Shown here: in pieces, positions 1 to 37,481 of the stretch
How positions within the stretch are numbered: position 1 is the stretch's first letter
Layout of the letters: each line of letters starts with the position of its first letter
Source: a virus
Lineage: Duplodnaviria; Heunggongvirae; Uroviricota; Caudoviricetes
Virus record (IMG/VR): IMGVR_UViG_2534681936_000021
Span: 1 to 37,481 of that record
Strand: one strand, 5' to 3'
DNA: 37,481 bases
Notes under the pieces: generated by a model
What the model was told of the DNA's origin: nothing
Seen by the model: the letters and a program-made list of their open reading frames with translations, nothing else
The model's database searches: none
Position numbers and translations under genes: made by a program

Positions 1-1005
1 TTAATCCCCCGTGGACACTGCGTGGACACTTACGCCACCTTTCAGCGGATTAAGGGCCACCGCATCCTGCAGGTAATCCGGTGCAAAATGCGCATATGCC
101 ATTGTTTGCTGAATGGTTGCGTGACCAAGAATCTTCTGAAGCGCAATAATGTTTCCTCCGTTCATCACAAAATGGCTGGCGAACGTATGCCGCAGCACAT
201 GTGCAGCCTGGCCTTTTGGTAAATCGGGCTTAACTCTTTTCAGCGCCAGGCAGAATTCCCGGTACTTCACCTCAAACAAGCTGCCTGTTTCTCTGGTTTT
301 GATCGCCTCACAAACTGCCTGCGAAATTGGCACTGTTCTCTTCCGGCCATTTTTGGTTTCAAGAAACGTTACACGGTTATGAACTATCTGTTCACCACGA
401 AGCTTACAAGCTTCACTCCAGCGCGCCCCTGTGCTTAAACACAAAAGCGCAACACGCCAGTAGTCGCCCTCCAGTGTATCGAGCAATAGCGCCACTTCCT
501 TCTGTGACAGGAACGCCATTTCTCGTGGAGATACATAAAGAATAGAAATTCCCCTTACTGGATGTTCTGCATCCCAAAGACCTATTTTTTTCAGCACGGT
601 AAACATTCCGGATAACCGATTCATGTACCTGTTAGCAGATGACGGTTTCAATCCTTCAGCTATCTTTTGAGAACGCCACGCGATAATTTTCAGCTTATCA
701 AGATCCACAGCCTGCATATCAGCGCCAAGCTCATTAATTATGTTGCGCAGTTGTTTTCGGTCTTCTTCCGCCTTACGCCTGTGCTGGCCGTGATACATCC
801 ACCACAACTCAAGCAAATCATTTAGCGTTCGACGATCACGGTAGCCCTGTATATATTCCCGCTTTTCAGCGTTCGCCATGATGTAGCGTTCAGTGGCCAC
901 CGCTACCGATTTTTTGTCAAATACCTTACGCACGCGCTTTCCCTTGCGTCCGTTCGGCCTGATGTCCAGCAAATAACGACCATCTTCGAGCTTCTTAATC
1001 GACAT
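1..1005 (-). CDS. int: tyrosine integrase, P2 Int-like
   Basis: Translation from the ATG at 1005 begins MSIKKLEDGRY...; C-terminal catalytic region HVLRHTFASHF...GH...Y resembles P2 Int as recalled. The track ORF starts at an upstream TTG (1020). Confidence 0.9.
   Translation of the reverse strand: MSIKKLEDGRYLLDIRPNGRKGKRVRKVFDKKSVAVATERYIMANAEKREYIQGYRDRRTLNDLLELWWMYHGQHRRKAEEDRKQLRNIINELGADMQAVDLDKLKIIAWRSQKIAEGLKPSSANRYMNRLSGMFTVLKKIGLWDAEHPVRGISILYVSPREMAFLSQKEVALLLDTLEGDYWRVALLCLSTGARWSEACKLRGEQIVHNRVTFLETKNGRKRTVPISQAVCEAIKTRETGSLFEVKYREFCLALKRVKPDLPKGQAAHVLRHTFASHFVMNGGNIIALQKILGHATIQQTMAYAHFAPDYLQDAVALNPLKGGVSVHAVSTGD
10..29. repeat. candidate attL core (tandem cgtggacac units) inside the int 3' end
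   Basis: cgtggacactgcgtggacac matches 36300-36319 at 17 of 20 positions in direct orientation. Confidence 0.35.
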
Positions 1006-1101
1006 TACGAAGCCCTCCAATGAACCGCTCTACAATTTCTCCAGCCTCTTTCCAGCAATAATCAGACCAGACAAAAAGCAGGTCTAACCAGTTTTCTGGC
1101 C

Positions 1102-1422
1102 TCAGCGGGATAATTTTTGGATTGTTTCGGTTGAAACGCGATCTCCCTCCGAATTGCAGGAACCATCAAGAGAGAGAGCCGGAGAAATTTGCCCGACCTC
1201 CGGCATCGTTTCATCTGTTGATAACCAATAAGCATACTTCTTAAATTTAGGGTGTTTCGTAACCTTAAGTAAGGCACCCTCTGTTACTTGCTTCCCCCTC
1301 ACCTCATAGTTAGTTACCGTCCCATAAGGCAGCCCAACACAATCCGCAAACTCCTGGCGGGTCATACCTTCTGCTTCACGAATCAGGCGAAATTTTTCAC
1401 CCATGCTTGACAAAGATGCCAT
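1102..1422 (-). CDS. C: P2 C-type immunity repressor (start uncertain: ATG at 1422 or 1404)
   Basis: Segments GLPYGTVTNYE and EVGQISPAL resemble P2 C repressor as recalled; sits upstream of int on the same strand as in P2. Confidence 0.7.
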   Translation of the reverse strand: MASLSSMGEKFRLIREAEGMTRQEFADCVGLPYGTVTNYEVRGKQVTEGALLKVTKHPKFKKYAYWLSTDETMPEVGQISPALSLDGSCNSEGDRVSTETIQKLSR

Positions 1423-1476
1423 ATCGGGCACATCCTCCATCACAACATGCCACATCGGGCACAAACATAAAAACAC

Positions 1477-1535
1477 TCAAATAAGCCGATATAAGCCATT
1501 TTGAGCCATTCGAACGAATTAGGGAGATTACCACA
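1477..1535. promoter_or_regulatory. C/cox divergent promoter-operator region with direct repeats
   Basis: Repeated ataagcc and agccatt units between divergent C and cox starts; a P2-like lysis-lysogeny switch is expected here. Confidence 0.4.
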
Positions 1536-1823
1536 ATGAGCGAATCAGAGCTTGGGGGGTTCATTCAGGTAGCACCATATCCACTTGAAGCGGTGCCATA
1601 TCAACTATTCGCCAAGATGATCGGCCGCAAGGAATCCACAGTCAGAACCATGATTGACGCAGCAAAGCTACCGACAATTGACTTTGTGAAACCAGGTTCA
1701 GTAAAGACGCGTGCATCAGAAAACTGGGTATATCTGCCAGCATTTAACGAAGGCATGCGCAAAGCGTTTTTTGAGCAACCGAAAGAACGCCGCGACGCAT
1801 GGTTGTTGTGGCTGGGACTTTAG
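1536..1823 (+). CDS. cox: Cox-like excisionase / switch regulator
   Basis: 95 aa; PYQLFAKMIG...WVYLPAFN...WLLWLGL resembles P2 Cox; RBS agggag 10 nt upstream; divergent from C. Confidence 0.8.
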   Translation: MSESELGGFIQVAPYPLEAVPYQLFAKMIGRKESTVRTMIDAAKLPTIDFVKPGSVKTRASENWVYLPAFNEGMRKAFFEQPKERRDAWLLWLGL

Positions 1824-1829
1824 TCATAA

Positions 1830-2036
1830 ATGACCAGCCATATCATCAGCGCCATTCTGACCCTTGTTTTTATTGAGATAGGCGTAATAGAGATCTATTT
1901 GTTTCGCAAGTTAACGGGACATGAAGAACGCTTTATTGAACTCAGCATTGAATATATCGCCGCTTATACCAAAGGACTTTTCCCGGCAGCTATTGGGGCG
2001 ATGTTTATAGCGTTTGTTATCTGGTTTATCGGGTGA
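1830..2036 (+). CDS. small hydrophobic membrane protein (68 aa), unknown function
   Basis: ATG 7 nt after the cox stop; two predicted hydrophobic helices; lower GC than neighbours. Confidence 0.4.
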   Translation: MTSHIISAILTLVFIEIGVIEIYLFRKLTGHEERFIELSIEYIAAYTKGLFPAAIGAMFIAFVIWFIG

Positions 2037-2288
2037 GAAACCTGACAACCCACAACTACTGCAATGAGGGTAATTATGTGTGGCATGGACAAATTGGACC
2101 TTATGTTAATTGTAATACTATCAATTAACTTCGGTTACCTCTTAAGCGGCGCAATTCTCATGTGCGGAGGCAAACGAAAATGAACCAGCAGTCCGCAAAA
2201 CGTGAAAACAATGCGATGCGATTTAATCGCAAATATTTTGAGTTCGGCCTCTATGCCGGAATAATTAAATCTGTACAGAGTCTTTAAC

Positions 2289-2630
2289 ATGAAACAGCAA
2301 CGTAATTCACGCTTTCGCAATGGTGCAGAACGCCACGCTAACCGTTTTGCTACCAGTGCATCACGCAGCAACATCCGCTACAGCCTGAGTGATACACACG
2401 CAACGCCGGATGGCTACCCAGTAAAACAAATCGGCGAGCATGCCTGGCTGATTGAGAAAGCTGGAATCGTGATCCACAAATGCCCACGCAATCCGTTTAC
2501 CGGAAACCGCATTTTTGCTCTAAGCAGTGGCGACAATCAGTTCGGGCAGGATTTCACATTATACGAAGCACTTCGCACGGTTGATCGTCTGCTTCGCGGG
2601 CAAAGTTTTATTAAACAGGCTGATTTATAA
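2289..2630 (+). CDS. early-region hypothetical protein (113 aa)
   Basis: Clean ORF in the early rightward operon; no family recognised. Confidence 0.5.
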   Translation: MKQQRNSRFRNGAERHANRFATSASRSNIRYSLSDTHATPDGYPVKQIGEHAWLIEKAGIVIHKCPRNPFTGNRIFALSSGDNQFGQDFTLYEALRTVDRLLRGQSFIKQADL

Positions 2631-2640
2631 CAGGTGCTTT

Positions 2641-2928
2641 ATGACCAAAGACCATGCACAAGGTGTATTTATCCGTTTTATTGATTTTCGCGGTGAACTG
2701 TTATTACGTGCATCCGCTATTGACGGAGTGACTCCGGCGGGTAAAAACGGAGCCGACGAAGCCACTTACGTTTATCTGAACGGCACGCGACTGCTTCTGG
2801 AACTTCCGTACCAGACCGTACGAGAAATCATTAGCGAAGCTGAAAAGGCACGCCAGGCTAATGGCGATGAACCCTATATCGAAATTATTTGTATGGATTC
2901 AGAAGCTGAAATACAGAAAGCAGATTAA
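2641..2928 (+). CDS. early-region hypothetical protein (95 aa from the ATG at 2641)
   Basis: In-frame ATG at 2641 just after the upstream stop; the track ORF begins earlier at 2527 but overlaps the previous gene. Confidence 0.5.
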   Translation: MTKDHAQGVFIRFIDFRGELLLRASAIDGVTPAGKNGADEATYVYLNGTRLLLELPYQTVREIISEAEKARQANGDEPYIEIICMDSEAEIQKAD

Positions 2929-2936
2929 AGGGCGTT

Positions 2937-3182
2937 GTGATGGGCAAAGAATATAAAACTCTCATTAACAAAGCACTTGAGCGTTTTTATTTTCGCTTAA
3001 GTGCATCAGGCGCTCATGCTGAACGTGCGGCCCGTGACTCATTGACCAGAGCAATCCGAAGTCTGTATGACGTGGCTTTTTACGCTGATGATCTGGATGC
3101 ACTTAACGAACTTTCCGAGCTGATCTGTGCCGCAGAATGCGGGGAACATATTGAACCGTATAAGCTGGGGAATATCGCATGA
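2937..3182 (+). CDS. early-region hypothetical protein (about 80 aa)
   Basis: GTG-ATG start at 2937/2940 directly after the upstream stop. Confidence 0.45.
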   Translation: MMGKEYKTLINKALERFYFRLSASGAHAERAARDSLTRAIRSLYDVAFYADDLDALNELSELICAAECGEHIEPYKLGNIA

Positions 3183-3292
3183 GTATATTTATCTCATGGC
3201 TTGTTCTGATTATTTCGGTGGCCTGCGCTATTGGGATTATGCGAATTATTCATTCAATAAAAAAGATTGAACGTTTTTTCACTGGCGAATAA
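3179..3292 (+). CDS. possible 37-aa hydrophobic peptide (MSIFISWLVLIISVACAIGIM...), below the ORF-track size cutoff
   Basis: ATGA start/stop overlap with the upstream ORF; single predicted transmembrane helix. Confidence 0.3.
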   Translation: MSIFISWLVLIISVACAIGIMRIIHSIKKIERFFTGE

Positions 3293-3378
3293 CAGAGCAA
3301 ATAAAACCACAGATAAAATAAGAAAATGTAAAAACAATCCGCATTAGCGGAGGTATTCGCACACGCCAAGGAGGCGTA

Positions 3379-3582
3379 ATGGCAATTAAGCATTTTCCTG
3401 TCGTTCGTTTTACCTCCAGAGGGCGTGAATACGAAGTCGACGAACGCCTGATTACCACAATCGACAAACACCGTTCGGAAAAGGATGCACACCACATCTA
3501 CCTCACTGACGGCACTTACTTCTGCGCCACCAACGTGGCGCGGGTGAATCTTATCCGACAGGTACAGGAGCCACGCAGATGA
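3379..3582 (+). CDS. early-region hypothetical protein (67 aa)
   Basis: RBS aaggagg upstream; stop overlaps the next start (ATGA). Confidence 0.45.
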   Translation: MAIKHFPVVRFTSRGREYEVDERLITTIDKHRSEKDAHHIYLTDGTYFCATNVARVNLIRQVQEPRR

Positions 3583-3845
3583 CCATTCTGGACTACATCG
3601 CTACCCATCCGGGTTGTAGCGGCGGAGAAATCGCCGCAGCACTGAATACCCCAACCACAGCCATCAATGCTGAGTTACGCCGACTCTGGCGCGGCGGCTT
3701 AGTCATCAGAACAAACCGCAGCACAGGTGGTCGCGCTCGCAAAGCAGGAGGCCAAGCTTCTTACCACGTAAACCCGATGCCGTTCGGGTGTAGCAATCCA
3801 CTTACTCACATGTTTAACCAGCTACTGAAGGAAACCAGAGCATGA
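3579..3845 (+). CDS. early-region protein, possible winged-helix DNA-binding fold (88 aa)
   Basis: Translationally coupled to both neighbours; the N-terminal 60 aa read as a small helix-turn-helix/winged-helix pattern (inference only). Confidence 0.4.
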   Translation: MTILDYIATHPGCSGGEIAAALNTPTTAINAELRRLWRGGLVIRTNRSTGGRARKAGGQASYHVNPMPFGCSNPLTHMFNQLLKETRA

Positions 3846-4141
3846 GCACCATCAATCACCAGAAGCTACGCGAACTGGCATTTGCCCTGCAACGAATGGC
3901 AACGCCTCAAAAATTACTGGTATTTCGCGCAATGCTCTCGCCGTCTGCTGTGCTGGCACTGCTGGATGAGCTGGAGCACGCCAGAACCACGGCTCCTGCC
4001 ATTCGCCTGACGCTCCATCATGAAATCGCTGATTTCTGCGCGACGTTGAAGGCGCCAGGCGAACCGGAAACACCGGAAGTAATACAGCAAGAGCTGCTGC
4101 AACGCATTGACAAGGTTTTTGATTTTTTTCTGAACCAGTAA
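3842..4141 (+). CDS. early-region hypothetical protein (99 aa)
   Basis: ATGA overlap with the upstream gene. Confidence 0.45.
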   Translation: MSTINHQKLRELAFALQRMATPQKLLVFRAMLSPSAVLALLDELEHARTTAPAIRLTLHHEIADFCATLKAPGEPETPEVIQQELLQRIDKVFDFFLNQ

Positions 4142-4263
4142 GAAACCAGAACATGCACACACAAAAAAACCGCTTGCCATGCCGCAATCAGTCAGGTTAC
4201 ATTTCCGCTGCACCTCACAAAACGGGTGTCGGGTTTCGCAGCCTGCTGACTACACAAGCGCAC

Positions 4264-4284
4264 AACCGCGCCAGCGGTTTTTTT
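4264..4284 (+). terminator. intrinsic terminator-like hairpin (aaccgc-gcca-gcggtt followed by T7)
   Basis: 6-bp GC stem, 4-nt loop and a run of 7 T; lies within the non-coding stretch after the early ORFs. Confidence 0.5.
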
Positions 4285-4463
4285 GTGCGTACTGTATTGC
4301 CACGTTTTTTTCGCGTCAGAATTATGGCGGGGCGTACGGGGCCGACTTCGGTCGGGCCGGGTTCTTGTGTAGCCGGTACTGCGAACCTCGTACGTCTCGC
4401 CACCCACAGTTTCGCAGCTCTGGATGGTGAGTTTTCACAACTTACTACACAAGGGGCCACACC

Positions 4464-4640
4464 ATGGCAAACCGCAGACTTTCCCGCGCATCACGCGTCG
4501 CGCAAATCATGCACATCAATATGCTGCATGAGCGCAGCCACGCACTATCAAACATTTATTCCGCCTCTGTTTTCAGCTATCTGGCGGATGATCTGCGCGA
4601 GCTTCAACAGCTCATCCAGCAGCAAAACAAACTCCATTAA
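4464..4640 (+). CDS. possible 58-aa helical protein (MANRRLSRASRVAQIMHINMLHERSHAL...), below the ORF-track size cutoff
   Basis: ATG preceded by aagggg about 7 nt upstream; translation reads as amphipathic helix. Confidence 0.35.
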   Translation: MANRRLSRASRVAQIMHINMLHERSHALSNIYSASVFSYLADDLRELQQLIQQQNKLH

Positions 4641-4712
4641 TTCCTGTTCCGGGCCTTTCCTGCACCTTGCGGCGGGAGGCCTTCGCACATCTGTAACAAG
4701 AGGATTGCCGCA

Positions 4713-5078
4713 ATGATTCTCGCCAACGACTTTCTTGAATACCTGCTCAACACAGAACGTGATCTTGCCGCTCGCGTGCGTGATCGTTATGACATGTACC
4801 AGAAATCCCTGCCTGTACCGCAGCTCGCTGACGGAAAGATTGTTATTGATGGTCGCTACATGATTGACAGCCACGAGGGAAATTACAGGCTTTACCGCAT
4901 TGAAGGTGGCACCCCGTCCGTTATTGGCATTTACCAGCGCCCATCCTCTGCAATCGTCGATGTGATTGCCGACAGCATCCGCATCACACATCGCCATGCC
5001 GACACAGAAGACACCGTGCTGGAAATTCAGCGGCTGGCTGCCGTCTGCCGCGACACCCTGAATGGCATGACGAAGTAA
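4713..5078 (+). CDS. hypothetical protein preceding replication gene A (121 aa)
   Basis: RBS aagagga upstream; clean ORF ending 6 nt before the gene A start. Confidence 0.55.
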   Translation: MILANDFLEYLLNTERDLAARVRDRYDMYQKSLPVPQLADGKIVIDGRYMIDSHEGNYRLYRIEGGTPSVIGIYQRPSSAIVDVIADSIRITHRHADTEDTVLEIQRLAAVCRDTLNGMTK

Positions 5079-5084
5079 ATCACT

Positions 5085-7943
5085 ATGACGGCAGAGTACA
5101 TCAGGGACTGGCAACAACCGCGCCACGCAGTGGGGCGTGAAGGAACGGGGATCCCCGTTCCTGAATCCGCGCTTTCCTCCTGGCTGGATGCCTACCGGGC
5201 AGAGAACGAGCGCCGCCAGGAAATGGCTGATGCGGCGTTCTCCGCCACGCCGCTGAGCAACCTGATTAATAAAAGCCTGGACGCACAGGAAAAACAGGAC
5301 AAAACCATCACACTGGCAGGAGACGCCAGAAAACAGGCACGCGGCGCGGTGGATGAAGCCATGGCCTCGCTGCGCCTGCTGCCGTCCTATCTGCGCGATC
5401 CGCTTATTCGCCACCTCTCCTTCCTGCGCAAAAAACAGGAAGCCGATCGCCGGAAAGGCAAAAAGAGCTGGCAGGCTGAACGCTACGCGCGCGGAACCCT
5501 GCGCAAAATATTCGAACGTCTGGACCGCACCGACCACCGCTGGCTGACACCGGGTTATCGCTCCCTTGCCGGACGCGAACGCCTGGATGATTTGCTTTAC
5601 CTGCCGCAGCTCAACCAGCACCAGATACAGACGCTGGCCACCATGACGGCGGCGATGTTCAGCAGCACCTTCGAAAAACTCTGCGATGGCTTTGGCGCGA
5701 CCGATGGCGAACTGACCATGGATGTAACGCTGAAGGCGTATCAGATGCTGGCCCGCATGGCGTTACACCTGCACGCCATGCCGCCACATTACGAAGCTCT
5801 GAACAAGAGCGATCCGGATACGGAACTGTTACCGGGCGCAATCCTTCGCCTGACCTGTGCGGAATGGTGGAAACGCAAACTGTGGCTGTTACGTTGCGAG
5901 TGGCGGGAAGAACAACTCCGCGCCGCCTGTCTGGTTTCCAAAAAAACATCGCCCTATCTGAGCCAGGACGCGTTAAGCGAGTTTCGCGCACAGCGCGAGA
6001 AAACACGCGATTTCCTGAAAAGTTTCATGCTGGAAAACGAAGACGGGTTCACGATTGATCTCGAGACAGTGTATTACGCGGGAGTAAGTAACCCGGTTCA
6101 CCGTAAGGCAGAAATGATGGCCACCATGAAGGGGCTGGAACTTCTGGCCGAAGCCCGTGGCGACAAAGCGGTGTTTCTGACCATCACCTGCCCGTCAAAA
6201 TACCACGCCACAACAGAGAACGGTCATCCGAATCCCAAATGGAACGGGGCCACCATGCGCGACTCCAGCGATTACCTGGTTAACACGTTTTTTGCGGCGG
6301 TCCGCAAGAAACTGAACCGCGACGGCCTGCGCTGGTATGGCATCCGCACAGTGGAGCCTCACCATGACGGCACCGTGCACTGGCATATGATGGTCTTTGC
6401 TCATCCGGAAGAAATCGACACCATTGTGTCCCACACCCGCGATATTGCCATTCAGGAAGATCGTCACGAGCTGGGTGATGATATTACCCCACGCTTTAAG
6501 GCGGAGTACGTCGACGGCTCAAAAGGCACGCCAACCAGCTACATCGCCACCTACATCGGAAAGAACCTGGACAGCCGCGCCGTAGATGGCATCGACCCGA
6601 AAACGGGCAAGCCACGCGTTGACCACGAAACCGGAAAATCGATGGCCGAGAGCGTGGAACGCGCCATCGGCTGGGCGCGCCTTCACCGTGTCCGCCAGTT
6701 CCAGTTCTTTGGTATCCCCTCCCGTCAGGTGTGGCGTGAACTCCGCCGCCTTGCCAGCCAGATGGCACGCAACCCGGAAGGCCCGCAACGGCTGAAGGAT
6801 GACGCAATGGATGCGGTACTCGCTGCCGCTGATGCCGGATGTTTTGCCACCTACATAGAGAAACAGGGCGGCGTACTTGTTCCACGCAAAGACTACCTGA
6901 TTCGCACCGCCTACGACCTCGCAGATGAGCTGAACGATTACGGCGAACAGAGCGTACAGATTTACGGGATCTGGTCACCACTCATCGGGGAATCCTCCCG
7001 TGTGTGCACGCATCCGGATAACTGGAAGCTGGTAAGACGCAAACCGGAAGCGGAAGACAGCGCCCGCGAAAATGGTTTTGACCTTCAGGGCGCCCCTGCC
7101 GCCCCTTGGACTCGTGGCAATAACTGTCCCCGTATACAGGAAACGGGCAACAACGGGACAGAACAGCCGGAAGAACGGCCAGCACCGTGGCCGCAGCTTC
7201 CTGACGGCGTTGACGTGAATGAATGGATGCGCTCACTGAAACGGCACGAACACCGGGCGCTGATGCGTTCGCTGCGTGACAAACAGGCAAAAAACAGCAG
7301 TGATGAAATGCAGAACTGGACACAGAGCCGCAAACAGCCACAGCCTTTGCCTGATAACCACGAGTTACTCGCTAAAGAATGGCGGGAGTCTGCTGAATCT
7401 CTCGGCCTGCATATCGGTGAACAGCAGATGCAGCACCTGTTACGGGGCGGCAGTCTGTACGTTGACGGCAGCATCATTGCACCGCAGGGATTTGAAATTG
7501 TACGCAAACCGGATACCCGCCCGGACAGCCGAATCACGCAGCTCTGGCAACGCCTGAGCCGTAATCACGGCGTAAGCAGCACGGAGATCCGCCATAACCC
7601 GGTCGCCAGCTATCTGGAACAGCTGGGGGCATCAGACCCCGAAGCCGCCACACGCCTGGAATCCACACTTCAGCAGGACCAGAACACCATGAAAACCCCC
7701 GTTACCGTGCTTTCTGACATGCTGTGCGCCATCCGTGACGCAGAGCACGCACAGAGAATCAGTGAAACCACTGAACGCGCCCGCCGCAAAGCAGACCTGC
7801 TGCGGGGTAGCCTGACCAGTGGAAACAAAAAACAGACAGAAACGGGACTCACAAATCCCGTAAATGAGCAAAAACGTGCCGCGATATATGAAGCGCGCAC
7901 AAAACAGGCAAAAGCGGGATTTAAAAATCCTGTAACCGATTAA
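5085..7943 (+). CDS. A: replication initiation endonuclease, P2 gpA family (rolling-circle HUH nickase), 952 aa
   Basis: HUH-like motif EPHHDGTVHWHMMVF and tyrosine motif YIATYIGK in the translation; position after the early genes as in P2. Confidence 0.9.
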   Translation: MTAEYIRDWQQPRHAVGREGTGIPVPESALSSWLDAYRAENERRQEMADAAFSATPLSNLINKSLDAQEKQDKTITLAGDARKQARGAVDEAMASLRLLPSYLRDPLIRHLSFLRKKQEADRRKGKKSWQAERYARGTLRKIFERLDRTDHRWLTPGYRSLAGRERLDDLLYLPQLNQHQIQTLATMTAAMFSSTFEKLCDGFGATDGELTMDVTLKAYQMLARMALHLHAMPPHYEALNKSDPDTELLPGAILRLTCAEWWKRKLWLLRCEWREEQLRAACLVSKKTSPYLSQDALSEFRAQREKTRDFLKSFMLENEDGFTIDLETVYYAGVSNPVHRKAEMMATMKGLELLAEARGDKAVFLTITCPSKYHATTENGHPNPKWNGATMRDSSDYLVNTFFAAVRKKLNRDGLRWYGIRTVEPHHDGTVHWHMMVFAHPEEIDTIVSHTRDIAIQEDRHELGDDITPRFKAEYVDGSKGTPTSYIATYIGKNLDSRAVDGIDPKTGKPRVDHETGKSMAESVERAIGWARLHRVRQFQFFGIPSRQVWRELRRLASQMARNPEGPQRLKDDAMDAVLAAADAGCFATYIEKQGGVLVPRKDYLIRTAYDLADELNDYGEQSVQIYGIWSPLIGESSRVCTHPDNWKLVRRKPEAEDSARENGFDLQGAPAAPWTRGNNCPRIQETGNNGTEQPEERPAPWPQLPDGVDVNEWMRSLKRHEHRALMRSLRDKQAKNSSDEMQNWTQSRKQPQPLPDNHELLAKEWRESAESLGLHIGEQQMQHLLRGGSLYVDGSIIAPQGFEIVRKPDTRPDSRITQLWQRLSRNHGVSSTEIRHNPVASYLEQLGASDPEAATRLESTLQQDQNTMKTPVTVLSDMLCAIRDAEHAQRISETTERARRKADLLRGSLTSGNKKQTETGLTNPVNEQKRAAIYEARTKQAKAGFKNPVTD

Positions 7944-7967
7944 TTATTCAACATAAGGAAAAGCGAC

Positions 7968-8927
7968 ATGAAAATTTGTATCGATGACGGCTCCACCAAC
8001 ATCAAGCTGGCATGGACTGAGAACGGCGAACGCCGCAACGCCATCAGCCCAAACAGCTTCAAGTCGGAATGGTCTGCGCCGTTCGGTGGCACGCAGCCCG
8101 CGAACTACATGCTTGATGGCGTGCGCTATGGTTTTGATCCGGTCAGCGATCGCTTTGTCCAGACGACCGACACGCAATACCAGTACAGCGATGTGAATGT
8201 CATTGCTATTCATCACGCGCTGGTCAAATCAGGCATCACACCACAGGAAGTGGATGTGGTTGTCACCCTGCCACTGAGCGAATATTTCGACACAAACGCA
8301 CAGCCGGACATGGTCAACATCAACCGCAAAAAAGCGAACGTCATGCGCCCGGTGGAGTACCAGAACGGCGAAGCATTCACTATCCGTAACGTACGGGTTA
8401 TGCCTGAATCCATTCCGGCTGGCTTTAAAGCACTGGCTGACATGAGTCCGTTTGAATCCCTGCTGATTGTGGATTTGGGCGGAACCACGCTGGATGTGGC
8501 AAAGGTTCAGGGGCAACTGGCAGGTATCAGCCAGGTGTTTTGCGATCCACACGTAGGCGTTTCTCTGATGGCCGATGCCGTACTGTCGGTGATGGCCACT
8601 AACGGTATGCGCACCAGTCACCACATCGCCAATACCATTATCGAACGTCGCCATAATGAAGCCTGGCTGCGCCAGCACATCCACAATGACGCGCATTACG
8701 CCAGCCTGATGGCGGTTATTCGTGAAAAGGAAGAAACACTGAAACAACGCGTGATCCGCGCGCTGGCGGGTTTTTCGGGTTACGGGCGGGTGATGGTTGT
8801 CGGTGGAGGGGCGGAGATTGTGGCACCCGCTATCCGCGAAGCCTGCGGAGTTAATGCGACTTTCATCGCGGACGGGGTGCCACAGTTTGCTCTGGTTAAT
8901 GGGCTGTACGCAATGGACAAGGAGTAA
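7968..8927 (+). CDS. parM: ParM/StbA-family actin-like ATPase
   Basis: N-terminus MKICIDDGSTNIKLAW plus YSDVNVIAIHHAL, VMPESIPAGF, LIVDLGGTTLDV and VMVVGGGAE closely parallel plasmid R1 ParM as recalled. Confidence 0.85.
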   Translation: MKICIDDGSTNIKLAWTENGERRNAISPNSFKSEWSAPFGGTQPANYMLDGVRYGFDPVSDRFVQTTDTQYQYSDVNVIAIHHALVKSGITPQEVDVVVTLPLSEYFDTNAQPDMVNINRKKANVMRPVEYQNGEAFTIRNVRVMPESIPAGFKALADMSPFESLLIVDLGGTTLDVAKVQGQLAGISQVFCDPHVGVSLMADAVLSVMATNGMRTSHHIANTIIERRHNEAWLRQHIHNDAHYASLMAVIREKEETLKQRVIRALAGFSGYGRVMVVGGGAEIVAPAIREACGVNATFIADGVPQFALVNGLYAMDKE

Positions 8928-8931
8928 ACCA

Positions 8932-9243
8932 ATGACAACACCAACCAGACGGATAAGTTTCTATCTGAAGCCAGCTGCCGTCAAGAACGAAGGAGAAGCA
9001 TGCGCCTGGCTGGACAGCCTTACACCAGAAGCCCGCAAAAGCGGCCAACGCGTGGCTTTTCTGGCCGGGCTGGCACTTCTGAAGACGAATCCGGCAGAGG
9101 CTTACCGACTGGCCGCATGGGCTGATGATGAGATGTTACCTGTGACACAAATCAGCTCAAAAAAGTTTGAAGCACAGTCTGCACCAGTGGCTAAGATAAC
9201 CAGCCAGATGGCTGGGAATATCCGGGCGTTATTTCCTGAGTAA
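8932..9243 (+). CDS. parR: ParR-like small DNA-binding partner (103 aa)
   Basis: RBS aaggag upstream, 4 nt after the parM stop; N-terminus RRISFYLKP and LAGLALL segment resemble R1 ParR as recalled. Confidence 0.6.
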   Translation: MTTPTRRISFYLKPAAVKNEGEACAWLDSLTPEARKSGQRVAFLAGLALLKTNPAEAYRLAAWADDEMLPVTQISSKKFEAQSAPVAKITSQMAGNIRALFPE

Positions 9244-9284
9244 AAGCATCTGCGCGAAAAATGCTCACGTTTATAGAGACAGTA

Positions 9285-9430
9285 TCATTCCATTTGGCAC
9301 ACTTACTTCAATAATCGATCTGTTAAACAAATAGATTGTCTATTATCTATCGATTAAAACGATCAATTATCTTGACAGTAATGTGCCTTTTTGTAAGATC
9401 GTTCGCATTGTGAGCGACAAGATAATTGCG
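9285..9430. repeat. iteron-like repeat cluster (four CGATC/TCGAT cores; inverted repeat caattatcttg / caagataattg)
   Basis: Seen directly in the sequence downstream of parR; candidate centromere or operator. Confidence 0.35.
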
Positions 9431-9448
9431 CGGCATTGTCCATGCAAA

Positions 9449-9478
9449 ACGCCCCAATAGCAGCAACTATTGGGGCGT
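9449..9478. other. perfect 12-bp stem hairpin (acgccccaatag / ctattggggcgt)
   Basis: Perfect inverted repeat with a 6-nt loop, flanked by AAAA on one side. Confidence 0.5.
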
Positions 9479-9505
9479 AAAACTCGGTCGGACTCACTTA
9501 ACCTG

Positions 9506-9590
9506 ATATGCGTGCCTTCCGAAGTAAATCAAAATGTGCGTCGTATATTTTATTGCTTACACGCACCTCTGTAAAGGCACGCATATTTTT
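9506..9590 (+). promoter_or_regulatory. nested palindromes plus T-run immediately upstream of the 89-aa ORF (attenuator/terminator-like leader)
   Basis: 13-bp perfect inverted repeat atatgcgtgcctt / aaggcacgcatat enclosing an inner gtgcgt/acgcac pair, followed by TTTTT and then the RBS. Confidence 0.4.
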
Positions 9591-9607
9591 CCTATGAGGT
9601 AAATAAA

Positions 9608-9877
9608 GTGCGGGCTAAAACAGGTATTTGCAAGAACCCTCATCGTTATAATCCAACATTTCTGTCTCTCCCTGAATATCAAGGACAAGAAGGTCGGCAC
9701 AAATGCGCTGCCTGTGCTTTTGAGCTAGGCATAAAAGATGCGCTTGAAGGACGCGCTATGGCTCAGAATGATTTAGTTTTAGCTAACATTCCGTTTAGCC
9801 AGGCTGGAACTGTAAGGCACAGAGATGCCTATGAAGCATATGTTCGTGGTTGGCGATTAATACACAGCAACAATTGA
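9608..9877 (+). CDS. hypothetical 89-aa protein (GTG start)
   Basis: RBS gaggt 7 nt upstream; ORF followed directly by an intrinsic terminator; no family recognised. Confidence 0.4.
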   Translation: MRAKTGICKNPHRYNPTFLSLPEYQGQEGRHKCAACAFELGIKDALEGRAMAQNDLVLANIPFSQAGTVRHRDAYEAYVRGWRLIHSNN

Positions 9878-9885
9878 TACTTTTG

Positions 9886-9909
9886 AAGCGCCGATAAGGC
9901 GCTTTTTTT
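9886..9909 (+). terminator. intrinsic terminator (aagcgcc-gataa-ggcgctt followed by T7)
   Basis: 7-bp stem, 5-nt loop and T-run 9 nt after the ORF stop. Confidence 0.65.
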
Positions 9910-10438
9910 GTTTGCACGATAGTGCACAAGTTTGCACAATTTTTTTGAACGACTTTTTGTACTTCCGGCCCGCGTGGTGGCTGGATCCGTCAAGGATCCG
10001 TACGTGCACAAAAAAACGCGTTTTTTCTGCGCGCAGGTGACGGGGGAACAGCCCGCGTTTCAGGGGGTAAACAGCATTCCCTGAACGATGTCGCAGCGAC
10101 ACAACGGAATGGCTGTCTTTCTCACGCTGAGCGTGAAAAATACGTGAGGGCTTTTGATTTGATGGGGTGACTGATAAGGCCGTCAAAATCGCACTGAGGC
10201 GACGAGAACATGCAGTCAGCACGGCGGGATTGCGTAAGAGCCTGACCGTCGATGATGACAATAAGCTGGAAGGCGTCGTGAAATTATCTGATTGATACAG
10301 GAGCTGGAGAGTCGGGGCATAAATTTTTTATGCCCCGGCGAAGCAGCAGACAAGCGAAGCGCGTCAGCGATACGGCACCTTGCCGACCATACTTCATAAG
10401 TGCAAAATACGAGCAAAGAAATCAATGGAGGCTGTCTT

Positions 10439-10963
10439 ATGGTCATTAATTACAAGCAGTTAAGAGAAAAACGGGAGCAGGTAAAGGAGAGCTTTCGCCG
10501 CAATGAAGATCTGACCCCGCTTGTACGCCTTGCCCAGGGCATTGTTGATGCTTATGAAATCTCGCTGGAGCTGCCATCACAGACCTGGACAGATAGCGAC
10601 GGTAATCGCCAGCATTACGTTTCATGCGGACTGGAAGCAGCCGAAGGATTTCGCAGAATGCCTTTATCCCAGATCCCTGCCGCTACCCCCAAAGCACGAG
10701 GCAGCAATGATGAGCGAAAACTGACTTTTAGTATTGAAACGGTGGTTGACGACACACCTGGCGAAGTCGCGTTCGTGCACACTCCTGTTTCGATCGCAAT
10801 GTATAACGATGAAATACAGGTTCGCGTTAATAATAATATCGTGCCACTTAAAGAAGGTAATTCACCCTACACCACCGTTTGTGAAGCCATTCAATATTAC
10901 GTTCTCTCTGAAATTGATAATCTCAAGCCTGACGGCACCCAGAAAATGGTTCAACTCTGGTAA
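10439..10963 (+). CDS. hypothetical 174-aa protein, unknown function
   Basis: RBS ggagg 8 nt upstream of the ATG at 10439; ends at the bidirectional terminator shared with Q. Confidence 0.5.
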   Translation: MVINYKQLREKREQVKESFRRNEDLTPLVRLAQGIVDAYEISLELPSQTWTDSDGNRQHYVSCGLEAAEGFRRMPLSQIPAATPKARGSNDERKLTFSIETVVDDTPGEVAFVHTPVSIAMYNDEIQVRVNNNIVPLKEGNSPYTTVCEAIQYYVLSEIDNLKPDGTQKMVQLW

Positions 10964-10994
10964 AAAGGACAGCCCCATCACGGGGCTGTTTTTT
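10964..10994. terminator. bidirectional intrinsic terminator between the 174-aa ORF and Q
   Basis: aaaaa-acagcccc-atcac-ggggctgt-tttttt: 8-bp stem flanked by an A-run and a T-run. Confidence 0.65.
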
Positions 10995-12024
10995 CATCAA
11001 GAAGAGCATAAGAGTTAAAACGGATCACCTCTTCGCCAAGCCAGTCATTGATGTGCTTCATAGCCTCCATGACGGGCATCAGCTCGTTAATTGCGTAAAC
11101 CCGCGCGGCCTTCTCCACATCACCAAACGCACTTTTTTCGCCCGGCATCGCCCCCATCAGTTGCGGCGGAACGCGGTGCGCAGCCAGCACATCATCACGG
11201 GATGCCGCCTTAACATTCATGAACTCATCCTTTGCGGTGATCTGCTGGAACGGCAAAATTTGCACCCCCTCTTTGCCCCCGTTGGGCGCATGGATGAGCA
11301 CGTTTTTAAACGCACCACCACCACGCGCACCCTGTAACGTTTCTTTCAGGGAGTCCATGCTTTCGCGGTTTACCTGCGCTGCACCGATGTAGATGATGCA
11401 CCCGGCGTGGGATCCATTGTCGTAATACAGTTTTCTGAACATGTCCGCCGAATGAGACAGGCTGGCCGAGAGTAATGCGCCAAGATATTCCGGCATGCCG
11501 TAAATTTCCTGGTTAATGTCCGGATTCATCAGGTGGCACACTTTGCCAGGGCGAAACTGAAACGCGTCCTTGCCATCCTGCACATACCACCATGATTCAA
11601 GATCGCTTCCGCGTCGCATGTATTTCGCCAGGGCGTGCCGTAATTTAAGCGGTTCACCGAGCATATTGCTTCGAAGCTCAAGGAATGCGTTACCGAACAC
11701 AAACCAGTCCAGCGCCAGCGCCGAGAAATCCTGCCGGGAAAGCAGCGGGTGCGGAATATAGCAGCCGAGCAATACATTGCGCTTAAAGTAAAGCGCAGAC
11801 TGATGCCAGGACGTTTGCCGGGCAGCTCTTGCCAGACCGTACCAGTCCACCGGGGTTTCATACCACCGCCCGTTATCAGCACAGTACATATTGTCCAGCA
11901 GGTCATGCCCGGTCAGGCGATAAGGACCATCAAATGTGAATGCACTGAGCGATGATTCTTTCCTGAGCGCATCAGCGAGATCAATGCGTGAACTCATGCG
12001 CACTTTTTTATTTTTTCTGCTCAT
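10978..12024 (-). CDS. Q: portal protein, P2 gpQ-like
   Basis: 348 aa; position and size match P2 Q; divergent from O as in P2. Confidence 0.85.
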   Translation of the reverse strand: MSRKNKKVRMSSRIDLADALRKESSLSAFTFDGPYRLTGHDLLDNMYCADNGRWYETPVDWYGLARAARQTSWHQSALYFKRNVLLGCYIPHPLLSRQDFSALALDWFVFGNAFLELRSNMLGEPLKLRHALAKYMRRGSDLESWWYVQDGKDAFQFRPGKVCHLMNPDINQEIYGMPEYLGALLSASLSHSADMFRKLYYDNGSHAGCIIYIGAAQVNRESMDSLKETLQGARGGGAFKNVLIHAPNGGKEGVQILPFQQITAKDEFMNVKAASRDDVLAAHRVPPQLMGAMPGEKSAFGDVEKAARVYAINELMPVMEAMKHINDWLGEEVIRFNSYALLDEKTAP

Positions 12025-13775
12025 CAGAACTCCATAACCGTGAAACGCTCGTTTTCTCCTTCGCCGCCAATCGGTTCATTAATGACAGCAAGCATGGTTG
12101 CCCACGCAAGGTCGCCGTGGCTGATCCCCCTCGCTCGGTCCGTTTCGTAAGTGATAAAGCCGCCCGGTGTTTTCACCTTACGCACGGCGTTAAAGGCCGC
12201 GACCAGCTCGCGTTCGGCGCGATCGTATTCCCACCGCCCGGCACGCATTATTTGCAGCATTTTCAGTACCAGCGACCGTTTTGATGACAGCGTGAAGGTG
12301 TACGGAATAGCAGCAGGGAAAAACCGTTTCACTATCTGATAAACAGCCTCCCCGTTCCCGCCCGTCACATCAATGCCGATGTGTTCCACGTTGTAGCGAC
12401 ACGTGAACTCCTCAATGACTCTGGCCTGTTCTTCAAACTCCAGCCCCTGAACGCGTCGCGTCTCCACCGTTCGAAAACGGCCACCAGGAACAGCCGGAGG
12501 AACCACCACGGACACCGCGCCGCTGTCGCCGTTTCCACTGCTGCCGTTTGCGTCATACCCAATCCATACCGGACGATTCCCCATCGGGCGGGGAGCAAAA
12601 GGTTTCCAGTCTTTCCAGTCGTCGTATCCATCAACACCGCAGCCAATCAGGATATTCAGGTTAAATGCCGATTCCCCTTCGTGGACAAACTCACACATAT
12701 AGAGATTGCGGAACTCGTCTTCGGTGTTTTCATCACGAATTTCATCAATATCGGTGTGTTTCCAGCCGTGATTAACCACATCTTCCAGCGTGACAATTTG
12801 CCGCCACGTCCGGTCGGGGCAGATAAGTCCGTTATGCAGCGTTTTCCAGTCCACAGAAAAACGCTGGCGTTTATGCGCGGCCTTTTTCTCGTTCCAGCGG
12901 TCGCCGTTCCAATAGACGTATGCCTCGTGCGTTTCGGTGGATGGCGTGGAGAAGTAGGTGCGCCGCAGTCCGCTGAGGGTTGCCATAGCGCCAGCCACCT
13001 TGCGCAGTTCAGCAAAGCGACTGACCCAGAAAAATTCATCAAAATAAAAATTGCCTGTGTAGGACTGTGCCGTCGCAGCAGAAGTACCGAGAAAATGCAG
13101 TTCTGCGCCGTTGGAGAGGATGATTTTATCGCCCCCTTTCAGCTCCACATCAACTTCAGCCGCGGCCTTCTGAATAATGCTTTTAAACTGGAACGCCTGA
13201 CGACGCGACGCAGACAAAAAAATCTGGTTACGCTGGTAAGGTTGTGCCACATCGTCACGCAGCGCCATCAGCAGTGCTTCCTGTGCAAAATACCAGGTCG
13301 CCCCAATCTGTCGGGATTTCAGGATCATCCTGTTACGTATCCCGGCTTCACTGCAAAGGGTCAGGGAGTCAAACCAGCCCCGCTGATGCCACTCCAGCCT
13401 GCTGATGATTTTTTCCCGCAGTGCGGCAATCTGCTCCGGCGTGAAATGATTTTTAAGTTTTTTCGCCCGGCCTTTCTTTCCTGTGGCCGTCGCATCCGGC
13501 TGGCCATCATGCAGTTTTTTAAGCTGCCGGGTCAGCAGGTCTATTTCCTTAAAGTCACCACCTGTTTTATTCTGTTTTTCAGTAAGCTGGATGAGGCGCG
13601 CATCGATGGACTGCGTGACACGCTGCACGGGTGGCGTTTCATCCCACTGGTCGCGTTTTTTCCACGCATAAATCGTGTTCGGGTTTATTCCCATCAGACG
13701 TGATATTTCTGCGGGCGGATAACCCTGCCAGTAAAGTTGCCGCGCACGCTGGCGCACAAAAGCGTCCTGAATCAT
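12024..13775 (-). CDS. P: terminase large (ATPase) subunit, P2 gpP-like
   Basis: 583 aa; ATPase-like segment; stop overlaps the Q start. Confidence 0.9.
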   Translation of the reverse strand: MIQDAFVRQRARQLYWQGYPPAEISRLMGINPNTIYAWKKRDQWDETPPVQRVTQSIDARLIQLTEKQNKTGGDFKEIDLLTRQLKKLHDGQPDATATGKKGRAKKLKNHFTPEQIAALREKIISRLEWHQRGWFDSLTLCSEAGIRNRMILKSRQIGATWYFAQEALLMALRDDVAQPYQRNQIFLSASRRQAFQFKSIIQKAAAEVDVELKGGDKIILSNGAELHFLGTSAATAQSYTGNFYFDEFFWVSRFAELRKVAGAMATLSGLRRTYFSTPSTETHEAYVYWNGDRWNEKKAAHKRQRFSVDWKTLHNGLICPDRTWRQIVTLEDVVNHGWKHTDIDEIRDENTEDEFRNLYMCEFVHEGESAFNLNILIGCGVDGYDDWKDWKPFAPRPMGNRPVWIGYDANGSSGNGDSGAVSVVVPPAVPGGRFRTVETRRVQGLEFEEQARVIEEFTCRYNVEHIGIDVTGGNGEAVYQIVKRFFPAAIPYTFTLSSKRSLVLKMLQIMRAGRWEYDRAERELVAAFNAVRKVKTPGGFITYETDRARGISHGDLAWATMLAVINEPIGGEGENERFTVMEF

Positions 13776-13929
13776 TGCTCCCCCTGAGTAATTACAGGAA
13801 GATTACCCGCGCGCGAAACCGTTCTCCTTAACCCCCTGTTCTGGCCGTTTTCTTACAACAAAAGCCCTTTGTATCAGCCTGTTACGCTTTGCCATCATGA
13901 CTGAAGAACCAGTCAGAGGGGCAAAAACT

Positions 13930-14766
13930 ATGGCTAATGAAAAAAAGACATCCCGCAAAAAGTTTCGCGTGGCTGTCTCCGGATCAACTGTTGATGGCCG
14001 TGAAATCAGTCCGGTGCATCTGCGTGAAGCCGCCGAGAACTTCAACCCGGATGTTTACGCTGCCCGCGTGAACGTTGAGCACTATCTCTCGCCATGCCCG
14101 TCAAGCGAATTTTCCGCAATGGGCGATGTCACCGCACTGAGTACGGAAGACATTACGGAAGGTCCGCTGGCCGGACGTACTGCGCTGTATGCAGAAATCG
14201 AACCGACCGAGCGCATGAAGCAGCTTGTCGCGGACGGCAAGAAAATCTATTCCAGTATCGAACTGCACCCGCAGTTCTCCGTTAACGGGCGCGCCTATCT
14301 GGTCGGGCTGGCGATGACCGACACCCCGGCAAGCCTGGGCACTGAGCGCCTGAAATTCACGGCACAGCAACGTCAGGCGGTGATGACGTTCAACAGTGTC
14401 CAGGGTGAAGCACCGCTCATTTCCGAAGCCATCGAGTCTGAAATCATCGAAATGGCAGAACAACGCCAGGAAGAAGGCACCCAGTGGTTTAACCGCGTAA
14501 TGGGGATTATTGGTCGTGGCCGCAAAGCGGATGACGCCAGTTTCTCCCGTATTCAGGAAGCGGTGGAAGGCGTCGCAACGTCACAGGCCGACATTATCGA
14601 CCGTTTTAATGTGCTGGAAACCCGCCATCAGCAGGACCGCCAGAAAATCACGTCACTGACCACAGAGCTGACAGCACTGAAGGAAAAACTGCGCACGCAG
14701 GACGGCGATCCGCAGAACCGGTTCACCGCAACAGGTGCAGCCTCCGACCAGCTGGCTGACTTCTGA
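13930..14766 (+). CDS. O: capsid scaffolding protein, P2 gpO-like
   Basis: ATG at 13930 with RBS gagggg upstream; acidic coiled-coil C-terminus; size matches gpO. Confidence 0.8.
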   Translation: MANEKKTSRKKFRVAVSGSTVDGREISPVHLREAAENFNPDVYAARVNVEHYLSPCPSSEFSAMGDVTALSTEDITEGPLAGRTALYAEIEPTERMKQLVADGKKIYSSIELHPQFSVNGRAYLVGLAMTDTPASLGTERLKFTAQQRQAVMTFNSVQGEAPLISEAIESEIIEMAEQRQEEGTQWFNRVMGIIGRGRKADDASFSRIQEAVEGVATSQADIIDRFNVLETRHQQDRQKITSLTTELTALKEKLRTQDGDPQNRFTATGAASDQLADF

Positions 14767-14789
14767 TAAGACAAAGGAGCAAATTTTTT

Positions 14790-15841
14790 ATGAATCTGGT
14801 GATGTCAGATATTACCCGCAACAAGCTGGGTTGCTATATGGCGCAGCAGGCGTCGCTTAACAATATCCCGGTATCTGCACTGGTATCGCGATTTACCGTG
14901 GAACCCTCGGTGCAGCAGCGTTTTGAAAACGCAGTAAAGGAGAGCACTGAATTTACAAAAAAATTAACGTGTTCGGTGTGACTGACCAGAAAGGCGAAAA
15001 AATCCTCCTGGACACCACCGGGCCGATTGCGCGCACGAATACCAGTTATGACGGCACAAAACGCCGTAACCCGAATAACGTGGTTGATCTGAAAAACCGC
15101 AAATACCAGTGCGAACAGGTGAACTACGACACGTTTATTTCGTATCCGCAGCTTGATGCCTGGGCGGCACACCCTGATTTTCAGTCCCGCGTCAGCACAC
15201 AGATTGCCCGGCAGGTGGCGCTTGACCGCATCATGATCGGTTTCAACGGCACGTCTCACGCGGATGAGTCCAACTTCAGCACTAACAAGCTGCTTCAGGA
15301 CGTTAACGTGGGATGGCTGGAGCACATCAGAACCGACGCCAGCGAGCGCGTTATGAATGATGTAACGCTGACCTCCCGCAACATGGACAACACCGTGGCG
15401 CACGCGGGTAAATATGCGAACGCTGATGCACTGGTACAGGACGCGCGCTCATCCCTGCTGGATGAATGGCACAAGGAAGCTGACGACCTCGTGGTGATTA
15501 TGGGGCGCAACCTGTTTAACTCGCTGCGTCTGCCCGTGCTGAACAGCATCAGCGGCCAGAATCCCAATGCGGAATTACTTGCCGGACAGCTCATCCTGTC
15601 ATCGCGCGCCATTGGCGGGCTGGATGTATTCCTTGCGCCGTTCTTCCCGGATGCAACGATGCTGATCACCTCGTTCAACAACCTGTCAATTTACTGGCAG
15701 AAAGGAACAATGCGTCGCCTGATGAAAGACGAGCCGGAATACAACCGCATTGCCACCTACCAGTCCATCAATGACGCTTATGTCGTTGAAGACTATGGCA
15801 AGTGCGCGATGGTCACTGGCCTGAAGTTCGCCGACAGCTAA
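14790..15841 (+). pseudogene. N: major capsid protein gpN-like, split by a single-base frameshift near the A7 run at 14957-14963
   Basis: Track ORFs 14790-14981 and 14969-15841 together read as one gpN-like protein (FTVEPSV..., KGEKI..., LSIYWQ..., YVVEDYG) if one base is restored near 14960-14970. Confidence 0.75.
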
Positions 15842-15886
15842 TCACCTCACGGCGGGCATCATGCCCGCCTGTAACGGAGAGAAAAA

Positions 15887-16687
15887 ATGATTACTCCTGC
15901 ACAGCAACACTGGCAGAACGTGATGGCACAGCGCGCAGGCCGGGCGAATGAAGGCGTGGACCACGCCGCGCGTACCGCGCATGAAGAGGTGCTGTATCGT
16001 CTGCGTCTGGCACAGGCCCGGCTTAAGGGCGTACAGGCCAGAAGCGCGAAAGCCGCCATCAAAAAAGAGTTATTGCCGGACTTTTCCGGCTGGATTGAGG
16101 GAACGCTGGAGGCTGACGGCGGGCAGCAGGATGAAGTGATTGCCACGCTGATGGTGTGGGCGATTGACTGCGGCGATCTTCCGCTGGCGCTGCGTATTGG
16201 TGCATATGTGGTCCGTCACAACCTCATCATGCCGGATAACTTTGGACGTACTGCTGCCACGGTACTGACCGAAGAAATCTGTAATCCGGTACTGACGCAG
16301 GCCGGGACGGATGCCGACGCGGATTTGTCCGCCTTTATCGAACCACTGGACACCCTCCGGGAGATTGTCACCGACCAGGACATGCCGGACGAAGTGCGCG
16401 CCAAATTATGCAAGGCGTGCGCCTTTGCCCGCCGTGGCCTGAGCGATGCGGACAGCATGGCCCTGTCATTGAAGCTGCTGCGCGAAGCAATGCACCTGAA
16501 CCCGAACGCAGGTGTGAAACGCGAGATTGCAACCCTTTCCCGCGCCCTGAAAAAAGCCGATTCCGCAGCAGCACCAGAAGACGCCAGCGCACAGCAGGCG
16601 CAGGACGAAAGCAGCAAAAGTAAAAAGACAACGCGGAAGCCTGCAACACGAAAAACCACCGCGACGCAGAAGGCGAAGCGCGGTTAA
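15887..16687 (+). CDS. M: terminase small/endonuclease subunit, P2 gpM-like
   Basis: 266 aa; position after N and size match gpM. Confidence 0.8.
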   Translation: MITPAQQHWQNVMAQRAGRANEGVDHAARTAHEEVLYRLRLAQARLKGVQARSAKAAIKKELLPDFSGWIEGTLEADGGQQDEVIATLMVWAIDCGDLPLALRIGAYVVRHNLIMPDNFGRTAATVLTEEICNPVLTQAGTDADADLSAFIEPLDTLREIVTDQDMPDEVRAKLCKACAFARRGLSDADSMALSLKLLREAMHLNPNAGVKREIATLSRALKKADSAAAPEDASAQQAQDESSKSKKTTRKPATRKTTATQKAKRG

Positions 16688-16779
16688 CGACTGACCCCGT
16701 CAGCGGGCGGCGTGCGCGGTGTTCCGGTTTGACTCCGTGACCGTTTACACCGCGCACCCACCGCCCGATTTTTTCAGGA

Positions 16780-17283
16780 GTGAACCCCATGAGTATGGTT
16801 GCCAGAACCAACCCCGGACCCGCAGAGGACGACATCACCGATACCGATGATGGTGATACCCGTATTTCAGCGGGTGCATTCTGGCCGGATATTGTGCTGC
16901 GTGAACTGCGTCTGGCGGTACGACTGCCGGGGCGCGTGACCACCTCCCGCCTGCTGCATACCGCCACCGGAGCTGTGGCACACGTTACCCGCGAGCTGGA
17001 AGCATGGCAGCAGGAACAGCAGGCAGCTGGCCATCAGACGCTGGCCGATGTTCCGGCACCCGTAATTAACGGAGAAAGCGTCAATCTCTGGCACTGGCGC
17101 AATGCTGTTTATACCGCCACGCGCGCCCTGATTCTGGAGCGTTATCGTGATGCAGACACAACGGACAAGGGCGACCGCCGGGCGGACGCTCTGGATATAC
17201 AGACATCGGATTTGTGGCGTGATGTGAGCTGGGCCATCTCTGACATTCTGTGCCGCCCGCGAATCTTTGCGGAGTTGTGCTGA
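16780..17283 (+). CDS. L: head completion protein, P2 gpL-like
   Basis: C-terminal segment ...RADALDIQTSDLWRDVSWAISDIL resembles P2 gpL as recalled. Confidence 0.85.
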   Translation: MNPMSMVARTNPGPAEDDITDTDDGDTRISAGAFWPDIVLRELRLAVRLPGRVTTSRLLHTATGAVAHVTRELEAWQQEQQAAGHQTLADVPAPVINGESVNLWHWRNAVYTATRALILERYRDADTTDKGDRRADALDIQTSDLWRDVSWAISDILCRPRIFAELC

Positions 17284-17483
17284 TGAAAGTGAAGGCACTG
17301 GAAGGCGACACCGTGGATTCGCTCTGTTTCCGGTACTACGGCACGACGCAGGGCGTCACCGAAAAGGTGCTGGATGCCAACCCCGGACTCTGTCAGCAGG
17401 TATTTCTGGACGCCGGGCAGGAAGTGGAGATGCCGGAGCCGGAGAAAAAGAAACGAGAAATGATTCAGTTGTGGGGGGAGTAG
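17283..17483 (+). CDS. X: tail protein X-like (LysM-like), 66 aa
   Basis: ATG overlaps the L stop (TGATG); MKVKALEGDTVDSLCFRYYGTTQGV resembles P2 gpX. Confidence 0.7.
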   Translation: MKVKALEGDTVDSLCFRYYGTTQGVTEKVLDANPGLCQQVFLDAGQEVEMPEPEKKKREMIQLWGE

Positions 17484-17485
17484 CA

Positions 17486-17809
17486 GTGAGCACCATTCAA
17501 ACAGGGATCACAGAGCAGGTTATTGCGTGGCTCTTTGACCACCTGCCAACGGTGTATGCAGTAGGCGCGGCGGTCAGCATTTCCGCGCTGATGAGTCTTT
17601 ATGACGGACGAACACTGGTTCAGACCGTAACGGGATCGCTGGCGTGCGGCGTTCTTGCCATGGCCGTGGCCGGGTCGTTGCGCTTCTTCGGGTTTCCTGA
17701 AGATGCCGTGACGTTTATCGGCGCATCAATCGGTTTTATGGGCGCAGAGAAAGCACGCGACAAGGTTATTGCGGCCTTTAATCGCAGGGTGAAGGAGAAG
17801 GACGAATGA
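17486..17809 (+). CDS. Y: holin (gpY-like), GTG start
   Basis: RBS gggggag 5 nt upstream of the GTG; hydrophobic helices; directly precedes the endolysin. Confidence 0.6.
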   Translation: MSTIQTGITEQVIAWLFDHLPTVYAVGAAVSISALMSLYDGRTLVQTVTGSLACGVLAMAVAGSLRFFGFPEDAVTFIGASIGFMGAEKARDKVIAAFNRRVKEKDE

Positions 17810-18198
17810 GCAACACATTTAAATTCAGCAGCCGGAGCGAAAAGAATTTGCAGGGCGTAAATCCTGATCTGGTGAAAGTGACCCGACGGGCACTGGAAAT
17901 TTCGGAAGTGGATTTTGGTATCACCGAAGGGTTGCGCAGCCGTTACCGCCAGAAGCAACTGGTGGCCACGGGTAAGAGCCAGACCATGAACAGCCGCCAC
18001 CTTACGGGGCATGCCGTGGATGTTGTGGCTTATATCGGCAGCCAGGTGTCATGGGAATGGCCGCTGTACGAAAAAATCGCAGCAGCATTCAGACAGGCCA
18101 GCCGGGAACTGAATATTCCGGTGGAATGGGGCGGTGACTGGAAGACCCTGAAAGACGGACCGCATTTTCAGTTACCACACGGAGCCTATCCGGCATGA
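17806..18198 (+). CDS. endolysin, L-alanyl-D-glutamate peptidase type (peptidase M15-like)
   Basis: 130 aa with ...SRHLTGHAVDV... metal-binding motif typical of M15 endolysins; lies in the lysis cassette. Confidence 0.75.
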   Translation: MSNTFKFSSRSEKNLQGVNPDLVKVTRRALEISEVDFGITEGLRSRYRQKQLVATGKSQTMNSRHLTGHAVDVVAYIGSQVSWEWPLYEKIAAAFRQASRELNIPVEWGGDWKTLKDGPHFQLPHGAYPA

Positions 18199-18602
18199 AG
18201 CTCTGGCCCACGCTTGGCGTCGCTTTCCTTCTGATTGCCGGATGGGGAACATCCATGCGTCTGTCGTGGTCGCTGGGCCGGGAGAACGCCAGAAACGAAG
18301 CGCAGGCCAGCACCCTGAAAAGTACCGCCGACACCCTGAATATCATCAGCGCCGGGGTACAGGATATGCAGCAGGTGCTGGCGCAACTCCGCGTGGAAAA
18401 TCAGCAACGCAATCAGGACGGAGAGGTAAGACGTGAACAGCTACGCAACGATATTGCAAAAGATGAATGCGCCCACGCTTTGCCTGACGCTCGTTTTACT
18501 GACAGGCTGCGCAGGCACGCAGAACGCGCCACTGCCAGCGCCGTCAGTCCGGCTTATACCGCAGACGCTGACCATACCGGTAACGCCTCCCCCCTTCCCT
18601 GA
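18195..18602 (+). CDS. i-spanin (Rz/LysB-like)
   Basis: N-terminal transmembrane helix followed by a charged coiled-coil region; downstream of the endolysin. Confidence 0.6.
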   Translation: MKLWPTLGVAFLLIAGWGTSMRLSWSLGRENARNEAQASTLKSTADTLNIISAGVQDMQQVLAQLRVENQQRNQDGEVRREQLRNDIAKDECAHALPDARFTDRLRRHAERATASAVSPAYTADADHTGNASPLP

Positions 18603-18753
18603 CACTCCCACATGGGGAAATCTCGGTATATGGGGCGACCGCCTTCTGGATGCACTGGAAACCTGTAACGCGGATAAACGGGCCATTGAATTACTGGAAC
18701 AACGCAGGCTGCAACGACTGAACAACGAGGATAACAACCATGCTGAAAACTGA
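18463..18753 (+). CDS. o-spanin (Rz1/LysC-like lipoprotein) overlapping the i-spanin in another frame
   Basis: Lipobox LLTGC and proline-rich body; start embedded in the i-spanin gene. Confidence 0.55.
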   Translation: MNAPTLCLTLVLLTGCAGTQNAPLPAPSVRLIPQTLTIPVTPPPFPDTPTWGNLGIWGDRLLDALETCNADKRAIELLEQRRLQRLNNEDNNHAEN

Positions 18754-19207
18754 TTCCCTGCGTGAAGCCATGACCCGTTCATGCCGATGGTGTCAGGCTA
18801 ACCCGGAAAAATTCACCATTTTCGTGGAGAGCGGCAACATTGAAACGACCGGAGAAACTCCCTCGTTTGTTTACCGCTATCAGATGGTGATGTTTGTCAT
18901 GGATTACGCCGGGGAGCTGGACGACCTCACGCTGCCGCTGCTGGCGTGGTTATCCGAAAATCAGCCACAGTTGTTGCTCAATCCGGAGCGTAATCAGGAC
19001 ATCAAATTTTCCGCCGTTATCAATGACGATGACAGCGCCGATCTCCTGTTTACGCTCCCCCTGCGGGAACGCGTTCGCATTACGCGCAACAGTCAGGGCA
19101 CACCGCAGGCAGAACACCTGCCGGAGCCAAAACCCCGCCTGCCCTCTTCCGAAGGCGACTGGTCGCATGTATTCCAGGATGTGACGCGGGGTGAAAGCGA
19201 TGGATAA
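18740..19207 (+). CDS. R: tail completion protein gpR-like
   Basis: 155 aa; size and position match P2 R. Confidence 0.75.
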   Translation: MLKTDSLREAMTRSCRWCQANPEKFTIFVESGNIETTGETPSFVYRYQMVMFVMDYAGELDDLTLPLLAWLSENQPQLLLNPERNQDIKFSAVINDDDSADLLFTLPLRERVRITRNSQGTPQAEHLPEPKPRLPSSEGDWSHVFQDVTRGESDG

Positions 19208-19835
19208 GGCATTCACCCGCGTGGATGAAACCTTTGAGGCTATCCGCGACAGCCTGAATCAGCAGGCCATCAATAACATCGCCAGAAAGCTGGCACAGGA
19301 TTTACGCCGCGCCCAGCAGGCGCGCATCCGGTCACAGAAAGCGCCGGACGGGACCGCATGGACACCACGCAGACGCCGCGTAACCCGGATACAGGAGCGC
19401 ATTCGCTTTATCTGGAATAACGAAGCACGCACGCTGAAAAACTGGCATCACGACACGGGGAAATACGGGCGAACCATTACCGGGTGGGATGAGGATAAAA
19501 ACAATATCCGCACGTTTTATCGGGATGACATCGACCGTTTTCTGGAAATACGCACCCGGCGCATCAACCAGGACAGCACAAAGCGCGTCCCCATGTTCGT
19601 AAAACTGCGCACCGCCCGCTACCTGAAAGCCCGTGCAGATGCTTCCGGTGTGACGGTGGGTTACAGCGGCGTAGCCGCACGTATTGCCCGCGTTCATCAG
19701 TACGGTGAGCGCGATCAGGTTGCGCCGGGCATTTTCACCGATTACCCGGTACGTGAGCTGCTGGGTATCAGCCAGGCAGATGAGCGCCTGATTTATAACA
19801 CGGTGCTGGGCCGGATTGCGGAGGCTGTACGGTGA
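19200..19835 (+). CDS. S: virion morphogenesis / tail completion protein gpS-like (a GTG at 19191 is an alternative start)
   Basis: Position between R and V. Confidence 0.7.
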   Translation: MDKAFTRVDETFEAIRDSLNQQAINNIARKLAQDLRRAQQARIRSQKAPDGTAWTPRRRRVTRIQERIRFIWNNEARTLKNWHHDTGKYGRTITGWDEDKNNIRTFYRDDIDRFLEIRTRRINQDSTKRVPMFVKLRTARYLKARADASGVTVGYSGVAARIARVHQYGERDQVAPGIFTDYPVRELLGISQADERLIYNTVLGRIAEAVR

Positions 19836-20413
19836 GCGCAGAACTCATGCGACTGCTGAGCAATATCATCCGCACCGGGATCATCTCTGAAGTTGATGAG
19901 AAGTCCTGGCGCGTGCGCGTTCGCAGCGGCGAACTGGAAACAGGCTGGTTGCGCTGGAACACCACGCGCGCGGGAGCCTTCAATGTGTGGCTGCCGCCAT
20001 CAGTGGGCGAACAGGTGGTAATTGCCTGCATTGGCGGCAACCCGGAAACCGCCATGATAATTGGCAGCCTGTGGAGTGATGCCAATCCGGCCCCTGGCAA
20101 AAGCCTGAAAGAAATCGTGATCAGCGCGCCGGACGGCGCGGTGTTCCGCTACGACGCGGACGCAGGCGCACTGAGCGCCAGCGGCATGAAAACGGCCACT
20201 TTACAGGCATCCGTCAGCGTGAAACTAGACACGCCCGTCGTGGAATGCACAAACCTTCTGAGAACGGCGACGCTTGACGTCACAAAAGGAGGAAAGATGA
20301 GCGGCAATATCACGCACAGCGGCGGCAACTTCACCTCAAACGGCATTACCGTGCATACGCATAAACACGGTGGCGTGAAAGGCGGCAGCGATTCGACAGG
20401 AGGCCCGCAGTGA
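19832..20413 (+). CDS. V: baseplate spike / assembly protein gpV-like
   Basis: 193 aa with glycine-rich C-terminus (HSGGNFTSNGITVHTHKHGG). Confidence 0.85.
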   Translation: MSAELMRLLSNIIRTGIISEVDEKSWRVRVRSGELETGWLRWNTTRAGAFNVWLPPSVGEQVVIACIGGNPETAMIIGSLWSDANPAPGKSLKEIVISAPDGAVFRYDADAGALSASGMKTATLQASVSVKLDTPVVECTNLLRTATLDVTKGGKMSGNITHSGGNFTSNGITVHTHKHGGVKGGSDSTGGPQ

Positions 20414-20760
20414 CAACCCGCTACACAGGAATGAACCCGGACGGAACGGGAAACCTGAACGATATGGAGCACCTGAAACAGTCAGTCAGGGACATCCTGA
20501 CCACCCCGCTGGCAAGCCGGGTTATGCGACGGGAATATGGCAGCCTTGTGCCTGATTTGATTGACGAACCCATGAATAACACCACGCGTCTGCAATGCAT
20601 GAGTGCTGCCGTGATTGCGCTGACACGATGGGAACCCCGCATTGCCCTGGACGCTATCGACGTTGTCTGGAAGGCAGGAGGCCGCGCCGGGGTGACGCTG
20701 TCGGGCACTGTTATGCAGACCATGCAGAATGTTGAATTAACCATCACGCTGAGAGAGTAA
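20410..20760 (+). CDS. W: baseplate wedge protein gpW-like (gp25/lysozyme-like fold)
   Basis: RVMRREYGSL motif characteristic of the gpW/gp25 family. Confidence 0.8.
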   Translation: MTTRYTGMNPDGTGNLNDMEHLKQSVRDILTTPLASRVMRREYGSLVPDLIDEPMNNTTRLQCMSAAVIALTRWEPRIALDAIDVVWKAGGRAGVTLSGTVMQTMQNVELTITLRE

Positions 20761-20763
20761 ATC

Positions 20764-21660
20764 ATGCCTGCTGTTGACCTTTCCCAGTTACCGGAACCAG
20801 CCATCATCGCGGAGCCTGATTTTGAGGCAATTCTGGCTGACACAAAGGCCATGATGATTGCGGCTTATCCCGCCGAACAGCGTGAAGCCGTTTCCGCCGC
20901 GCTGGAGCTGGAATCGGAACCCCTGAACGTTATCGCCCAGACAACAGCGTTTCGTGAAATGCTGTTACGCCAGCGGGTCAATGAGGGGGCACGCGCCTGC
21001 ATGTTAAGCCACAGCGCCGGGACAGACCTGGACAACCTCGCGGGCAATATGAACACAAAGCGCCTGACCATCACTCCGGCAACGGATACCACCGACGCGG
21101 TGATGGAGAGCGACACCTCGCTGAGACTGCGGGCGCAGCGGGCGTACGACGGCCTGAGTGTTGCTGGCCCGTCAGGTGCATACGAGTATTTTGCCCGCAG
21201 CGCCAGCGGTCTGGTGCGTGATGCGCGGGCTATCAGCCCGTCTCCGGCAAATGTGACGGTTTCCATCCTGTCCACTGAGGGCGACGGCACAGCAACGGAG
21301 GCGTTGCTTAATACCGTTCGCGCCGTTCTGAATGCAGAGGATACCCGCCCGGTGGCCGACCGCCTGACCGTACAGAGCGCCAGAATCGTGACATGGCGGC
21401 TGAATGCAAAACTGTACTTTTACCCCGGCCCGGAATCCGAACCTATTCTGGCCGCGGCTGAATCGTCGTTCAGGAAGTGGCTGGCTGAGCAGGGGCTTAT
21501 CGGTCAGGACGTGGCGTTGTCCGCCATTGCTGCCGCACTGCATGTGCACGGTGTGCAACGCGTGGAGATAATCGAACCCACACAGAATATGGCCATCAGC
21601 GACATACAGGCGGCGCGCTGTGAGTCATTCACCATCAGCGAAGGTGGACGCAATGAGTAA
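20764..21660 (+). CDS. J: baseplate protein gpJ-like
   Basis: 298 aa; position and size match P2 J. Confidence 0.85.
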   Translation: MPAVDLSQLPEPAIIAEPDFEAILADTKAMMIAAYPAEQREAVSAALELESEPLNVIAQTTAFREMLLRQRVNEGARACMLSHSAGTDLDNLAGNMNTKRLTITPATDTTDAVMESDTSLRLRAQRAYDGLSVAGPSGAYEYFARSASGLVRDARAISPSPANVTVSILSTEGDGTATEALLNTVRAVLNAEDTRPVADRLTVQSARIVTWRLNAKLYFYPGPESEPILAAAESSFRKWLAEQGLIGQDVALSAIAAALHVHGVQRVEIIEPTQNMAISDIQAARCESFTISEGGRNE

Positions 21661-22261
21661 TTCGTTGTTACCACCATCAGCCAGCAATTTCATGCGTTGT
21701 GCCGAAGCCGTCGGAACACGCATTACAGACATTCCGGTAGACCTCAACACGCTGTGGTCGCCGGACACCTGCCCGGTGCATCTGCTGCCTTATCTCGCCT
21801 GGGCGTTTTCCGTTGACCGCTGGGATCGCAACTGGCCGGAAGAGACAAAGCGACAGGTAATTCGTGATGCATGGCTGATACACCGACACAAAGGGACCAT
21901 CAGCGCACTGCGAAGAGCCGTGGAGCCTCTCGGCTACCTGATTGAAGTAAAGGAGTGGTGGCAACTCAACGAGGAGCCAGGAACATTTCGCATTGTTGTC
22001 GGAGTACTTGATCAGGGCATCACCGATGAAATGTATCAGGAACTTGAGCGCCTTATTGCGGATGCAAAACCAGTAAGTCGCCATCTGACGGGGCTGGCGA
22101 TCAGCCTGAGTGTGAACGGAAAGATTTTCGTTGGTACGGGATGCTATCACGGCGATGCCCTGACGGTTTATCCCTACACCCCGGAGTCCATTATTGTCGA
22201 AGGGGATTATTTCCCTGCCCCGGCCATTCATTTAATTGATAATCTGAGAGTAAACGCATGA
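21653..22261 (+). CDS. I: baseplate protein gpI-like
   Basis: ATG at 21653 with RBS aaggtgga upstream; overlaps the J stop. Confidence 0.8.
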   Translation: MSNSLLPPSASNFMRCAEAVGTRITDIPVDLNTLWSPDTCPVHLLPYLAWAFSVDRWDRNWPEETKRQVIRDAWLIHRHKGTISALRRAVEPLGYLIEVKEWWQLNEEPGTFRIVVGVLDQGITDEMYQELERLIADAKPVSRHLTGLAISLSVNGKIFVGTGCYHGDALTVYPYTPESIIVEGDYFPAPAIHLIDNLRVNA

Positions 22262-23892
22262 CAGTGAAATACTACGCCATTCTGACTAATCAGGGCGCAG
22301 CACGACTGGCTAACGCGACGATGCTCGGCAGTAAGCTGAATCTGACGCAAATGGCCGTTGGTGATGCAAATGGTGTGTTACCAACACCAGACCCTGCACA
22401 AACAAAACTGATTAACCAGAAACGCATTGCACCGCTGAATCTTCTGAGTGTTGACCCTAACAATCAGAGCCAGATTATTGCGGAGCAAATCATCCCTGAA
22501 AACGAGGGAGGATTCTGGATCCGTGAGATTGGTCTTTATGATGATGAAGGTGTACTCATTGCGGTGGCAAACTGCCCGGAAACGTACAAACCGCAGTTGC
22601 AGGAAGGCAGTGGACGCACCCAGACTATCCGCATGATTCTGGTTGTCACGAACACCGAAGCCATCACGCTGAAAATCGACCCGTCTGTGGTTCTGGCAAC
22701 CCGCAAATATGTGGATGATAAAATATCAGAGCACGAACAGTCACGACGTCACCCGGACGCCTCGCTGACCGTAAAAGGTTTTACTCAGTTAAGCAGTGCA
22801 ATTAACAGTGAATCAGAAACACTGGCCGCAACACCGAAAGCGGTTAAGGCTGCATATGACCTGGCTAACGAGAAATATACCGCCCAGAACGCCACCACTA
22901 CACAAAAAGGGATTGTTCAGCTCAGTAGCGCCACGAACAGCACGTCTGAAACACTGGCAGCGACACCAAAAGCTGTTAAGGCGGTAATGGATGAAACGAA
23001 CAAGAAAGCACCATTAAACAGCCCGGCACTGACCGGAACGCCAACAACACCAACAGCGCCACAGGGGACTAATAGTACCCAGATCGCAAGCACGGCTTTC
23101 GTTATGGCCGCGATTGCCGCACTTGTAGATTCGTCACCTGATGCACTGAACACGCTGAACGAACTGGCTGCGGCGCTGGGCAATGACCCGAATTTTGCGA
23201 CCACCATGACTAACGCGCTTGCGGGTAAGCAACCGAAGGATGCCACCCTGACGGCGCTGGCGGAGCTTGCTACATCAGCAGATAAACTCCCATATTTTAC
23301 AGGGGCAGATCGTGCCGCGTTAACCGCGTTGACAAGTGTTGGACGTGCCATTCTTGGTAAAACCAGCACTCAGGGAGTTCTTGATTACCTTGGTTTGGGA
23401 GAAGGTTCGGCATTACCCGTTGGTGTGCCTGTTCCGTGGCCTTCCGCCACTCCGCCAACAGGCTGGCTGAAATGCAATGGTGCGGCTTTTTCTGCTGAAG
23501 AATACCCGGAACTGGCAAAGGCTTATCCAACAAATAAATTACCTGATTTACGCGGTGAGTTTATTCGTGGATGGGATGATAGTCGTGGTATCGACAACGG
23601 GCGTGCGCTGCTTTCATCTCAAGGCCATTCACTCAGAGACCACTCACATAACCAGCAGATCTGGACAGGTTCAAATACAACATCGTCAACTATTGGTCAG
23701 GCCGGGAGTTATGCTCCGCTAGCAACTGGAGGGGATGGGGGGATTGCCTATACTGACCGGGAGCCTCAAAGCCTACCTTCAGCAGTAAGAGCTGTCAGCA
23801 CTCGTGGGGTTGCTTCTGACAATGCAGCGAATATTGGCACTGAAACCCGCCCGCGCAACATTGCATTTAACTACATCGTGAGGGCTGCATAA
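22258..23892 (+). CDS. H: tail fibre protein gpH-like; constant N-terminal part fused to variable C-terminus 1
   Basis: 544 aa; internal SETLAATPKAVKA repeats; the left inversion crossover site lies at codon 377-378. Confidence 0.85.
   Translation: MTVKYYAILTNQGAARLANATMLGSKLNLTQMAVGDANGVLPTPDPAQTKLINQKRIAPLNLLSVDPNNQSQIIAEQIIPENEGGFWIREIGLYDDEGVLIAVANCPETYKPQLQEGSGRTQTIRMILVVTNTEAITLKIDPSVVLATRKYVDDKISEHEQSRRHPDASLTVKGFTQLSSAINSESETLAATPKAVKAAYDLANEKYTAQNATTTQKGIVQLSSATNSTSETLAATPKAVKAVMDETNKKAPLNSPALTGTPTTPTAPQGTNSTQIASTAFVMAAIAALVDSSPDALNTLNELAAALGNDPNFATTMTNALAGKQPKDATLTALAELATSADKLPYFTGADRAALTALTSVGRAILGKTSTQGVLDYLGLGEGSALPVGVPVPWPSATPPTGWLKCNGAAFSAEEYPELAKAYPTNKLPDLRGEFIRGWDDSRGIDNGRALLSSQGHSLRDHSHNQQIWTGSNTTSSTIGQAGSYAPLATGGDGGIAYTDREPQSLPSAVRAVSTRGVASDNAANIGTETRPRNIAFNYIVRAA
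22790..22990 (+). repeat. in-frame tandem repeat in the tail fibre (two copies of the SETLAATPKAVKA-containing unit)
   Basis: Repeated peptide in the H translation. Confidence 0.5.
23378..23403. promoter_or_regulatory. left crossover site for the DNA invertase (gix/hix-like, 26 bp: ttcttgattacc-tt-ggtttgggagaa)
   Basis: 12-bp half-sites around a 2-bp core; inner half plus core is the exact reverse complement of 25254-25267. Confidence 0.65.
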
Positions 23893-24494
23893 TGACACAG
23901 GCAAAATTAAACAGTGAATTTATTGCCACAGTAGCGGGTGATATTACCGTCTATAACTATGACAACACGACACGGGAATACATTTCATCATCAACAGAAT
24001 ATCTTGCCGTTGGCGTCGGTATCCCGGCATGTTCTTGTTTAGATGCACCAGTTACACATAAAGCTGGTTATGCAATCTGCCGTTCTGCAGATTTTAACTC
24101 ATGGGAATATGTACCAGACCATCGCGGTGAAATCATCTATAGCACCGAAACAGGAGAATCGAAAGAAATCACAGCTCCGGGTGATTACCCTGAAAATACA
24201 ACCACTATCGCCCCGTTAACGCCATTCGATAAATGGGATGGTGAGAAATGGGTGACGGATACCGAGGCACAGCATAGCGCCGCACTAGACGCGGCAGAAG
24301 CAAAGCGCCAGTCGCTGATTGATGCTGCAATGGCTTCCATCAGTCTGATTCAGATGAAATTACGGGCCGGGCGGAAGCTGACGCAGGCAGAAACCACCCG
24401 ACTTAACGCTGTGCTGGATTACATTGACGCGGTGGAGGCAACAGATACCAGCACCGCGCCTGATGTCATCTGGCCTGAACTGCCGGAGGCGTAG
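23892..24494 (+). CDS. G: tail fibre assembly chaperone gpG-like (copy 1)
   Basis: 200 aa; C-terminal WPELPEA-type tail typical of fibre assembly proteins; follows H. Confidence 0.8.
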   Translation: MTQAKLNSEFIATVAGDITVYNYDNTTREYISSSTEYLAVGVGIPACSCLDAPVTHKAGYAICRSADFNSWEYVPDHRGEIIYSTETGESKEITAPGDYPENTTTIAPLTPFDKWDGEKWVTDTEAQHSAALDAAEAKRQSLIDAAMASISLIQMKLRAGRKLTQAETTRLNAVLDYIDAVEATDTSTAPDVIWPELPEA

Positions 24495-24906
24495 GCCATT
24501 CAATATCTGGCGCACCGGAAGTATCGACCAGTTCCAGTGCGTCCAGATAATCCAGCCACAAATTATATTGCGCCAGTTCCCCACCTTTCAGGCGACCAAT
24601 CGCCGCTTTACCAGGCCATTGCTTACTGTTTATGTATTCGTTGACCTGATTAATCAATTGCTGCTTTTCCAGTTCGGCTGCGGCAATTTGTTCCTCATGA
24701 GTTGGCGGTGGAGTATCAATCCATGCAGGCATTCCGTCGATGACACCTCTGTATTTTCCTTCTGGTGCTTCCTTCATAAATTCGGCGGCAACAGTGTCGT
24801 CAATTTCGATTCCATCACCGGGCCATTCGCCGGATTCCTGATAAGCGATTTTAAGCTCCACAGGGAAAAACGCATTTTTATCGGCACTGAAAATATATTT
24901 CTGCAT
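24466..24906 (-). CDS. tail fibre assembly chaperone, alternative copy (G')
   Basis: 146 aa, convergent with and overlapping G by 29 bp; similar C-terminal motif (DIEWPTPP). Confidence 0.75.
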   Translation of the reverse strand: MQKYIFSADKNAFFPVELKIAYQESGEWPGDGIEIDDTVAAEFMKEAPEGKYRGVIDGMPAWIDTPPPTHEEQIAAAELEKQQLINQVNEYINSKQWPGKAAIGRLKGGELAQYNLWLDYLDALELVDTSGAPDIEWPTPPAVQAR

Positions 24907-24908
24907 TT

Positions 24909-25307
24909 CTACCGTCCTATCGAAATATAACTGAATCTGTATTGCTGTGAGATATCACTGGTTGCCACACGCCACGCTGAATTACTGATATGTTCAAAAT
25001 TTACAGACAAAACCTGCGGGGCAGGATTCGACGGGGCTGACTGAACGGCATCAGACATAACACTGACTGAAACCATCGGCTGATTAGGGAATGGTATAGG
25101 GAAGTGTCCACTGATAAAGCGGGTCGTGTTTCCTGAAAAAGTGCCAAACTGAACAATATATCCACCTGGTAGCCTGAACCATCCCGAACCAGAAGCGAAT
25201 GCTCCCATATCCGGTATCTGATTATCTCCTGTGCCCACATTCCGTTTTGCCGCTTCTCCCAAACCAACGTTTAAGAAAATGCAGAGATTATGGCTAACTG
25301 GCATCAT
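24909..25307 (-). CDS. alternative tail fibre C-terminal segment (Hv'); functional only when fused to the H N-terminus by inversion
   Basis: Frame is continuous with the crossover core at 25265; translation after the core (GLGEAAKRNVG...) parallels H after its core (GLGEGSALPVG...). Confidence 0.6.
   Translation of the reverse strand: MMPVSHNLCIFLNVGLGEAAKRNVGTGDNQIPDMGAFASGSGWFRLPGGYIVQFGTFSGNTTRFISGHFPIPFPNQPMVSVSVMSDAVQSAPSNPAPQVLSVNFEHISNSAWRVATSDISQQYRFSYISIGR
25254..25279. promoter_or_regulatory. right crossover site for the DNA invertase (ttctcccaaacc-aa-cgtttaagaaaa)
   Basis: Inverted partner of 23378-23403; lies 56 bp upstream of the invertase gene. Confidence 0.65.
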
Positions 25308-25334
25308 CCCCGGTTTTTATTCAGGGGATCCATC

Positions 25335-25934
25335 ATGCTTATTGGCTATGTCCGCGTATCAACAAATGACCAGAATACAGAATTGCAGCGTAACGCGCTG
25401 GAGTGCGCAGGATGTGAACTGATTTTTGAAGATAAAATCAGCGGAACGAAATCAGCCAGACCGGGATTGAAAAAACTGATCAGAACGCTATCAGAAGGAG
25501 ATACGCTGGTTGTCTGGAAGCTGGACAGACTGGGCAGAAGTATGAAACACCTGATCACGCTTATTGAGGAATTGCGGGAAAAAGGTGTTAATTTCCGTAG
25601 TCTGACGGACAGCATTGACACATCAACACCCATGGGGCGTTTCTTTTTTCACGTCATGGGGGCTTTAGCCGAAATGGAACGTGAATTAATTGTAGAGCGT
25701 ACACTGGCCGGGCTGGCAGCAGCACGCGCACAAGGACGCATTGGCGGACGTCGCCCGAAGTTGACAAAAGAACAACACGAGCAAATAGCGAGGCTGATTA
25801 AAAACGGTCATGACAGGAAACAACTGGCGATCATTTACGACATCGGCATATCGACGATTTATCGTTATCACCCTGTAGGCGATATACAGGCTGAAGAAAC
25901 AACCAGGCAGACTCAGGAAAATGAAAACCGCTAA
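25335..25934 (+). CDS. serine DNA invertase (Gin/Hin/Pin/Cin family)
   Basis: N-terminus MLIGYVRVSTNDQNTELQ with the catalytic serine context; resolvase-type fold and C-terminal helix-turn-helix (GISTIYRY). Confidence 0.9.
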   Translation: MLIGYVRVSTNDQNTELQRNALECAGCELIFEDKISGTKSARPGLKKLIRTLSEGDTLVVWKLDRLGRSMKHLITLIEELREKGVNFRSLTDSIDTSTPMGRFFFHVMGALAEMERELIVERTLAGLAAARAQGRIGGRRPKLTKEQHEQIARLIKNGHDRKQLAIIYDIGISTIYRYHPVGDIQAEETTRQTQENENR

Positions 25935-25953
25935 TCTGACCATTAGCGGTTTT
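25924..25953. terminator. hairpin between the convergent invertase and U genes (aaaaccgctaat / attagcggtttt)
   Basis: 12-bp perfect stem spanning the invertase stop; short T-run on both sides. Confidence 0.45.
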
Positions 25954-25960
25954 GCGTTAA

Positions 25961-26455
25961 TCAAAACAGCCCTTTAACGGAGCTGGCCGCGCTGTTAAGG
26001 GATGATGTGACCTTATCTTTGAAGCCGGACAGCATATCACTGAACGATGAGGATTGCAGGCGCTCCCGCAAATCCTCATCACAGCGTTCAAGGGTCAGTG
26101 AAAATTCTATCTTTTTCGCCTTACCGTAGCGATCAAACTCGGAACGGGTCGTATTCGTTCCAGTCAGGACATACATGCCGTAAATCTGCCCGACGCCATC
26201 AATCAAAGGCCAGGGTCGTCCTGTATAAGCCTGCGTGGTCAGCAGCGACAGCGACACTTCGCCACCTGTAATTTCAGGATAAAGCACACCAGAAAGAACG
26301 ATGCGATCATCACCTGCACCGATATACTGCCAGCTTGCTGAACGGTTAATGCGTTCATTTTTCACATGCCGCCAGCTTTTGTTTTGCTGTAACTGCTGAT
26401 GCGGCAGCGTGCGCAGCTCAAAAACAAACATGCCGTAGATCATCATCATGGCCAT
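25961..26455 (-). CDS. U: tail protein gpU-like
   Basis: 164 aa, immediately downstream of the tape measure gene on the same strand. Confidence 0.8.
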   Translation of the reverse strand: MAMMMIYGMFVFELRTLPHQQLQQNKSWRHVKNERINRSASWQYIGAGDDRIVLSGVLYPEITGGEVSLSLLTTQAYTGRPWPLIDGVGQIYGMYVLTGTNTTRSEFDRYGKAKKIEFSLTLERCDEDLRERLQSSSFSDMLSGFKDKVTSSLNSAASSVKGLF

Positions 26456-26461
26456 GACTCC

Positions 26462-29305
26462 TCAATCTTTATCGTAAAAACTGCCACGCCCGGCACGGGC
26501 GCGCCGTTCCATTTCTGCCCTGACCATTTCACCGACCAGTTTCGCCAGTTCGCGGGGATTCTGCGTAACAACGTTATGCAGATGAACATGAATTTCACCA
26601 CCAAATTCGGAGGCAACAGGCTCCCGGTTACGGGAAGTTACAGGAACTGATGCCACTGGAGATCGTATAGCCTCCGCCACCGGGCGGGAGCTGGCCGCAA
26701 CAACAGTGACCAGCGCCGGAGGCAGCGGAGCCGGGACCACGGGTGTGATATTAATTGCGGGGGCAGGCTTACTGACCTGCGCAATCTTCCGCTCCTGCCA
26801 CTCCCCACGAACAGCAAGTGCCCGGGGCAGGTTTTTAAAGACAATATCGCCGGGGCCAATGCGTTTTTTCGTCTCCTCAACCAGCTTACCTGTGTTATCA
26901 GCAATTTTGCTGAGTCTGCGCAGCGTACCGGTATTGCTGTCTGTGAGCGGTTTATTGTCTTTGGGGTTATCACCTCCGGTGCCATTGCCATTTTCCACAG
27001 GCTTCGGCGGATTGATTTTCGCCAGGTCCCCCTGAAGCAAGGCAACCTTGTCCTGAAGAATGGCCGCACGCTGTGCGTCTTCGATTTTCTTGCGCGCCCT
27101 TTCCGCTTCATCCGGAAGCACACCAAGCTTTTCAAGTATCCACGCCAGCGTATCCAGCAACATTTTTGCAGGTGTCAGAACAAGTTGTAACGCACCGCCA
27201 AGAACGTTACCGAATATCTCGCCAGCACTGGTACATTTATCCAGAGTTTCCTTGCTGGACTCCATCGGTGACAGCAGCGATTTAAACCAGTTAAACACCT
27301 GGCTGATCCCACTCCCGATTGCGTCAAAAACAGGACTAAACCGTTCAAAGGTTTCGCGCAACGGGGTCAGCCTTTCCATAATCCCGCTGAACACCCCGGC
27401 AAAAAATGCCCTGATGGGATCCCAGTATTTCCAGATAAGAACGGCAGCTCCGGCAAGCGCAGCCACGATAAGACCAACCGGACTGAACAACGCCCCGATA
27501 GCGCCTCCCAGCAAAGAAACGGAACCCGTCACCATTCCCCATAGTGCTGGCAGAACCCTGACAGCATTCATTGATCCGGTCAGGAGGGAAAAACCAAGAC
27601 GCAGTTTTGCCAGCGGGCCAGCAAGCACACCAATAGCCAGCGACAACGAGCCAACCGTTGCAGTCATTGCCAGCAGTGCACCGCCTGCAATCAGTAGCTG
27701 GCGCGTCAGTGCGGGATGGGCCTGCGCCAGCGCCGTCACCTTTGATACCACACGCGTGAGCCACTGCGTGACAGAACGCAGCGGACCGTCAATCAGATCT
27801 GCAATGCGGATGCGCAACCCTTCCCATGCACTGCTGAGTGATTTCAGATCGCCGTCAAGGTTGTTGGCCATAACCTTTGCCGTGCGTTCAGCCTCACCGC
27901 GCGCACCTTCAAGTTCTTTTCTCAGTTTGGGTAAGGAGCCGTCACCTGCCGCATCAACGAGGGCCATAAATGATGTGAAAGCCTCTTCTCCGGCAATGTC
28001 CTTAAAGAACGATACCCGGTCAACTTCCCCGTATTTGCGGGTAGCTTTATAAAGGTCAGCCAGCACATCCTCCATCGGACGCATTTTGCCCCCGGCATCC
28101 GAGACAGACACGCCAAGCTCTTTCAGCGCCTCTGCTGCCGCCTTTGGCGGTGATGCCAGACGAGCCAGGCTGGCACGCATTGCCGTCCCGGCATCACTCC
28201 CCCTGATACCCATATTCGCCAGCACGCCTGCCATCGCTGCGGCCTGCTCCAGCGATATTCCCAGCTTACCCGCCACCGGACCTGCATATTTCATGGTTTC
28301 ACCCAGTGCGCGAAGGTCAGTGTTGGTACGGGTAAACGCTGCGGTGAGTGTGTCGCCGACCCGGTCCATCTGGTCAGCAGAAAGACCGAACTGCGTCAGA
28401 ATATTTGAGCCAATATCCGCCGTCTCACCGAGGTCCATACCGCCAGCCGTTGCCATGCTCAGTACGCCAGGGAGCGCAGCCTGAATGGCCTGTGGTGTGA
28501 AGCCGGCCATTGCAAGAAATGCCTGCCCACTGGCGGCATCGCCTGCGGTGAACTGCGTTTCAGAGCCAAGTTTTAACGCCTGCTCACGCAGCGCCTTAAA
28601 CTGCGGGCTGTTTTTGTCGATTCGCGTCAGTGCCTGAACGCGGGACATCTCTTTCCCGAACCCGATCGCAGGCTGCAAAAAACGCCCGGCAGCATAGCCG
28701 CCCGCAGCTGCCGCACCAATTGCCAGCGCACCACCTGTTTTCAGTTTTCCCGCTGTTTCCTGCGCGCGCGAATACCGCTCACGCGCCCGCGTTACACGCG
28801 CAAGCGCCTGCCGTTCGCGTTCAAGCTGGTTGTTGTACTGTTCGGTGCGTCTGATGGCCTGCTGGATGGTGTTATCGCTGCCTGTCAGGGAAATGCCGTG
28901 GCGTTTCAGCTCTCCGCCAAGCTCCCGCATTTTCTGAATTTCCCGTGTGCGCGATTCATTCAGGCGTTCAAGCCGGGTGCTTAACTGCTGCATCAGCTTT
29001 TGTTGTTTTTCGCTGAGCACTGTACCCGTGCGTTGTAACTGATTAAGGGCGTTAAGCTGGCGTCGTGCTTTCACGATACCCGCATCCGCTTTACTGACAG
29101 CGTCGCGGGCGCGCTCAAATGAACGCGCCTGACGCTCGAGATTTTTGATCGCCCCCTGCGTTCGCTGGATGGAGTCACCAAACTGCCCCATCAGGCGGCG
29201 GGCGTTTTCGGCAGGCCGGGTCAGCCTGTCAACGGCGCTGAAAGCGACCCGGATATCAAGAGTCTTCATTGTCTGCATTCCCGCTGCGAAGTGCCGCCCG
29301 CTCAC
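26462..29305 (-). CDS. T: tail tape measure protein gpT-like
   Basis: 947 aa, coiled-coil N-terminal half and glycine/alanine-rich hydrophobic central region. Confidence 0.85.
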   Translation of the reverse strand: MSGRHFAAGMQTMKTLDIRVAFSAVDRLTRPAENARRLMGQFGDSIQRTQGAIKNLERQARSFERARDAVSKADAGIVKARRQLNALNQLQRTGTVLSEKQQKLMQQLSTRLERLNESRTREIQKMRELGGELKRHGISLTGSDNTIQQAIRRTEQYNNQLERERQALARVTRARERYSRAQETAGKLKTGGALAIGAAAAGGYAAGRFLQPAIGFGKEMSRVQALTRIDKNSPQFKALREQALKLGSETQFTAGDAASGQAFLAMAGFTPQAIQAALPGVLSMATAGGMDLGETADIGSNILTQFGLSADQMDRVGDTLTAAFTRTNTDLRALGETMKYAGPVAGKLGISLEQAAAMAGVLANMGIRGSDAGTAMRASLARLASPPKAAAEALKELGVSVSDAGGKMRPMEDVLADLYKATRKYGEVDRVSFFKDIAGEEAFTSFMALVDAAGDGSLPKLRKELEGARGEAERTAKVMANNLDGDLKSLSSAWEGLRIRIADLIDGPLRSVTQWLTRVVSKVTALAQAHPALTRQLLIAGGALLAMTATVGSLSLAIGVLAGPLAKLRLGFSLLTGSMNAVRVLPALWGMVTGSVSLLGGAIGALFSPVGLIVAALAGAAVLIWKYWDPIRAFFAGVFSGIMERLTPLRETFERFSPVFDAIGSGISQVFNWFKSLLSPMESSKETLDKCTSAGEIFGNVLGGALQLVLTPAKMLLDTLAWILEKLGVLPDEAERARKKIEDAQRAAILQDKVALLQGDLAKINPPKPVENGNGTGGDNPKDNKPLTDSNTGTLRRLSKIADNTGKLVEETKKRIGPGDIVFKNLPRALAVRGEWQERKIAQVSKPAPAINITPVVPAPLPPALVTVVAASSRPVAEAIRSPVASVPVTSRNREPVASEFGGEIHVHLHNVVTQNPRELAKLVGEMVRAEMERRARAGRGSFYDKD

Positions 29306-29474
29306 GCCAGCTAACCACTTCGCCGGGCGTCATCATGAAGATTTCGGCGGGCGACCAGTTAAAAATAACGGCAATATCTGCCACAAAGTCTTCTATGTGC
29401 TCAAAGCACACAACCGTGATCAGGCTTCCGTCGCCTGTTCGTTCTTCCCGCCAGAGTCCGCACCGCTCAAAAAA
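29256..29474 (-). CDS. E' extension, expressed as an E+E' fusion by programmed -1 frameshift
   Basis: ORF in the -1 frame continues from the slippery site and overlaps the T start. Confidence 0.6.
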   Translation of the reverse strand, partial: FFERCGLWREERTGDGSLITVVCFEHIEDFVADIAVIFNWSPAEIFMMTPGEVVSWRERAALRSGNADNEDS

Positions 29475-29785
29475 TTTACGGCAACCACACATAACTGAAT
29501 AAAGTCACGGGATGCTATTTTTTTGATCGTCACTTCATCCAGTCGCGGTGATGTCACGCGTGACAGCAGCGTAAACATGGATTCCGCTTTCAGATTCAGC
29601 ACATCAGACAGCGACAAATCTCGCAGAGATCCAGCCTGCTCAATAGCTCCGGTGATCTCCACATACGTGATTTTTTCGCCGCCTCGCTCAATTGGTTGGG
29701 TAAGTTTTACGCCACGCTCACTGGTTTCTTTCACAGTGTCAGCAACGACCGTGTTTTCGGTATCGATGTTTTTCGTCTCTTTCAT
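29420..29785 (-). CDS. E: tail assembly chaperone gpE-like
   Basis: 121 aa; RBS aaggag upstream; lies between the tube and tape measure genes. Confidence 0.8.
   Translation of the reverse strand: MKETKNIDTENTVVADTVKETSERGVKLTQPIERGGEKITYVEITGAIEQAGSLRDLSLSDVLNLKAESMFTLLSRVTSPRLDEVTIKKIASRDFIQLCVVAVNFLSGADSGGKNEQATEA
29468..29474 (-). other. slippery heptamer T_TTT_TTG for the programmed -1 frameshift (E to E+E')
   Basis: TTTTTTG in the correct register near the 3' end of E (zero-frame codons TTT TTG). Confidence 0.65.
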
Positions 29786-29839
29786 CAGGAAACTCCTTTC
29801 AGTCAGAGGCGACGCACTGCGCCGCCTGCATATTACTTA

Positions 29840-30352
29840 TCAGCCAAGCCCGAGCGCGGAACGGATGCGATCGGGCACAATGTCCTTGCCGTCCTTCCGG
29901 TAAATGAAGTTCAGCAGGTCAATCTCCCACAACGGGCGATCGTTAACACTCAGCTTGTAGTAGGTGTTTTTAATGGCGTAAGTGTGTGATGTGGCTTCGC
30001 CCTGTTTGGCTTCCCCCATATCAATTTCCGTCACACGTCCGCGCATTTCGACTTCATACAGGTCGCTTTCTGCATCGGTGTAATATTCACCCGCAAAACG
30101 CAGCAGCGTGCCGTCAATCGTGCCGCCATACTTAAGGAACAGCTCACGAACTGCGCCCCCCATGACAAAGCTCGCATCAAGCGCGGAGTCGTCCAGACCG
30201 AGATCAATACTTACCGCCCCCATCATGCCACCACCCCGGTAGCTGTCGGTTTTGCGCGTCAGCTTAGGCAGAGTGACGGACGTCACCTTACCCACTTCGT
30301 TTTCACCATCCACAAACAGCGTAAAAAAGCGAAGATGTTTTGGCACAGCCAT
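29840..30352 (-). CDS. FII: tail tube protein gpFII-like
   Basis: 170 aa directly downstream of the sheath gene. Confidence 0.85.
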   Translation of the reverse strand: MAVPKHLRFFTLFVDGENEVGKVTSVTLPKLTRKTDSYRGGGMMGAVSIDLGLDDSALDASFVMGGAVRELFLKYGGTIDGTLLRFAGEYYTDAESDLYEVEMRGRVTEIDMGEAKQGEATSHTYAIKNTYYKLSVNDRPLWEIDLLNFIYRKDGKDIVPDRIRSALGLG

Positions 30353-31536
30353 CAGGCACCTCCCAGCACCGCAAATGCGGGACCAAAGAATTCATCAGTA
30401 AACGTCTGGTAAAGCTCCATGTCTTCCAGTGGCGGAACGGGCGTATATTTGTAGCGAATACGCACACGCCCCTGACGTAAATCCGTGGTGCCGTTATCCA
30501 CCACGTCATACCAGCACGACGCCCCAATCAGTTTCCCGGCAGTAACCAGTGAATCCAGTTTTGCCCTGATGGCACTGATAACATCTTTCACGTTCGCAGG
30601 CGTCAGTGGACTGTCGATGGTTTCAAACTGCGCTTCCGCAATTGAATCAGCCAGCACCTGTGCGGTTCGGGTATACACCTCAAAGATGTAGGCGTTCGTT
30701 TCCGGTGTGCGGTTGCCCCAGAAGCGGAACCCGTTGCGACGAATAATGGTCGTGATTTCTTTGTTGTTGAGGCTGTTGGCATCACTGTCTTCGGCCTGCA
30801 ACGACCAGAACACATGCCTCGACATCCCCAGCACATTCTTAACCGGAACGTTGGAGAGTGATTTGTGCCATCCCTGCTCATGGTCAATGTACGCACGAAG
30901 GCCGCACGCATAGGCAGGCGCGGGGAACGTTTCGTTTTTGCCACTTTTCGGGTTGTAGGCGATGAAGTCCGGCCATAAGAGCATCACCTCACGTTCGTTG
31001 AATTTCTGGCGGTAGGTAATCGCATCAGCCATCGTGTCACAGCCATGACATGAGGCATACACAAACGCGCGCAGTTTACCCGCAATCACGCACAGGGATT
31101 TTGTCACCGCCTCCGTATCCAGCTCCGGCGCGGCCAGAATACGCGGACGGTATCCGATGCTTTCATCCTGCTCTGCAACAAGCAGCGCATACATCCCCGT
31201 ATAGCTGCCGTCAGATTCAGAACCACCGATAACCAGTTGATCCTGCGTTTTTCCGTCTTCTTCTTTGTGTTCAGCCACGCGAACGACGATCACCTTTGTG
31301 CTCACCTGGTCTGCGATGGCCTTAAGCGCACGATAAAGCGTCCCCGTTGTTCCGCATTTTCCCAGCACGTCATTGACGCGGGTCAGCAGTGTGGGCTTGT
31401 TCAGCGGGAACAGCTCCGCGTCCGCATCATCCGCCGTTGCCACGATACCGATAACACTGGAATCAACATCATTAATCGCTGTTACCAGGTCGGTACTTTC
31501 CGTAACACGGGCACCATGAAAACGAGTTTCACTCAT
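30352..31536 (-). CDS. FI: contractile tail sheath protein gpFI-like
   Basis: 394 aa; segments FPLNKP, KLRAF, WPDF, DHEQGWHKSLSNV, RRNGFRFWGNRT, YTRTAQV and YTPVPPLE resemble P2 FI as recalled. Confidence 0.9.
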   Translation of the reverse strand: MSETRFHGARVTESTDLVTAINDVDSSVIGIVATADDADAELFPLNKPTLLTRVNDVLGKCGTTGTLYRALKAIADQVSTKVIVVRVAEHKEEDGKTQDQLVIGGSESDGSYTGMYALLVAEQDESIGYRPRILAAPELDTEAVTKSLCVIAGKLRAFVYASCHGCDTMADAITYRQKFNEREVMLLWPDFIAYNPKSGKNETFPAPAYACGLRAYIDHEQGWHKSLSNVPVKNVLGMSRHVFWSLQAEDSDANSLNNKEITTIIRRNGFRFWGNRTPETNAYIFEVYTRTAQVLADSIAEAQFETIDSPLTPANVKDVISAIRAKLDSLVTAGKLIGASCWYDVVDNGTTDLRQGRVRIRYKYTPVPPLEDMELYQTFTDEFFGPAFAVLGGA

Positions 31537-31693
31537 AGCTTCAGCCCCTTGTATCCGTTAAATGATTCGGCAACAATCATCACCCACCACGCGCGTAATC
31601 TCACTCCTGCGCCGTTCTCCCGCCACGGCGACAACAAAAAGCAGTAACCCCCTCCGCACGCACATGCGACCATGCCGCACAGGGAGGGAACAG

Positions 31694-32802
31694 ATGACCG
31701 ACACCACCATGCAATTGCTCAGTCAGGGCACAGACCCCGTGAAAATGCCGGATTTTGATATTCTCGCGGAGGGTAAAACGCTGTCAGGCGTGGCAGAGCG
31801 CCTGATGAGCCTGTCACTGACCGACAACCGGGGATTTGAAGCGGACCAGCTCACCATCACGCTGGATGATGCGGATGGTCAGTTGCAGCTACCGCCACGG
31901 GGCGCGCGCCTGACGGTTCTCATTGGCTGGAAAGGAGAACCGCTGACAGAAAAAGGCACTTACATTGTTGATGAAATCGCTCACGAAGGACCGCCGGACA
32001 GGCTGACTGTTTCAGCCAGAAGCGCAGATTTTCGGGATGAATTTAACGTTAAACGTGAGGTGTCCTGGCATGATGTGACCGTTGAGCGTGTGGTATCCGC
32101 CATCGCTCATCGGTACGGTCTGAAACCGCAAATCAGCGAAATGCTGATGGATATCGAAATCGACCACGCCGACCAGACCGAAGAAAGCGACATGTCCTTC
32201 CTTACGCGCATGGCGGAAATGCTGGGCGCAATCACCACGGTAAAAAGCGGCAATCTGTTATTCATCATGCCTGGTGGTGGCGTGAACGCACAGGGCCAGC
32301 CGTTGCCCTCGTTCGCCATTACACGCAGCAGTGGCGATCGCCATCAGTTCCGCATTGCTGACCGCGAGGCGTATACGGGTGTACGCGCCTACTGGCTTGA
32401 TCTTAATTACGGGAAAAAGAAAAAGTCAGCGTGAAACGCCGCAAACCGCCAAAACCCAAAAAGGAGAAAAGCAGCAGCCGTGAAGGTGATTATATGGAAG
32501 GCGCGGAAGGCAATGTGTTTGTGTTACGCAAGACTTATCAGAACGAGCAGGCAGCAAGACGCGCAGCGGCGGCAAAGTGGCAGCAGCTACAACGCGGAGC
32601 CGCATCATTCTCCATCATGCTGGCACGCGGACGCGCAGAACTCTACCCCGAAATGCATGGCACGGTAACAGGCTTTAAAAGCGAGATTGATAATCAGGAC
32701 TGGATTATTGCAAAAGCCGAGCACACCATTGATAACAGCGGCTTTACCACACAGCTTGAGCTTGAGGCAAAAATCCCGGAATGGATAGCAGAAACAGAGT
32801 GA
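31694..32802 (+). pseudogene. D: late control / tail protein gpD-like, split by a single-base frameshift in the gggaaaaagaaaaag run (about 32411-32430)
   Basis: Track ORFs ending at 32434 and starting at 32431 together give a gpD-like protein (...SWHDVT..., ...GDRHQF..., ...QDWIIAKAEH...SGFTTQLELE...). Confidence 0.75.
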
Positions 32803-32870
32803 GCAACTTAGACATATTAGCTCAGACTTAAACTGGCAAGTTTACAGTATAGAATTAAACATAAACGACG

Positions 32871-32899
32871 GTCCGCTCCGTGTCAGAAGCGGACTTTGT
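32871..32899. terminator. hairpin between convergent D and the 340-aa gene (gtccgct / agcggac followed by TTTGTC)
   Basis: 7-bp stem flanked by A-rich and T-rich sequence. Confidence 0.45.
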
Positions 32900-32922
32900 C
32901 ATCCCTATGTAAGGTTGATTGC

Positions 32923-33945
32923 TTAATACGCATTTAATTTAAATTTGTATTTGCCTTCTATGTAATGGATAAATTCAATTATGCTTTTTTCTATCGCATC
33001 TAATATATGAATATATCCATCCCGATTTAAGGTCCTATCCAACTCAAAGTGATGAACTATCCCATGTCTATATTGTATGATTTCAGAAATTCGATTCTCA
33101 AGAAAATCAACTGATTTTCCAATTCTTTTTTTCTTATAAAGAATCGCTCTCACATCTATATCCAGCCACTCTTTATATGCTTTGTTTAGGTGGGTTAAGT
33201 TTTGAAAAGTGTAATTTCTTGCAATAACACTTTCTATTGAAATATTTCCTTTCTCTATCTCAAGCAGAATATCAAAATCAACTTTTTGCTTATACGATGT
33301 TCTTTTTGCTATTGCGAAAGGATCGTACTTTATAAGTATTTGAAAAGCTCTAGAGAAAAAATATTCAAACATAGCAACCGCAAAAGGTACTAATCCATTA
33401 TATATAACTCTACTGGGATCCATACATTGCATGTAATCAAAGTATTCGGATAAGCCGCCATCTTCCGGTAGGTTTAATTTAATAGAAGGTTCAGGTAAGG
33501 CATGTTTAACAGCGGAAATCTCATGATGGACATGATTAAATATTGAAGAAATGCCACGACTGATCGGACTACTAGAATCCTTCCATAGAGGAGCGTACCT
33601 ATTTTTCCCATAATCACCTATAAGTGTTCCACCAAAAAGACTCCGTGCGCCTTTTAGAACATCATTAAGCATTTTTACATCATGCCAACTAGCGCTATAT
33701 AAATTACGCACATGCAATGCCCATTTATTACCAGATATGTGTAGTTCGTCATTTGAAACAGGATATATATCAGCCGAAACTCCATCTGTAGATTTGAAGT
33801 CCGTATCATCAAACCAAGAGTAATTCAACGTTCCTTGGGGCCATTCCCACAAATGTTTACACCTTTTAAAACCTAAATTTTCAAGGTAATTTTTAAGTTC
33901 GTTTCTAGTTGCTTTTTTAGGGTACAGCGTTATATCTCTTCCCAT
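32923..33945 (-). CDS. hypothetical 340-aa protein in an AT-rich insertion; C-terminal Rx4HH motif (candidate HEPN-like abortive-infection protein)
   Basis: Long clean ORF in markedly AT-rich DNA between D and ogr; motif YRHGIVHHFE near the C-terminus. Confidence 0.6.
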   Translation of the reverse strand: MGRDITLYPKKATRNELKNYLENLGFKRCKHLWEWPQGTLNYSWFDDTDFKSTDGVSADIYPVSNDELHISGNKWALHVRNLYSASWHDVKMLNDVLKGARSLFGGTLIGDYGKNRYAPLWKDSSSPISRGISSIFNHVHHEISAVKHALPEPSIKLNLPEDGGLSEYFDYMQCMDPSRVIYNGLVPFAVAMFEYFFSRAFQILIKYDPFAIAKRTSYKQKVDFDILLEIEKGNISIESVIARNYTFQNLTHLNKAYKEWLDIDVRAILYKKKRIGKSVDFLENRISEIIQYRHGIVHHFELDRTLNRDGYIHILDAIEKSIIEFIHYIEGKYKFKLNAY

Positions 33946-34136
33946 GCTTTATTCACCTGATATACAATATTTTAAATTTTAACTATTATGAACGTATGAA
34001 TTTTCACATTGGATGTATGGAAGTTCAACAACTATTGAAAGTTCAATTTTCACTCTTCGCACAGAGCGAGCTGTTAGTTGGAATTAGGGATCGTACAATC
34101 TAGAATAGCGGCAACACCACGTTAAGGGAGGTCGCT

Positions 34137-34397
34137 ATGTTCCGTTGTCCGCTTTGTGGCGCATCTGCCCGTATCCGCACAAGTCGTCCGGAAAATGATT
34201 CAAACACCGTGCGGCAAAAGTATTACCAGTGTAACAATCTGGAATGCGGCGTATGCTTCTCAACACTGGAAGCTTTCCATAAATTCACATCGAAACACGC
34301 CTCCGGCGTTCACTCTTCAGAAGGTATCCCGTGGCATGAGCTACCAGCTTCACACAGGGGAAACAATCAGATGAGTTTGCCTTTACCTCAGAATTAA
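34137..34397 (+). CDS. ogr: Ogr/Delta-family zinc-finger late transcription activator
   Basis: MFRCPLCGA...CNNLEC zinc-finger pattern typical of P2 Ogr; RBS agggagg upstream. Confidence 0.8.
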   Translation: MFRCPLCGASARIRTSRPENDSNTVRQKYYQCNNLECGVCFSTLEAFHKFTSKHASGVHSSEGIPWHELPASHRGNNQMSLPLPQN

Positions 34398-34588
34398 CAA
34401 GCAGAATTGCCGGAGTAACAAAAAAGCGATAGATTACGCGCGGGTGCCTTTCGGCTGATGGTCGGAGGGAATACCCGAAGGCCAGATGTGGAAAGGCCCC
34501 GGAAAACACTTTTGTTTAACCGAGGCCCTAACCGTCTACCCTAAGCAAGTGAAAGGTTAGCGCCTCTCCGGAAAAGGAGCAAGTGCTA

Positions 34589-34729
34589 TGTCGCAAAAAT
34601 CGCTTACAGCCATCACGTTCTGCGTGACGGTAATCCTCATCATCTGGATGTTGCACGGTTCGCTGTGCGAAATACGGATGAGTTTCTGGGGAGCGGAGTT
34701 TGCGGCGTTCTTACAGTGTAAGCAGTAAG
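34589..34729 (+). CDS. Hok/Gef-family type I toxin (46 aa), below the ORF-track size cutoff
   Basis: MSQKSLTAITFCVTVILIIWMLHGSLCEIR...AEFAAFL: transmembrane helix followed by the Hok-like SLCEIR and E(F/V)AAF motifs; RBS aaggag 8 nt upstream. Confidence 0.6.
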
Positions 34730-34738
34730 GAAACCGCG

Positions 34739-34760
34739 ACGGGGGAGTAATCCCCCGTCA
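34739..34760 (+). other. stable 9-bp hairpin just 3' of the hok-like ORF (gacggggga-gtaa-tcccccgtc)
   Basis: Perfect inverted repeat 10 nt after the stop; consistent with a hok mRNA 3' fold. Confidence 0.5.
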
Positions 34761-34989
34761 ATCGGTTGCCAGGGTAAGGTCGATAAGGCACCCTATCTCA
34801 CGGCTCTAAATGCAAAAATTCCATGAAACTGTGGGATTTTTGCATCACTACTGATACAGATCTGACCTTCTTTATGTCTCACTCTATACCAGCTAATCAA
34901 TTGACACTTATCAATAAAAAAAAATCTGATAAAATCAAAATGTTTTGTAACAAATATCAACTCGTATTGATCCAAAGGAGGCGGATTAC

Positions 34990-35322
34990 ATGGCATTAAT
35001 CAAATGTCCTGAATGCCAGAAAGAGGTGAGCGATTCAGCATTGTATTGCCCTGCTTGCGGTAAACAAATAAAAAAACTTAAGCGTTCATTTTTTGGAAAG
35101 CTCATTAAGTGGATTTTTATATTATTTAATATTTTTATGATCTATACGCTTTTAGTTGGACTGGGAGGCACTAGTGAAATAATAAATAATGCTACATCCG
35201 ATGCCGAAAAAGCCGGTGCAGTTATTGGTACAGGCTTAGGTTTAATTACCATTGGAAGTTTATGGGTTATTGGCGATATCATTATCGGAATTTTAGTGTT
35301 TCTTACTAAACCAAAAGGATAA
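34990..35322 (+). CDS. zinc-ribbon membrane protein (110 aa)
   Basis: N-terminal CPEC...CPAC zinc ribbon followed by two hydrophobic helices; AT-rich context. Confidence 0.5.
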   Translation: MALIKCPECQKEVSDSALYCPACGKQIKKLKRSFFGKLIKWIFILFNIFMIYTLLVGLGGTSEIINNATSDAEKAGAVIGTGLGLITIGSLWVIGDIIIGILVFLTKPKG

Positions 35323-35326
35323 CAAA

Positions 35327-36218
35327 ATGAAAAATATAATTTTTCTATAGGTGCATCATTTATATCAATTGGTGTACTGCCTGTTCACGCAGCAACTGAA
35401 CATAATAACTTCAATGCAGTACTCCAGTGCCGAGCAATAGAAAATAATAAAGACAGACTTTCTTGTTACGATAAGTCAATACAACCGACTCGAACGAAAG
35501 TTGCTGAAAAATTCGAAAGCAGAGATCAATGCCCTGATGAGAAAGATGATGACAGACGTTTATCTTGTTATGATCGTTTTTTTCTCCAACATTTACTCCA
35601 TCTGTAAACTCAAAATCTAAAACGGAAAAGCCAGTAACAACAGAGGCTCAGCAACCAAATCTTTCTGAGATATCTAAATGCCGAGCAGAAAATGATAAAG
35701 AAGCCAGACTAAACTGCTACGATAAACTATTCCCACAGGATAAAGCTGTTCAAGCTGAATCAAAATTAGAGAAAGCCACAGATGTAGGAAAATGGCACAC
35801 ATCCATTACTACATCGCCAATTGATGATTCGAAAAATGTAATTTTATCGTTAGAAAGTGATGATTATATCAGAACTCCATTTGGAGAAGCGGTTACTCCT
35901 ACTCTGTTTATAGCTTGCCGAGAAAAGAAAACCGAAGTATTTCTTGGTTGGGATGTATATTTAGGCCTTGAACAAACCAGCATGCTTTATCGTCTTGATA
36001 AACAGAAAGCAGTTGAGCGAAACTGGCTAGTATCTACAGATACAAAGGCTGTTTTTTATAAAGGTAATGACATTGATTTCATCCGAAAACTAGCCAACTC
36101 AAACAAAATGTATACAAAAATAACTCCTTATAATGAGAGCCCTGTAAGTGCAACTTTCAATTTAAACGGCCTGTCAAACGCGCTAAAACCACTTCAAGCT
36201 GCTTGTAACTGGAAATAG
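35327..36218 (+). pseudogene. frameshifted gene for a secreted protein with three Cys-x9-10-Cys-Tyr-Asp repeats
   Basis: Signal-peptide-like start (MKNIIF...); frame breaks at T-runs near 35340 and 35577-35583; an ATG-less open frame continues to 36218. Confidence 0.45.
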
Positions 36219-36245
36219 CATAAATCATGTGGCTTAGCCACAATC

Positions 36246-36289
36246 ACAGATAACACAAAGCCCGTGGAAACGGGCTTTGTGTTATCTGT
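36246..36289. other. 19-bp perfect inverted repeat with 6-nt loop (acagataacacaaagcccg / cgggctttgtgttatctgt)
   Basis: Seen directly; lies between the upstream pseudogene and the candidate attR. Confidence 0.55.
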
Positions 36290-36299
36290 AACTCGAAAA

Positions 36300-36319
36300 T
36301 GTGGTCACTACGTGGACAC
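36300..36319. repeat. candidate attR core (tgtggtcactacgtggacac)
   Basis: 17 of 20 identity in direct orientation with 10-29 at the int end. Confidence 0.35.
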
Positions 36320-36485
36320 GTGCTGATATAAATCCTTTTATATCAATAAATTAAATCATCATTTTTTTCATCAACAAGGATTTTCACGTTTGTGTTACCT
36401 GTATGAGACGAGAGTTAACCGGACAAGTGTGCCATAATCTCGCGGCCAGGCATACTTGCGAAGATTTCAGGTATAAGGATACGTA

Positions 36486-37481
36486 ATGATACAACCTATT
36501 TCCGGCCCTCCTCCTGGGCAACCACCAGGTCAGGGAGATAACCTGCCGTCTGGCGCGGGCAATCAGCCTTTATCCAGTCAGCAACGTACTTCGCTGGAAA
36601 GCTTAATGACGAAAGTGACCTCACTGACGCAACAGCAAAGAGCAGAACTGTGGGCGGGTATCAGGCACGATATTGGTCTGTCGGGAGATTCACCGCTGCT
36701 TTCGCGTCACTTCCCTGCCGCTGAGCATAATCTGGCGCAACGTCTGCTGGCCGCGCAAAAAAGCCATTCTGCCCGCCAGCTTTTAGCGCAATTAGGGGAG
36801 TATTTACGTCTGGGGAATAATCGTCAGGCGGTCACGGATTATATCCGTCATAACTTTGGTCAGACGCCGCTGAATCAGCTCTCACCGGAGCAATTAAAAA
36901 CCATTCTCACCCTGTTGCAGGAAGGGAAGATGGTTATTCCGCAACCGCAGCAGCGCGAGGCGACCGATCGTCCTCTATTACCGGCGGAGCACAATGCGCT
37001 CAAACAGCTGGTGACCAAACTTGCGGCGGCAACGGGGGAGCCCAGCAAACAGATCTGGCAATCGATGCTGGAACTTTCCGGGGTGAAAGATGGCGAGTTA
37101 ATTCCAGCGAAACTGTTTAACCATCTGGTGACCTGGCTGCAGGCGCGTCAGACGCTAAGCCAGCAAAATACGCCGACGCTGGAATCACTACAAATGACGC
37201 TAAAACAACCTTTAGATGCCAGTGAACTGGCGGCGTTATCGGCATATATCCAGCAAAAATATGGCCTTTCTGCGCAATCATCGCTTTCTTCTGCCCAGGC
37301 CGAGGATATTCTTAATCAGCTTTATCAACGGCGGGTTAAAGGGATTGATCCGCGTGATATGCAACCGCTGCTTAATCCTTTTCCACCGATGATGGACACG
37401 TTGCAAAATATGGCAACGCGTCCCGCGCTGTGGATACTGTTAGTCGCGATTATCCTGATGCTGGTCTGGCTGGTTCGTTAA
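36486..37481 (+). CDS. flk: Flk-like flagellar regulator with C-terminal membrane anchor (host gene)
   Basis: Pro/Gln-rich N-terminus MIQPISGPPPGQPPGQ and C-terminal hydrophobic anchor ALWILLVAIILMLVWLVR; recognised from memory of enterobacterial Flk. Confidence 0.55.
   Translation: MIQPISGPPPGQPPGQGDNLPSGAGNQPLSSQQRTSLESLMTKVTSLTQQQRAELWAGIRHDIGLSGDSPLLSRHFPAAEHNLAQRLLAAQKSHSARQLLAQLGEYLRLGNNRQAVTDYIRHNFGQTPLNQLSPEQLKTILTLLQEGKMVIPQPQQREATDRPLLPAEHNALKQLVTKLAAATGEPSKQIWQSMLELSGVKDGELIPAKLFNHLVTWLQARQTLSQQNTPTLESLQMTLKQPLDASELAALSAYIQQKYGLSAQSSLSSAQAEDILNQLYQRRVKGIDPRDMQPLLNPFPPMMDTLQNMATRPALWILLVAIILMLVWLVR

Follow-up and report, generated by a model that had tools for sequence, protein, structure and literature searches.

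A P2-like prophage group of Enterobacterales in which the sheath-to-gpU tail block lies opposite to its P2 orientation

Introduction

When a block of tail genes lies on the opposite strand to that expected from phage P2, is this a fault of the assembly, one state of a genetic switch, or the normal gene order of the lineage, and how could the gene cut off from its operon still be transcribed? This question is raised by the IMG/VR virus record IMGVR_UViG_2534681936_000021, whose 37,481 nucleotides (hereafter, the window) we analysed as a whole. In the P2 record (NC_001895), the genes FI, FII, E, E', T, U, and D form one plus-strand operon located 3' of H and G, as the original prediction for this locus had stated. 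In the window, by contrast, U, T, E/E', FII, and FI are encoded on the minus strand, and I, H, G, an invertase gene, and D on the plus strand.

Results

The tail gene block and its neighbours

Gene identities and strands were assigned by Pfam profile matches (Table 1), except for gene E (29420-29785), which had no match in the Pfam search and was identified by tblastn against P2 gpE and by its position. The original prediction had placed FI to U on the minus strand and D on the plus strand, divergent from FI, and the Pfam and tblastn matches agreed with it at exactly the coordinates listed here. The block encodes a P2-type contractile tail module (sheath, tube, E with E', tape measure, and gpU) with its internal FI-to-U order preserved. 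The longest open reading frame of T begins with GTG at 29305; the RefSeq annotation of a near-identical prophage, that of DEC5A, starts it at ATG 29269. Direct reading of the minus strand revealed a slippery heptamer T-TTT-TTG in the E frame at 29474-29468, near the end of the gene, and the -1 frame (E') remains open to 29256, overlapping the T start at 29269, a configuration that qualifies as a predicted programmed -1 frameshift of the E/E' type. Whereas the P2 F operon has D directly 3' of U on the same strand, here D is divergent from FI and lies 5.2 kb from U.

Table 1 Features of the window discussed in the text.
Feature	Position	Strand	Evidence and remarks
Second copy of the Ogr-type dyad	13838-13863	+	P-O divergent spacer; TCT-N12-ACA at 13840-13857
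H	22258-23892	+	
Invertible tail-fibre segment, 1.9 kb	23385-25272		Outside the FI-U block; one gix-like site at each end, the only ones in the window
G	23892-24494	+	
Serine DNA invertase, Gin/Cin/Hin type	25336-25934	+	Pfam Resolvase 1e-51 and HTH_7
Hairpin	25924-25953		12-bp stem AAAACCGCTAAT/ATTAGCGGTTTT flanked by an A-run and a T-run; between convergent invertase and U
gpU homologue, tail protein	25961-26455	-	Pfam Phage_P2_GpU 1.2e-38; final gene of the block
gpT, tape measure protein	26462-29305	-	Pfam PhageMin_Tail 3.7e-58
E+E' product	29256-29785	-	Predicted -1 frameshift; E' frame ends at 29256
gpE	29420-29785	-	tblastn match to P2 gpE and position; GpE-family CDS annotated in DEC5A
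gpFII, tail tube protein	29840-30352	-	Pfam Phage_tube 7.5e-47
gpFI, tail sheath protein	30352-31536	-	Pfam Phage_sheath_1, Gp18_domIII_N, Phage_sheath_1C; first gene of the putative leftward unit
Divergent FI-D control region, 157 bp	31537-31693		Two putative back-to-back late promoters
Candidate Ogr-type activator dyad, GTTCT-N12-ACAACAAAA	31614-31639	+	TCT 31616-31618, ACA 31631-31633; centre 31624.5
gpD, baseplate hub / 'late control D'	31694-32802	+	Pfam Phage_GPD in two pieces; divergent from FI
Sigma-70-like promoter match	34078-34106		Promoter scan; listed with the ogr gene
Ogr/Delta-family zinc-finger late activator	34137-34397	+	Pfam Ogr_Delta 5e-14

In the window, D is broken into two pieces (31694-32434 and 32431-32802), which cover positions 48-207 and 218-304 of the Phage_GPD profile. 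Alignment with the phages P88 and 500465-2 attributes the break to the loss of one nucleotide from a run of A (A5 at 32420-32424, A6 in the relatives); among P88, 500465-2, DEC5A, and the window it was noted in the window alone, and D is intact in DEC5A (369 aa). The prophage of the window may therefore not make tails given this frameshift, or the missing base may be a sequencing error. An N-terminally extended D reading frame from ATG 31562 was discarded: it would run through part of the control region, whereas the alignment of related loci keeps ATG 31694 with its GGAGG-type site. The interval between D and ogr holds a low-GC gene of 340 aa in the window and in 500465-2; a PADLOC search matched neither this gene (32923-33945) nor a zinc-ribbon gene.

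The neighbouring invertase and the tail-fibre segment

A serine invertase gene directly adjoins the block, so that the FI-U genes might be flipped by this enzyme, or by some other recombinase, the window representing one of two states. The gene is convergent with U, adjoins the right-hand gix-like site, and is annotated as a DNA invertase in P88 (NC_026014) and 500465-2 (NC_049343). However, a gix/cix-like 19-mer searched across the window with up to three mismatches matched only at 23385-23403 and 25254-25272 (0 expected by chance), that is, at the ends of the tail-fibre segment and at neither boundary of the FI-U block. Likewise, no inverted repeat across 22000-33000 had arms at both ends of the block; in two pairs (I11 and I15), one arm lay close to where the invertase gene begins, but with 79-80% matches these were set aside as chance-like. 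The original prediction had found no gix-like sites at the block boundaries and had judged an invertase-mediated inversion unsupported, and both statements stand.

In the tail-fibre segment itself, one strand carries the variable C-terminal part of H together with G, the other an alternative G' (24466-24906) and the C-terminus of H' (24909-25307). The neighbouring invertase serves solely this segment. The FI-U block not only lacks inverted crossover sites at its ends but is not found in both orientations among near-identical copies: the simulated flipped U/D junction was contiguous in none of the 1411 E. coli genomes holding its halves, as against 1363 genomes for the observed FI/D junction. 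An invertase homologue was undetected in most of the fetched loci with the same gene order, and a flip would part FI from its putative promoter region. The P2-like phage Fels-2 (Felsduovirus, NC_010463) also has an invertible tail-fibre segment, and its invertase gene lies between those for the fibre and the sheath, but its FI to D genes are collinear with H/G in the P2 fashion; the presence of the invertase thus does not go with the inverted block. All these observations leave a programmed switch with hardly any probability.

The same gene order in other phages and genomes

The window corresponds to a P2-like prophage of the P88/500465-2 type, family Peduoviridae. The original prediction had treated its arrangement as an anomaly, either a ~5.6-kb inversion relative to the canonical order or an assembly artefact. 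That a 5.6-kb piece was misoriented in this particular assembly is suggested by nothing beyond the difference from P2, and the relatives speak against it. An FI-U block opposite to H/G and D is annotated in the isolated phages P88 (Xuanwuvirus), 500465-2 (Gemsvirus), SEN4 (Senquatrovirus), and phiSM, and tblastn recovered it in the unannotated Kp4848-1 (Reipivirus). The phages with inverted order belong to four ICTV genera; P88, 500465-2, SEN4, and Kp4848-1, with identical order, were sequenced independently. The phages phiSM and P884B11 are collinear with the window through the block, at ~94% identity. In this P88-like clade, FI-U is convergent on H/G (or on the invertase gene), and D and ogr are divergent from FI, as in the window. 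The same order was found in 23 further genome loci, which come from 15 named Enterobacterales genera and from one record labelled Vagococcus.

We classified by tblastn a set of 67 sequences, comprising the window and 66 distinct fetched loci. The inverted order was present in 30 of them (window included), all with FI at least 55% identical to that of the window (55-99% in the 29 other loci). Of the remaining 37 sequences, 34 contain FI as well as D, and these without exception had the P2 order; every P2-order locus retrieved through the FI search had an FI with at most 48% identity. At a larger scale, we examined 5426 complete E. coli genomes: 1104 were collinear with the window over the 7.7-kb stretch spanning invertase, U, FI, and D, and in 1363 (approximately one quarter) the observed FI/D junction was contiguous. 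The prophage of E. coli O55:H7 DEC5A, which adjoins flk, is collinear with the last 17.3 kb of the window and 99.99% identical to it, differing only by the base in the D A-run and one mismatch. Plaque formation is documented for P88, phiSM, and SEN4, myovirus morphology for P88 and SEN4, and tail contraction for P88 (PMC5285337, PMC6456863, PMC5261728). The papers describing P88, phiSM, and SEN4 nowhere mention inversion, orientation, or gene order, and a search for literature on synteny in Xuanwuvirus or Peduoviridae returned nothing relevant; the gene order itself is already on record.

Given this conservation in related phages and genomes, we exclude, with a confidence close to certainty, an assembly artefact or a strain-specific rearrangement. 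The proposed inversion holds in the evolutionary sense, relative to P2, and the artefact offered as its alternative does not; nor is the arrangement an anomaly, being shared as the norm by P88, 500465-2, SEN4, Kp4848-1, and the 23 additional loci, which is the very outcome that the original prediction had named as refuting it. In annotation, a sheath-to-gpU block that runs against H/G and D is no reason to mark a prophage as rearranged or misassembled, since a very common prophage group of E. coli and other Enterobacterales has this layout as its standard.

Origin of the inverted order

In neighbour-joining trees of FI and D (midpoint-rooted and without bootstrap), the inverted-order loci formed one clade nested among P2-order taxa, which points to a single old inversion, since fixed, relative to an ancestral P2 order. 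Outside one Enterobacterales clade, the P2 order was observed in every alpha-, beta-, and gammaproteobacterial lineage sampled, so that parsimony also favours a single inversion. It might be argued instead that the divergent order is ancestral and the P2 order derived, or that the tail module was replaced by recombination from another phage: the trees are midpoint-rooted and P2-like phages are mosaic, SEN4 and Kp4848-1 falling outside the main inverted group in the tree of J, which fits such mosaicism. However, besides the distribution of the P2 order, FI and D share the same clade, and SEN4 is basal within it in both the FI tree (inside the block) and the D tree (outside it), as would be expected if both sides had co-diverged after one event. 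We consider both an ancestral divergent order and a module replacement improbable. It is very likely, taking all the evidence jointly, that one old, fixed inversion gave rise to what is now the normal order of this clade, with late transcription units that would begin in the FI-D spacer.

Late gene control

In Ogr/Delta-dependent late promoters, the late gene is preceded by a partial dyad (TGT-N12-ACA) ~55 nt from the transcription start. The exact TGT-N12-ACA pattern had three matches in the window, fewer than expected by chance and none in a late spacer. An alignment of 25 distinct FI-D spacers of the clade showed conserved blocks and revealed TCT/TGT variation in the left half-site, after which we replaced the exact pattern with a relaxed dyad. 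In this way, the search for late-promoter elements upstream of D and FI advised with the original prediction yielded a candidate Ogr-type dyad at 31614-31639, with the left half TCT instead of the canonical TGT (Table 1); the relatives L021, L023, and SEN4 have a perfect TGT-N12-ACA in the alignment. The P-O and FI-D spacers of the window carry the same dyad motif, and these are the only two matches of the dyad pattern in the window, both perfect even when two mismatches are allowed (0.36 expected at that setting). Of the 30 inverted-order loci, 23 have a single copy of the relaxed dyad, in the FI-D spacer or at its position; the full P88 genome has two copies, and the P2-order loci searched have none. 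CCGTTCTCC was also considered as a motif common to both spacers and rejected, since its spacing differs and the only consistent copy is the one at N12 from ACAACAAAA.

The dyad, the D start codon, and the D ribosome-binding site are all conserved in the spacer alignment. The FI-D and P-O spacers also agree in how far from the dyad they place a CGCGCG-type element (CGCACGCAC before D) and -10-like hexamers, the latter weak (GATGAT for FI, GACCAT for D). The distance from the FI ATG to the dyad centre is 88.5 nt, compared with 82.5 nt in P2 pF. By the geometry of P2, transcription is predicted to start near 31569 leftward and near 31680 rightward. In the P2 record, pO and pP have one activator site in common, annotated in the P-O interval, and the dyad between FI and D would similarly activate two promoters; it probably drives FI-U leftward and D rightward. 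The block would then be a leftward late transcription unit that begins in the 157-bp spacer and stops at a hairpin common to the convergent invertase gene. This hairpin (25924-25953) was matched by a terminator scan, has an RNA folding energy of -20.3 kcal/mol (z = -2.0), and is a probable bidirectional intrinsic terminator; most same-order loci have a hairpin just 3' of U, often G+C-rich.

The original prediction was right that D is separated from its operon. The likely answer to this separation is that D has its own ribosome-binding site and a conserved Ogr-type dyad 70 nt away; having lost the upstream operon, it would be transcribed rightward from the FI-D spacer. Since the activator site is dyad-symmetric, moving with FI could at once have given the orphaned D late control on its other side. 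Counting the P-O dyad, this would give the window no more than two bidirectional control regions for its late genes. That the whole late regulon of the clade depends on two such hubs (P/O and FI/D), with one Ogr-type dyad each, and that the inversion was tolerated thanks to the dyad borne with FI, is a proposal for which we see an even chance. If true, an operon was split by inversion without loss of regulation, and a symmetric activator site may serve both of its new neighbours. Such an example of a split operon would be relevant to P2 late gene control, whose general picture remains unchanged.

Comparison with known systems

The closest relatives, P88, 500465-2, and the DEC5A prophage, agree with the window throughout the region from S to ogr, in the succession of genes as well as in their strands; this holds for the invertible fibre segment, the invertase, the opposite-strand U-FI block, and the divergent D. 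The two phages are ~95% identical to the window in DNA over 22000-35000. P88 differs in its tail-fibre tips and has no annotated gene between D and ogr, where the gap is too short for the 340-aa gene of the window and 500465-2. The segment at 23385-25272 resembles the G segment of Mu and the C segment of P1 (Gin/Cin), with inverted gix-like sites, alternative fibre C-termini and assembly proteins, and an adjacent serine invertase. This likeness is confined to the fibre segment and does not extend, in any of these respects, to the 5.6-kb FI-U block.

With the P2 F operon (FI-FII-E-E'-T-U-D under pF), the window shares the gene set, the internal order, and the position of the E/E' slippery heptamer. 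P2 and the window also both have a gene for an Ogr-family activator and, 80-90 nt before FI, a dyad, which in the window is a candidate site. The window differs from P2 in the inverted FI-U block, in a D that lies outside the operon and does not overlap U, in the TCT of the left dyad half, and in an FI only ~46-47% identical to P2-type sheath proteins. The nearest parallel to the FI-D spacer is P2 pP/pO, where one dyad lies between two divergent late units, about equally far from each; the window would add to this a second hub of the same kind, FI/D, which P2 does not have.

Gene map of the prophage

The window is a P2-like (Peduoviridae) prophage with a small amount of host DNA. The identities of FI, FII, T, U, D, I, H, G and the invertase were backed by Pfam, whereas E, which had no Pfam match, was identified by its position and a tblastn match to P2 gpE. 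E contains a slippery heptamer (T-TTT-TTG, 29474-29468), after which the -1 frame has no stop before 29256 and extends over the T start, the same E+E' arrangement as in the P2 annotation. The FI-U block (sheath FI, tube FII, chaperone E/E', tape measure T and tail protein U) is a regular P2-type tail module. P88 carries annotated ParM and partition proteins at the position matching the ParM homologue of the window; its presence in a P2-like prophage hints at a plasmid-like maintenance option.

Features of the prophage and adjoining host DNA
Feature	Position	Strand	Remarks
Integrase	1-1020	minus	
gpA	5085-7943		early gene
ParM homologue	7968-8927	plus	full-length, early region; StbA_N 6e-82, ParM C-terminal 3e-67
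Q and P	10978-13775	minus	
Dyad	13838-13863		P-O divergent spacer; motif match
O to G	13897-24494	plus	single long run
Invertible tail-fibre segment	23385-25272		~1.9 kb, after O-G run
gix-like site	23385-23403		inside H
Alternative assembly protein	24466-24906	minus	
Alternative H C-terminus	24909-25307	minus	
gix-like site	25254-25272		right
Serine invertase	25336-25934	plus	Pfam
12-bp hairpin	25924-25953		between U and convergent invertase
U, T, E/E', FII, FI	25961-31536	minus	
Dyad	31614-31639		FI-D spacer; motif match, centre 31624.5
D (baseplate hub)	31694-32802	plus	Pfam
Low-GC (~34%) gene	32923-33945	minus	340 aa, between D and ogr
ogr (Ogr/Delta-family late activator)	34137-34397	plus	
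hok/gef-family toxin	~34589-34729		DEC5A annotation homology
Zinc-ribbon membrane protein	34990-35322		DEC5A annotation homology
TagO/VasI-like gene	35982-36218 (Pfam VasI match)		DEC5A annotation homology
Host gene flk	from 36486	plus	

The low-GC gene between D and ogr gave a weak, sub-threshold Pfam match to RiboL-PSP HEPN (1e-4) and no PADLOC match; it may be a cargo or defence gene. Phage 500465-2 and the prophage of Escherichia coli O55:H7 strain DEC5A have it annotated too; P88 has nothing annotated between D and ogr, and its gap is too small for a 340-aa gene. The right-end cargo spans 34589-36219, followed by host flk at 36486; its TagO/VasI-like gene is frameshifted in DEC5A.

The tail module is inverted relative to P2

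In the P2 reference record, H/G is followed by a single plus-strand operon, FI-FII-E-E'-T-U-D, with pF as its promoter. Gene calls and Pfam placed FI-U of the window at exactly the coordinates of the original prediction, on the other strand than H/G and D. Its orientation is thus the reverse of that in P2, and a 157-bp spacer separates the divergent genes FI and D.

A scan of the window for gix/cix-like 19-mers (up to three mismatches) matched only the two sites flanking the fibre segment, with 0 expected; both belong to an 18-nt inverted repeat with 94% complementarity (repeat I6). Together with the invertase, this segment (23385-25934) is of the Mu G/P1 C type, encoding alternative assembly proteins and fibre tips. 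None of the inverted repeats found had an arm at each end of the FI-U block, and the block showed neither of the two features tested for an invertase-controlled segment. The prediction had likewise reported no gix-like sites at the block boundaries and regarded invertase-mediated inversion as unsupported, rightly: no invertase is involved.

It had also named an assembly artefact as an alternative. Of 5426 complete E. coli genomes, 1104 had the 7.7-kb stretch invertase-U-FI-D collinear, unbroken and with at least 80% coverage. The real FI/D junction (600-nt query) was contiguous in 1363 complete E. coli genomes, and a simulated flipped junction, with U abutting D, in none of the 1411 holding both halves. 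The DEC5A prophage differs from the last 17.3 kb of the window by one mismatch and one gap. The FI-U arrangement is neither an artefact nor a switch. P88, phiSM and SEN4, which have the inverted order, are plaque-forming phages, P88 and SEN4 being classed as myoviruses by electron microscopy, with tail contraction seen in P88; the published descriptions of the three do not mention the inversion (PMC5285337, PMC6456863, PMC5261728). This order is therefore compatible with full function.

Gene D itself is split in the window into ORFs at 31694-32434 and 32431-32802. Within 32396-32440, AAAAAGAAAAAAG has lost 1 nt, so that an A5 run (32420-32424) replaces the A6 of P88, 500465-2 and DEC5A. D is intact in these three (369 aa in DEC5A), and the split would be due to a sequencing error in the homopolymer or to a very recent inactivating mutation. 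The RefSeq D of 500465-2 (12422-13663 of its fetched locus L001; NC_049343 gp33) begins 132 nt ahead of the conserved start codon and extends across the FI-D control region, probably an over-extended CDS call.

The same order is normal in P88-like phages

Megablast of 22000-35000 against phage records yielded collinear matches at ~95% identity in the Escherichia phages 500465-2 (Gemsvirus), P884B11 and P88 (Xuanwuvirus), and also in 520873, PhiR44_2 and Citrobacter phage phiSM. As annotated, 500465-2 and P88 have a plus-strand invertase, minus-strand tail protein, tape measure, tube and sheath, then plus-strand D. SEN4 (Senquatrovirus; FI 55% identical) and Klebsiella phage Kp4848-1 (Reipivirus) share the inverted order without an invertase, whereas Fels-2 has an invertase, yet P2 order.

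We fetched 59 loci encoding FI relatives, one genome per species, and used tblastn, with proteins of the window and of P2 as queries, to classify gene order in the window and 66 distinct fetched loci. The order was inverted in 30 loci, including the window, all with FI at least 55% identical to that of the window (tblastn). Their records bear the names of 15 Enterobacterales genera (Escherichia, Salmonella, Citrobacter, Edwardsiella, Enterobacter, Kosakonia, Symbiopectobacterium, Pantoea, Mixta, Erwinia, Izhakiella, Kluyvera, Trabulsiella, Klebsiella and Serratia), plus one record labelled Vagococcus. The latter (L006, NZ_JBQPOM010000071.1, Vagococcus sp. WN89Y) is a Firmicutes-assigned 226-kb contig with an inverted-order prophage whose FI is 98% identical to that of the window; it is almost certainly enterobacterial DNA, probably through contamination or a mislabelled assembly. 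Among the remaining 37 loci, all 34 with both FI and D had P2 order, and three gave no D match. P2-order loci derive from alpha-, beta- and gammaproteobacteria, and each of those retrieved via the FI search had FI at most 48% identical to that of the window.

In neighbour-joining trees (without bootstrap) of FI and D, genes lying within and outside the block respectively, the inverted loci formed one clade nested among P2-order sequences, with SEN4 basal; the J tree had SEN4 and Kp4848-1 in other positions, in line with the mosaicism known for P2-like phages. The simplest reading is one old inversion, later fixed. On every feature tested, the block agrees with the P88-like clade. The inverted order is normal for P88-like phages, its layout is already in public annotated records, and the finding is ordinary. 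The original interpretation is partly right: inversion relative to P2 without an invertase stands, but relatives carry this order as their normal, conserved one, the very observation named beforehand as contrary to it.

A dyad probably shared by FI and D

The motif GTTCT-N12-ACAACAAAA has exactly two matches in the window, both perfect, with 0.36 expected by chance at two mismatches. The annotated activator sites of P2 were found to contain a partial dyad, TGT-N12-ACA/CCA, to which the core of the motif, T(C/G)T-N12-ACA, corresponds. An exact TGT-N12-ACA search of the window gave no match in the late spacers, where the left half-site is non-canonical; L021, L023 (two fetched relatives) and SEN4 have a perfect TGT-N12-ACA at the FI-D position. 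Of the 30 loci with the inverted order, 23 each had a single copy of the relaxed motif, lying within the FI-D spacer or at its position; the complete P88 genome had two copies and the P2-order loci none.

The distance from the dyad centre is 88.5 nt to the FI ATG (82.5 nt in P2 pF) and 69.5 nt to that of D. Annotated P2 start sites are ~55-57 nt from the site centre, with a single site annotated for both pP and pO; this geometry would predict starts near 31569 (leftward, FI) and 31680 (rightward, D). A CGCGCG-type element (CGCACGCAC before D) and weak -10-like hexamers (TAATCT, GATGAT and GACCAT) recur at a common offset towards P, towards FI and towards D. D is preceded by a ribosome-binding site of its own, GGGAGGG, and its start codon is conserved across the clade. 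The leftward unit from FI would end at the hairpin after U; most relatives have a hairpin there, many G+C-rich. These sequence features suggest that the shared dyad probably controls both FI-U and D, the sole mildly new idea here.

S and V overlap (19835/19832; region 19191-20413) and the window has no third dyad, so that two bidirectional hubs appear to organise the late genes, O to G apparently forming one unit of ~10.6 kb. P2, in contrast, has a separate V promoter region, and D lies downstream of U in its F operon, a defining feature from which the block departs.

Follow-up and report, generated by a model that had tools for sequence, protein, structure and literature searches.

The stretch of DNA analysed here, referred to as the window throughout, is 37,481 nucleotides long and holds a P2-family prophage, whose integrase lies at the left end, beside pdxB; flk occupies the right end. 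The order of the late genes is that of P88-like phages (Xuanwuvirus, Peduoviridae). The tail region, in which a gpD-like gene is interrupted, is laid out as follows.

26462-31536, - strand: tape measure, E/E', tube and sheath genes; the gpD-like gene comes next on the + strand, and then a cargo gene and ogr.
31694-32434, + strand: N-terminal part of the tail/baseplate-hub gene D, ending in a premature TGA that results from the frameshift; it matches PF05954, and residues 1-244 equal those of the intact 369-amino-acid D of finished E. coli DEC5A and of FDAARGOS_946 (see below).
32414-32425, + strand: AAAAAGAAAAAG tract, one A short; relatives have AAAAAGAAAAAAG, as seen in alignments to phages and complete E. 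coli genomes.
32425-32802, + strand: C-terminal part of D in the -1 frame (32431-32802 in the list of ORFs); it matches PF05954 and is identical to the C-terminus of intact D.

Gene D starts at the ATG at 31694 and is read for 246 codons before reaching a stop, the TGA at 32432-32434. The shift is a deletion of one nucleotide, and hence the downstream part lies in the -1 frame, where it extends to 32802 and comprises 123 amino acids if read from the GTG at 32431 or 125 codons if read from the GTC at 32425. The frame breaks at GGGAAAAAGAAAAAG (32411-32425), in a tract made up of A5 (32414-32418), G (32419), a second A5 (32420-32424) and G (32425), the codons across the junction being TAC GGG AAA AAG AAA AAG TCA GCG TGA. 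A preliminary description of this DNA had claimed that a single-base frameshift splits a gpD-like tail gene in a lysine-codon A run, leaving 247 N-terminal and about 120 C-terminal amino acids in different frames. The frameshift is confirmed by translation, by the PF05954 matches and by the alignments, and the frames do differ, though the N-terminal part is 246 amino acids followed by a stop rather than 247.

The two pieces cover adjoining parts of PF05954, the first matching profile positions 48-207 with 29.7 bits and the second positions 218-304 with 28.0 bits. Each piece alone is slightly under the cut-off of 30.1 bits, which is the Pfam gathering score, while the rejoined protein of 369 amino acids scores 62.9 bits; against PHROG 52 'tail protein' the rejoined protein gives an E-value of 4e-165. 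Since the pieces match consecutive parts of the profile and the rejoined protein scores so much higher, we read them as one gene broken by a single-base deletion and not as two ORFs arising by chance.

D is a known gene, a P2-type gpD (PF05954, Phage_GPD, the tail baseplate hub), in a known kind of prophage. Its DNA is 97-98% identical to that of P88, P88_4B11 and 500465-2, and its neighbours are of the same kind as in these phages: sheath, tube, E/E', tape measure and U lie on the opposite strand, as in the P2-type tail cluster, and ogr lies downstream. Where the window differs from the P88-like phages, and from the finished host genome, is that these carry D as one ORF of 366-369 amino acids, whereas in the window the ORF is broken by the one-nucleotide deletion. 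In the alignment the three phages read GGGAAAAAGAAAAAAGTC and the window reads GGGAAAAAGAAAAAGTC, so that the second run is short by one A (A6 to A5). Across the relatives the sequence is GGGAAAAAGAAAAAAG, with one A more, and D is one ORF of 369 amino acids. The preliminary description had proposed comparison with intact D genes of close relatives, and when this was done with P88, P88_4B11, 500465-2 and two complete E. coli genomes exactly one A was found to be missing from the window.

Positions 22431-37481 of the window are 100% identical to AIFQ01000020.1, a contig of the draft assembly GCA_000249495.2 of E. coli O55:H7 DEC5A. The capsid region of the window is likewise 100% identical to this contig, the identity covering the two stretches that were compared. 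The exact products of the split gene, of 246 and 123 amino acids, are recorded as the adjacent proteins EHV23785.1 and EHV23786.1 of 'Escherichia coli DEC5A', and it is from the names of its proteins that AIFQ01 was assigned to this strain. Because of the identity to the contig and the adjacent proteins named for DEC5A, we take the window to belong to the draft genome of DEC5A, an O55:H7 strain. A finished chromosome of the same strain, CP038394, aligns across the whole 37,481-base window, and in this alignment the two differ at just three sites.

14957-14963, + strand: A7 in the draft and A8 in the finished genome, in the major capsid gene.
32420-32424, + strand: A5 in the draft and A6 in the finished genome, in gene D.
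36267, + strand: GGAAA in the draft and GAAAA in the finished genome.

With A6, D of CP038394 translates as one protein of 369 amino acids, and with A8 its major capsid gene is whole. The single uninterrupted ORF of about 369 amino acids, absent from the window where there are ORFs of 246 and 123 amino acids in different frames, is therefore present in the finished genome of the same strain. The independently sequenced FDAARGOS_946 matches finished DEC5A at all three sites, and P88, P88_4B11 and 500465-2 match it at the site in D. FDAARGOS_946 and DEC5A are public genomes of the same ST, ST 7444 (PMC9413875, the O55:H7 closed-genome paper). Each of the three differences is a shorter A run in the draft. 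Both indels sit in runs of at least 6 bases, a class that accounts for about 1.1% of the region (417 of 37,483 bases). As a control, a strain-specific T7 run at 35577-35583, which is T8 in FDAARGOS_946, agrees between the draft and finished DEC5A.

The third site has a feature of its own. Position 36267, which is G in the draft and A in both finished genomes, falls in the loop of a perfect terminator-like hairpin, AAAGCCCGTG(G/A)AAACGGGCTTT, downstream of the VasI-like gene, and this hairpin is probably a terminator. The change takes one base from the A run and adds one to the neighbouring G run, at the boundary between the two.

It is very likely that the split of D is a homopolymer-length sequencing error in the draft assembly and not a matter of prophage biology; the split is present in the sequence as given and almost certainly not in the organism. 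The preliminary description had left two alternatives, a real second inactivating lesion in an essential late gene or a homopolymer sequencing error. The latter is favoured by the A6 and the intact 369-amino-acid D of finished DEC5A, and the former loses ground to the same intact gene. Resequencing with D in frame, which the description had named as what would refute its claim, is in effect what CP038394 provides, with its A6 and its D of 369 amino acids.

The converse, that the draft is correct and the finished DEC5A genome wrong at these sites, would need two over-calls, independent of each other and both returning the gene concerned precisely to its ancestral frame. It would need the third change as well, and all of these match FDAARGOS_946 and, at D, the phage relatives. 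Long-read assemblies do also make homopolymer errors, and the platform of CP038394 is not given in PMC9413875, but we regard this reading as highly improbable. That the draft contains two under-calls is far more likely than that the finished genome contains two frame-restoring over-calls, and the pattern of changes therefore points to the draft as the assembly in error.

The preliminary description had also counted the break in D as a second lesion, and the other one does exist.

14790-15841, + strand: major capsid gene (P2 gpN family), split into ORFs of 63 and 290 amino acids at the A7 run at 14957-14963; the run is A8 in the finished genome of the same strain.

Relatives have A8 at this run too, and in the explanation that we favour the capsid split is a homopolymer error of the same kind as the split in D. 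The exact A7 form over 85 nucleotides was not found in complete E. coli genomes (0 of 208 records). A run of A7 or A9 does occur at this place in other prophages of many NCBI draft assemblies, and the capsid run may be a genuine slippage hotspot as well.

The allele with A5 in D is rare among complete genomes. The relevant stretch of D is present in about 1,128 complete E. coli genomes, of which 1-2 have the short allele: the exact A5 49-mer is found in KSC9 only, and EC04 carries it with a SNP. Exact matches in complete-genome records number 96 for the A6 form (over 84 nucleotides) and 0 for the A5 form (over 83 nucleotides). In KSC9 four further genes within 5 kb are frameshifted, and those flagged include the genes for the sheath and a methyltransferase and the chromosomal flk. 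Among IMG/VR contigs the A6 form is present on at least 120 and the A5 form on 5.

The truncated D of 246 amino acids is called on 165 contigs in a large collection to which drafts and raw-read assemblies also contribute. The split into 246 and 123 amino acids recurs in different, unrelated prophages integrated at serS, tamB and pdxB. Most of these loci come from short drafts or from assemblies of raw reads, and further homopolymer deletions private to the locus, such as a C6 to C5 change in the tube gene, are present in several. When all loci that had been fetched were compared, the sheath, tube or ogr gene was broken in 13 of 30 loci with A5 and in 2 of 126 loci with A6 (Fisher p = 3e-9). 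The A5 contigs L006, L009, L011, L014 and EC04 have no other frameshift within 4-5 kb. The A5 allele turns up repeatedly in unrelated backgrounds, is accompanied by other frameshifts and is all but missing from finished genomes, which is the behaviour of a systematic miscall rather than of an inherited mutation. That A5 might be an inherited clade marker was considered and rejected, as it is found in unrelated prophages at different integration sites and is almost absent from finished genomes.

Against this background we can consider whether a slipped-strand mutation really arose in the DEC5A culture behind the draft, such that D was inactivated and, together with the capsid frameshift, the prophage is defective and decaying. 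A runs are natural slippage hotspots, NCBI drafts show capsid alleles with A7 and A9 in other prophages, and a truncated D is called on 165 contigs. The VasI/TagO-like cargo gene of this prophage, moreover, has real homopolymer frameshifts that are common to independent assemblies, so this lineage of prophages does undergo real changes of run length, and the draft and finished DEC5A sequences may come from different subcultures. These last two points, like the capsid alleles and the A5 contigs free of other frameshifts, count against a sequencing error. The D lesion, however, is not reproduced in independent assemblies, finished DEC5A and FDAARGOS_946 both having A6, whereas the T5 and T7 lesions of the VasI/TagO-like gene are; the latter look real, unlike that in D. 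The finished genome of the same strain and the closest relative are both intact in D and in the capsid gene. If two cultures of one strain differed at three sites in 37 kb, hundreds of differences would be expected across the genome, which is implausible, and that all three shorten A runs resembles a measurement bias. The near absence of A5 from complete genomes and its strong tie to assemblies with other frameshifts weigh in the same direction, and a real mutation of this kind is in our view unlikely.

If the A5 were real, some full-length D might still be made by -1 ribosomal slippage of tRNA-Lys on G_AAA_AAG. In E. coli, ribosomes are prone to shift at the motifs A_AAG and AAA_AAG, for example in dnaX and IS elements, where sites of the A_AAA_AAG type are used for programmed -1 frameshifting, and in D an AAA_AAG is positioned exactly at the change of frame. 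The zero frame reads GGG AAA AAG AAA AAG, and, judged from the sequence, slipping back by one base at the second AAA_AAG would produce YGKKKKVSVKRR..., which restores exactly the wild-type protein with no change of amino acid. G_AAA_AAG occurs twice in the zero frame; re-pairing in the A site, from AAG to AAA, would be good, and that in the P site, from AAA to GAA, non-canonical. The heptamer differs from the canonical one in having G as its first base. No stimulatory RNA structure was found in the 80 nucleotides downstream (MFE -10.9 kcal/mol, z = +1.86), 197 of 200 shuffled sequences folding at least as well. Nor is the two-ORF layout conserved, D being a single ORF in the IMG/VR contigs with the A6 form and in nearly all complete genomes. 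Slippage also requires a real A5, which the finished genome contradicts. The preliminary description had given ribosomal frameshifting a low probability, and with a heptamer that is not canonical, no downstream structure and no conservation of the split we agree, and consider it extremely improbable. Were it to operate on a real A5, the recurrent one-base deletion would reduce, and not abolish, expression of the tail hub in P88-like prophages.

Transcriptional slippage, which requires about 9 or more A, was also considered for D and rejected, as the runs there are just 5 A long.

A genuine, conserved programmed frameshift does belong to this tail cluster, at T_TTT_TTG in E/E', which we take to be the slippery sequence of P2 E/E'.

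29474-29468, - strand: T_TTT_TTG in the zero frame of gpE, in the E/E' tail-chaperone genes (ORFs 29420-29785 and 29256-29492), with a -1 frame ORF that matches PF06528 (GpE).

This arrangement is found in all relatives examined and lies 3 kb from the site in D, from which it differs in being conserved.

Returning to a homopolymer error as the origin of the split, it would seem likely that one A was under-called in the tract AAAAAGAAAAAAG of the draft, and that this produced a false split of D. In the true prophage, which is P88-like (Xuanwuvirus, P2-family) and integrated between pdxB and flk of E. coli O55:H7 DEC5A, D would then be a single ORF of 369 amino acids encoding a gpD-type baseplate hub. 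The DEC draft collection was presumably sequenced at least partly by pyrosequencing. Homopolymer miscalls are a known class of artefact in flow-based and long-read sequencing, and the loss of a single base from an A run in D is of this form. So are the second under-call and the boundary miscall, which shorten A runs in the same 37 kb and, with the first, are contradicted at all three sites by the finished sequence, and so is the recurrence of A5 in assemblies with other homopolymer frameshifts. The cause is read here from the pattern of changes.

Taken at face value, the draft would describe a prophage with two inactivated essential late genes, for the capsid and the tail hub, and would lead to wrong calls of pseudogenes and of a defective or cryptic prophage. 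In public drafts and raw-read assemblies, false frameshifts would arise repeatedly at the tract AAAAAGAAAAAAG in D of P88-like prophages, and both annotators and predictors of prophage intactness should be suspicious of this split. It raises no new biological question, and its value is as a warning in quality control.

D is also called in another shortened form. On many complete E. coli genomes the NCBI annotation gives it as a 'contractile injection system protein, VgrG/Pvc8 family' of 266 amino acids that starts at an internal Met, examples being 33064-33864 of L005 and 5673-6473 of L004, which correspond to about 32003-32802 of the window. On the other strand the same annotation places a small partial pseudogene named 'hypothetical protein'. 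In these genomes the ORF of 369 amino acids is intact over its full length, and the 266-amino-acid call is an annotation quirk and not a lesion.

Outside the late genes already described, the prophage carries the following genes.

7968-9243: plasmid-type partition genes (ParM/StbA and a stability protein).
About 24424-25934: recombinase of the resolvase/invertase family (PF00239), adjoining tail-fibre genes, oppositely oriented tail-fibre-assembly genes and a gp53-like fragment.
32923-33945, - strand: cargo gene of 340 amino acids between D and ogr, with a sub-threshold HEPN match.
About 34590-34730: toxin gene of the Hok/Gef family, downstream of ogr.
35327-36220: VasI/TagO-like cargo gene, a pseudogene (PF11319; 297 amino acids in intact homologues), with T runs at 35340-35344 and 35577-35583.

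In the VasI/TagO-like gene the run at 35340-35344 is T5 in the draft, in finished DEC5A and in FDAARGOS_946, and T6 in the intact copy of DEC14D. The run at 35577-35583 is T7 in both DEC5A assemblies and T8 in FDAARGOS_946 and in the intact copies.

The 340-amino-acid cargo protein has a weak match to PF18735, RiboL-PSP-HEPN (E = 1.2e-4; 22.5 bits against a cut-off of 28.4), and PADLOC gave no match for its gene. In related prophages the slot between D and ogr is taken by a GmrSD-like gene (PF03235), by a gene for a PIN_4 protein of 500 amino acids or by one for a protein of 384 amino acids. The interval looks like a variable hotspot, possibly one related to defence. Directly downstream of ogr/hok, related prophages have genes for RES-domain proteins or methyltransferases. 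The surroundings of the recombinase suggest an invertible tail-fibre segment that determines host range, of the Gin/Cin/Min type.

Follow-up and report, generated by a model that had tools for sequence, protein, structure and literature searches.

HepS, carried by the Gifsy-1 prophage of Salmonella, combines in one HEPN protein the sensing of an infection and the execution of abortive infection (PMC13043305), with the siphovirus tail tip as its trigger and tRNA anticodon loops as its target (PMC13043305; PDB 9oik). [quoted passage not shown] The bacterial Ribo L-PSP-HEPN family, distantly related to AbiD/AbiF, is predicted to attack mRNA, and the proteins from which it takes its name carry a fused endoRNase L-PSP domain or are encoded together with ParB in one operon (Anantharaman et al. 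2013, PMC3710099). P2-like prophages carry cargo genes in variable slots between core genes, as at the hotspots old/tin (gpA-Q) and Z/fun (Rousset et al. 2022, PMC9122126; PMC13586616; iLund4u 10.1101/2024.10.15.618418), and the sites named in the searched text of the hotspot papers are gpA-Q (old/tin), Z/fun or downstream of gpL, int-att and int-primase.

Here we describe a gene in a P2-like (Peduoviridae) prophage of Escherichia coli, contained in a window of 37,481 nucleotides (the whole stretch of DNA that was analysed), whose 340 aa product, the cargo protein, has a predicted C-terminal HEPN domain. By analogy, HepS is the best precedent for a lone HEPN protein in defence, although no sequence similarity between the two was detectable, HepS is 218 residues long without a counterpart of the 125-residue N-terminal domain of the cargo protein, and its host element is a lambdoid prophage; the trigger and target of HepS cannot be carried over to the cargo protein. 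Unlike HepT, the cargo protein is encoded without an adjacent MNT nucleotidyltransferase antitoxin, and it is twice the length of HepT with an extra N-terminal domain. It lacks an Abi_2 match (E up to 10, with PF18735 the only family returned) and, unlike AbiA, has no reverse-transcriptase domain. Neither the cargo protein (E up to 10) nor four of its distant relatives matched any of the 5,027 models of PADLOC-DB 2.0; a search of NCBIfam gave no match for the protein and PHROGs gave nothing useful. On these sequence comparisons, the cargo protein is not HepT/MntA, AbiD/F or a PADLOC-listed system, and literature searches found no published characterisation of the protein or its family.

An AT-rich single-gene cassette lies between D and ogr

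The prophage begins with an integrase gene (window positions 1-1020), followed by replication and head genes and a FI-FII-E-T-U tail block that is inverted, with D and ogr at the right end. A hok/sok-type addiction locus was seen at the same end of the prophage. The D reading frame is split, and the idea that this marks a dead prophage was rejected, as similar 1-nt homopolymer deletions occur elsewhere in the window.

By aligning the window with a sister prophage in which the junction is empty (L016, 42 nt from the D stop to the ogr ATG), the limits of an insert of 1,292 bp were defined (Table 1). The first-pass annotation had described an AT-rich segment with one minus-strand gene, placed between D and ogr and regarded as horizontally acquired; this held up in alignment, with the length corrected from 1.1 kb to about 1.29 kb, as did the gene itself (32923..33945), which encodes 340 aa with the sequence YRHGIVHH at aa 292-299. 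The cassette has a GC content of 34.2% (33.7% in the cargo gene), compared to 54.5% in D and 53.3% across positions 1-32802 of the prophage, and GC3 is 26% in the cargo gene and 59.5% in the tail sheath gene. The cassette thus fits a phage moron, being an insert between conserved phage genes that is missing in close relatives and deviates in composition.

Table 1. Features of the D-ogr junction and its cassette, in window coordinates.
Feature	Position	Strand	Remarks
Flanking P2 gene D (tail)	31694..32802	+	Frame split at ~32419, where an A-run lacks 1 nt
Left edge repeat CAACTTAGA	32804..32812	+	End of the D-ogr spacer as in empty sites
Inserted AT-rich cassette, 1,292 bp, ~34% GC	32813..34104	.	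Alignment with empty site L016 and three other cargo variants; GC values
GC-rich hairpin, a likely terminator, where the stops of D and the cargo gene converge	32871..32894	.	Weak T-tails, both strands
Cargo gene, ATG start, 340 aa; predicted N-terminal alpha/beta domain, linker helix and C-terminal HEPN domain	32923..33945	-	
Predicted HEPN domain (PF18735 type), codons 177-335	32941..33417	-	
R-x4-H motif RHGIVH, codons 293-298	33052..33069	-	R293, H298 invariant; H294 92%
Long helix and variable linker, codons 126-176	33418..33570	-	Least conserved part
Conserved alpha/beta domain, codons 1-125	33571..33945	-	G55, D89 invariant; S86, N94, F104-G105-G106, G113 near-invariant
Shine-Dalgarno AGGTG, 8 nt 5' of the ATG	33954..33958	-	Read from sequence
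Putative own promoter: -35 TTGAAC (34028..34023), 17-nt spacer, extended -10 TGtGAAAAT (34008..34000)	34000..34028	-	
Right edge repeat CAATCTAGA	34096..34104	+	Other cargo variants share CAAyCTAGA-like sequence
Flanking ogr (Ogr/Delta zinc-finger late activator)	34137..34397	+	

The cassette may carry its own expression signals. The hairpin downstream of the cargo gene has 9 pairs and, as RNA, a folding energy of -24.8 kcal/mol (z = -3.9). The segment had been described as flanked by a bidirectional terminator: the hairpin does lie between the two convergent stops, but it is found on one side of the gene only, with T-tails that are weak whichever way it is read. Upstream of the gene, a promoter-like block matches the consensus at 8 of 12 hexamer positions by our own count, which lies under the cut-off of the promoter scan, where it went unreported. 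The same block is kept, amid unrelated surroundings, upstream of the homologues in Hafnia, Mixta and Pantoea, and from this conservation we regard it as a putative promoter of the cargo gene. Two 11-nt repeats upstream of the gene overlap the block.

The D-ogr junction is a low-occupancy slot for single genes

The cargo gene was found in 65 of 5,426 complete E. coli genomes (1.2%), as a single chromosomal copy in each and always at the D-ogr junction, whereas 720 E. coli genomes have the junction uninterrupted. The gene is therefore not a conserved part of the late module of this phage lineage, and its reading as acquired cargo is strengthened by the different genes that occupy the slot elsewhere: a DUF2971 protein, an alpha/beta hydrolase and a 221-aa hypothetical protein, each alone at the junction of other sister prophages. 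Short edge sequences are common to the cassette and these other cargo variants. The DUF2971 gene matches the PADLOC candidate family PDC-S31 (5e-27), and Aristaios, a DUF2971 protein, has been validated in Lactococcus as a single-gene system of abortive infection (PMC11381338). Four carriers that were inspected, IHE3034 among them, have the prophage adjoining flk. The record 'Escherichia phage 500465-2' (Peduoviridae, Gemsvirus), itself a predicted prophage in which the host gene flk is still included, has a copy of the gene with 100% identity.

The D-ogr junction is thus a low-occupancy cargo slot for single genes. Like the P2 hotspots old/tin and Z/fun, it carries interchangeable defence-type cargo of foreign composition between core genes; unlike them, it is mostly empty and takes single genes, at a different position. 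The site had been proposed to lie outside the classical P2 cargo positions, and this stands in so far as neither 'ogr' nor 'gpD' appears in the main text of the P2 hotspot papers searched, but the region is not wholly new. Within the literature searched, the main texts of these papers included, the single-gene slot and its cargo are undescribed.

The C-terminal domain of the cargo protein is of predicted HEPN type

The first-pass annotation had taken a C-terminal Rx4-6H pattern as the signature of a HEPN RNase. As a pattern this is not beyond chance, since matches start at two arginines (R293 and R308) where ~2.1 are expected from composition; what stands is conservation, with R293 and H298 invariant and H294 92% conserved in an alignment of 52 diverse relatives reaching down to ~20% identity. 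Because the pair is invariant across the family, with the polar H294 following the arginine, we regard R293/H298 as a meaningful candidate for the catalytic HEPN motif. The other invariant residues of this alignment are G55, D89, E194 and F247, and S86, N94, F104, G105, G106, G113, N183, Q248 and H294 are near-invariant.

In searches of Pfam, the cargo protein aligned to PF18735 (HEPN_RiboL-PSP) at aa 181-329 with the R-x4-H kept, at E = 1.2e-4 and 22.5 bits against a gathering threshold of 28.4. The same model matched 35 of the 52 diverse relatives (E up to 0.01; best 4.3e-10), and a precomputed PF18735 match exists for most homologues of 65-87% identity. Unlike the eponymous Ribo L-PSP-HEPN proteins, neither the cargo protein nor the 52 relatives gave a Pfam match to L-PSP or ParB, and the gene has no conserved neighbour. 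The cargo protein therefore appears to be a different architecture on the PF18735 HEPN clade and not a typical member of it, its own match lying under the gathering threshold.

Structure prediction pointed in the same direction. AlphaFold with a broad alignment gave a model of high confidence (pLDDT 95.6, pTM 0.89) in three parts (aa 1-125, 126-176 and 177-335), the last of which is predicted to form an all-alpha helical bundle of HEPN type, as the first-pass annotation would have it; this model superseded an earlier one made from close homologues only, which was poor around the motif (pLDDT 77.7). HepT toxins were among the best structural matches of the model. No significant match came from profile searches of PDB sequences; the only sequence that the family profile did match, at E = 1.1, was a HepN toxin, with the alignment falling exactly on the motif. 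Membership of the C-terminal domain in the HEPN superfamily is supported by the predicted fold and the conserved R-x4-H.

The N-terminal domain gave no match to L-PSP or to any other Pfam family (hmmscan, E up to 10), and its predicted structure matched only generic alpha/beta folds (the ZipA C-terminal domain, KA1, Med20, SirA, CdiI and, in part, CYTH). Among close relatives its mean identity is 77%, compared to 71% for the HEPN domain.

Relatives occur in many phyla, in part beside established defence systems

The family comprises 295 clusters at 90% identity and 284 at 50%. Full-length members are ~330-370 aa long, and the architecture of the 340-aa protein is retained in the 284 clusters at 50% identity. 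By close-alignment search, relatives with 56-88% identity were found in Bacteroidota, Desulfobacterota, Gemmatimonadota, Patescibacteria, Cyanobacteria, Spirochaetia and other groups, and identity this high across so many phyla argues for frequent horizontal transfer under strong purifying selection. The elements that carry relatives include a Pantoea prophage of lambdoid type, a DUF927 island of Pseudomonas and a plasmid-like contig with MobA and TraG.

No family of neighbouring genes recurred in more than four of 36 loci, and the family found in those four was IS transposases. The earlier view of a stand-alone gene was borne out by this result, which argues that the gene works without a dedicated partner.

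Established defence systems were adjacent to or surrounded the family member in 5 of the 15 loci whose nearest large neighbours (one to four per locus) were scanned, which is a raw count. These were Hachiman HamB (L041, E = 0), DISARM DrmD (L035, 1e-199), a CBASS cyclase with a 2TM effector (L039, 1e-105 and 4e-62), Thoeris ThsB (L033, 7e-74) and a type I restriction-modification operon, in which the family member is embedded between HsdM and HsdS (L043). Weaker matches were to PD-T7-4 (L049) and to the PADLOC candidate families PDC-S23 (L024), PDC-M58A (L038) and PDC-M36A (L040). A marginal RTasHel match on a UvrD-type helicase (L007, 2e-6) was disregarded. Another five of the 15 loci (L021, L026, L036, L037 and L045) had only housekeeping genes or genes of unknown function as neighbours. 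The idea of a role in defence gains support from the five loci beside established systems, as a raw count.

Discussion

We consider it probable, though well short of certain, that the cargo protein acts on its own in abortive-infection-type defence, as a self-inhibited HEPN RNase encoded by a self-contained prophage moron. A foreign gene, with a promoter-like block and a hairpin of its own, was inserted at the D-ogr slot. For the HEPN domain of its product we predict metal-independent endoribonuclease activity through R293/H298, probably in a dimer with a composite active site, as in other HEPN RNases. Because toxicity would be expected of a lone constitutive RNase, the protein is presumably inactive in uninfected lysogens; the N-terminal alpha/beta domain would act as both autoinhibitor and sensor, silencing the nuclease and switching it on at an infection cue. 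The activated enzyme may then cut host or phage RNA (tRNA, mRNA or rRNA) so that the infection is aborted, and abortive infection would protect the lysogen population and hence the prophage, giving the lysogen a phage-resistance phenotype.

The explanation that comes closest to this one, and which we think unlikely, is that of a selfish toxin, inhibited in cis, which stabilises its mobile element by post-segregational killing or by the exclusion of rivals. HEPN domains are common among the toxins of toxin-antitoxin systems (PMC3710099), and such a role would suit the HepT toxins among the structural matches, the occurrence of the gene on prophages, a plasmid and an integrative island and beside IS elements, and the hok/sok-type locus at the same end of this prophage. 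However, neighbour clustering, an Rfam scan and repeat searches found no antitoxin gene, conserved small ORF or RNA alongside the gene, and a single stable polypeptide offers no obvious mechanism of differential decay. Many copies moreover lie in chromosomal defence islands, with Hachiman, CBASS, Thoeris or restriction-modification systems, and not on replicons needing stabilisation, and no copy of the gene was found in the plasmids of PLSDB.

We give less credence still to an RNase that serves the phage itself, degrading host transcripts or the RNAs of rival elements during the lytic cycle, or countering host defence. The gene does lie inside a prophage beside late genes, and phages are known to encode RNases and to keep anti-defence genes in variable slots, but it runs against the direction of D and ogr, and the sigma-70-like block accompanies it into non-phage contexts. 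Over 90% of sister prophages are without the gene, and most relatives reside in bacterial chromosomes, in the vicinity of defence systems and away from phage genes. A Foldseek search of the viral structures in BFVD gave no significant match, and the sole phage record found to carry the gene is the predicted prophage described above.

It is very improbable that the protein is a non-catalytic or housekeeping HEPN protein with no part in conflict, such as an MtlR-like regulator that binds RNA or a ligand, or an RNA-processing factor: the residues expected to be catalytic (R and H) are invariant, the gene is sporadic in E. coli, at the 1.2% of genomes given above, and its AT-rich foreign composition and its contexts in mobile elements and defence islands are a misfit for such a role. 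Least credible of all is that the gene now does nothing in E. coli, as a silent or decaying passenger, for although AT-rich foreign DNA is often silenced in this species and the copy in ETEC1706 is frameshifted (one of the four carriers inspected), the gene is otherwise intact, at no less than 95% identity in all 65 carriers and at least 99% in 60 of them, and the many residues invariant across 30 relatives from distant taxa, with 64-86% identity, argue for purifying selection.

Beyond the reading of the cargo protein as a self-inhibited defence RNase, we propose tentatively, and with distinctly less assurance, that it is the founding example of an unnamed and widespread single-protein immune system in which a new and highly conserved alpha/beta sensor is joined to a PF18735-type HEPN RNase, the D-ogr junction being a dedicated slot for single defence genes that are exchanged by way of the conserved cassette edges. 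As the N-terminal domain is conserved across phyla, the sensor may monitor a universal component of the cell or a nucleic-acid signal and not a phage-specific protein. Such conservation would be unusual for a sensor of fast-evolving phage proteins, and we speculate that a conserved cellular or nucleic-acid ligand fits better.

No new principle is involved, as stand-alone HEPN abortive-infection proteins and defence morons of prophages are well established. The cassette is a good candidate for a single-gene defence, well-founded and easily testable. If it is confirmed, HEPN nucleases would gain a new regulatory or sensor module in the N-terminal domain, whose conservation suggests a trigger unlike the phage-protein sensing of HepS, and the D-ogr junction would be a further place in which to mine P2-like prophages for single-gene defence cargo. 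The family as a whole would then represent a compact single-gene HEPN defence system, present in many phyla and missed by PADLOC 2.0 and NCBIfam.

Alternative single-gene cargos occupy the D-ogr junction

Sister prophages related to that of the window were found to carry other single-gene cargos between the tail gene D and ogr, the junction that holds the AT-rich cassette in the window (three loci, L011, L012 and L013; see table), the products being a DUF2971 protein, an alpha/beta hydrolase and a 221-aa hypothetical protein. The DUF2971 cargo matched the PADLOC model PDC-S31 (5e-27) and has the same domain as Aristaios, a validated single-gene Abi system (PMC11381338). Short edge sequences were common to the D-ogr cassettes: the left edge resembles ATTAGCTCAGAC and the right edge has the form GTTGGA...ACAAyCTAGA. 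This sharing hints that cassettes of this slot are exchanged through recombination at conserved borders.

The split of gene D and assembly quality

Relative to an intact sister copy, D itself lacks one nucleotide of an A-run (32415-32424) in the window, which splits it into two ORFs of 290 aa and 123 aa, and the TagO-like host gene of the window has 1-nt deletions in two T-runs (35339 and 35576) relative to the carrier strain IHE3034. The three undercalled homopolymers point to sequencing errors in the assembly from which the window derives, and not to a prophage that is dead. In several genomes (L011-L014 and L053-L055, RefSeq) PGAP annotated D as a 261-267-aa "VgrG/Pvc8 family" CDS with a tiny antisense pseudogene, whereas the same gene is annotated at its full length of 369 aa in L016, the sister prophage with an empty junction; this looks like annotation inconsistency, not biology.

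Homologues of the cargo gene in other taxa

A cargo protein 100% identical to that of the window was found on a 4.2-kb contig (DEQA01000038.1) of the MAG "Planococcaceae bacterium UBA3378", the first 200 nt of which match the window exactly; the contig is most likely Enterobacterales contamination of the MAG bin and not a Firmicutes homologue. The homologue of Aeromonas dhakensis (L002-L005) is preceded by an alpha/beta hydrolase gene and followed after 40 nt, on the same strand, by a gene (7064-7957) whose 297-aa product has a faint CBS match, a pairing that did not recur in other taxa. In Spirochaetia bacterium MS502-68 (L043, 1698-7233) a family member of 56% identity is flanked by HsdM and HsdS in a type I restriction-modification operon that additionally holds an unannotated 572-aa protein, an arrangement that brings to mind the cases, described by Anantharaman et al. 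(PMC3710099), of HEPN genes lying within R-M operons.

The prophage end and the adjoining host DNA

Coordinates of D-ogr cargos and of features at and beyond the prophage end
Feature	Sequence	Coordinates	Strand	Remarks
Alternative D-ogr cargo	L011	1726-2511
Alternative D-ogr cargo	L012	1730-2488
Alternative D-ogr cargo	L013	1798-2463
sok (Rfam RF01794)	window	34442-34601		E = 4e-10; 51.9 bits, under the gathering score of 59
Hok/Gef CDS	window	34588-34728	+
Zinc-ribbon membrane protein	window	34990-35322		within AT-rich stretch
TagO/VasI-like protein	window			within AT-rich stretch

Immediately 3' of ogr, at the end of the prophage, is a hok/sok-type type I toxin-antitoxin locus (34442-34728), which was present in every sister prophage inspected. 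A second AT-rich stretch (34750-36450, ~37% GC) is located outside the prophage, between hok and flk. One carrier of the cargo gene, ETEC1706, instead has a TM2-domain gene at this place, and the attachment site is therefore variable on its host side too.

What the first reader, a model, noticed from the sequence alone, without database searches (positions are those of the whole stretch)
34398..34765. hok/gef-like type I toxin locus between ogr and the putative attR
A 46-aa ORF with a hydrophobic helix followed by the SLCEIR and EFAAF signatures of Hok-family toxins has a good SD and a stable 3' hairpin. Such loci need an overlapping mok frame and an antisense Sok RNA from the upstream leader (34480-34588); neither was resolved here. 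If it lies inside the att repeats it is prophage-borne and may act in post-segregational killing or phage exclusion.
Basis: partly seen in the sequence, partly recalled or inferred. Interest (0 to 1): 0.55.

Follow-up and report, generated by a model that had tools for sequence, protein, structure and literature searches.

The report
Prophage-borne hok/sok toxin–antitoxin locus
This is a real and already catalogued hok/sok-type toxin–antisense-RNA module carried as cargo by a P2-like E. coli prophage; it is ordinary except that this widespread subgroup lacks the usual overlapping "mok" leader gene.

Summary
ORF 34588-34728 (46 aa) is a Hok/Gef toxin: Pfam 30.1 bits against a cut-off of 22, PHROG E 2.5e-23. 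The DNA is 100% identical to gp36 of Escherichia phage 500465-2. Relatives occur in 1750 of 5426 complete E. coli genomes, annotated "Hok/Gef family protein". A variant differing by one residue belongs to "cluster 72" of a 2026 preprint, where it was toxic on overexpression.

- hok promoter, -35 at 34407 and -10 at 34430, with +1 near 34442.
- A 5' tac element (34442-56) that pairs with a 3' fbi element (34778-93).
- A covarying 3' hairpin (34737-60).
- An antisense Sok of about 60 nt (about 34547 to 34487, minus strand), with invariant promoter hexamers and a hairpin that keeps pairing through compensatory changes.

No mok frame exists. CCG replaces the ATG found in R1, hokB and hokC, and none of 53 variants restores it.

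The locus lies about 1.6 kb inside the host junction (36365), so it is prophage cargo. Its biological role is inferred, not shown. Already known; low interest, with a modest open point in the mok-less design.

The parts
34407..34435 (+). Promoter of the hok mRNA: -35 TTGCCG (34407-12), 17-nt spacer, -10 TAGATT (34430-35)
   Evidence: Read directly from the sequence. In alignment A4 the -10 sits at the position of the R1 -10 box TATGAT. That R1 box was validated by mutation in PMC9841398, and TAGATT fits TANNNT. At 8 of 12 matches it falls below the cut-off of the consensus scan.
34442..34456 (+). 5' end of the hok mRNA, the tac element (GGGUGCCUUUCGGCU). It pairs either with fbi or with the ucb-like box at 34490-34500
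   Evidence: Positions 34442-50 are invariant in 53 sequences. The MFE fold of the full-length RNA pairs 34442-56 with 34778-93. The fold of the truncated RNA and the RNAalifold consensus pair it with 34490-34500.
34487..34547 (-). Predicted Sok antisense RNA, about 60 nt: a single-stranded 5' tail, then a hairpin (GGGCCUCGG...CCGGGGCC), then UUUCC
   Evidence: The fold gives -23.2 kcal/mol, z -2.8. The hairpin is kept in 34 distinct variants, with compensatory changes in the upper stem. A U.G pair on this strand would be a C/A mismatch on the hok strand. Both ends are inferred, not mapped.
34554..34582 (-). Sok promoter: -35 TTGCTC (34582-77), 17-nt spacer, -10 TAACCT (34559-54)
   Evidence: AGGTTAG (34554-60) and GCAAG (34579-83) are invariant in all 53 homologs. 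The geometry matches R1-type TTGCGC-17-TATCCT at the aligned position. Assigning those R1 hexamers to the Sok promoter rests on my own knowledge of R1.
34522..34566 (+). Sok-target hairpin predicted in the 3'-truncated mRNA. Its loop is CCUAAGCAA and contains a YUNR motif (CUAA, 34541-44). The GAGG at 34522-25 corresponds to the mok Shine-Dalgarno of R1, but no start codon follows it
   Evidence: Fold of 34442-34763. In alignment A4 the window has CCG where R1-type, hokC and hokB have ATG. No canonical ORF reaches the hok translation start in the window, or in most of the 53 variants.
34558..34588 (+). Local hairpin that encloses the hok Shine-Dalgarno (AAGGAG, 34574-79) and reaches the A of the start codon
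   Evidence: It appears in the MFE fold of the full-length RNA. 97% of cells are paired across 52 distinct sequences, against 22-57% in slid registers, with no covariation. The region also carries the Sok promoter, so conservation has a second possible cause.
34588..34728 (+). hok: a 46-aa Hok/Gef-family membrane toxin
   Evidence: Pfam PF01848 30.1 bits (gathering score 22). NCBIfam HokA E 6e-9, below its cut-off. PHROG 251. The exact peptide is on more than 1000 contigs. 43% identity to K-12 HokA. dN/dS below 1.
34737..34760 (+). 3' stem-loop, the predicted protective end of the processed hok mRNA
   Evidence: Inverted repeat I5. Compensatory changes across homologs: GC to AU 12 times; AU to GC or CG in 9 sequences (10 both-side changes in all). 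Its role is inferred from the equivalent R1 stem-loop (PMC9841398).
34766..34776 (+). 3'-UTR box that pairs with the Sok-target region 34537-48 in the full-length fold
   Evidence: MFE fold. 86% of cells are paired, 16 cells show changes on both sides, and 4 of 500 shuffles reach that number. Support is moderate.
34778..34793 (+). fbi (fold-back inhibition) element, complementary to tac. It marks the 3' limit of the conserved module
   Evidence: 9-nt perfect complement GGGTGCCTT / AAGGCACCC, extended to 15 pairs in the fold. 95.9% of cells are paired, against 39-57% in slid registers. Homology between different genomic contexts stops at 34793-34801.

Best explanation
The locus is a hok/sok-type type I toxin-antitoxin module of about 390 bp (34407-34793). 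It is carried as accessory cargo between ogr and the right end of a P2-like (Peduoviridae) prophage.

Shown here:
- A Hok-family peptide gene under purifying selection.
- A leader homologous to known hok leaders.
- Conserved 5'/3' complementarity (tac/fbi).
- A covarying 3' hairpin.
- On the opposite strand, conserved promoter-like hexamers followed by a conserved hairpin.

Inferred from the R1 paradigm:
1. The full-length hok mRNA is closed by tac-fbi pairing and is translationally inert.
2. Slow 3' trimming back to the 34737-60 hairpin lets tac pair with 34490-34500 instead. This exposes a target hairpin whose loop meets the 5' tail of the short-lived Sok RNA.
3. The Sok-mRNA duplex is destroyed by RNase III.
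4. When Sok synthesis stops, processed mRNA is translated. This could follow loss of the element, host transcription shut-off by an infecting phage, or prophage induction.
5. Hok inserts in the inner membrane and kills or depolarises the cell.

Difference from R1: there is no mok reading frame, so translation of hok cannot depend on mok-type coupling in this locus. My best guess is that access to the hok Shine-Dalgarno is set directly by RNA refolding and by Sok-triggered decay. That step is the weakest in the chain.
For: Toxin identity:
- Pfam, NCBIfam and PHROG hits.
- The conserved positions M1, C12, T14, L26, C27, E28 and E37 correspond to the seven positions conserved in more than 80% of 1264 Hok peptides (preprint 10.1101/2025.08.07.668861).
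- The V15A variant of this peptide (72_1621) and the Stx-phage variant (72_1589) were cloned in that preprint. Neither is among the three non-toxic homologs it lists.

Leader homology:
- Rfam RF01794 matches 34442-34601, E 7.6e-10.
- In K-12 that model matches on the hok strand and spans the leader.

RNA architecture:
- Full-length fold: -160.3 kcal/mol, z -7.5.
- tac/fbi pairing; 3' hairpin covariation; second long-range helix; tac/ucb pairing and the target hairpin in the truncated fold.

Sok:
- Invariant hexamers; hairpin kept in 34 variants; geometry aligned with R1-type.

Selection and spread:
- ORF intact in 53 of 53 variants; dN/dS 0-0.6.
- Relatives in 1750 of 5426 E. coli genomes.
- Found in P2-like and lambdoid phages, in an IncI1 plasmid and at a non-phage chromosomal site next to urease and IS remnants.

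Prophage cargo:
- K-12 homology begins at 36365.
Against: - No transcript, RNA end or toxicity was measured for this exact locus.
- The Rfam score of 51.9 bits is below the family's gathering score of 59.
- Both predicted promoters are weak by consensus (8/12 and 6/12) and were not reported by the promoter scan.
- The U-tract after the Sok hairpin is only UUU.
- tac is invariant, so tac/fbi is supported by conservation and register controls, not by covariation.
- In R1, mok translation up to the hok Shine-Dalgarno is required (PMC9841398), and mok is missing here.
- The direct-switch alternative gets only weak thermodynamic support. The probability that the Shine-Dalgarno is unpaired goes 0.33 (full length), 0.42 (truncated), 0.33 (Sok-blocked).
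- Chromosomal hok loci of K-12 have been reported inactive in post-segregational killing (preprint introduction).
Confidence: 0.85

Rival explanations
1. The locus is an inactive relic. The peptide gene and RNA signals are inherited from a functional ancestor, but without mok Hok is never translated, so the module is neutral cargo.
For: There is no mok start codon in the window or in most variants. R1 needs mok translation. K-12 chromosomal hok loci were reported inactive. The predicted Shine-Dalgarno stays mostly paired in all three modelled states.
Against: - The hok ORF is intact in 53 of 53 variants at 75-100% DNA identity. Close relatives differ by 4-5 synonymous and 0-2 non-synonymous changes.
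- tac, fbi, the Sok hexamers and the hairpins are all maintained.
- The module has spread to several unrelated mobile contexts with sharp boundaries.
- Cluster-72 peptides were toxic when expressed.
Confidence: 0.08
2. Translation of hok is still coupled to an upstream ORF, as with mok. The ORF would be the short leader ORF 34486-34560 (24 codons, same frame as hok). Its TAG sits at the 5' foot of the hairpin that masks the hok Shine-Dalgarno, and its ATG abuts the 3' end of the Sok-complementary region.
For: The ORF exists with an AAGG 4 nt upstream. Its stop at 34558-60 coincides with the first pair of the Shine-Dalgarno hairpin. The sequence GATGTGGAAAGG is kept in most of the 53 variants.
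Against: - The length of this ORF ranges from 1 to 79 codons among variants. Its stop lies anywhere from 97 nt upstream to 137 nt downstream of the hok ATG.
- Two variants lack the ATG.
- In the predicted active (truncated) fold its first codons are buried in the tac stem.
- Conservation of the ATG region can be explained by the 3' tail of Sok on the other strand.
Confidence: 0.2
3. Rivals for the biological role (not mutually exclusive): (a) the module stabilises the prophage by killing cells that lose it; (b) it acts as abortive infection against other phages when host transcription is shut off; (c) it helps lysis and phage release at induction, as shown for hokW-sokW of prophage Sp5.
For: - (a) This is the classical R1 function.
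[quoted passage not shown] The neighbouring slot between gpD and ogr holds a gene with a weak HEPN-like hit.
- (c) In Sp5, Sok disappears after mitomycin C, HokW appears about 1 h before endolysin, and phage yield halves without the locus (PMC8621323).
Against: - None of these was tested for this cluster.
- HokW is a different 51-aa Hok in a lambdoid phage.
- hok was not enriched near defence systems, and PADLOC has no hit.
- The same module also sits on plasmids and outside phages, so no single phage-specific role is required.
Confidence: 0.5

Closest known systems
Hok "cluster 72" of Escalera-Maurer et al. (bioRxiv 10.1101/2025.08.07.668861); RefSeq "Hok/Gef family protein"; gp36 "MokW-like host killing" of Escherichia phage 500465-2 (NC_049343)
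   Same: The DNA of 34100-34830 is 100% identical to the phage record. The exact peptide is in public databases on more than 1000 contigs. Tested member 72_1621 differs by one residue (V15A).
   Different: Nothing differs at the level of the gene. Those sources annotate only the peptide. Sok, tac/fbi and the absence of mok are not annotated for this cluster, and the preprint states that mok was not analysed.
hok/sok (parB) of plasmid R1
   Same: - Hok-family peptide.
- -10 box at the aligned position.
- tac/fbi closure and the tac/ucb alternative.
- GAGG box.
- Antisense promoter with the same 17-nt geometry overlapping the hok Shine-Dalgarno region.
- 3' protective stem-loop.
   Different: - No mok: CCG stands where R1 has the mok ATG.
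- Peptide of 46 aa against 52 aa.
- The leader scores only 51.9 bits on the Rfam model.
- Carried by a prophage rather than a plasmid.
Chromosomal hokA / hokB / hokC loci of E. coli K-12
   Same: Same family. HokA is the closest K-12 paralogue at 43% identity. The best NCBIfam hit is the HokA model. Like HokA, the peptide has both cysteines hard-coded (C27, C44), so Y-to-C RNA editing is not needed.
   Different: hokB and hokC have annotated mok genes and score 110-118 bits on RF01794. Identity to HokB and HokC is only 22-24%.
hokW-sokW of Stx2 prophage Sp5 (PMC8621323)
   Same: It is a prophage-borne hok/sok type I system. The paper shows the antitoxin activity of sokW RNA, its dependence on RNase III and Hfq, and a role in lysis and phage release.
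   Different: HokW is a different Hok: 51 aa, starting MKQQKAM according to primer YO-357. Stx phages carry a cluster-72 relative at a separate site after lom, at about 82% DNA identity. The "MokW-like" label on the present gene is a PHROG family name, not evidence of a mok.

Membership tests
Hok/Gef toxin family (Pfam PF01848) | Profile score above the curated gathering score | tested here: met
   30.1 bits against 22, E 3.7e-7, covering residues 7-44. PHROG 251 E 2.5e-23.
Hok/Gef toxin family (Pfam PF01848) | The seven positions conserved in more than 80% of Hok peptides (M1, C16, T18, L30, C31, E32, E41 in logo numbering) | tested here: met
   M1, C12, T14, L26, C27, E28 and E37 are invariant or nearly so when aligned with HokA, HokB and HokC. 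The list of positions comes from the preprint.
Hok/Gef toxin family (Pfam PF01848) | Single N-terminal hydrophobic helix, plus a C-terminal part with the second cysteine | tested here: met
   Residues 6-22 (LTAITFCVTVILIIWML) have a mean hydropathy of 2.58. C44 is present.
Hok/Gef toxin family (Pfam PF01848) | Toxic when overexpressed | not testable with these tools
   From the literature only. The V15A variant 72_1621 and the Stx-phage variant 72_1589 were tested, and neither is among the three non-toxic homologs.
NCBIfam HokA equivalog (NF007290) | Score above the curated cut-off | tested here: not met
   35.8 bits against a cut-off of 89. The peptide is a relative of HokA, not HokA itself.
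[quoted passage not shown] | hok mRNA leader homologous to the family (Rfam RF01794) | tested here: inconclusive
   51.9 bits, E 7.6e-10, full model length, but below the gathering score of 59. It is absent from the gathering-threshold scan. K-12 hokC scores 118 and hokB 110 on the hok strand.
[quoted passage not shown] | 5' tac element complementary to a 3' fbi element | tested here: met
   15 pairs, 34442-56 with 34778-93. 95.9% of cells are paired in 52 distinct sequences, against 39-57% in slid registers. No covariation is possible because tac is invariant.
[quoted passage not shown] | Alternative tac/ucb pairing in the processed mRNA | tested here: met
   Inverted repeat I3, the RNAalifold consensus and the MFE fold of 34442-34763. 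This is prediction only.
[quoted passage not shown] | Cis-encoded antisense Sok RNA with its own promoter and terminator, complementary to the leader | tested here: met
   TTGCTC-17-TAACCT has invariant cores. It aligns with R1-type TTGCGC-17-TATCCT. The hairpin is kept through compensatory changes in 34 variants. Expression was not tested.
[quoted passage not shown] | Target hairpin presenting a YUNR U-turn loop to Sok | tested here: inconclusive
   The truncated fold predicts a hairpin at 34522-66 with loop CCUAAGCAA, containing CUAA. This rests on one MFE prediction. By eye, the variant loops keep a YUNR motif.
[quoted passage not shown] | Overlapping mok reading frame that starts after the GAGG box and reads into the hok translation start | tested here: not met
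   No ATG, GTG or TTG ORF from the leader reaches the hok Shine-Dalgarno or start in the window. CCG stands at the position of the mok ATG of R1-type, hokB and hokC. Only a minority of the 53 variants have any such ORF, with differing start codons and start positions.
[quoted passage not shown] | Stable 3' stem-loop at the end of the processed mRNA | tested here: met
   34737-60, with 12 and 10 compensatory cells in the two apical pairs.

The most novel reading that the evidence does not exclude
Cluster-72 hok/sok loci are present in about a third of complete E. coli genomes. They may be a natural mok-independent variant of the hok/sok design. In that reading the box homologous to the mok Shine-Dalgarno (GAGGC, 34522-26) no longer recruits ribosomes. 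Instead it acts as an RNA switch arm that competes with the hairpin masking the hok Shine-Dalgarno. 3' processing and Sok would then control hok translation directly, without a leader ORF.
Probability: 0.4. Interest if true: 0.4.

Novelty: already known. Interest (0 to 1): 0.2.

Why it matters
As found, it matters little. The gene is already annotated, the family is a textbook paradigm, and a near-identical peptide has been tested.

It confirms that this P2-like prophage carries a type I toxin-antitoxin module in the cargo slot between ogr and its right end.

The one point of wider use is the missing mok. In R1, mok translation is held to be obligatory for Hok synthesis. A very common, well-conserved and apparently selected subgroup without any mok frame offers a natural test of whether that coupling is general. 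The largest recent survey explicitly left mok and Sok unanalysed.

Tried and rejected
- **Consensus promoter and terminator scan of 34300-34950.** It reported neither the hok nor the Sok promoter. Both are below its 9/12 cut-off and were placed by alignment to R1-type and by conservation instead.
- **Single-protein search for related loci.** An alignment was used instead.
- **Direct RNA-switch model for exposure of the hok Shine-Dalgarno.** The MFE fold of the truncated RNA looks supportive. Ensemble accessibilities change only from 0.33 to 0.42 and back to 0.33, and similarly in 15 other variants. I keep it only as the novel case.
- **Leader ORFs 34458-34544 and 34486-34560 as mok substitutes.** Rejected as conserved features because their lengths and stops vary widely.
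- **Equating the locus with hokW-sokW.** Rejected: HokW is a different 51-aa peptide.
- **Reading the plus-strand Rfam "sok" hit as a Sok gene on the plus strand.** Rejected after calibration on K-12, where the model matches the hok strand.
- **PADLOC.** No hit for Hok or its neighbours.
- **Literature search for P2-like phages with hok.** Nothing specific.
- **attL.** Not searched for: the window opens in an uncharacterised minus-strand ORF (1-1020), and only the right junction was mapped.

Full report
**1. The observation**

The window has an ORF at 34588-34728 on the plus strand. It encodes MSQKSLTAITFCVTVILIIWMLHGSLCEIRMSFWGAEFAAFLQCKQ.
- An AAGGAG box lies 8 nt upstream of the ATG.
- A perfect 9-bp hairpin follows at 34738-59.
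- Residues 6-22 are strongly hydrophobic, with a mean Kyte-Doolittle value of 2.58.
- The peptide passes the Pfam Hok/Gef model: 30.1 bits against a gathering score of 22, E 3.7e-7.
- It matches PHROG 251 at E 2.5e-23.
- It hits the NCBIfam HokA model at E 6e-9 but far below that model's cut-off.

**2. Is it already known?**

Yes.
- The DNA of 34100-34830 is 100% identical to Escherichia phage 500465-2 (Peduoviridae). There the ORF is gp36, "MokW-like host killing".
- It is 95-97% identical to the deposited phage genomes P88, P884B11, PhiR44_2, Chuche and Citrobacter phage Shae_phiSM.
- Related copies occur in 1750 of 5426 complete E. coli genomes, annotated "Hok/Gef family protein", and on 35 plasmids.
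- The exact peptide is in the public protein collection on more than 1000 contigs.
- A 2026 preprint surveying Hok diversity lists 72_1621, identical to this peptide except V15A, and 72_1589, the Stx-phage variant, among representatives of a high-abundance cluster.
- Both were cloned for toxicity assays. The text names only three other homologs as non-toxic.
- The seven positions that preprint finds conserved in more than 80% of 1264 Hok peptides correspond to M1, C12, T14, L26, C27, E28 and E37 here. These are invariant or nearly so in my alignment with K-12 HokA, HokB and HokC.
- HokA is the closest K-12 paralogue at 43% identity.

**3. Extent of the module**

I compared the window with the loci held at that stage: two phage records, three K-12 reference loci, and 86 loci from the viral and genome collections. 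The shared block runs from 34401 (or 34421 in the most distant copies) to 34793-34801. Further relatives were then fetched from E. coli genomes and a plasmid and added to the alignment. The flanks differ completely between contexts:
- after ogr in P2-like prophages, once as a tandem pair;
- after lom or gpJ in lambdoid and Stx phages;
- next to urease and IS remnants in O157;
- on an IncI1 plasmid.

**4. The hok mRNA**

- The -10 box TAGATT (34430-35) aligns with the R1 -10 box TATGAT. That box was validated by mutagenesis in PMC9841398.
- With TTGCCG 17 nt upstream, this places +1 at about G34442.
- From there GGGUGCCUU is invariant in all 53 aligned homologs.
- The RNA 34440-34800 folds to -160.3 kcal/mol, z = -7.5 against shuffles.
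- In that fold 34442-56 pairs with 34778-93. This is the tac/fbi closure of the R1 paradigm.
- Across 52 distinct sequences 95.9% of these cells pair, against 39-57% when the partner is slid by 1-3 columns.
- Because tac never varies, this is conservation of complementarity, not covariation. The structure was also derived from the window itself, which favours it in that control.
- A second long-range helix (34537-48 with 34766-76) masks the future Sok-target region. It has some real covariation: 16 cells changed on both sides, and 4 of 500 shuffles reach that number.
- The 3' hairpin at 34737-60 has clear compensatory changes: GC to AU 12 times, and AU to GC or CG in 9 sequences, with 10 both-side changes in all.
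- When the RNA is cut just after that hairpin, the predicted fold changes as in R1. tac now pairs with 34490-34500. A hairpin at 34522-66 forms with loop CCUAAGCAA, which contains a YUNR motif.
- The RNAalifold consensus of the 53 sequences also chooses the tac/ucb-like pairing.

**5. Sok**

- On the minus strand TTGCTC (34582-77) and TAACCT (34559-54) are separated by 17 nt.
- Their cores are invariant in all 53 homologs, even at 75% overall identity.
- They sit at the position where the R1-type sequence has TTGCGC-17-TATCCT. Assigning those R1 hexamers to the Sok promoter is my own knowledge.
- Transcription from about 34547 would give an unstructured 5' tail of roughly 14-20 nt, then the hairpin GGGCCUCGG...CCGGGGCC, then UUUCC, ending near 34487. 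That is about 60 nt.
- The hairpin is kept in 34 distinct variants with a compensating upper stem, for example UUAAACA/UGUUUU against GUUAAC/GUUGAC.
- One pair is U.G on the Sok strand and would be a C/A mismatch on the hok strand. This suggests selection on the antisense strand.
- The tail is complementary to the loop of the predicted target hairpin.
- The Rfam family called "sok" (RF01794) matches 34442-34601 on the plus strand with E 7.6e-10 but only 51.9 bits, below its gathering score of 59.
- Calibration on K-12 shows the model is written in the hok-mRNA orientation and spans the leader. hokC scores 118 bits and hokB 110 bits on the hok strand, with the annotated sokC and sokB on the other strand.
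- The hit therefore identifies a divergent hok leader. A standard gathering-threshold scan misses it.

**6. mok**

This is the one defining feature that fails.
- In R1-type, hokC and hokB an ATG follows the GAGGC box by 6-9 nt. The window has CCG at that place.
- No ATG, GTG or TTG ORF from the leader reaches the hok translation start in the window.
- Among the 53 variants none has an ATG at that position. Only a minority have any ORF that reads into hok, and those use different start codons at different positions.
- The short ORF 34486-34560 is in frame with hok and stops at the foot of the hairpin that masks the hok Shine-Dalgarno.
- Its length varies from 1 to 79 codons among variants, and its start is buried in the tac stem of the predicted active form. 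I do not regard it as a conserved mok substitute.
- The hok ORF itself is intact in 53 of 53 variants.
- Close relatives differ by 4-5 synonymous and 0-2 non-synonymous changes. dN/dS is 0.2-0.6 for the distant relatives where it could be computed.
- So the peptide is under selection although mok is absent.
- I tested whether 3' truncation alone exposes the hok Shine-Dalgarno. The MFE fold suggests it does.
- In the ensemble, however, the unpaired probability moves only from 0.33 to 0.42, and back to 0.33 when the Sok-binding region is blocked.
- The direction is as expected in most of the 16 variants tested, but the effect is small.
- How Hok is translated in this cluster is therefore open. 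The recent survey states that mok and Sok were not analysed.

**7. Genomic setting**

- ogr (34137-34397) is confirmed by Pfam Ogr_Delta.
- Downstream of hok lies a gene for a zinc-ribbon protein with hydrophobic stretches (34990-35322).
- Next comes a TagO-like gene (35327-36220) that is frameshifted in this window.
- A long perfect palindrome follows at 36242-93.
- Homology to the K-12 chromosome starts only at 36365. By my reading of the sequence this is about 22 nt inside the 5' end of pdxB, and it runs on into flk.
- The hok/sok module is therefore about 1.6 kb inside the right end of the inserted element, so it is prophage cargo. attL was not searched for; the window opens in an uncharacterised minus-strand ORF.

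**8. Mechanism and role**

1. A stable mRNA is kept inert by fold-back pairing.
2. It is slowly activated by 3' trimming.
3. A short antisense RNA captures the processed form for RNase III cleavage.
4. Killing by membrane insertion of Hok follows once Sok synthesis stops.

These steps are inferred from R1 (PMC9841398) and from the prophage system hokW-sokW (PMC8621323). None was measured here.

The biological role remains untested for this cluster. It could be prophage retention, abortive infection, or help with lysis at induction as shown for Sp5.

HokW is a different 51-aa peptide. The "MokW-like" label on the present gene is only a PHROG family name.

**9. Verdict**

- The locus is already known and ordinary.
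- What I add is the placement of Sok, tac, fbi and the promoters, a corrected 3' boundary, and the observation that this very common Hok cluster has no mok frame.
- Interest is low (0.2).
- The most novel reading not excluded is a mok-independent variant of hok/sok regulation. I give it probability about 0.4 and modest interest if true.

Noticed in passing
window 32923-33945 (minus strand): A 340-aa ORF sits between the tail/late-control gene region and ogr. It has only a weak, sub-threshold RiboL-PSP-HEPN hit (E 1.2e-4, 22.5 bits against a cut-off of 28.4) and no PADLOC hit. It is annotated "hypothetical" in phage 500465-2 and in IHE3034. It may be a defence-type cargo gene in a P2-like variable slot.
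   Followed up: partly
window 34990-36220: A zinc-ribbon protein with hydrophobic stretches (34990-35322) is followed by a TagO-like gene. That gene is intact in phage 500465-2 and IHE3034 (894 nt) but frameshifted in this window. The protein carries a repeated RLSCYDK-type motif. Both genes lie inside the inserted element with hok.
   Followed up: partly
window 36242-36293: A long, near-perfect palindromic hairpin (ACAGATAACACAAAGCCCG...CGGGCTTTGTGTTATCTGT) lies just after the TagO-like gene. Rfam reports it as a spurious mir-5897 match on both strands. It is probably a bidirectional terminator.
   Followed up: no
window 36365-37481: Right host junction. Homology to K-12 (99%) starts at 36365. 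By my reading this is about 22 nt inside the 5' end of pdxB. It continues through the pdxB-flk spacer into flk (36486 onwards). The element is therefore inserted at the start of pdxB.
   Followed up: partly
window 4210-4407 (plus strand): Two Rfam matches above gathering score lie side by side: isrK (4210-4284, 61.9 bits) and C4 antisense RNA (4320-4407, 83.2 bits). They lie near the left end of the element and were not examined further.
   Followed up: no
L093 1516-2377 (E. coli JNEC-KY174, NZ_AP045170): A P2-like prophage carries two cluster-72 hok modules in tandem directly after ogr. One is 89% and the other 73% identical to the window copy in DNA. Three tRNA genes (Leu, Cys, Gly) follow within about 700 bp.
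   Followed up: partly
L004 602-754 and L005 567-718 (K-12 hokC and hokB): The Rfam family RF01794, named "sok antitoxin", matches the hok-mRNA strand over the whole 157-nt leader. It does not match the strand of the annotated sokC and sokB RNAs. Strand calls from this model should be read as the hok leader.
   Followed up: yes
window 34810-34845: A 14-nt inverted repeat (ATGCAAAAATTCCA / TGGGATTTTTGCAT) lies just outside the conserved hok module. It falls within the stretch (to 34860) that only the closest relatives share. Its purpose is unknown; it could be a terminator for read-through or a site belonging to the phage.
   Followed up: no
window 34737-34760 (minus strand): Read on the minus strand, the hok 3' hairpin is followed by a T-rich run (CGGTTTCCTT). 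The consensus scan flags it as terminator-like. It could stop transcription entering from downstream.
   Followed up: no
L007, L008, L011 (genome contigs): Identical or near-identical copies of this E. coli-type hok locus occur on contigs labelled Planococcaceae MAG, Vagococcus sp. and Xanthomonas pisi. This most likely reflects contamination of those assemblies with enterobacterial DNA.
   Followed up: no

Follow-up and report, generated by a model that had tools for sequence, protein, structure and literature searches.

The gene at 35327-36218 of the window, which here means the whole 37,481-nucleotide stretch of viral DNA analysed (IMG/VR virus record IMGVR_UViG_2534681936_000021), is very likely a 'moron' gene of a P2-like (Peduoviridae) prophage located in pdxB next to flk. 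It would encode an exported protein of the VasI/TagO family, and it is broken by one-base deletions in two T runs. The gene, its family, its annotation as frameshifted and its status as phage cargo are already on record. The features that define the reading frame are as follows.

35327-36218, plus strand: VasI/TagO-family gene (PF11319) with two one-base deletions; the conceptual repair is 297 aa long, and the identical locus of E. coli DEC5A is labelled 'TagO, frameshifted' in PGAP.
35340-35344, plus strand: first frameshift site, T5 (T6 in intact alleles), in codons 5-7; the frame stops at TAG 35348-35350.
35577-35583, plus strand: second frameshift site, T7 (T8 in intact alleles, where it encodes R-F-F-S), just after repeat 2.
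35327-35391, plus strand: signal-peptide-like N-terminus, MKNIIFSIGASFISIGVLPVHA followed by A, by inspection of the repaired protein; it has no lipobox cysteine.

The ATG at 35327 as written encodes only MKNIIFL, with a stop after seven codons. The second frame, shifted by one, extends from the T5 run to the T7 run and reads FSIGASFISIGVLPVHAATE...CYDRFF. The third frame, with one further shift past T7, reads SPTFTPS...ACNWK and ends at the stop codon 36216-36218. Addition of one T to each run yields a single 297-aa open reading frame that matches the intact E. coli IHE3034 protein WP_000789404.1 at all but two residues, and each break is one T missing relative to IHE3034; the interruption at two T-runs described in an initial annotation of this DNA is thus confirmed. 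The repaired protein also shares 99% identity with a protein cluster of 846 members.

The N-terminus (MKNIIFSIGASFISIGVLPVHA followed by ATE) has the look of a Sec signal peptide when judged by inspection, in agreement with the secreted protein proposed initially, and a comparable hydrophobic N-terminus is present in all aligned homologues. Eight conserved cysteines are located in the mature part. The signal-like N-terminus and these cysteines suggest that the intact protein is periplasmic and disulfide-bonded.

The family had been left unrecognised, and a domain search with the repaired protein supplied it: Pfam VasI (PF11319) was matched at 89.3 bits (cutoff 26.5; E 3e-25) over the full 184-position profile. 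Three stretches of the repaired protein match PF11319, two of them extra, partial ones over repeats 1 and 2. The NCBI PGAP/RefSeq label of the DEC5A locus is 'TagO, frameshifted', and intact copies elsewhere are labelled 'TagO'. The repaired protein contains the C-x11-C-[YF]-D hairpin and the two C-terminal-domain cysteines of the VasI family, a pattern that it has in common with the T6SS-2 VasI. Three copies of the hairpin are present.

35428-35472, plus strand: repeat 1, CRAIENNKDRLSCYD, C-x11-C-Y-D; predicted helix-turn-helix hairpin with helices at residues 29-35 and 41-51, kept in three- and two-repeat homologues.
35530-35574, plus strand: repeat 2, CPDEKDDDRRLSCYD; it ends just 5' of the second T run and is found only in three-repeat homologues.
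35679-35723, plus strand: repeat 3, CRAENDKEARLNCYD; the ancestral copy, which is the N-terminal motif of the VasI domain and is present in nearly every family member.

These repeats had been described as three Cys-x9-10-Cys-Tyr-Asp units. The three repeats are real, but the spacing is 11 residues in all of them. When the window was searched in six frames for C-x(9-11)-C-[YF]-D, they were the sole matches, whereas shuffled windows contained 0.36 on average. Repeat 3 lies inside the Pfam VasI domain, in which profile positions 1-184 correspond to residues 118-296. In the AlphaFold2 model the repeats are helical hairpins.

Conservation of the repeats in homologues was borne out by an alignment of 55 homologues and by the full-length open reading frames recovered for repeat counting from 64 of 66 species-level loci. 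By length, the aligned homologues form three classes, which carry one, two or three C-x11-C-Y-D units; residues C119, R128, L129, C131, D133 and C198 are invariant among the 55, and C294 is at least 90% conserved. The C-x11-C-[YF]-D motif was found in 55 of the 64 full-length frames, always with a spacing of 11 residues. Exactly one unit is present in 46 of the 64, and the T6SS-2 VasI of IHE3034 also has a single unit. Two or three units were found in Enterobacterales only (64 full-length frames). One hairpin is the norm of the family, and expansion to two or three has occurred in the enterobacterial prophage clade.

The repeats are followed by a C-terminal domain, for which a length of roughly 200 aa had been given. 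The confidently folded part of the AlphaFold2 model (pLDDT >90) is shorter, about 150 aa.

35772-36215, plus strand: C-terminal beta-sandwich with an IalB-like fold and conserved C198 and C294; residues ~150-297.

This domain matches the structure of IalB, the invasion-associated locus B protein of Bartonella (PF06776; PDB 3dtd). Identity is 16-18%, and the Pfam IalB score of 20.6 is under the cutoff of 22.1. The part of the model that can be aligned to IalB does not include the C-x11-C-Y-D hairpins, and nothing points to an involvement of the prophage protein in host-cell invasion. The sole PDB match obtained by sequence search, a Tubby-like protein, was rejected as spurious (E 0.02).

The window is nearly identical to the corresponding DNA of E. 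coli O55:H7 DEC5A (NZ_CP038394.1), from which it differs over its 37,481 bases by a single substitution and two gaps of one base each. The P2-like prophage in it lies between pdxB and flk, inserted in the 5' end or first codons of pdxB. The elements at the attR end of the prophage are listed below.

34137-34397, plus strand: ogr/Delta late-gene activator, annotated as an ogr/Delta-like zinc finger in DEC5A; it is the last core P2-like gene, and the cargo island starts directly after it.
34442-34728, plus strand: hok/sok-type type I toxin-antitoxin locus, the first cargo element; sok-like RNA at 34442-34601 and Hok ORF at 34588-34728.
34908-34935, plus strand: candidate sigma-70-like promoter upstream of the zinc-ribbon gene, with an extended -10; a consensus match only (9/12, TG before the -10).
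34990-35322, plus strand: 110-aa membrane protein; zinc ribbon (CPEC...CPACG) at the N-terminus, matched by Pfam Zn_Ribbon_1 at 31.2 bits, and two hydrophobic spans.
36246-36289, no strand assigned: perfect hairpin with a 20-bp stem, just downstream of the VasI-family gene; -43.4 kcal/mol, z-score -10.7.
36365-36384, no strand assigned: attR core, TTTTCATCAACAAGGATTTT, a 20-bp direct repeat; the other copy is located at the 5' end of pdxB, immediately left of the window.

The empty site of K-12 MG1655 matches the outer flanks of both att copies, and host sequence resumes exactly at the core. The two 20-bp core repeats and this empty site indicate that the AT-rich island between ogr and attR is phage DNA. 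The gene ends at 36218, inside the att-defined boundaries. GC content is 39% in the island (34398-36364) and 36.5% in the gene, compared with 53% in the rest of the prophage, so the gene does belong to an AT-rich cargo island of an att-bounded prophage, as first described. The Hok ORF was identified by Pfam HOK_GEF (30.1 bits, over the cutoff) and by PHROG 251, 'MokW-like host killing'; the Rfam sok match reaches 51.9 bits (E 6e-10), under the gathering score of 59. Promoter-like sites are no more numerous in this region than in shuffles, and 34908-34935 is a weak consensus match. The hairpin at 36246-36289 is a terminator lacking a T tail or else an att-arm element; the sole substitution relative to DEC5A, at position 36267, is in its loop. 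An inversion was considered for the sheath-to-gpU block and gpD in view of their opposite orientation. This was dropped because Dickeya, Klebsiella and other E. coli prophages have the same layout.

The same cargo gene is carried by several Peduoviridae, namely Citrobacter phage phiSM (Shae_phiSM, ORF1), Xuanwuvirus P884B11, Escherichia phages PhiR44_2 and 500465-2 and Klebsiella phage 3LV2017. The copies of the E. coli and Citrobacter phages are 94-99% identical and those of the Klebsiella phages 64%, and a homologue is present in 27 phage records. In phiSM and 500465-2, whose surroundings were examined, the gene is at the genome end, adjoining ogr and directly after the zinc-ribbon gene. The position after ogr is common to phiSM and to prophages of Klebsiella, Dickeya and Salmonella. 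The gene is accessory ('moron') cargo, as it is non-core, has an atypical GC content and occupies the same position after ogr in related phages. The copies in described Peduoviridae are intact, whereas the copy in the window has two one-base deletions.

The zinc-ribbon gene ends with a stop codon 4 nt before the ATG of the VasI-family gene, and the two genes appear to be co-transcribed. Its product belongs to PHROG 6586 (E 7e-43), which like PHROG 1848 is labelled 'unknown function', and shows a weak DrpB-like match under the cutoff (E 1.4e-4). The protein is predicted to lie in the inner membrane with a cytoplasmic zinc ribbon and a periplasmic loop of 16 residues. Its gene immediately precedes the VasI-family gene in E. 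coli, Klebsiella, Dickeya, other Enterobacterales and phiSM. The order ogr, zinc-ribbon gene, VasI-family gene recurs in Dickeya and Klebsiella, where the chromosomal sites differ, in phiSM and in six species-level loci; two further species-level loci have the zinc-ribbon gene without P2 markers.

Membership in PF11319 raises the question of type VI secretion. VasI of V. cholerae (VCA0118) is a predicted exported accessory protein that is dispensable for Hcp secretion and needed for killing (PMC3166118), and a 2026 review (PMC13584744) lists T6SS TagO/VasI as a protein of unknown function. T6SS VasI/TagO and the prophage protein share PF11319, a C-x11-C-[YF]-D hairpin, a beta-sandwich with two more cysteines and an N-terminus suggestive of export. 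In the prophage protein the single hairpin of the T6SS protein is triplicated, the equivalog score is under the cutoff, and the gene is placed beside a zinc-ribbon partner in a P2-like prophage and not between tssH and tssA. The repaired protein scores 75.3 bits against the TIGR03360 equivalog, below the cutoff of 124.2, and its one- and two-repeat prophage relatives score 35-57 bits. The T6SS-2 VasI of IHE3034 (WP_000088600.1), a strain that also carries an intact copy of the prophage gene, scores 273.7 bits; it is 22% identical to the prophage protein (E 1e-10) with the same four-cysteine pattern.

Gene context is consistent with these scores. No T6SS genes were found in the window, and no T6SS cluster was found around any of the enterobacterial loci examined, most of which show P2 tail genes and ogr. 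In E. coli, Dickeya, Klebsiella, Raoultella, Brenneria, Salmonella, Pantoea and phiSM the gene is found just past ogr, where the P2-like genome ends at att, and the zinc-ribbon gene directly precedes it in most of these cases. Among 66 species-level loci, only five from Marinobacter, the most distant relatives (23-25% identity), are in a tssF-to-tssM context, between tssH and tssA. About 50 intermediate relatives among the 66 lack phage and T6SS markers alike, share no recurring neighbour and look like orphans. Clustering of the neighbours of the 66 loci revealed nothing recurrent beyond P2 and zinc-ribbon genes in Enterobacterales and T6SS genes in Marinobacter.

The prophage TagO might nevertheless be a true T6SS accessory that works with the T6SS of the host, since it belongs to the same Pfam family as the T6SS-linked VasI proteins, and VasI of V. 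cholerae is needed for killing; moreover, the phiSM copy has been tabulated as a 'T6SS VasI family protein' among putative T6SS/virulence cargo (PMC6456863). This is quite improbable in view of the low equivalog score, the 22% identity to T6SS-2 VasI, the position beside ogr in a prophage tail-end module and never in a T6SS cluster in the enterobacterial contexts examined, the restriction of tssH-tssA placement to Marinobacter relatives, and the presence in IHE3034 of a vasI gene of its own. The low TIGR03360 score, the low identity and the prophage context together indicate that the prophage protein is a homologue of VasI and not the T6SS protein itself. The name 'TagO' is misleading for the prophage clade, which coexists with a genuine T6SS VasI in one strain.

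The allele states of the two T runs were surveyed in 5,426 complete E. coli genomes and read from the best 60 matches per search. Among the matches listed, T5 was present in 2 of 166 genomes matching the first site, namely DEC5A and FDAARGOS_946, which belong to one lineage. At least 4 of 235 genomes carried T7 (three exact matches and one on a divergent allele), and all of these are annotated 'frameshifted'. The remaining rows listed had T6 or T8, and among the matches and loci listed there was no +1 state. T7 occurs on at least three allelic backgrounds among complete genomes and also in several ENA and Logan assemblies, from which the T8 run is concluded to be a genuine slippage hot spot. 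A look-up of the 78-aa leftover open reading frame gave one locus (L094) in which transposase/integrase-type genes are called within the VasI gene; the other copies found were T7 alleles. Two more loci (L093 and L095) were considered as disrupted copies and rejected, as their genes are intact and only the annotation is short.

The initial annotation had allowed for a phase-variable gene and had called for a comparison of T-run lengths across strains. The T runs could be an evolved switch, in which slipped-strand mispairing turns a secreted protein on and off: one run is at the extreme 5' end of the open reading frame, the classic position of a switch, and T7 has arisen from T8 on three or more allelic backgrounds and in many assemblies, which marks the longer run as slippage-prone. 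The contingency genes of Haemophilus, Neisseria, Campylobacter and Helicobacter share with this gene a mononucleotide run in the 5' part of the frame, an exported product and length changes that switch the frame. The prophage tracts differ from these in being short (6 and 8 T), rarely in the off state, changed by -1 only and not conserved. Known contingency loci have A/T tracts longer than T6 and T8. Off states amount to ~1-2% of carriers (complete genomes, among the matches listed), T5 is confined to one lineage, and +1 variants were not found in the rows and loci examined. The residues R-F-F-S-P are encoded by CGTTTCTTTTCT in phiSM, AGATTTTTCTCG in Klebsiella and CGCTTCTTCTCA in Enterobacter, where TTC codons interrupt the T8 tract; use of TTC for the same residues in these orthologues indicates that nothing maintains the tract. 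The rarity of off states, the lack of +1 variants among the matches listed and the unmaintained tract all argue against an evolved switch, which is highly improbable. Phase variation is not supported, and the gene is an ordinary broken gene. Programmed frameshifting or transcriptional slippage was also considered as a designed way of expressing the broken gene, since the native sequence would be restored by a -1 slip on AUU-UUU-C. It was rejected by reasoning only, as a proper slippery heptamer and a stimulator are both lacking and most alleles are intact.

The remaining options of the initial annotation, decayed cargo and further homopolymer errors, both fit. Two further deletions in the window set it apart from DEC5A and FDAARGOS_946: the major capsid gene is split by the loss of one A from A8 at 14956, which leaves A7, and gpD by the loss of one A from A6 at 32419, which leaves A5. 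FDAARGOS_946 is the same as DEC5A over 37.5 kb except for T8 at the second site. On otherwise identical DNA there are thus four homopolymer deletions in the window, two in DEC5A and one in FDAARGOS_946, a series that fits under-calling in assembly as well as real mutation.

In the extreme case, the gene would be intact in the organism, and both T-run and both A-run deletions would be homopolymer under-calls of sequencing or assembly. Over 37.5 kb the three assemblies differ only at four homopolymers and one substituted base, all indels are deletions and each disrupts an open reading frame, T8 is restored in FDAARGOS_946, and the window is alone in splitting the capsid gene and gpD as well. Its combination of states is matched by no complete RefSeq genome, which would fit a source assembly of lower quality. 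However, T5 is common to all three assemblies, and the same error is unlikely to be repeated in a run as short as T5/T6. Several ENA and Logan assemblies also have T7, and A7 and A9 variants of the capsid A run are found in other NCBI and Logan assemblies, so these runs may really mutate in nature. An intact gene is therefore rather unlikely. The breaks are attributed to decay, to homopolymer assembly error or to both: T5 probably arose as a real mutation in the DEC5A lineage and alone kills the gene, and T7 is either a slippage mutation at the hot spot or a homopolymer under-call. Four one-base deletions in A/T runs relative to near-identical assemblies mean that pseudogene and phase-variation calls in this window need caution.

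For the broken cargo gene, the following mechanism is proposed. The intact protein would carry a Sec signal peptide, followed by three C-x11-C-Y-D helix-turn-helix hairpins with disordered linkers between them, each hairpin probably clamped by a disulfide, and then by the IalB-like beta-sandwich with its further conserved cysteine pair. The zinc-ribbon/VasI pair, placed between ogr and attR after the hok/sok locus, would operate at the envelope of the lysogen, where the intact VasI-family protein may act with its zinc-ribbon membrane partner. The changes from T6 to T5 in codons 5-7 and from T8 to T7 after repeat 2 break the gene and make an exported product impossible as written, and the module would be inactive in this strain.

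An envelope-level role in lysogenic conversion, such as phage exclusion or the modulation of contact-dependent attack, is favoured over a role in the host T6SS as a best guess of low confidence. Phage cargo near the att site is often protective; this, together with the anti-phage activity of a VasI-like fold, is the basis on which an exclusion or defence role is favoured. PADLOC 2.0.0 returned no matches for the four cargo proteins. Serratia defence islands encode SDIC4B, whose fold resembles VasI and which provides 10-200-fold anti-phage protection (bioRxiv 10.1101/2024.01.28.577318). It is encoded in a small operon that lies outside T6SS clusters and is common in Klebsiella, Salmonella, Citrobacter, Enterobacter and E. 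coli. SDIC4B is reported to lack BLAST-level similarity to VasI and to be located beside BrxR in defence islands, whereas the prophage gene, compared by description only, has a strong Pfam match and a prophage setting; no BrxR-like gene is annotated in the prophage.

A more specific and tentative proposal, rather unlikely to hold, is that the zinc-ribbon gene and the gene for the VasI-domain protein, with its amplified disulfide hairpins, are a dedicated two-gene envelope module of P2-like phages that would protect lysogens by phage exclusion or by blunting T6SS attack, and that this module was lost here by T-run slippage. If so, the name 'TagO' would hide a phage-specific function, and the T6SS VasI proteins would be tied to the anti-phage activity of SDIC4B. 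The phage-borne zinc-ribbon/VasI pair is tidy and testable and could be a convenient way into the function of the VasI family.

The VasI-family cargo gene has copies in other public assemblies. In the homologue locus L094 (Logan SRR30348439), two genes are called at 756-1984 between 219-aa and 78-aa fragments of the VasI-family gene. The proteins encoded by these intervening genes have transposase/integrase-type Pfam matches (HTH_Tnp_1; HTH_21, rve and rve_3) in this one public assembly. The copy appears to have been disrupted by an insertion element, which looks like a third independent route of inactivation for this cargo gene. A two-repeat E. coli variant of the gene is present near tamB at 8001-9400 of another homologue locus, L007 (E. 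coli GCA_009776205.1). The prophage there is also P2-like but distinct from this one, and the variant occupies its ogr end in the opposite orientation. The zinc-ribbon partner gene is not universal, because a gene encoding a TM2-domain protein adjoins the two-repeat variant in its place.

Two further loci flank ogr in the window:

32923-33945, - strand: second AT-rich cargo gene (340 aa, 35% GC), between gpD and ogr
34442-34728, + strand: hok/sok-type type I toxin-antitoxin locus, immediately 3' of ogr

The 340-aa protein shows a sub-threshold match to HEPN RiboL-PSP (E 1e-4), and searches of PADLOC and PHROG gave no match. The gap between gpD and ogr looks like a variable cargo site, because an alpha/beta hydrolase gene fills this slot in one related E. 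coli prophage. The Hok open reading frame of the toxin-antitoxin locus encodes 46 aa, and the Rfam sok match (51.9 bits, E 6e-10) is below the gathering score of 59.

Two structural genes are split in the window:

14790-15841, + strand: major capsid gene, split into open reading frames of 63 aa and 290 aa
31562-32802, + strand: gpD, split into open reading frames of 290 aa and 123 aa

The break in the capsid gene is an A7 run at 14950-14956, which is A8 in the near-identical assemblies DEC5A and FDAARGOS_946. This run is a recurrent frameshift site within this prophage family, since it is also A7 or A9 in other public assemblies. The break in gpD is an A5 run at 32415-32419 (A6 in DEC5A and FDAARGOS_946); PGAP calls just one 266-aa 'VgrG/Pvc8 family' CDS for gpD, open-frame assemblies included.

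The prophage is inserted in the first codons of pdxB. The core copies are located at 36365-36384 of the window and at 39159-39178 of L004 (a stretch of the DEC5A record), the latter being the pdxB 5' end immediately left of the window. Integration leaves the promoter region of pdxB and its native GTG start on the attR side, beside flk; in the lysogen, pdxB must therefore rely on an internal start or on one that the phage provides. The pdxB product called by PGAP has 385 aa in DEC5A, whereas that of FDAARGOS_946 has 370 aa and that of K-12 has 378 aa. A hairpin lies close to attR:

36246-36289: hairpin with a perfect 20-bp stem (-43 kcal/mol, z-score -10.7), between the VasI-family cargo gene and attR

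The hairpin has no T tail, and its loop contains the sole substitution between the window and DEC5A/FDAARGOS_946 (G for A at 36267).

According to the DEC5A annotation, ParM-type and 'plasmid partitioning/stability family' genes adjoin the prophage replication gene, and the prophage also contains a DNA invertase gene and two tail-fibre assembly genes in opposite orientations. The partitioning and invertase regions are at about 7470-8740 and 23900-25400 of the window, corresponding to L004 29734-31009 and 13042-15084, respectively. Such an arrangement of invertase and tail-fibre assembly genes suggests a host-range switch.

Follow-up and report, generated by a model that had tools for sequence, protein, structure and literature searches.

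Predicted arm-type integrase-binding sites near the ends of a P2-like prophage whose crossover core lies in the start of pdxB

The window (the whole 37.5-kb stretch of DNA analyzed here) begins at its left edge with the stop codon of a reverse-strand int gene and ends at its right edge with the host gene flk (36486-37481). The int gene belongs to a P2-like prophage, with an ogr/Delta-type late activator as the last core phage gene, followed by hok-like, zinc-ribbon and TagO-like genes, a perfect hairpin and, finally, a short segment of host DNA; the coordinates are given in Table 1. The left flank of the prophage, which is absent from the window, is provided by FDAARGOS_946 (locus L001), which carries the same prophage with 99.9% identity over the tested right-end segment. 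In this locus, the order is pdxB, a 203-bp spacer and the int stop codon, the last of which corresponds to window position 1. The empty site is represented by the homologous region of C41(DE3) (locus L002).

Table 1. Features of the prophage ends, the adjacent cargo and the host junction (window coordinates)
Feature	Position	Strand	Basis
int, P2-type tyrosine integrase, 334 aa	1-1005	-	50% identity to P2 Int over full length; Pfam Int_N and Phage_integrase
P' arm, two tandem arm-type Int binding sites (predicted)	CGTGGACAC at 10-18 and 21-29	+	inside int 3' codons (SVHAVST); aligns with annotated P2 Int P' arm and with Wphi
ogr/Delta-type late activator, last core phage gene before the cargo	34137-34397	+	Pfam Ogr_Delta, E = 5e-14; L001 annotation
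Hok/Gef-family toxin gene, cargo	34588-34728	+	Pfam HOK_GEF; between ogr and attP in phage genomes
Zinc-ribbon membrane protein gene, cargo	34990-35322	+	Pfam Zn_Ribbon_1; present in P884B11, PhiSM, PhiR44_2 and 500465-2
TagO/VasI-like gene, cargo, disrupted	about 35327-36218	+	Pfam VasI on C-terminal ORF; 894-nt intact homolog in P884B11
Perfect hairpin, 20-bp stem, 4-nt loop; probable bidirectional intrinsic terminator	36246-36289	.	P2 terminator position; compensated changes
P arm, two tandem arm-type Int binding sites (predicted)	TGTGGTCAC at 36300-36308, CGTGGACAC at 36311-36319	+	base-for-base alignment with annotated P2 Int P arm atgtggtcaatgtgtggac
IHF consensus site (predicted), tATCAAtaaaTTa	36341-36353	+	between P arm and core; exact WATCAANNNNTTR match
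att core, attR copy, TTTTCATCAACAAGGATTTT	36365-36384	+	antisense of pdxB codons 2-8; sole copy in window
Host DNA, B' side: native pdxB start codon, leader, promoter region and flk upstream region	36385-36485	.	identical to empty site, L002 3022-3121

Two 20-mers, CGTGGACACTGCGTGGACAC at 10-29 and TGTGGTCACTACGTGGACAC at 36300-36319, are identical in 17 of the 20 positions. Each consists of two 9-mers separated by a 2-nt gap, which gives a period of 11 bp: cGTGGACAc twice in the left copy, and tGTGGTCAc followed by cGTGGACAc in the right one. The initial annotation described these sequences as imperfect 20-bp direct repeats built of 9-mer units, which is accurate, and placed them at both ends of the prophage, which is correct as far as the presence of two copies is concerned; however, the left copy is not located at the prophage end, given that the window starts at the int stop codon, which is itself 182 bp inside the prophage. 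The published consensus of the P2-type arm sites is tgTGGaCa, with two direct repeats per arm (PMC3448106), and the repeats in the window fit this consensus, with two direct repeats in the same orientation on each side of the core. A search of both strands of the 37.5-kb window with the pattern GTGGNCANNNNGTGGACA (at most one mismatch), which was built from the published P2 arm consensus and thus is independent of the window, identifies only two places, 10-29 and 36300-36319 (0.01 expected), and two matches were obtained in none of the 100 shuffled sequences. The same two places are also the only tandem pairs of the arm motif in the window.

The sequence shared by the phage and the host is a different 20-mer, TTTTCATCAACAAGGATTTT, which is present in two copies in L001 (8059-8078 and 44628-44647), the first of these being attL, 182 bp to the left of window position 1. 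Comparison of the empty site in C41(DE3) (...cataaggcatATTTTCATCAACAAGGATTTTcacgtttgtg...), the left junction of the lysogen in L001 (...cataaggcatATTTTCATCAACAAGGATTTTtaaccctttt...), the right junction in the window (...aatcatcattTTTTTTCATCAACAAGGATTTTcacgtttgtg...) and attP, the latter represented by two phage sequences, shows that TTTTCATCAACAAGGATTTT alone is common to all of them. The four-way alignment displays the expected pattern, that is, attB = B-O-B', attL = B-O-P', attR = P-O-B' and attP = P-O-P'. All 5,426 complete Escherichia coli genomes searched with the right end produce a match, and in most of these, the similarity begins only at window position 36365, with pdxB to the left of it. 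Furthermore, for the phage PhiSM of Citrobacter rodentium, a 17-bp attP/attB sequence, ATCCTTGTTGATGAAAA, located in E. coli K-12 6 bp inside pdxB, has been determined experimentally (PMC6456863), and bases 1-17 of TTTTCATCAACAAGGATTTT are its reverse complement. These comparisons fix the boundaries of the prophage, with attR as listed in Table 1 and attL outside the window, 182 bp to the left of it.

Integration cuts off the native pdxB start, leader and promoter region from the body of pdxB. On the attL side, the phage supplies the sequence AAGGAG followed, after 7 nt, by an in-frame TTG, which yields a replacement start of pdxB (LSETEKGL-KILVDENMPYARD...). The same combination of TTG and AAGGAG is provided upon the integration of PhiSM, and the PhiSM lysogens grow on minimal medium (PMC6456863). 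In L001, the P' spacer that bears these elements and restores pdxB occupies positions 8079-8260 (182 nt to the left of window position 1). This spacer also contains a 13-bp hairpin immediately downstream of the int stop codon (-26.6 kcal/mol, z = -5.6). The int and pdxB genes point in the same direction, and read-through from int could contribute to the expression of pdxB.

The element ends at 36384, 1,987 bp beyond the ogr stop codon (34397), which bears out the boundary about 1.9 kb beyond ogr that had been proposed from the sequence; comparison with the empty site in C41(DE3) places the boundary at 36365-36384, not directly after ogr, and most E. coli genomes lose the similarity to the left of 36365. 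Given that the end of the element lies past all three genes, the hok-like, zinc-ribbon and TagO-like genes are prophage cargo, as had been suggested for these genes (the TagO-like one described as frameshifted). The same three genes are encoded in the same slot, between ogr and attP, in four phage genomes (P884B11, PhiSM, PhiR44_2 and 500465-2), and the cargo found in the ogr-attP interval varies among the phages of this group. In the window, the TagO/VasI-like gene is disrupted by two 1-nt deletions, at about 35344 and 35576, one of which is in a T-run, and it is intact in P884B11, PhiSM and many E. coli prophages. A tandem or composite element, with a P2-like prophage adjoining a separate island that would consist of the hok, zinc-ribbon and TagO genes, was considered as well and is ruled out by the lack of a second core (with up to 3 mismatches) in the window and by the phage genomes that carry the same cargo between ogr and attP.

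The arrangement of the attachment region in the unintegrated phage can be read directly from the genome of phage P884B11. The sequence obtained by joining window positions 36000-36384, the 182-nt spacer from L001 and window positions 1-400 is contiguous in this genome (LR595891.1, 26515-27471), with 93.9% identity over all 967 nt. A whole-genome blastn comparison aligns window positions 34791-36384 with P884B11 positions 25305-26889, and window positions 1-9243 with 27072-36362, such that the gap is exactly the 182-nt spacer. The P884B11 genome contains only two pairs of the motif, at 26806-26823 and 27082-27099, 276 bp apart, and these flank the core at about 26870-26889. Thus, the arm repeats lie outside the crossover core and on its two sides in the phage that is not integrated. 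Integration at TTTTCATCAACAAGGATTTT sends the two pairs to the opposite ends of the prophage, and for this reason, they look like terminal direct repeats.

The initial annotation considered the two 20-bp repeats to be candidate att cores, that is, the site of crossover between the phage and the host. These are indeed direct repeats near both ends of the prophage in the window, and their occurrence is statistically non-random. Nevertheless, the 20-mer that is duplicated exactly at the host-phage junctions (36365-36384 and L001 8059-8078) is the different one described above; the empty pdxB-flk site contains no GTGGACAC repeats; the left copy lies within int; and the core of PhiSM, which has been determined experimentally, is the other sequence (PMC6456863). 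The stretches that separate the repeats from the junctions (36320-36364 on the right, and the 182-nt spacer with an additional 9 nt on the left) belong to the phage and are contiguous in phage genomes. A search for the arm repeat near pdxB-flk in the empty site of C41(DE3) found none, the sole match (with 3 mismatches) being located 3.3 kb away, at chance level. Because each repeat has phage DNA on both sides and the empty site lacks such a sequence, the repeats cannot be crossover cores, and this reading is effectively untenable. Arm-type integrase sites can pass for att cores when only the interior of a prophage is visible; these sites are in direct orientation at the opposite ends of the prophage, with one of them, in this case, inside int.

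All these observations point, with high confidence, to the two 20-bp repeats being accessory arm-type sites of a P2-type heterobivalent tyrosine integrase, with the real crossover core, TTTTCATCAACAAGGATTTT, located 45 bp further to the right, in the pdxB start. Homology and position suggest that these sites are bound by the integrase. The GenBank record of P2 (AF063097) annotates a rho-independent terminator (24265-24288), the Int P arm (24293-24320), an IHF site (24324-24357), the Int attP core (24356-24383), a Cox region (24399-24472) and the Int P' arm (24470-24496), the latter inside the 3' end of int (CDS 24462-25475). The same order of elements, namely terminator hairpin, P-arm pair, IHF site, core, spacer and P' pair in the int 3' end, is found in the phage from the window, and the arm repeats have the same orientation. 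The arm sequences of P2 are gATGTGGTCAaTGTGTGGACg (P) and cTGTGGACAcTGTGTGGACAc (P'), and those of Wphi are gATGTGGACgctATGTGGACAg and gTGTGGACActATGTGGACAc; the P2 arm sequences atgtggtcaatgtgtggac and ctgtggacactgtgtggacac align with the arms in the window. In the alignment of the window, P884B11, Chuche, P2 and Wphi, the arm repeats are retained in all five sequences, and so is the adjacent block GA-ATAAATCC-TTTAT-TCA, which in P2 falls within the annotated IHF region. P2 and the phage from the window have almost the same sequence in the arm repeats and in the IHF block, and their Int proteins are 50% identical.

In contrast, the cores are unrelated: that of P2 is AAAAAATAAGCCCGTGTAAGGGAGATT, compared to TTTTCATCAACAAGGATTTT in the phage from the window, and the core region of Wphi shows no relationship to the window core either. 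There are several other differences from P2. The spacer between the core and the P' arm is 191 bp long here, compared to 87 bp in P2 (that is, about 100 bp longer), and supplies pdxB with a new ribosome-binding site and a TTG start; cargo of about 2 kb separates ogr from attP; and matches to the P2-type Cox box are not enriched in the 182-nt P' spacer.

The left copy of the repeat is part of a coding sequence, and accordingly, it can be proposed that there is no shared function at all, with the left copy kept as the C-terminus of Int (SVHAVST) and the right copy being similar by chance or through an old duplication. P2 Int ends in the similar sequence SVHTVST, which is compatible with this possibility, and protein constraint could explain part of the conservation of the left copy. 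However, the P' pair of Wphi is conserved although it lies outside the int reading frame, and the P2 record annotates the counterparts of both pairs as Int binding sites. Comparison of the relatives with distinct cargo is also relevant here. In nine relatives that carry, between them, three cargo modules next to attP (TagO-like; Com and DNA methyltransferase; DUF4875), the sequences TGTGGTCA and CGTGGACA are invariant; the core is almost completely invariant as well, as is the greater part of the IHF block. Where the cargo is of another type (Chuche, VTB97432v, AJ1 and STEC308), the similarity to the window starts at about 36292, 8 nt before the arm pair, and the non-coding right pair is invariant even though the flanking cargo is wholly different. 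In the more distant Klebsiella phage 3LV2017, which has an unrelated core, both arms are altered together to tandem repeats of the GTGGATGC type in the same positions: the P arm, gATGGATGCtaaGTGGATGC, comes after a terminator hairpin and before an IHF-like block, and the P' arm, GTGGATGGaatGTGGATGC, is inside the int 3' end. Such concerted change of two separated pairs of repeats is expected of sites that are read by one protein domain but not of crossover cores, and it is equally at odds with the absence of a shared function, which thus appears extremely improbable. The P-arm block is present in about 207 of the 5,426 complete E. coli genomes.

Assuming that the repeats are protein-binding sites, they might be recognized by a phage protein other than Int, for instance, the immunity repressor or an excisionase of the Cox type. 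Direct repeats that are one helical turn apart are bound by directionality factors, too (PMC7498355). However, the P2 Cox box, TTAAA(G/C)NC(A/C) (PMC3936717), is unrelated to the repeats. So are the repeats resembling a repressor operator that are located between C and cox (ATGCCAYATCGGGCACA, 1416-1432 and 1447-1463). The motif is, instead, equal to the published Int arm consensus (PMC3448106), so binding by another protein seems very improbable. A scan of the 182-nt P' spacer for P2-type Cox boxes detects no enrichment (5 matches with up to 2 mismatches compared to 6.2 expected), and the Cox protein of this phage may recognize a sequence other than the P2 Cox box. The direct repeats between the C-type repressor gene and cox have the sequence ATGCCA(T/C)ATCGGGCACA, are 31 bp apart, and are probably half-sites of the immunity operator.

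Recognition of the arm repeats by Int is compatible with the conservation of the N-terminus of this protein (MSIKKLEDGRYLLDIRP compared to MAIKKLDDGRYEVDIRP in P2 Int). The Y/D/R residues have been proposed as the arm-site discriminators in the P2-type integrases (PMC3448106). In the Int of the window, Y11, D14 and R16 are retained, with a spacing that fits these discriminators, although the mapping of the residues is inferred. Exact matches to WATCAANNNNTTR occur three times in the window, and one of these is at the predicted IHF site, within the block ATAAATCCTTTTAT-TCAA that is shared with the region of P2 annotated as the IHF site.

By homology with P2, the following mechanism of integration can be proposed. 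The N-terminal domain of Int would bind the TGTGGACA-type repeats, such that each arm accommodates two protomers on the same face of the helix, in line with the 11-bp period, and IHF would bend the P arm at its predicted site so that the arm-bound Int reaches the core. The catalytic domains of Int would then exchange strands inside the 20-bp core, and for excision, Cox would act on the P' side. The arm pairs lie ~276 bp apart in the circular phage, on either side of TTTTCATCAACAAGGATTTT, and integration separates them to the ends of the prophage.

Closely similar systems are those of PhiSM (Shae_phiSM) and coliphage P88, members of the genus Xuanwuvirus that integrate into pdxB. They share the core with the phage from the window, with ATCCTTGTTGATGAAAA contained in the 20-bp core, and have the same TTG and AAGGAG start; the cargo and the right end are about 96% identical, and the right end of PhiSM includes this hairpin as well, along with a P-arm pair in which a single base is different. 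In contrast to these phages, the copy in the window has frameshifts in gpD and in the TagO-like gene and contains an additional ORF, HEPN-like, in the interval from gpD to ogr. The PhiSM paper (PMC6456863) makes no mention of arm sites, IHF or the hairpin. The pdxB integration site and the P2-type arm sites are both already published, and the current understanding is unchanged.

In the attP region of phage lambda, which is recognized by a heterobivalent Int as well, the arm sites are distinct from the core, IHF bends the DNA, a directionality factor (Xis) is involved, and a hairpin (tI/sib) is located downstream of int, across attP. The phage from the window follows the same logic, although the sequences and the number of the arm sites are unrelated to those of lambda.

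The hairpin just inside the right end consists of two arms, 36246-36265 and 36270-36289, of 20 nt each, which are 100% complementary; thus, the 19-bp inverted repeat reported for this position is perfect, as stated, but is longer by one base pair, with a 4-nt loop. The folding energy is -35.4 kcal/mol for the plus strand and -38.7 kcal/mol for the minus strand (z about -9.7). The upper stem, AAAGCCCGT-GGAA-ACGGGCTTT, is G+C-rich and is followed by the U-rich TTTGTGTT on both strands, in accord with the perfect palindrome. A simple terminator scan does not call this hairpin: once the stem is extended to the full 20 bp, no T-run follows, and the U-rich tract becomes visible only when the stem is limited to its upper, G+C-rich portion. 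In P884B11, the hairpin differs in three stem positions, all of which are compensated (ACAGATAACACAAAGCCCG compared to TCAGATGACAAAACGCCCG), and retains a perfect fold with an energy of -35 kcal/mol; these three compensated differences support the long stem. The relatives with other cargo have, in the same place, a shorter (9-10 bp), unrelated, G+C-rich hairpin with a clearer U-rich tail on the minus strand. A search of the whole window against Rfam at the gathering thresholds yields nothing at the hairpin or in the att region, the only matches being C4 and isrK at 4210-4407.

It had been noted that this stem is unusually long for a terminator. It is long indeed, but its position matches that of the annotated rho-independent terminator of P2 (the hairpin ends 10 nt before the P-arm pair, compared to 4 nt between the end of the P2 terminator and the P arm), and it has a G+C-rich top with U-rich tracts on both strands. 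Judging from these sequence features, the hairpin is most likely a bidirectional intrinsic terminator, or insulator, between the cargo and attP. In the plus orientation, the transcript of the cargo (TagO) would terminate here. In the minus orientation, the hairpin would stop the int-sense transcript when the phage is circular and, in a lysogen, the transcripts that start at the native pdxB promoter, which is orphaned and points into the prophage. Another small hairpin, TGTGGCTAAGCCACA, is located at 36228-36242, just past the stop codon of the TagO-like gene, and is scored as terminator-like on the minus strand.

An alternative for the long hairpin is a target of RNase III similar to lambda sib, located downstream of int across attP, whereby the stability of the int mRNA would depend on whether the phage is free or integrated. 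The location of the hairpin in the circular phage, downstream of int across attP, is appropriate for this role, and integration parts it from int; the minus-strand RNA can form a 24-bp stem, which is long enough for RNase III; and the compensated changes deep in the stem suggest selection on the full length. However, the relatives with other cargo possess only the hairpin of 9-10 bp, so that the long stem is not a conserved requirement; template-switch repair also can keep palindromes perfect without selection; and a search of the literature for sib-like control of this kind yielded no precedent among P2-like phages. Taken together, these considerations leave such regulation a small chance, and a bidirectional terminator is the preferred assignment.

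The hairpin arms share a motif, ACAG(A/G)TAACA(CAAA), with their surroundings: it is found in both arms (36246-36259 and 36276-36289), in the pdxB leader (36389-36402) and in the P' spacer (L001 8174-8183). The hairpin arm ACAGATAACACAAA matches the native pdxB leader to the right of the core (36389-36402, ACAGGTAACACAAA on the minus strand) in 13 of 14 positions, and none of the 1000 shuffles gives as good a match; the same arm and the P' spacer (L001 8174-8183) have an exact 10-mer in common (4 of 1000 shuffles). ACAGRTAACA, which was considered as a possible site of protein binding, has 5 matches in the 47-kb locus, compared to 0.15 expected, and 4 of the 5 are around att. The motif was not found in the hairpins of the relatives with other cargo or in the C/cox operator region; because it is missing from the former, it is not needed for integration. 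That the hairpin is more than an insulating terminator, either as a sib-like RNase III element through which int expression would depend on the integration state or through RNA pairing with the orphaned pdxB leader, is improbable.

Several other features of the prophage deserve mention. Compared to P884B11, gpD (about 31695-32804) has a 1-nt deletion in an A-run at 32419, which splits this essential tail gene into two ORFs (31562-32434 and 32431-32802); the deletion is either a sequencing error in the homopolymer or a sign that the prophage is defective. Between gpD and ogr, a 340-aa ORF on the minus strand (32923-33945) shows a weak match to HEPN (RiboL-PSP), with E = 1e-4, below the Pfam cut-off. 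The interval that includes this ORF, 32813-34100, has no counterpart in P884B11 and may be an extra, possibly defense-related, cargo insertion. The FI-U block of tail genes was suspected to be aberrantly inverted compared to P2, but this was rejected because P884B11 has the same arrangement. The Rfam matches in the early region, both on the plus strand and above the gathering score, are isrK (4210-4284) and the C4 antisense RNA (4320-4407). The segment 7968-9243 (L001 16228-17503), which follows the replication endonuclease gene, encodes a ParM-like protein along with partition/stability genes and is a plasmid-type segregation module inside a P2-like prophage; the same module is present in P884B11. 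The P-arm block has nine matching places on plasmids. An ETEC plasmid (NZ_LR883008.1, 12728-22865) carries a remnant of the right end of the phage that includes a gpD fragment, ogr, hok, the zinc-ribbon and TagO-like genes, the hairpin, the arm pair and the core, and adjoins a truncated topoisomerase-like gene.
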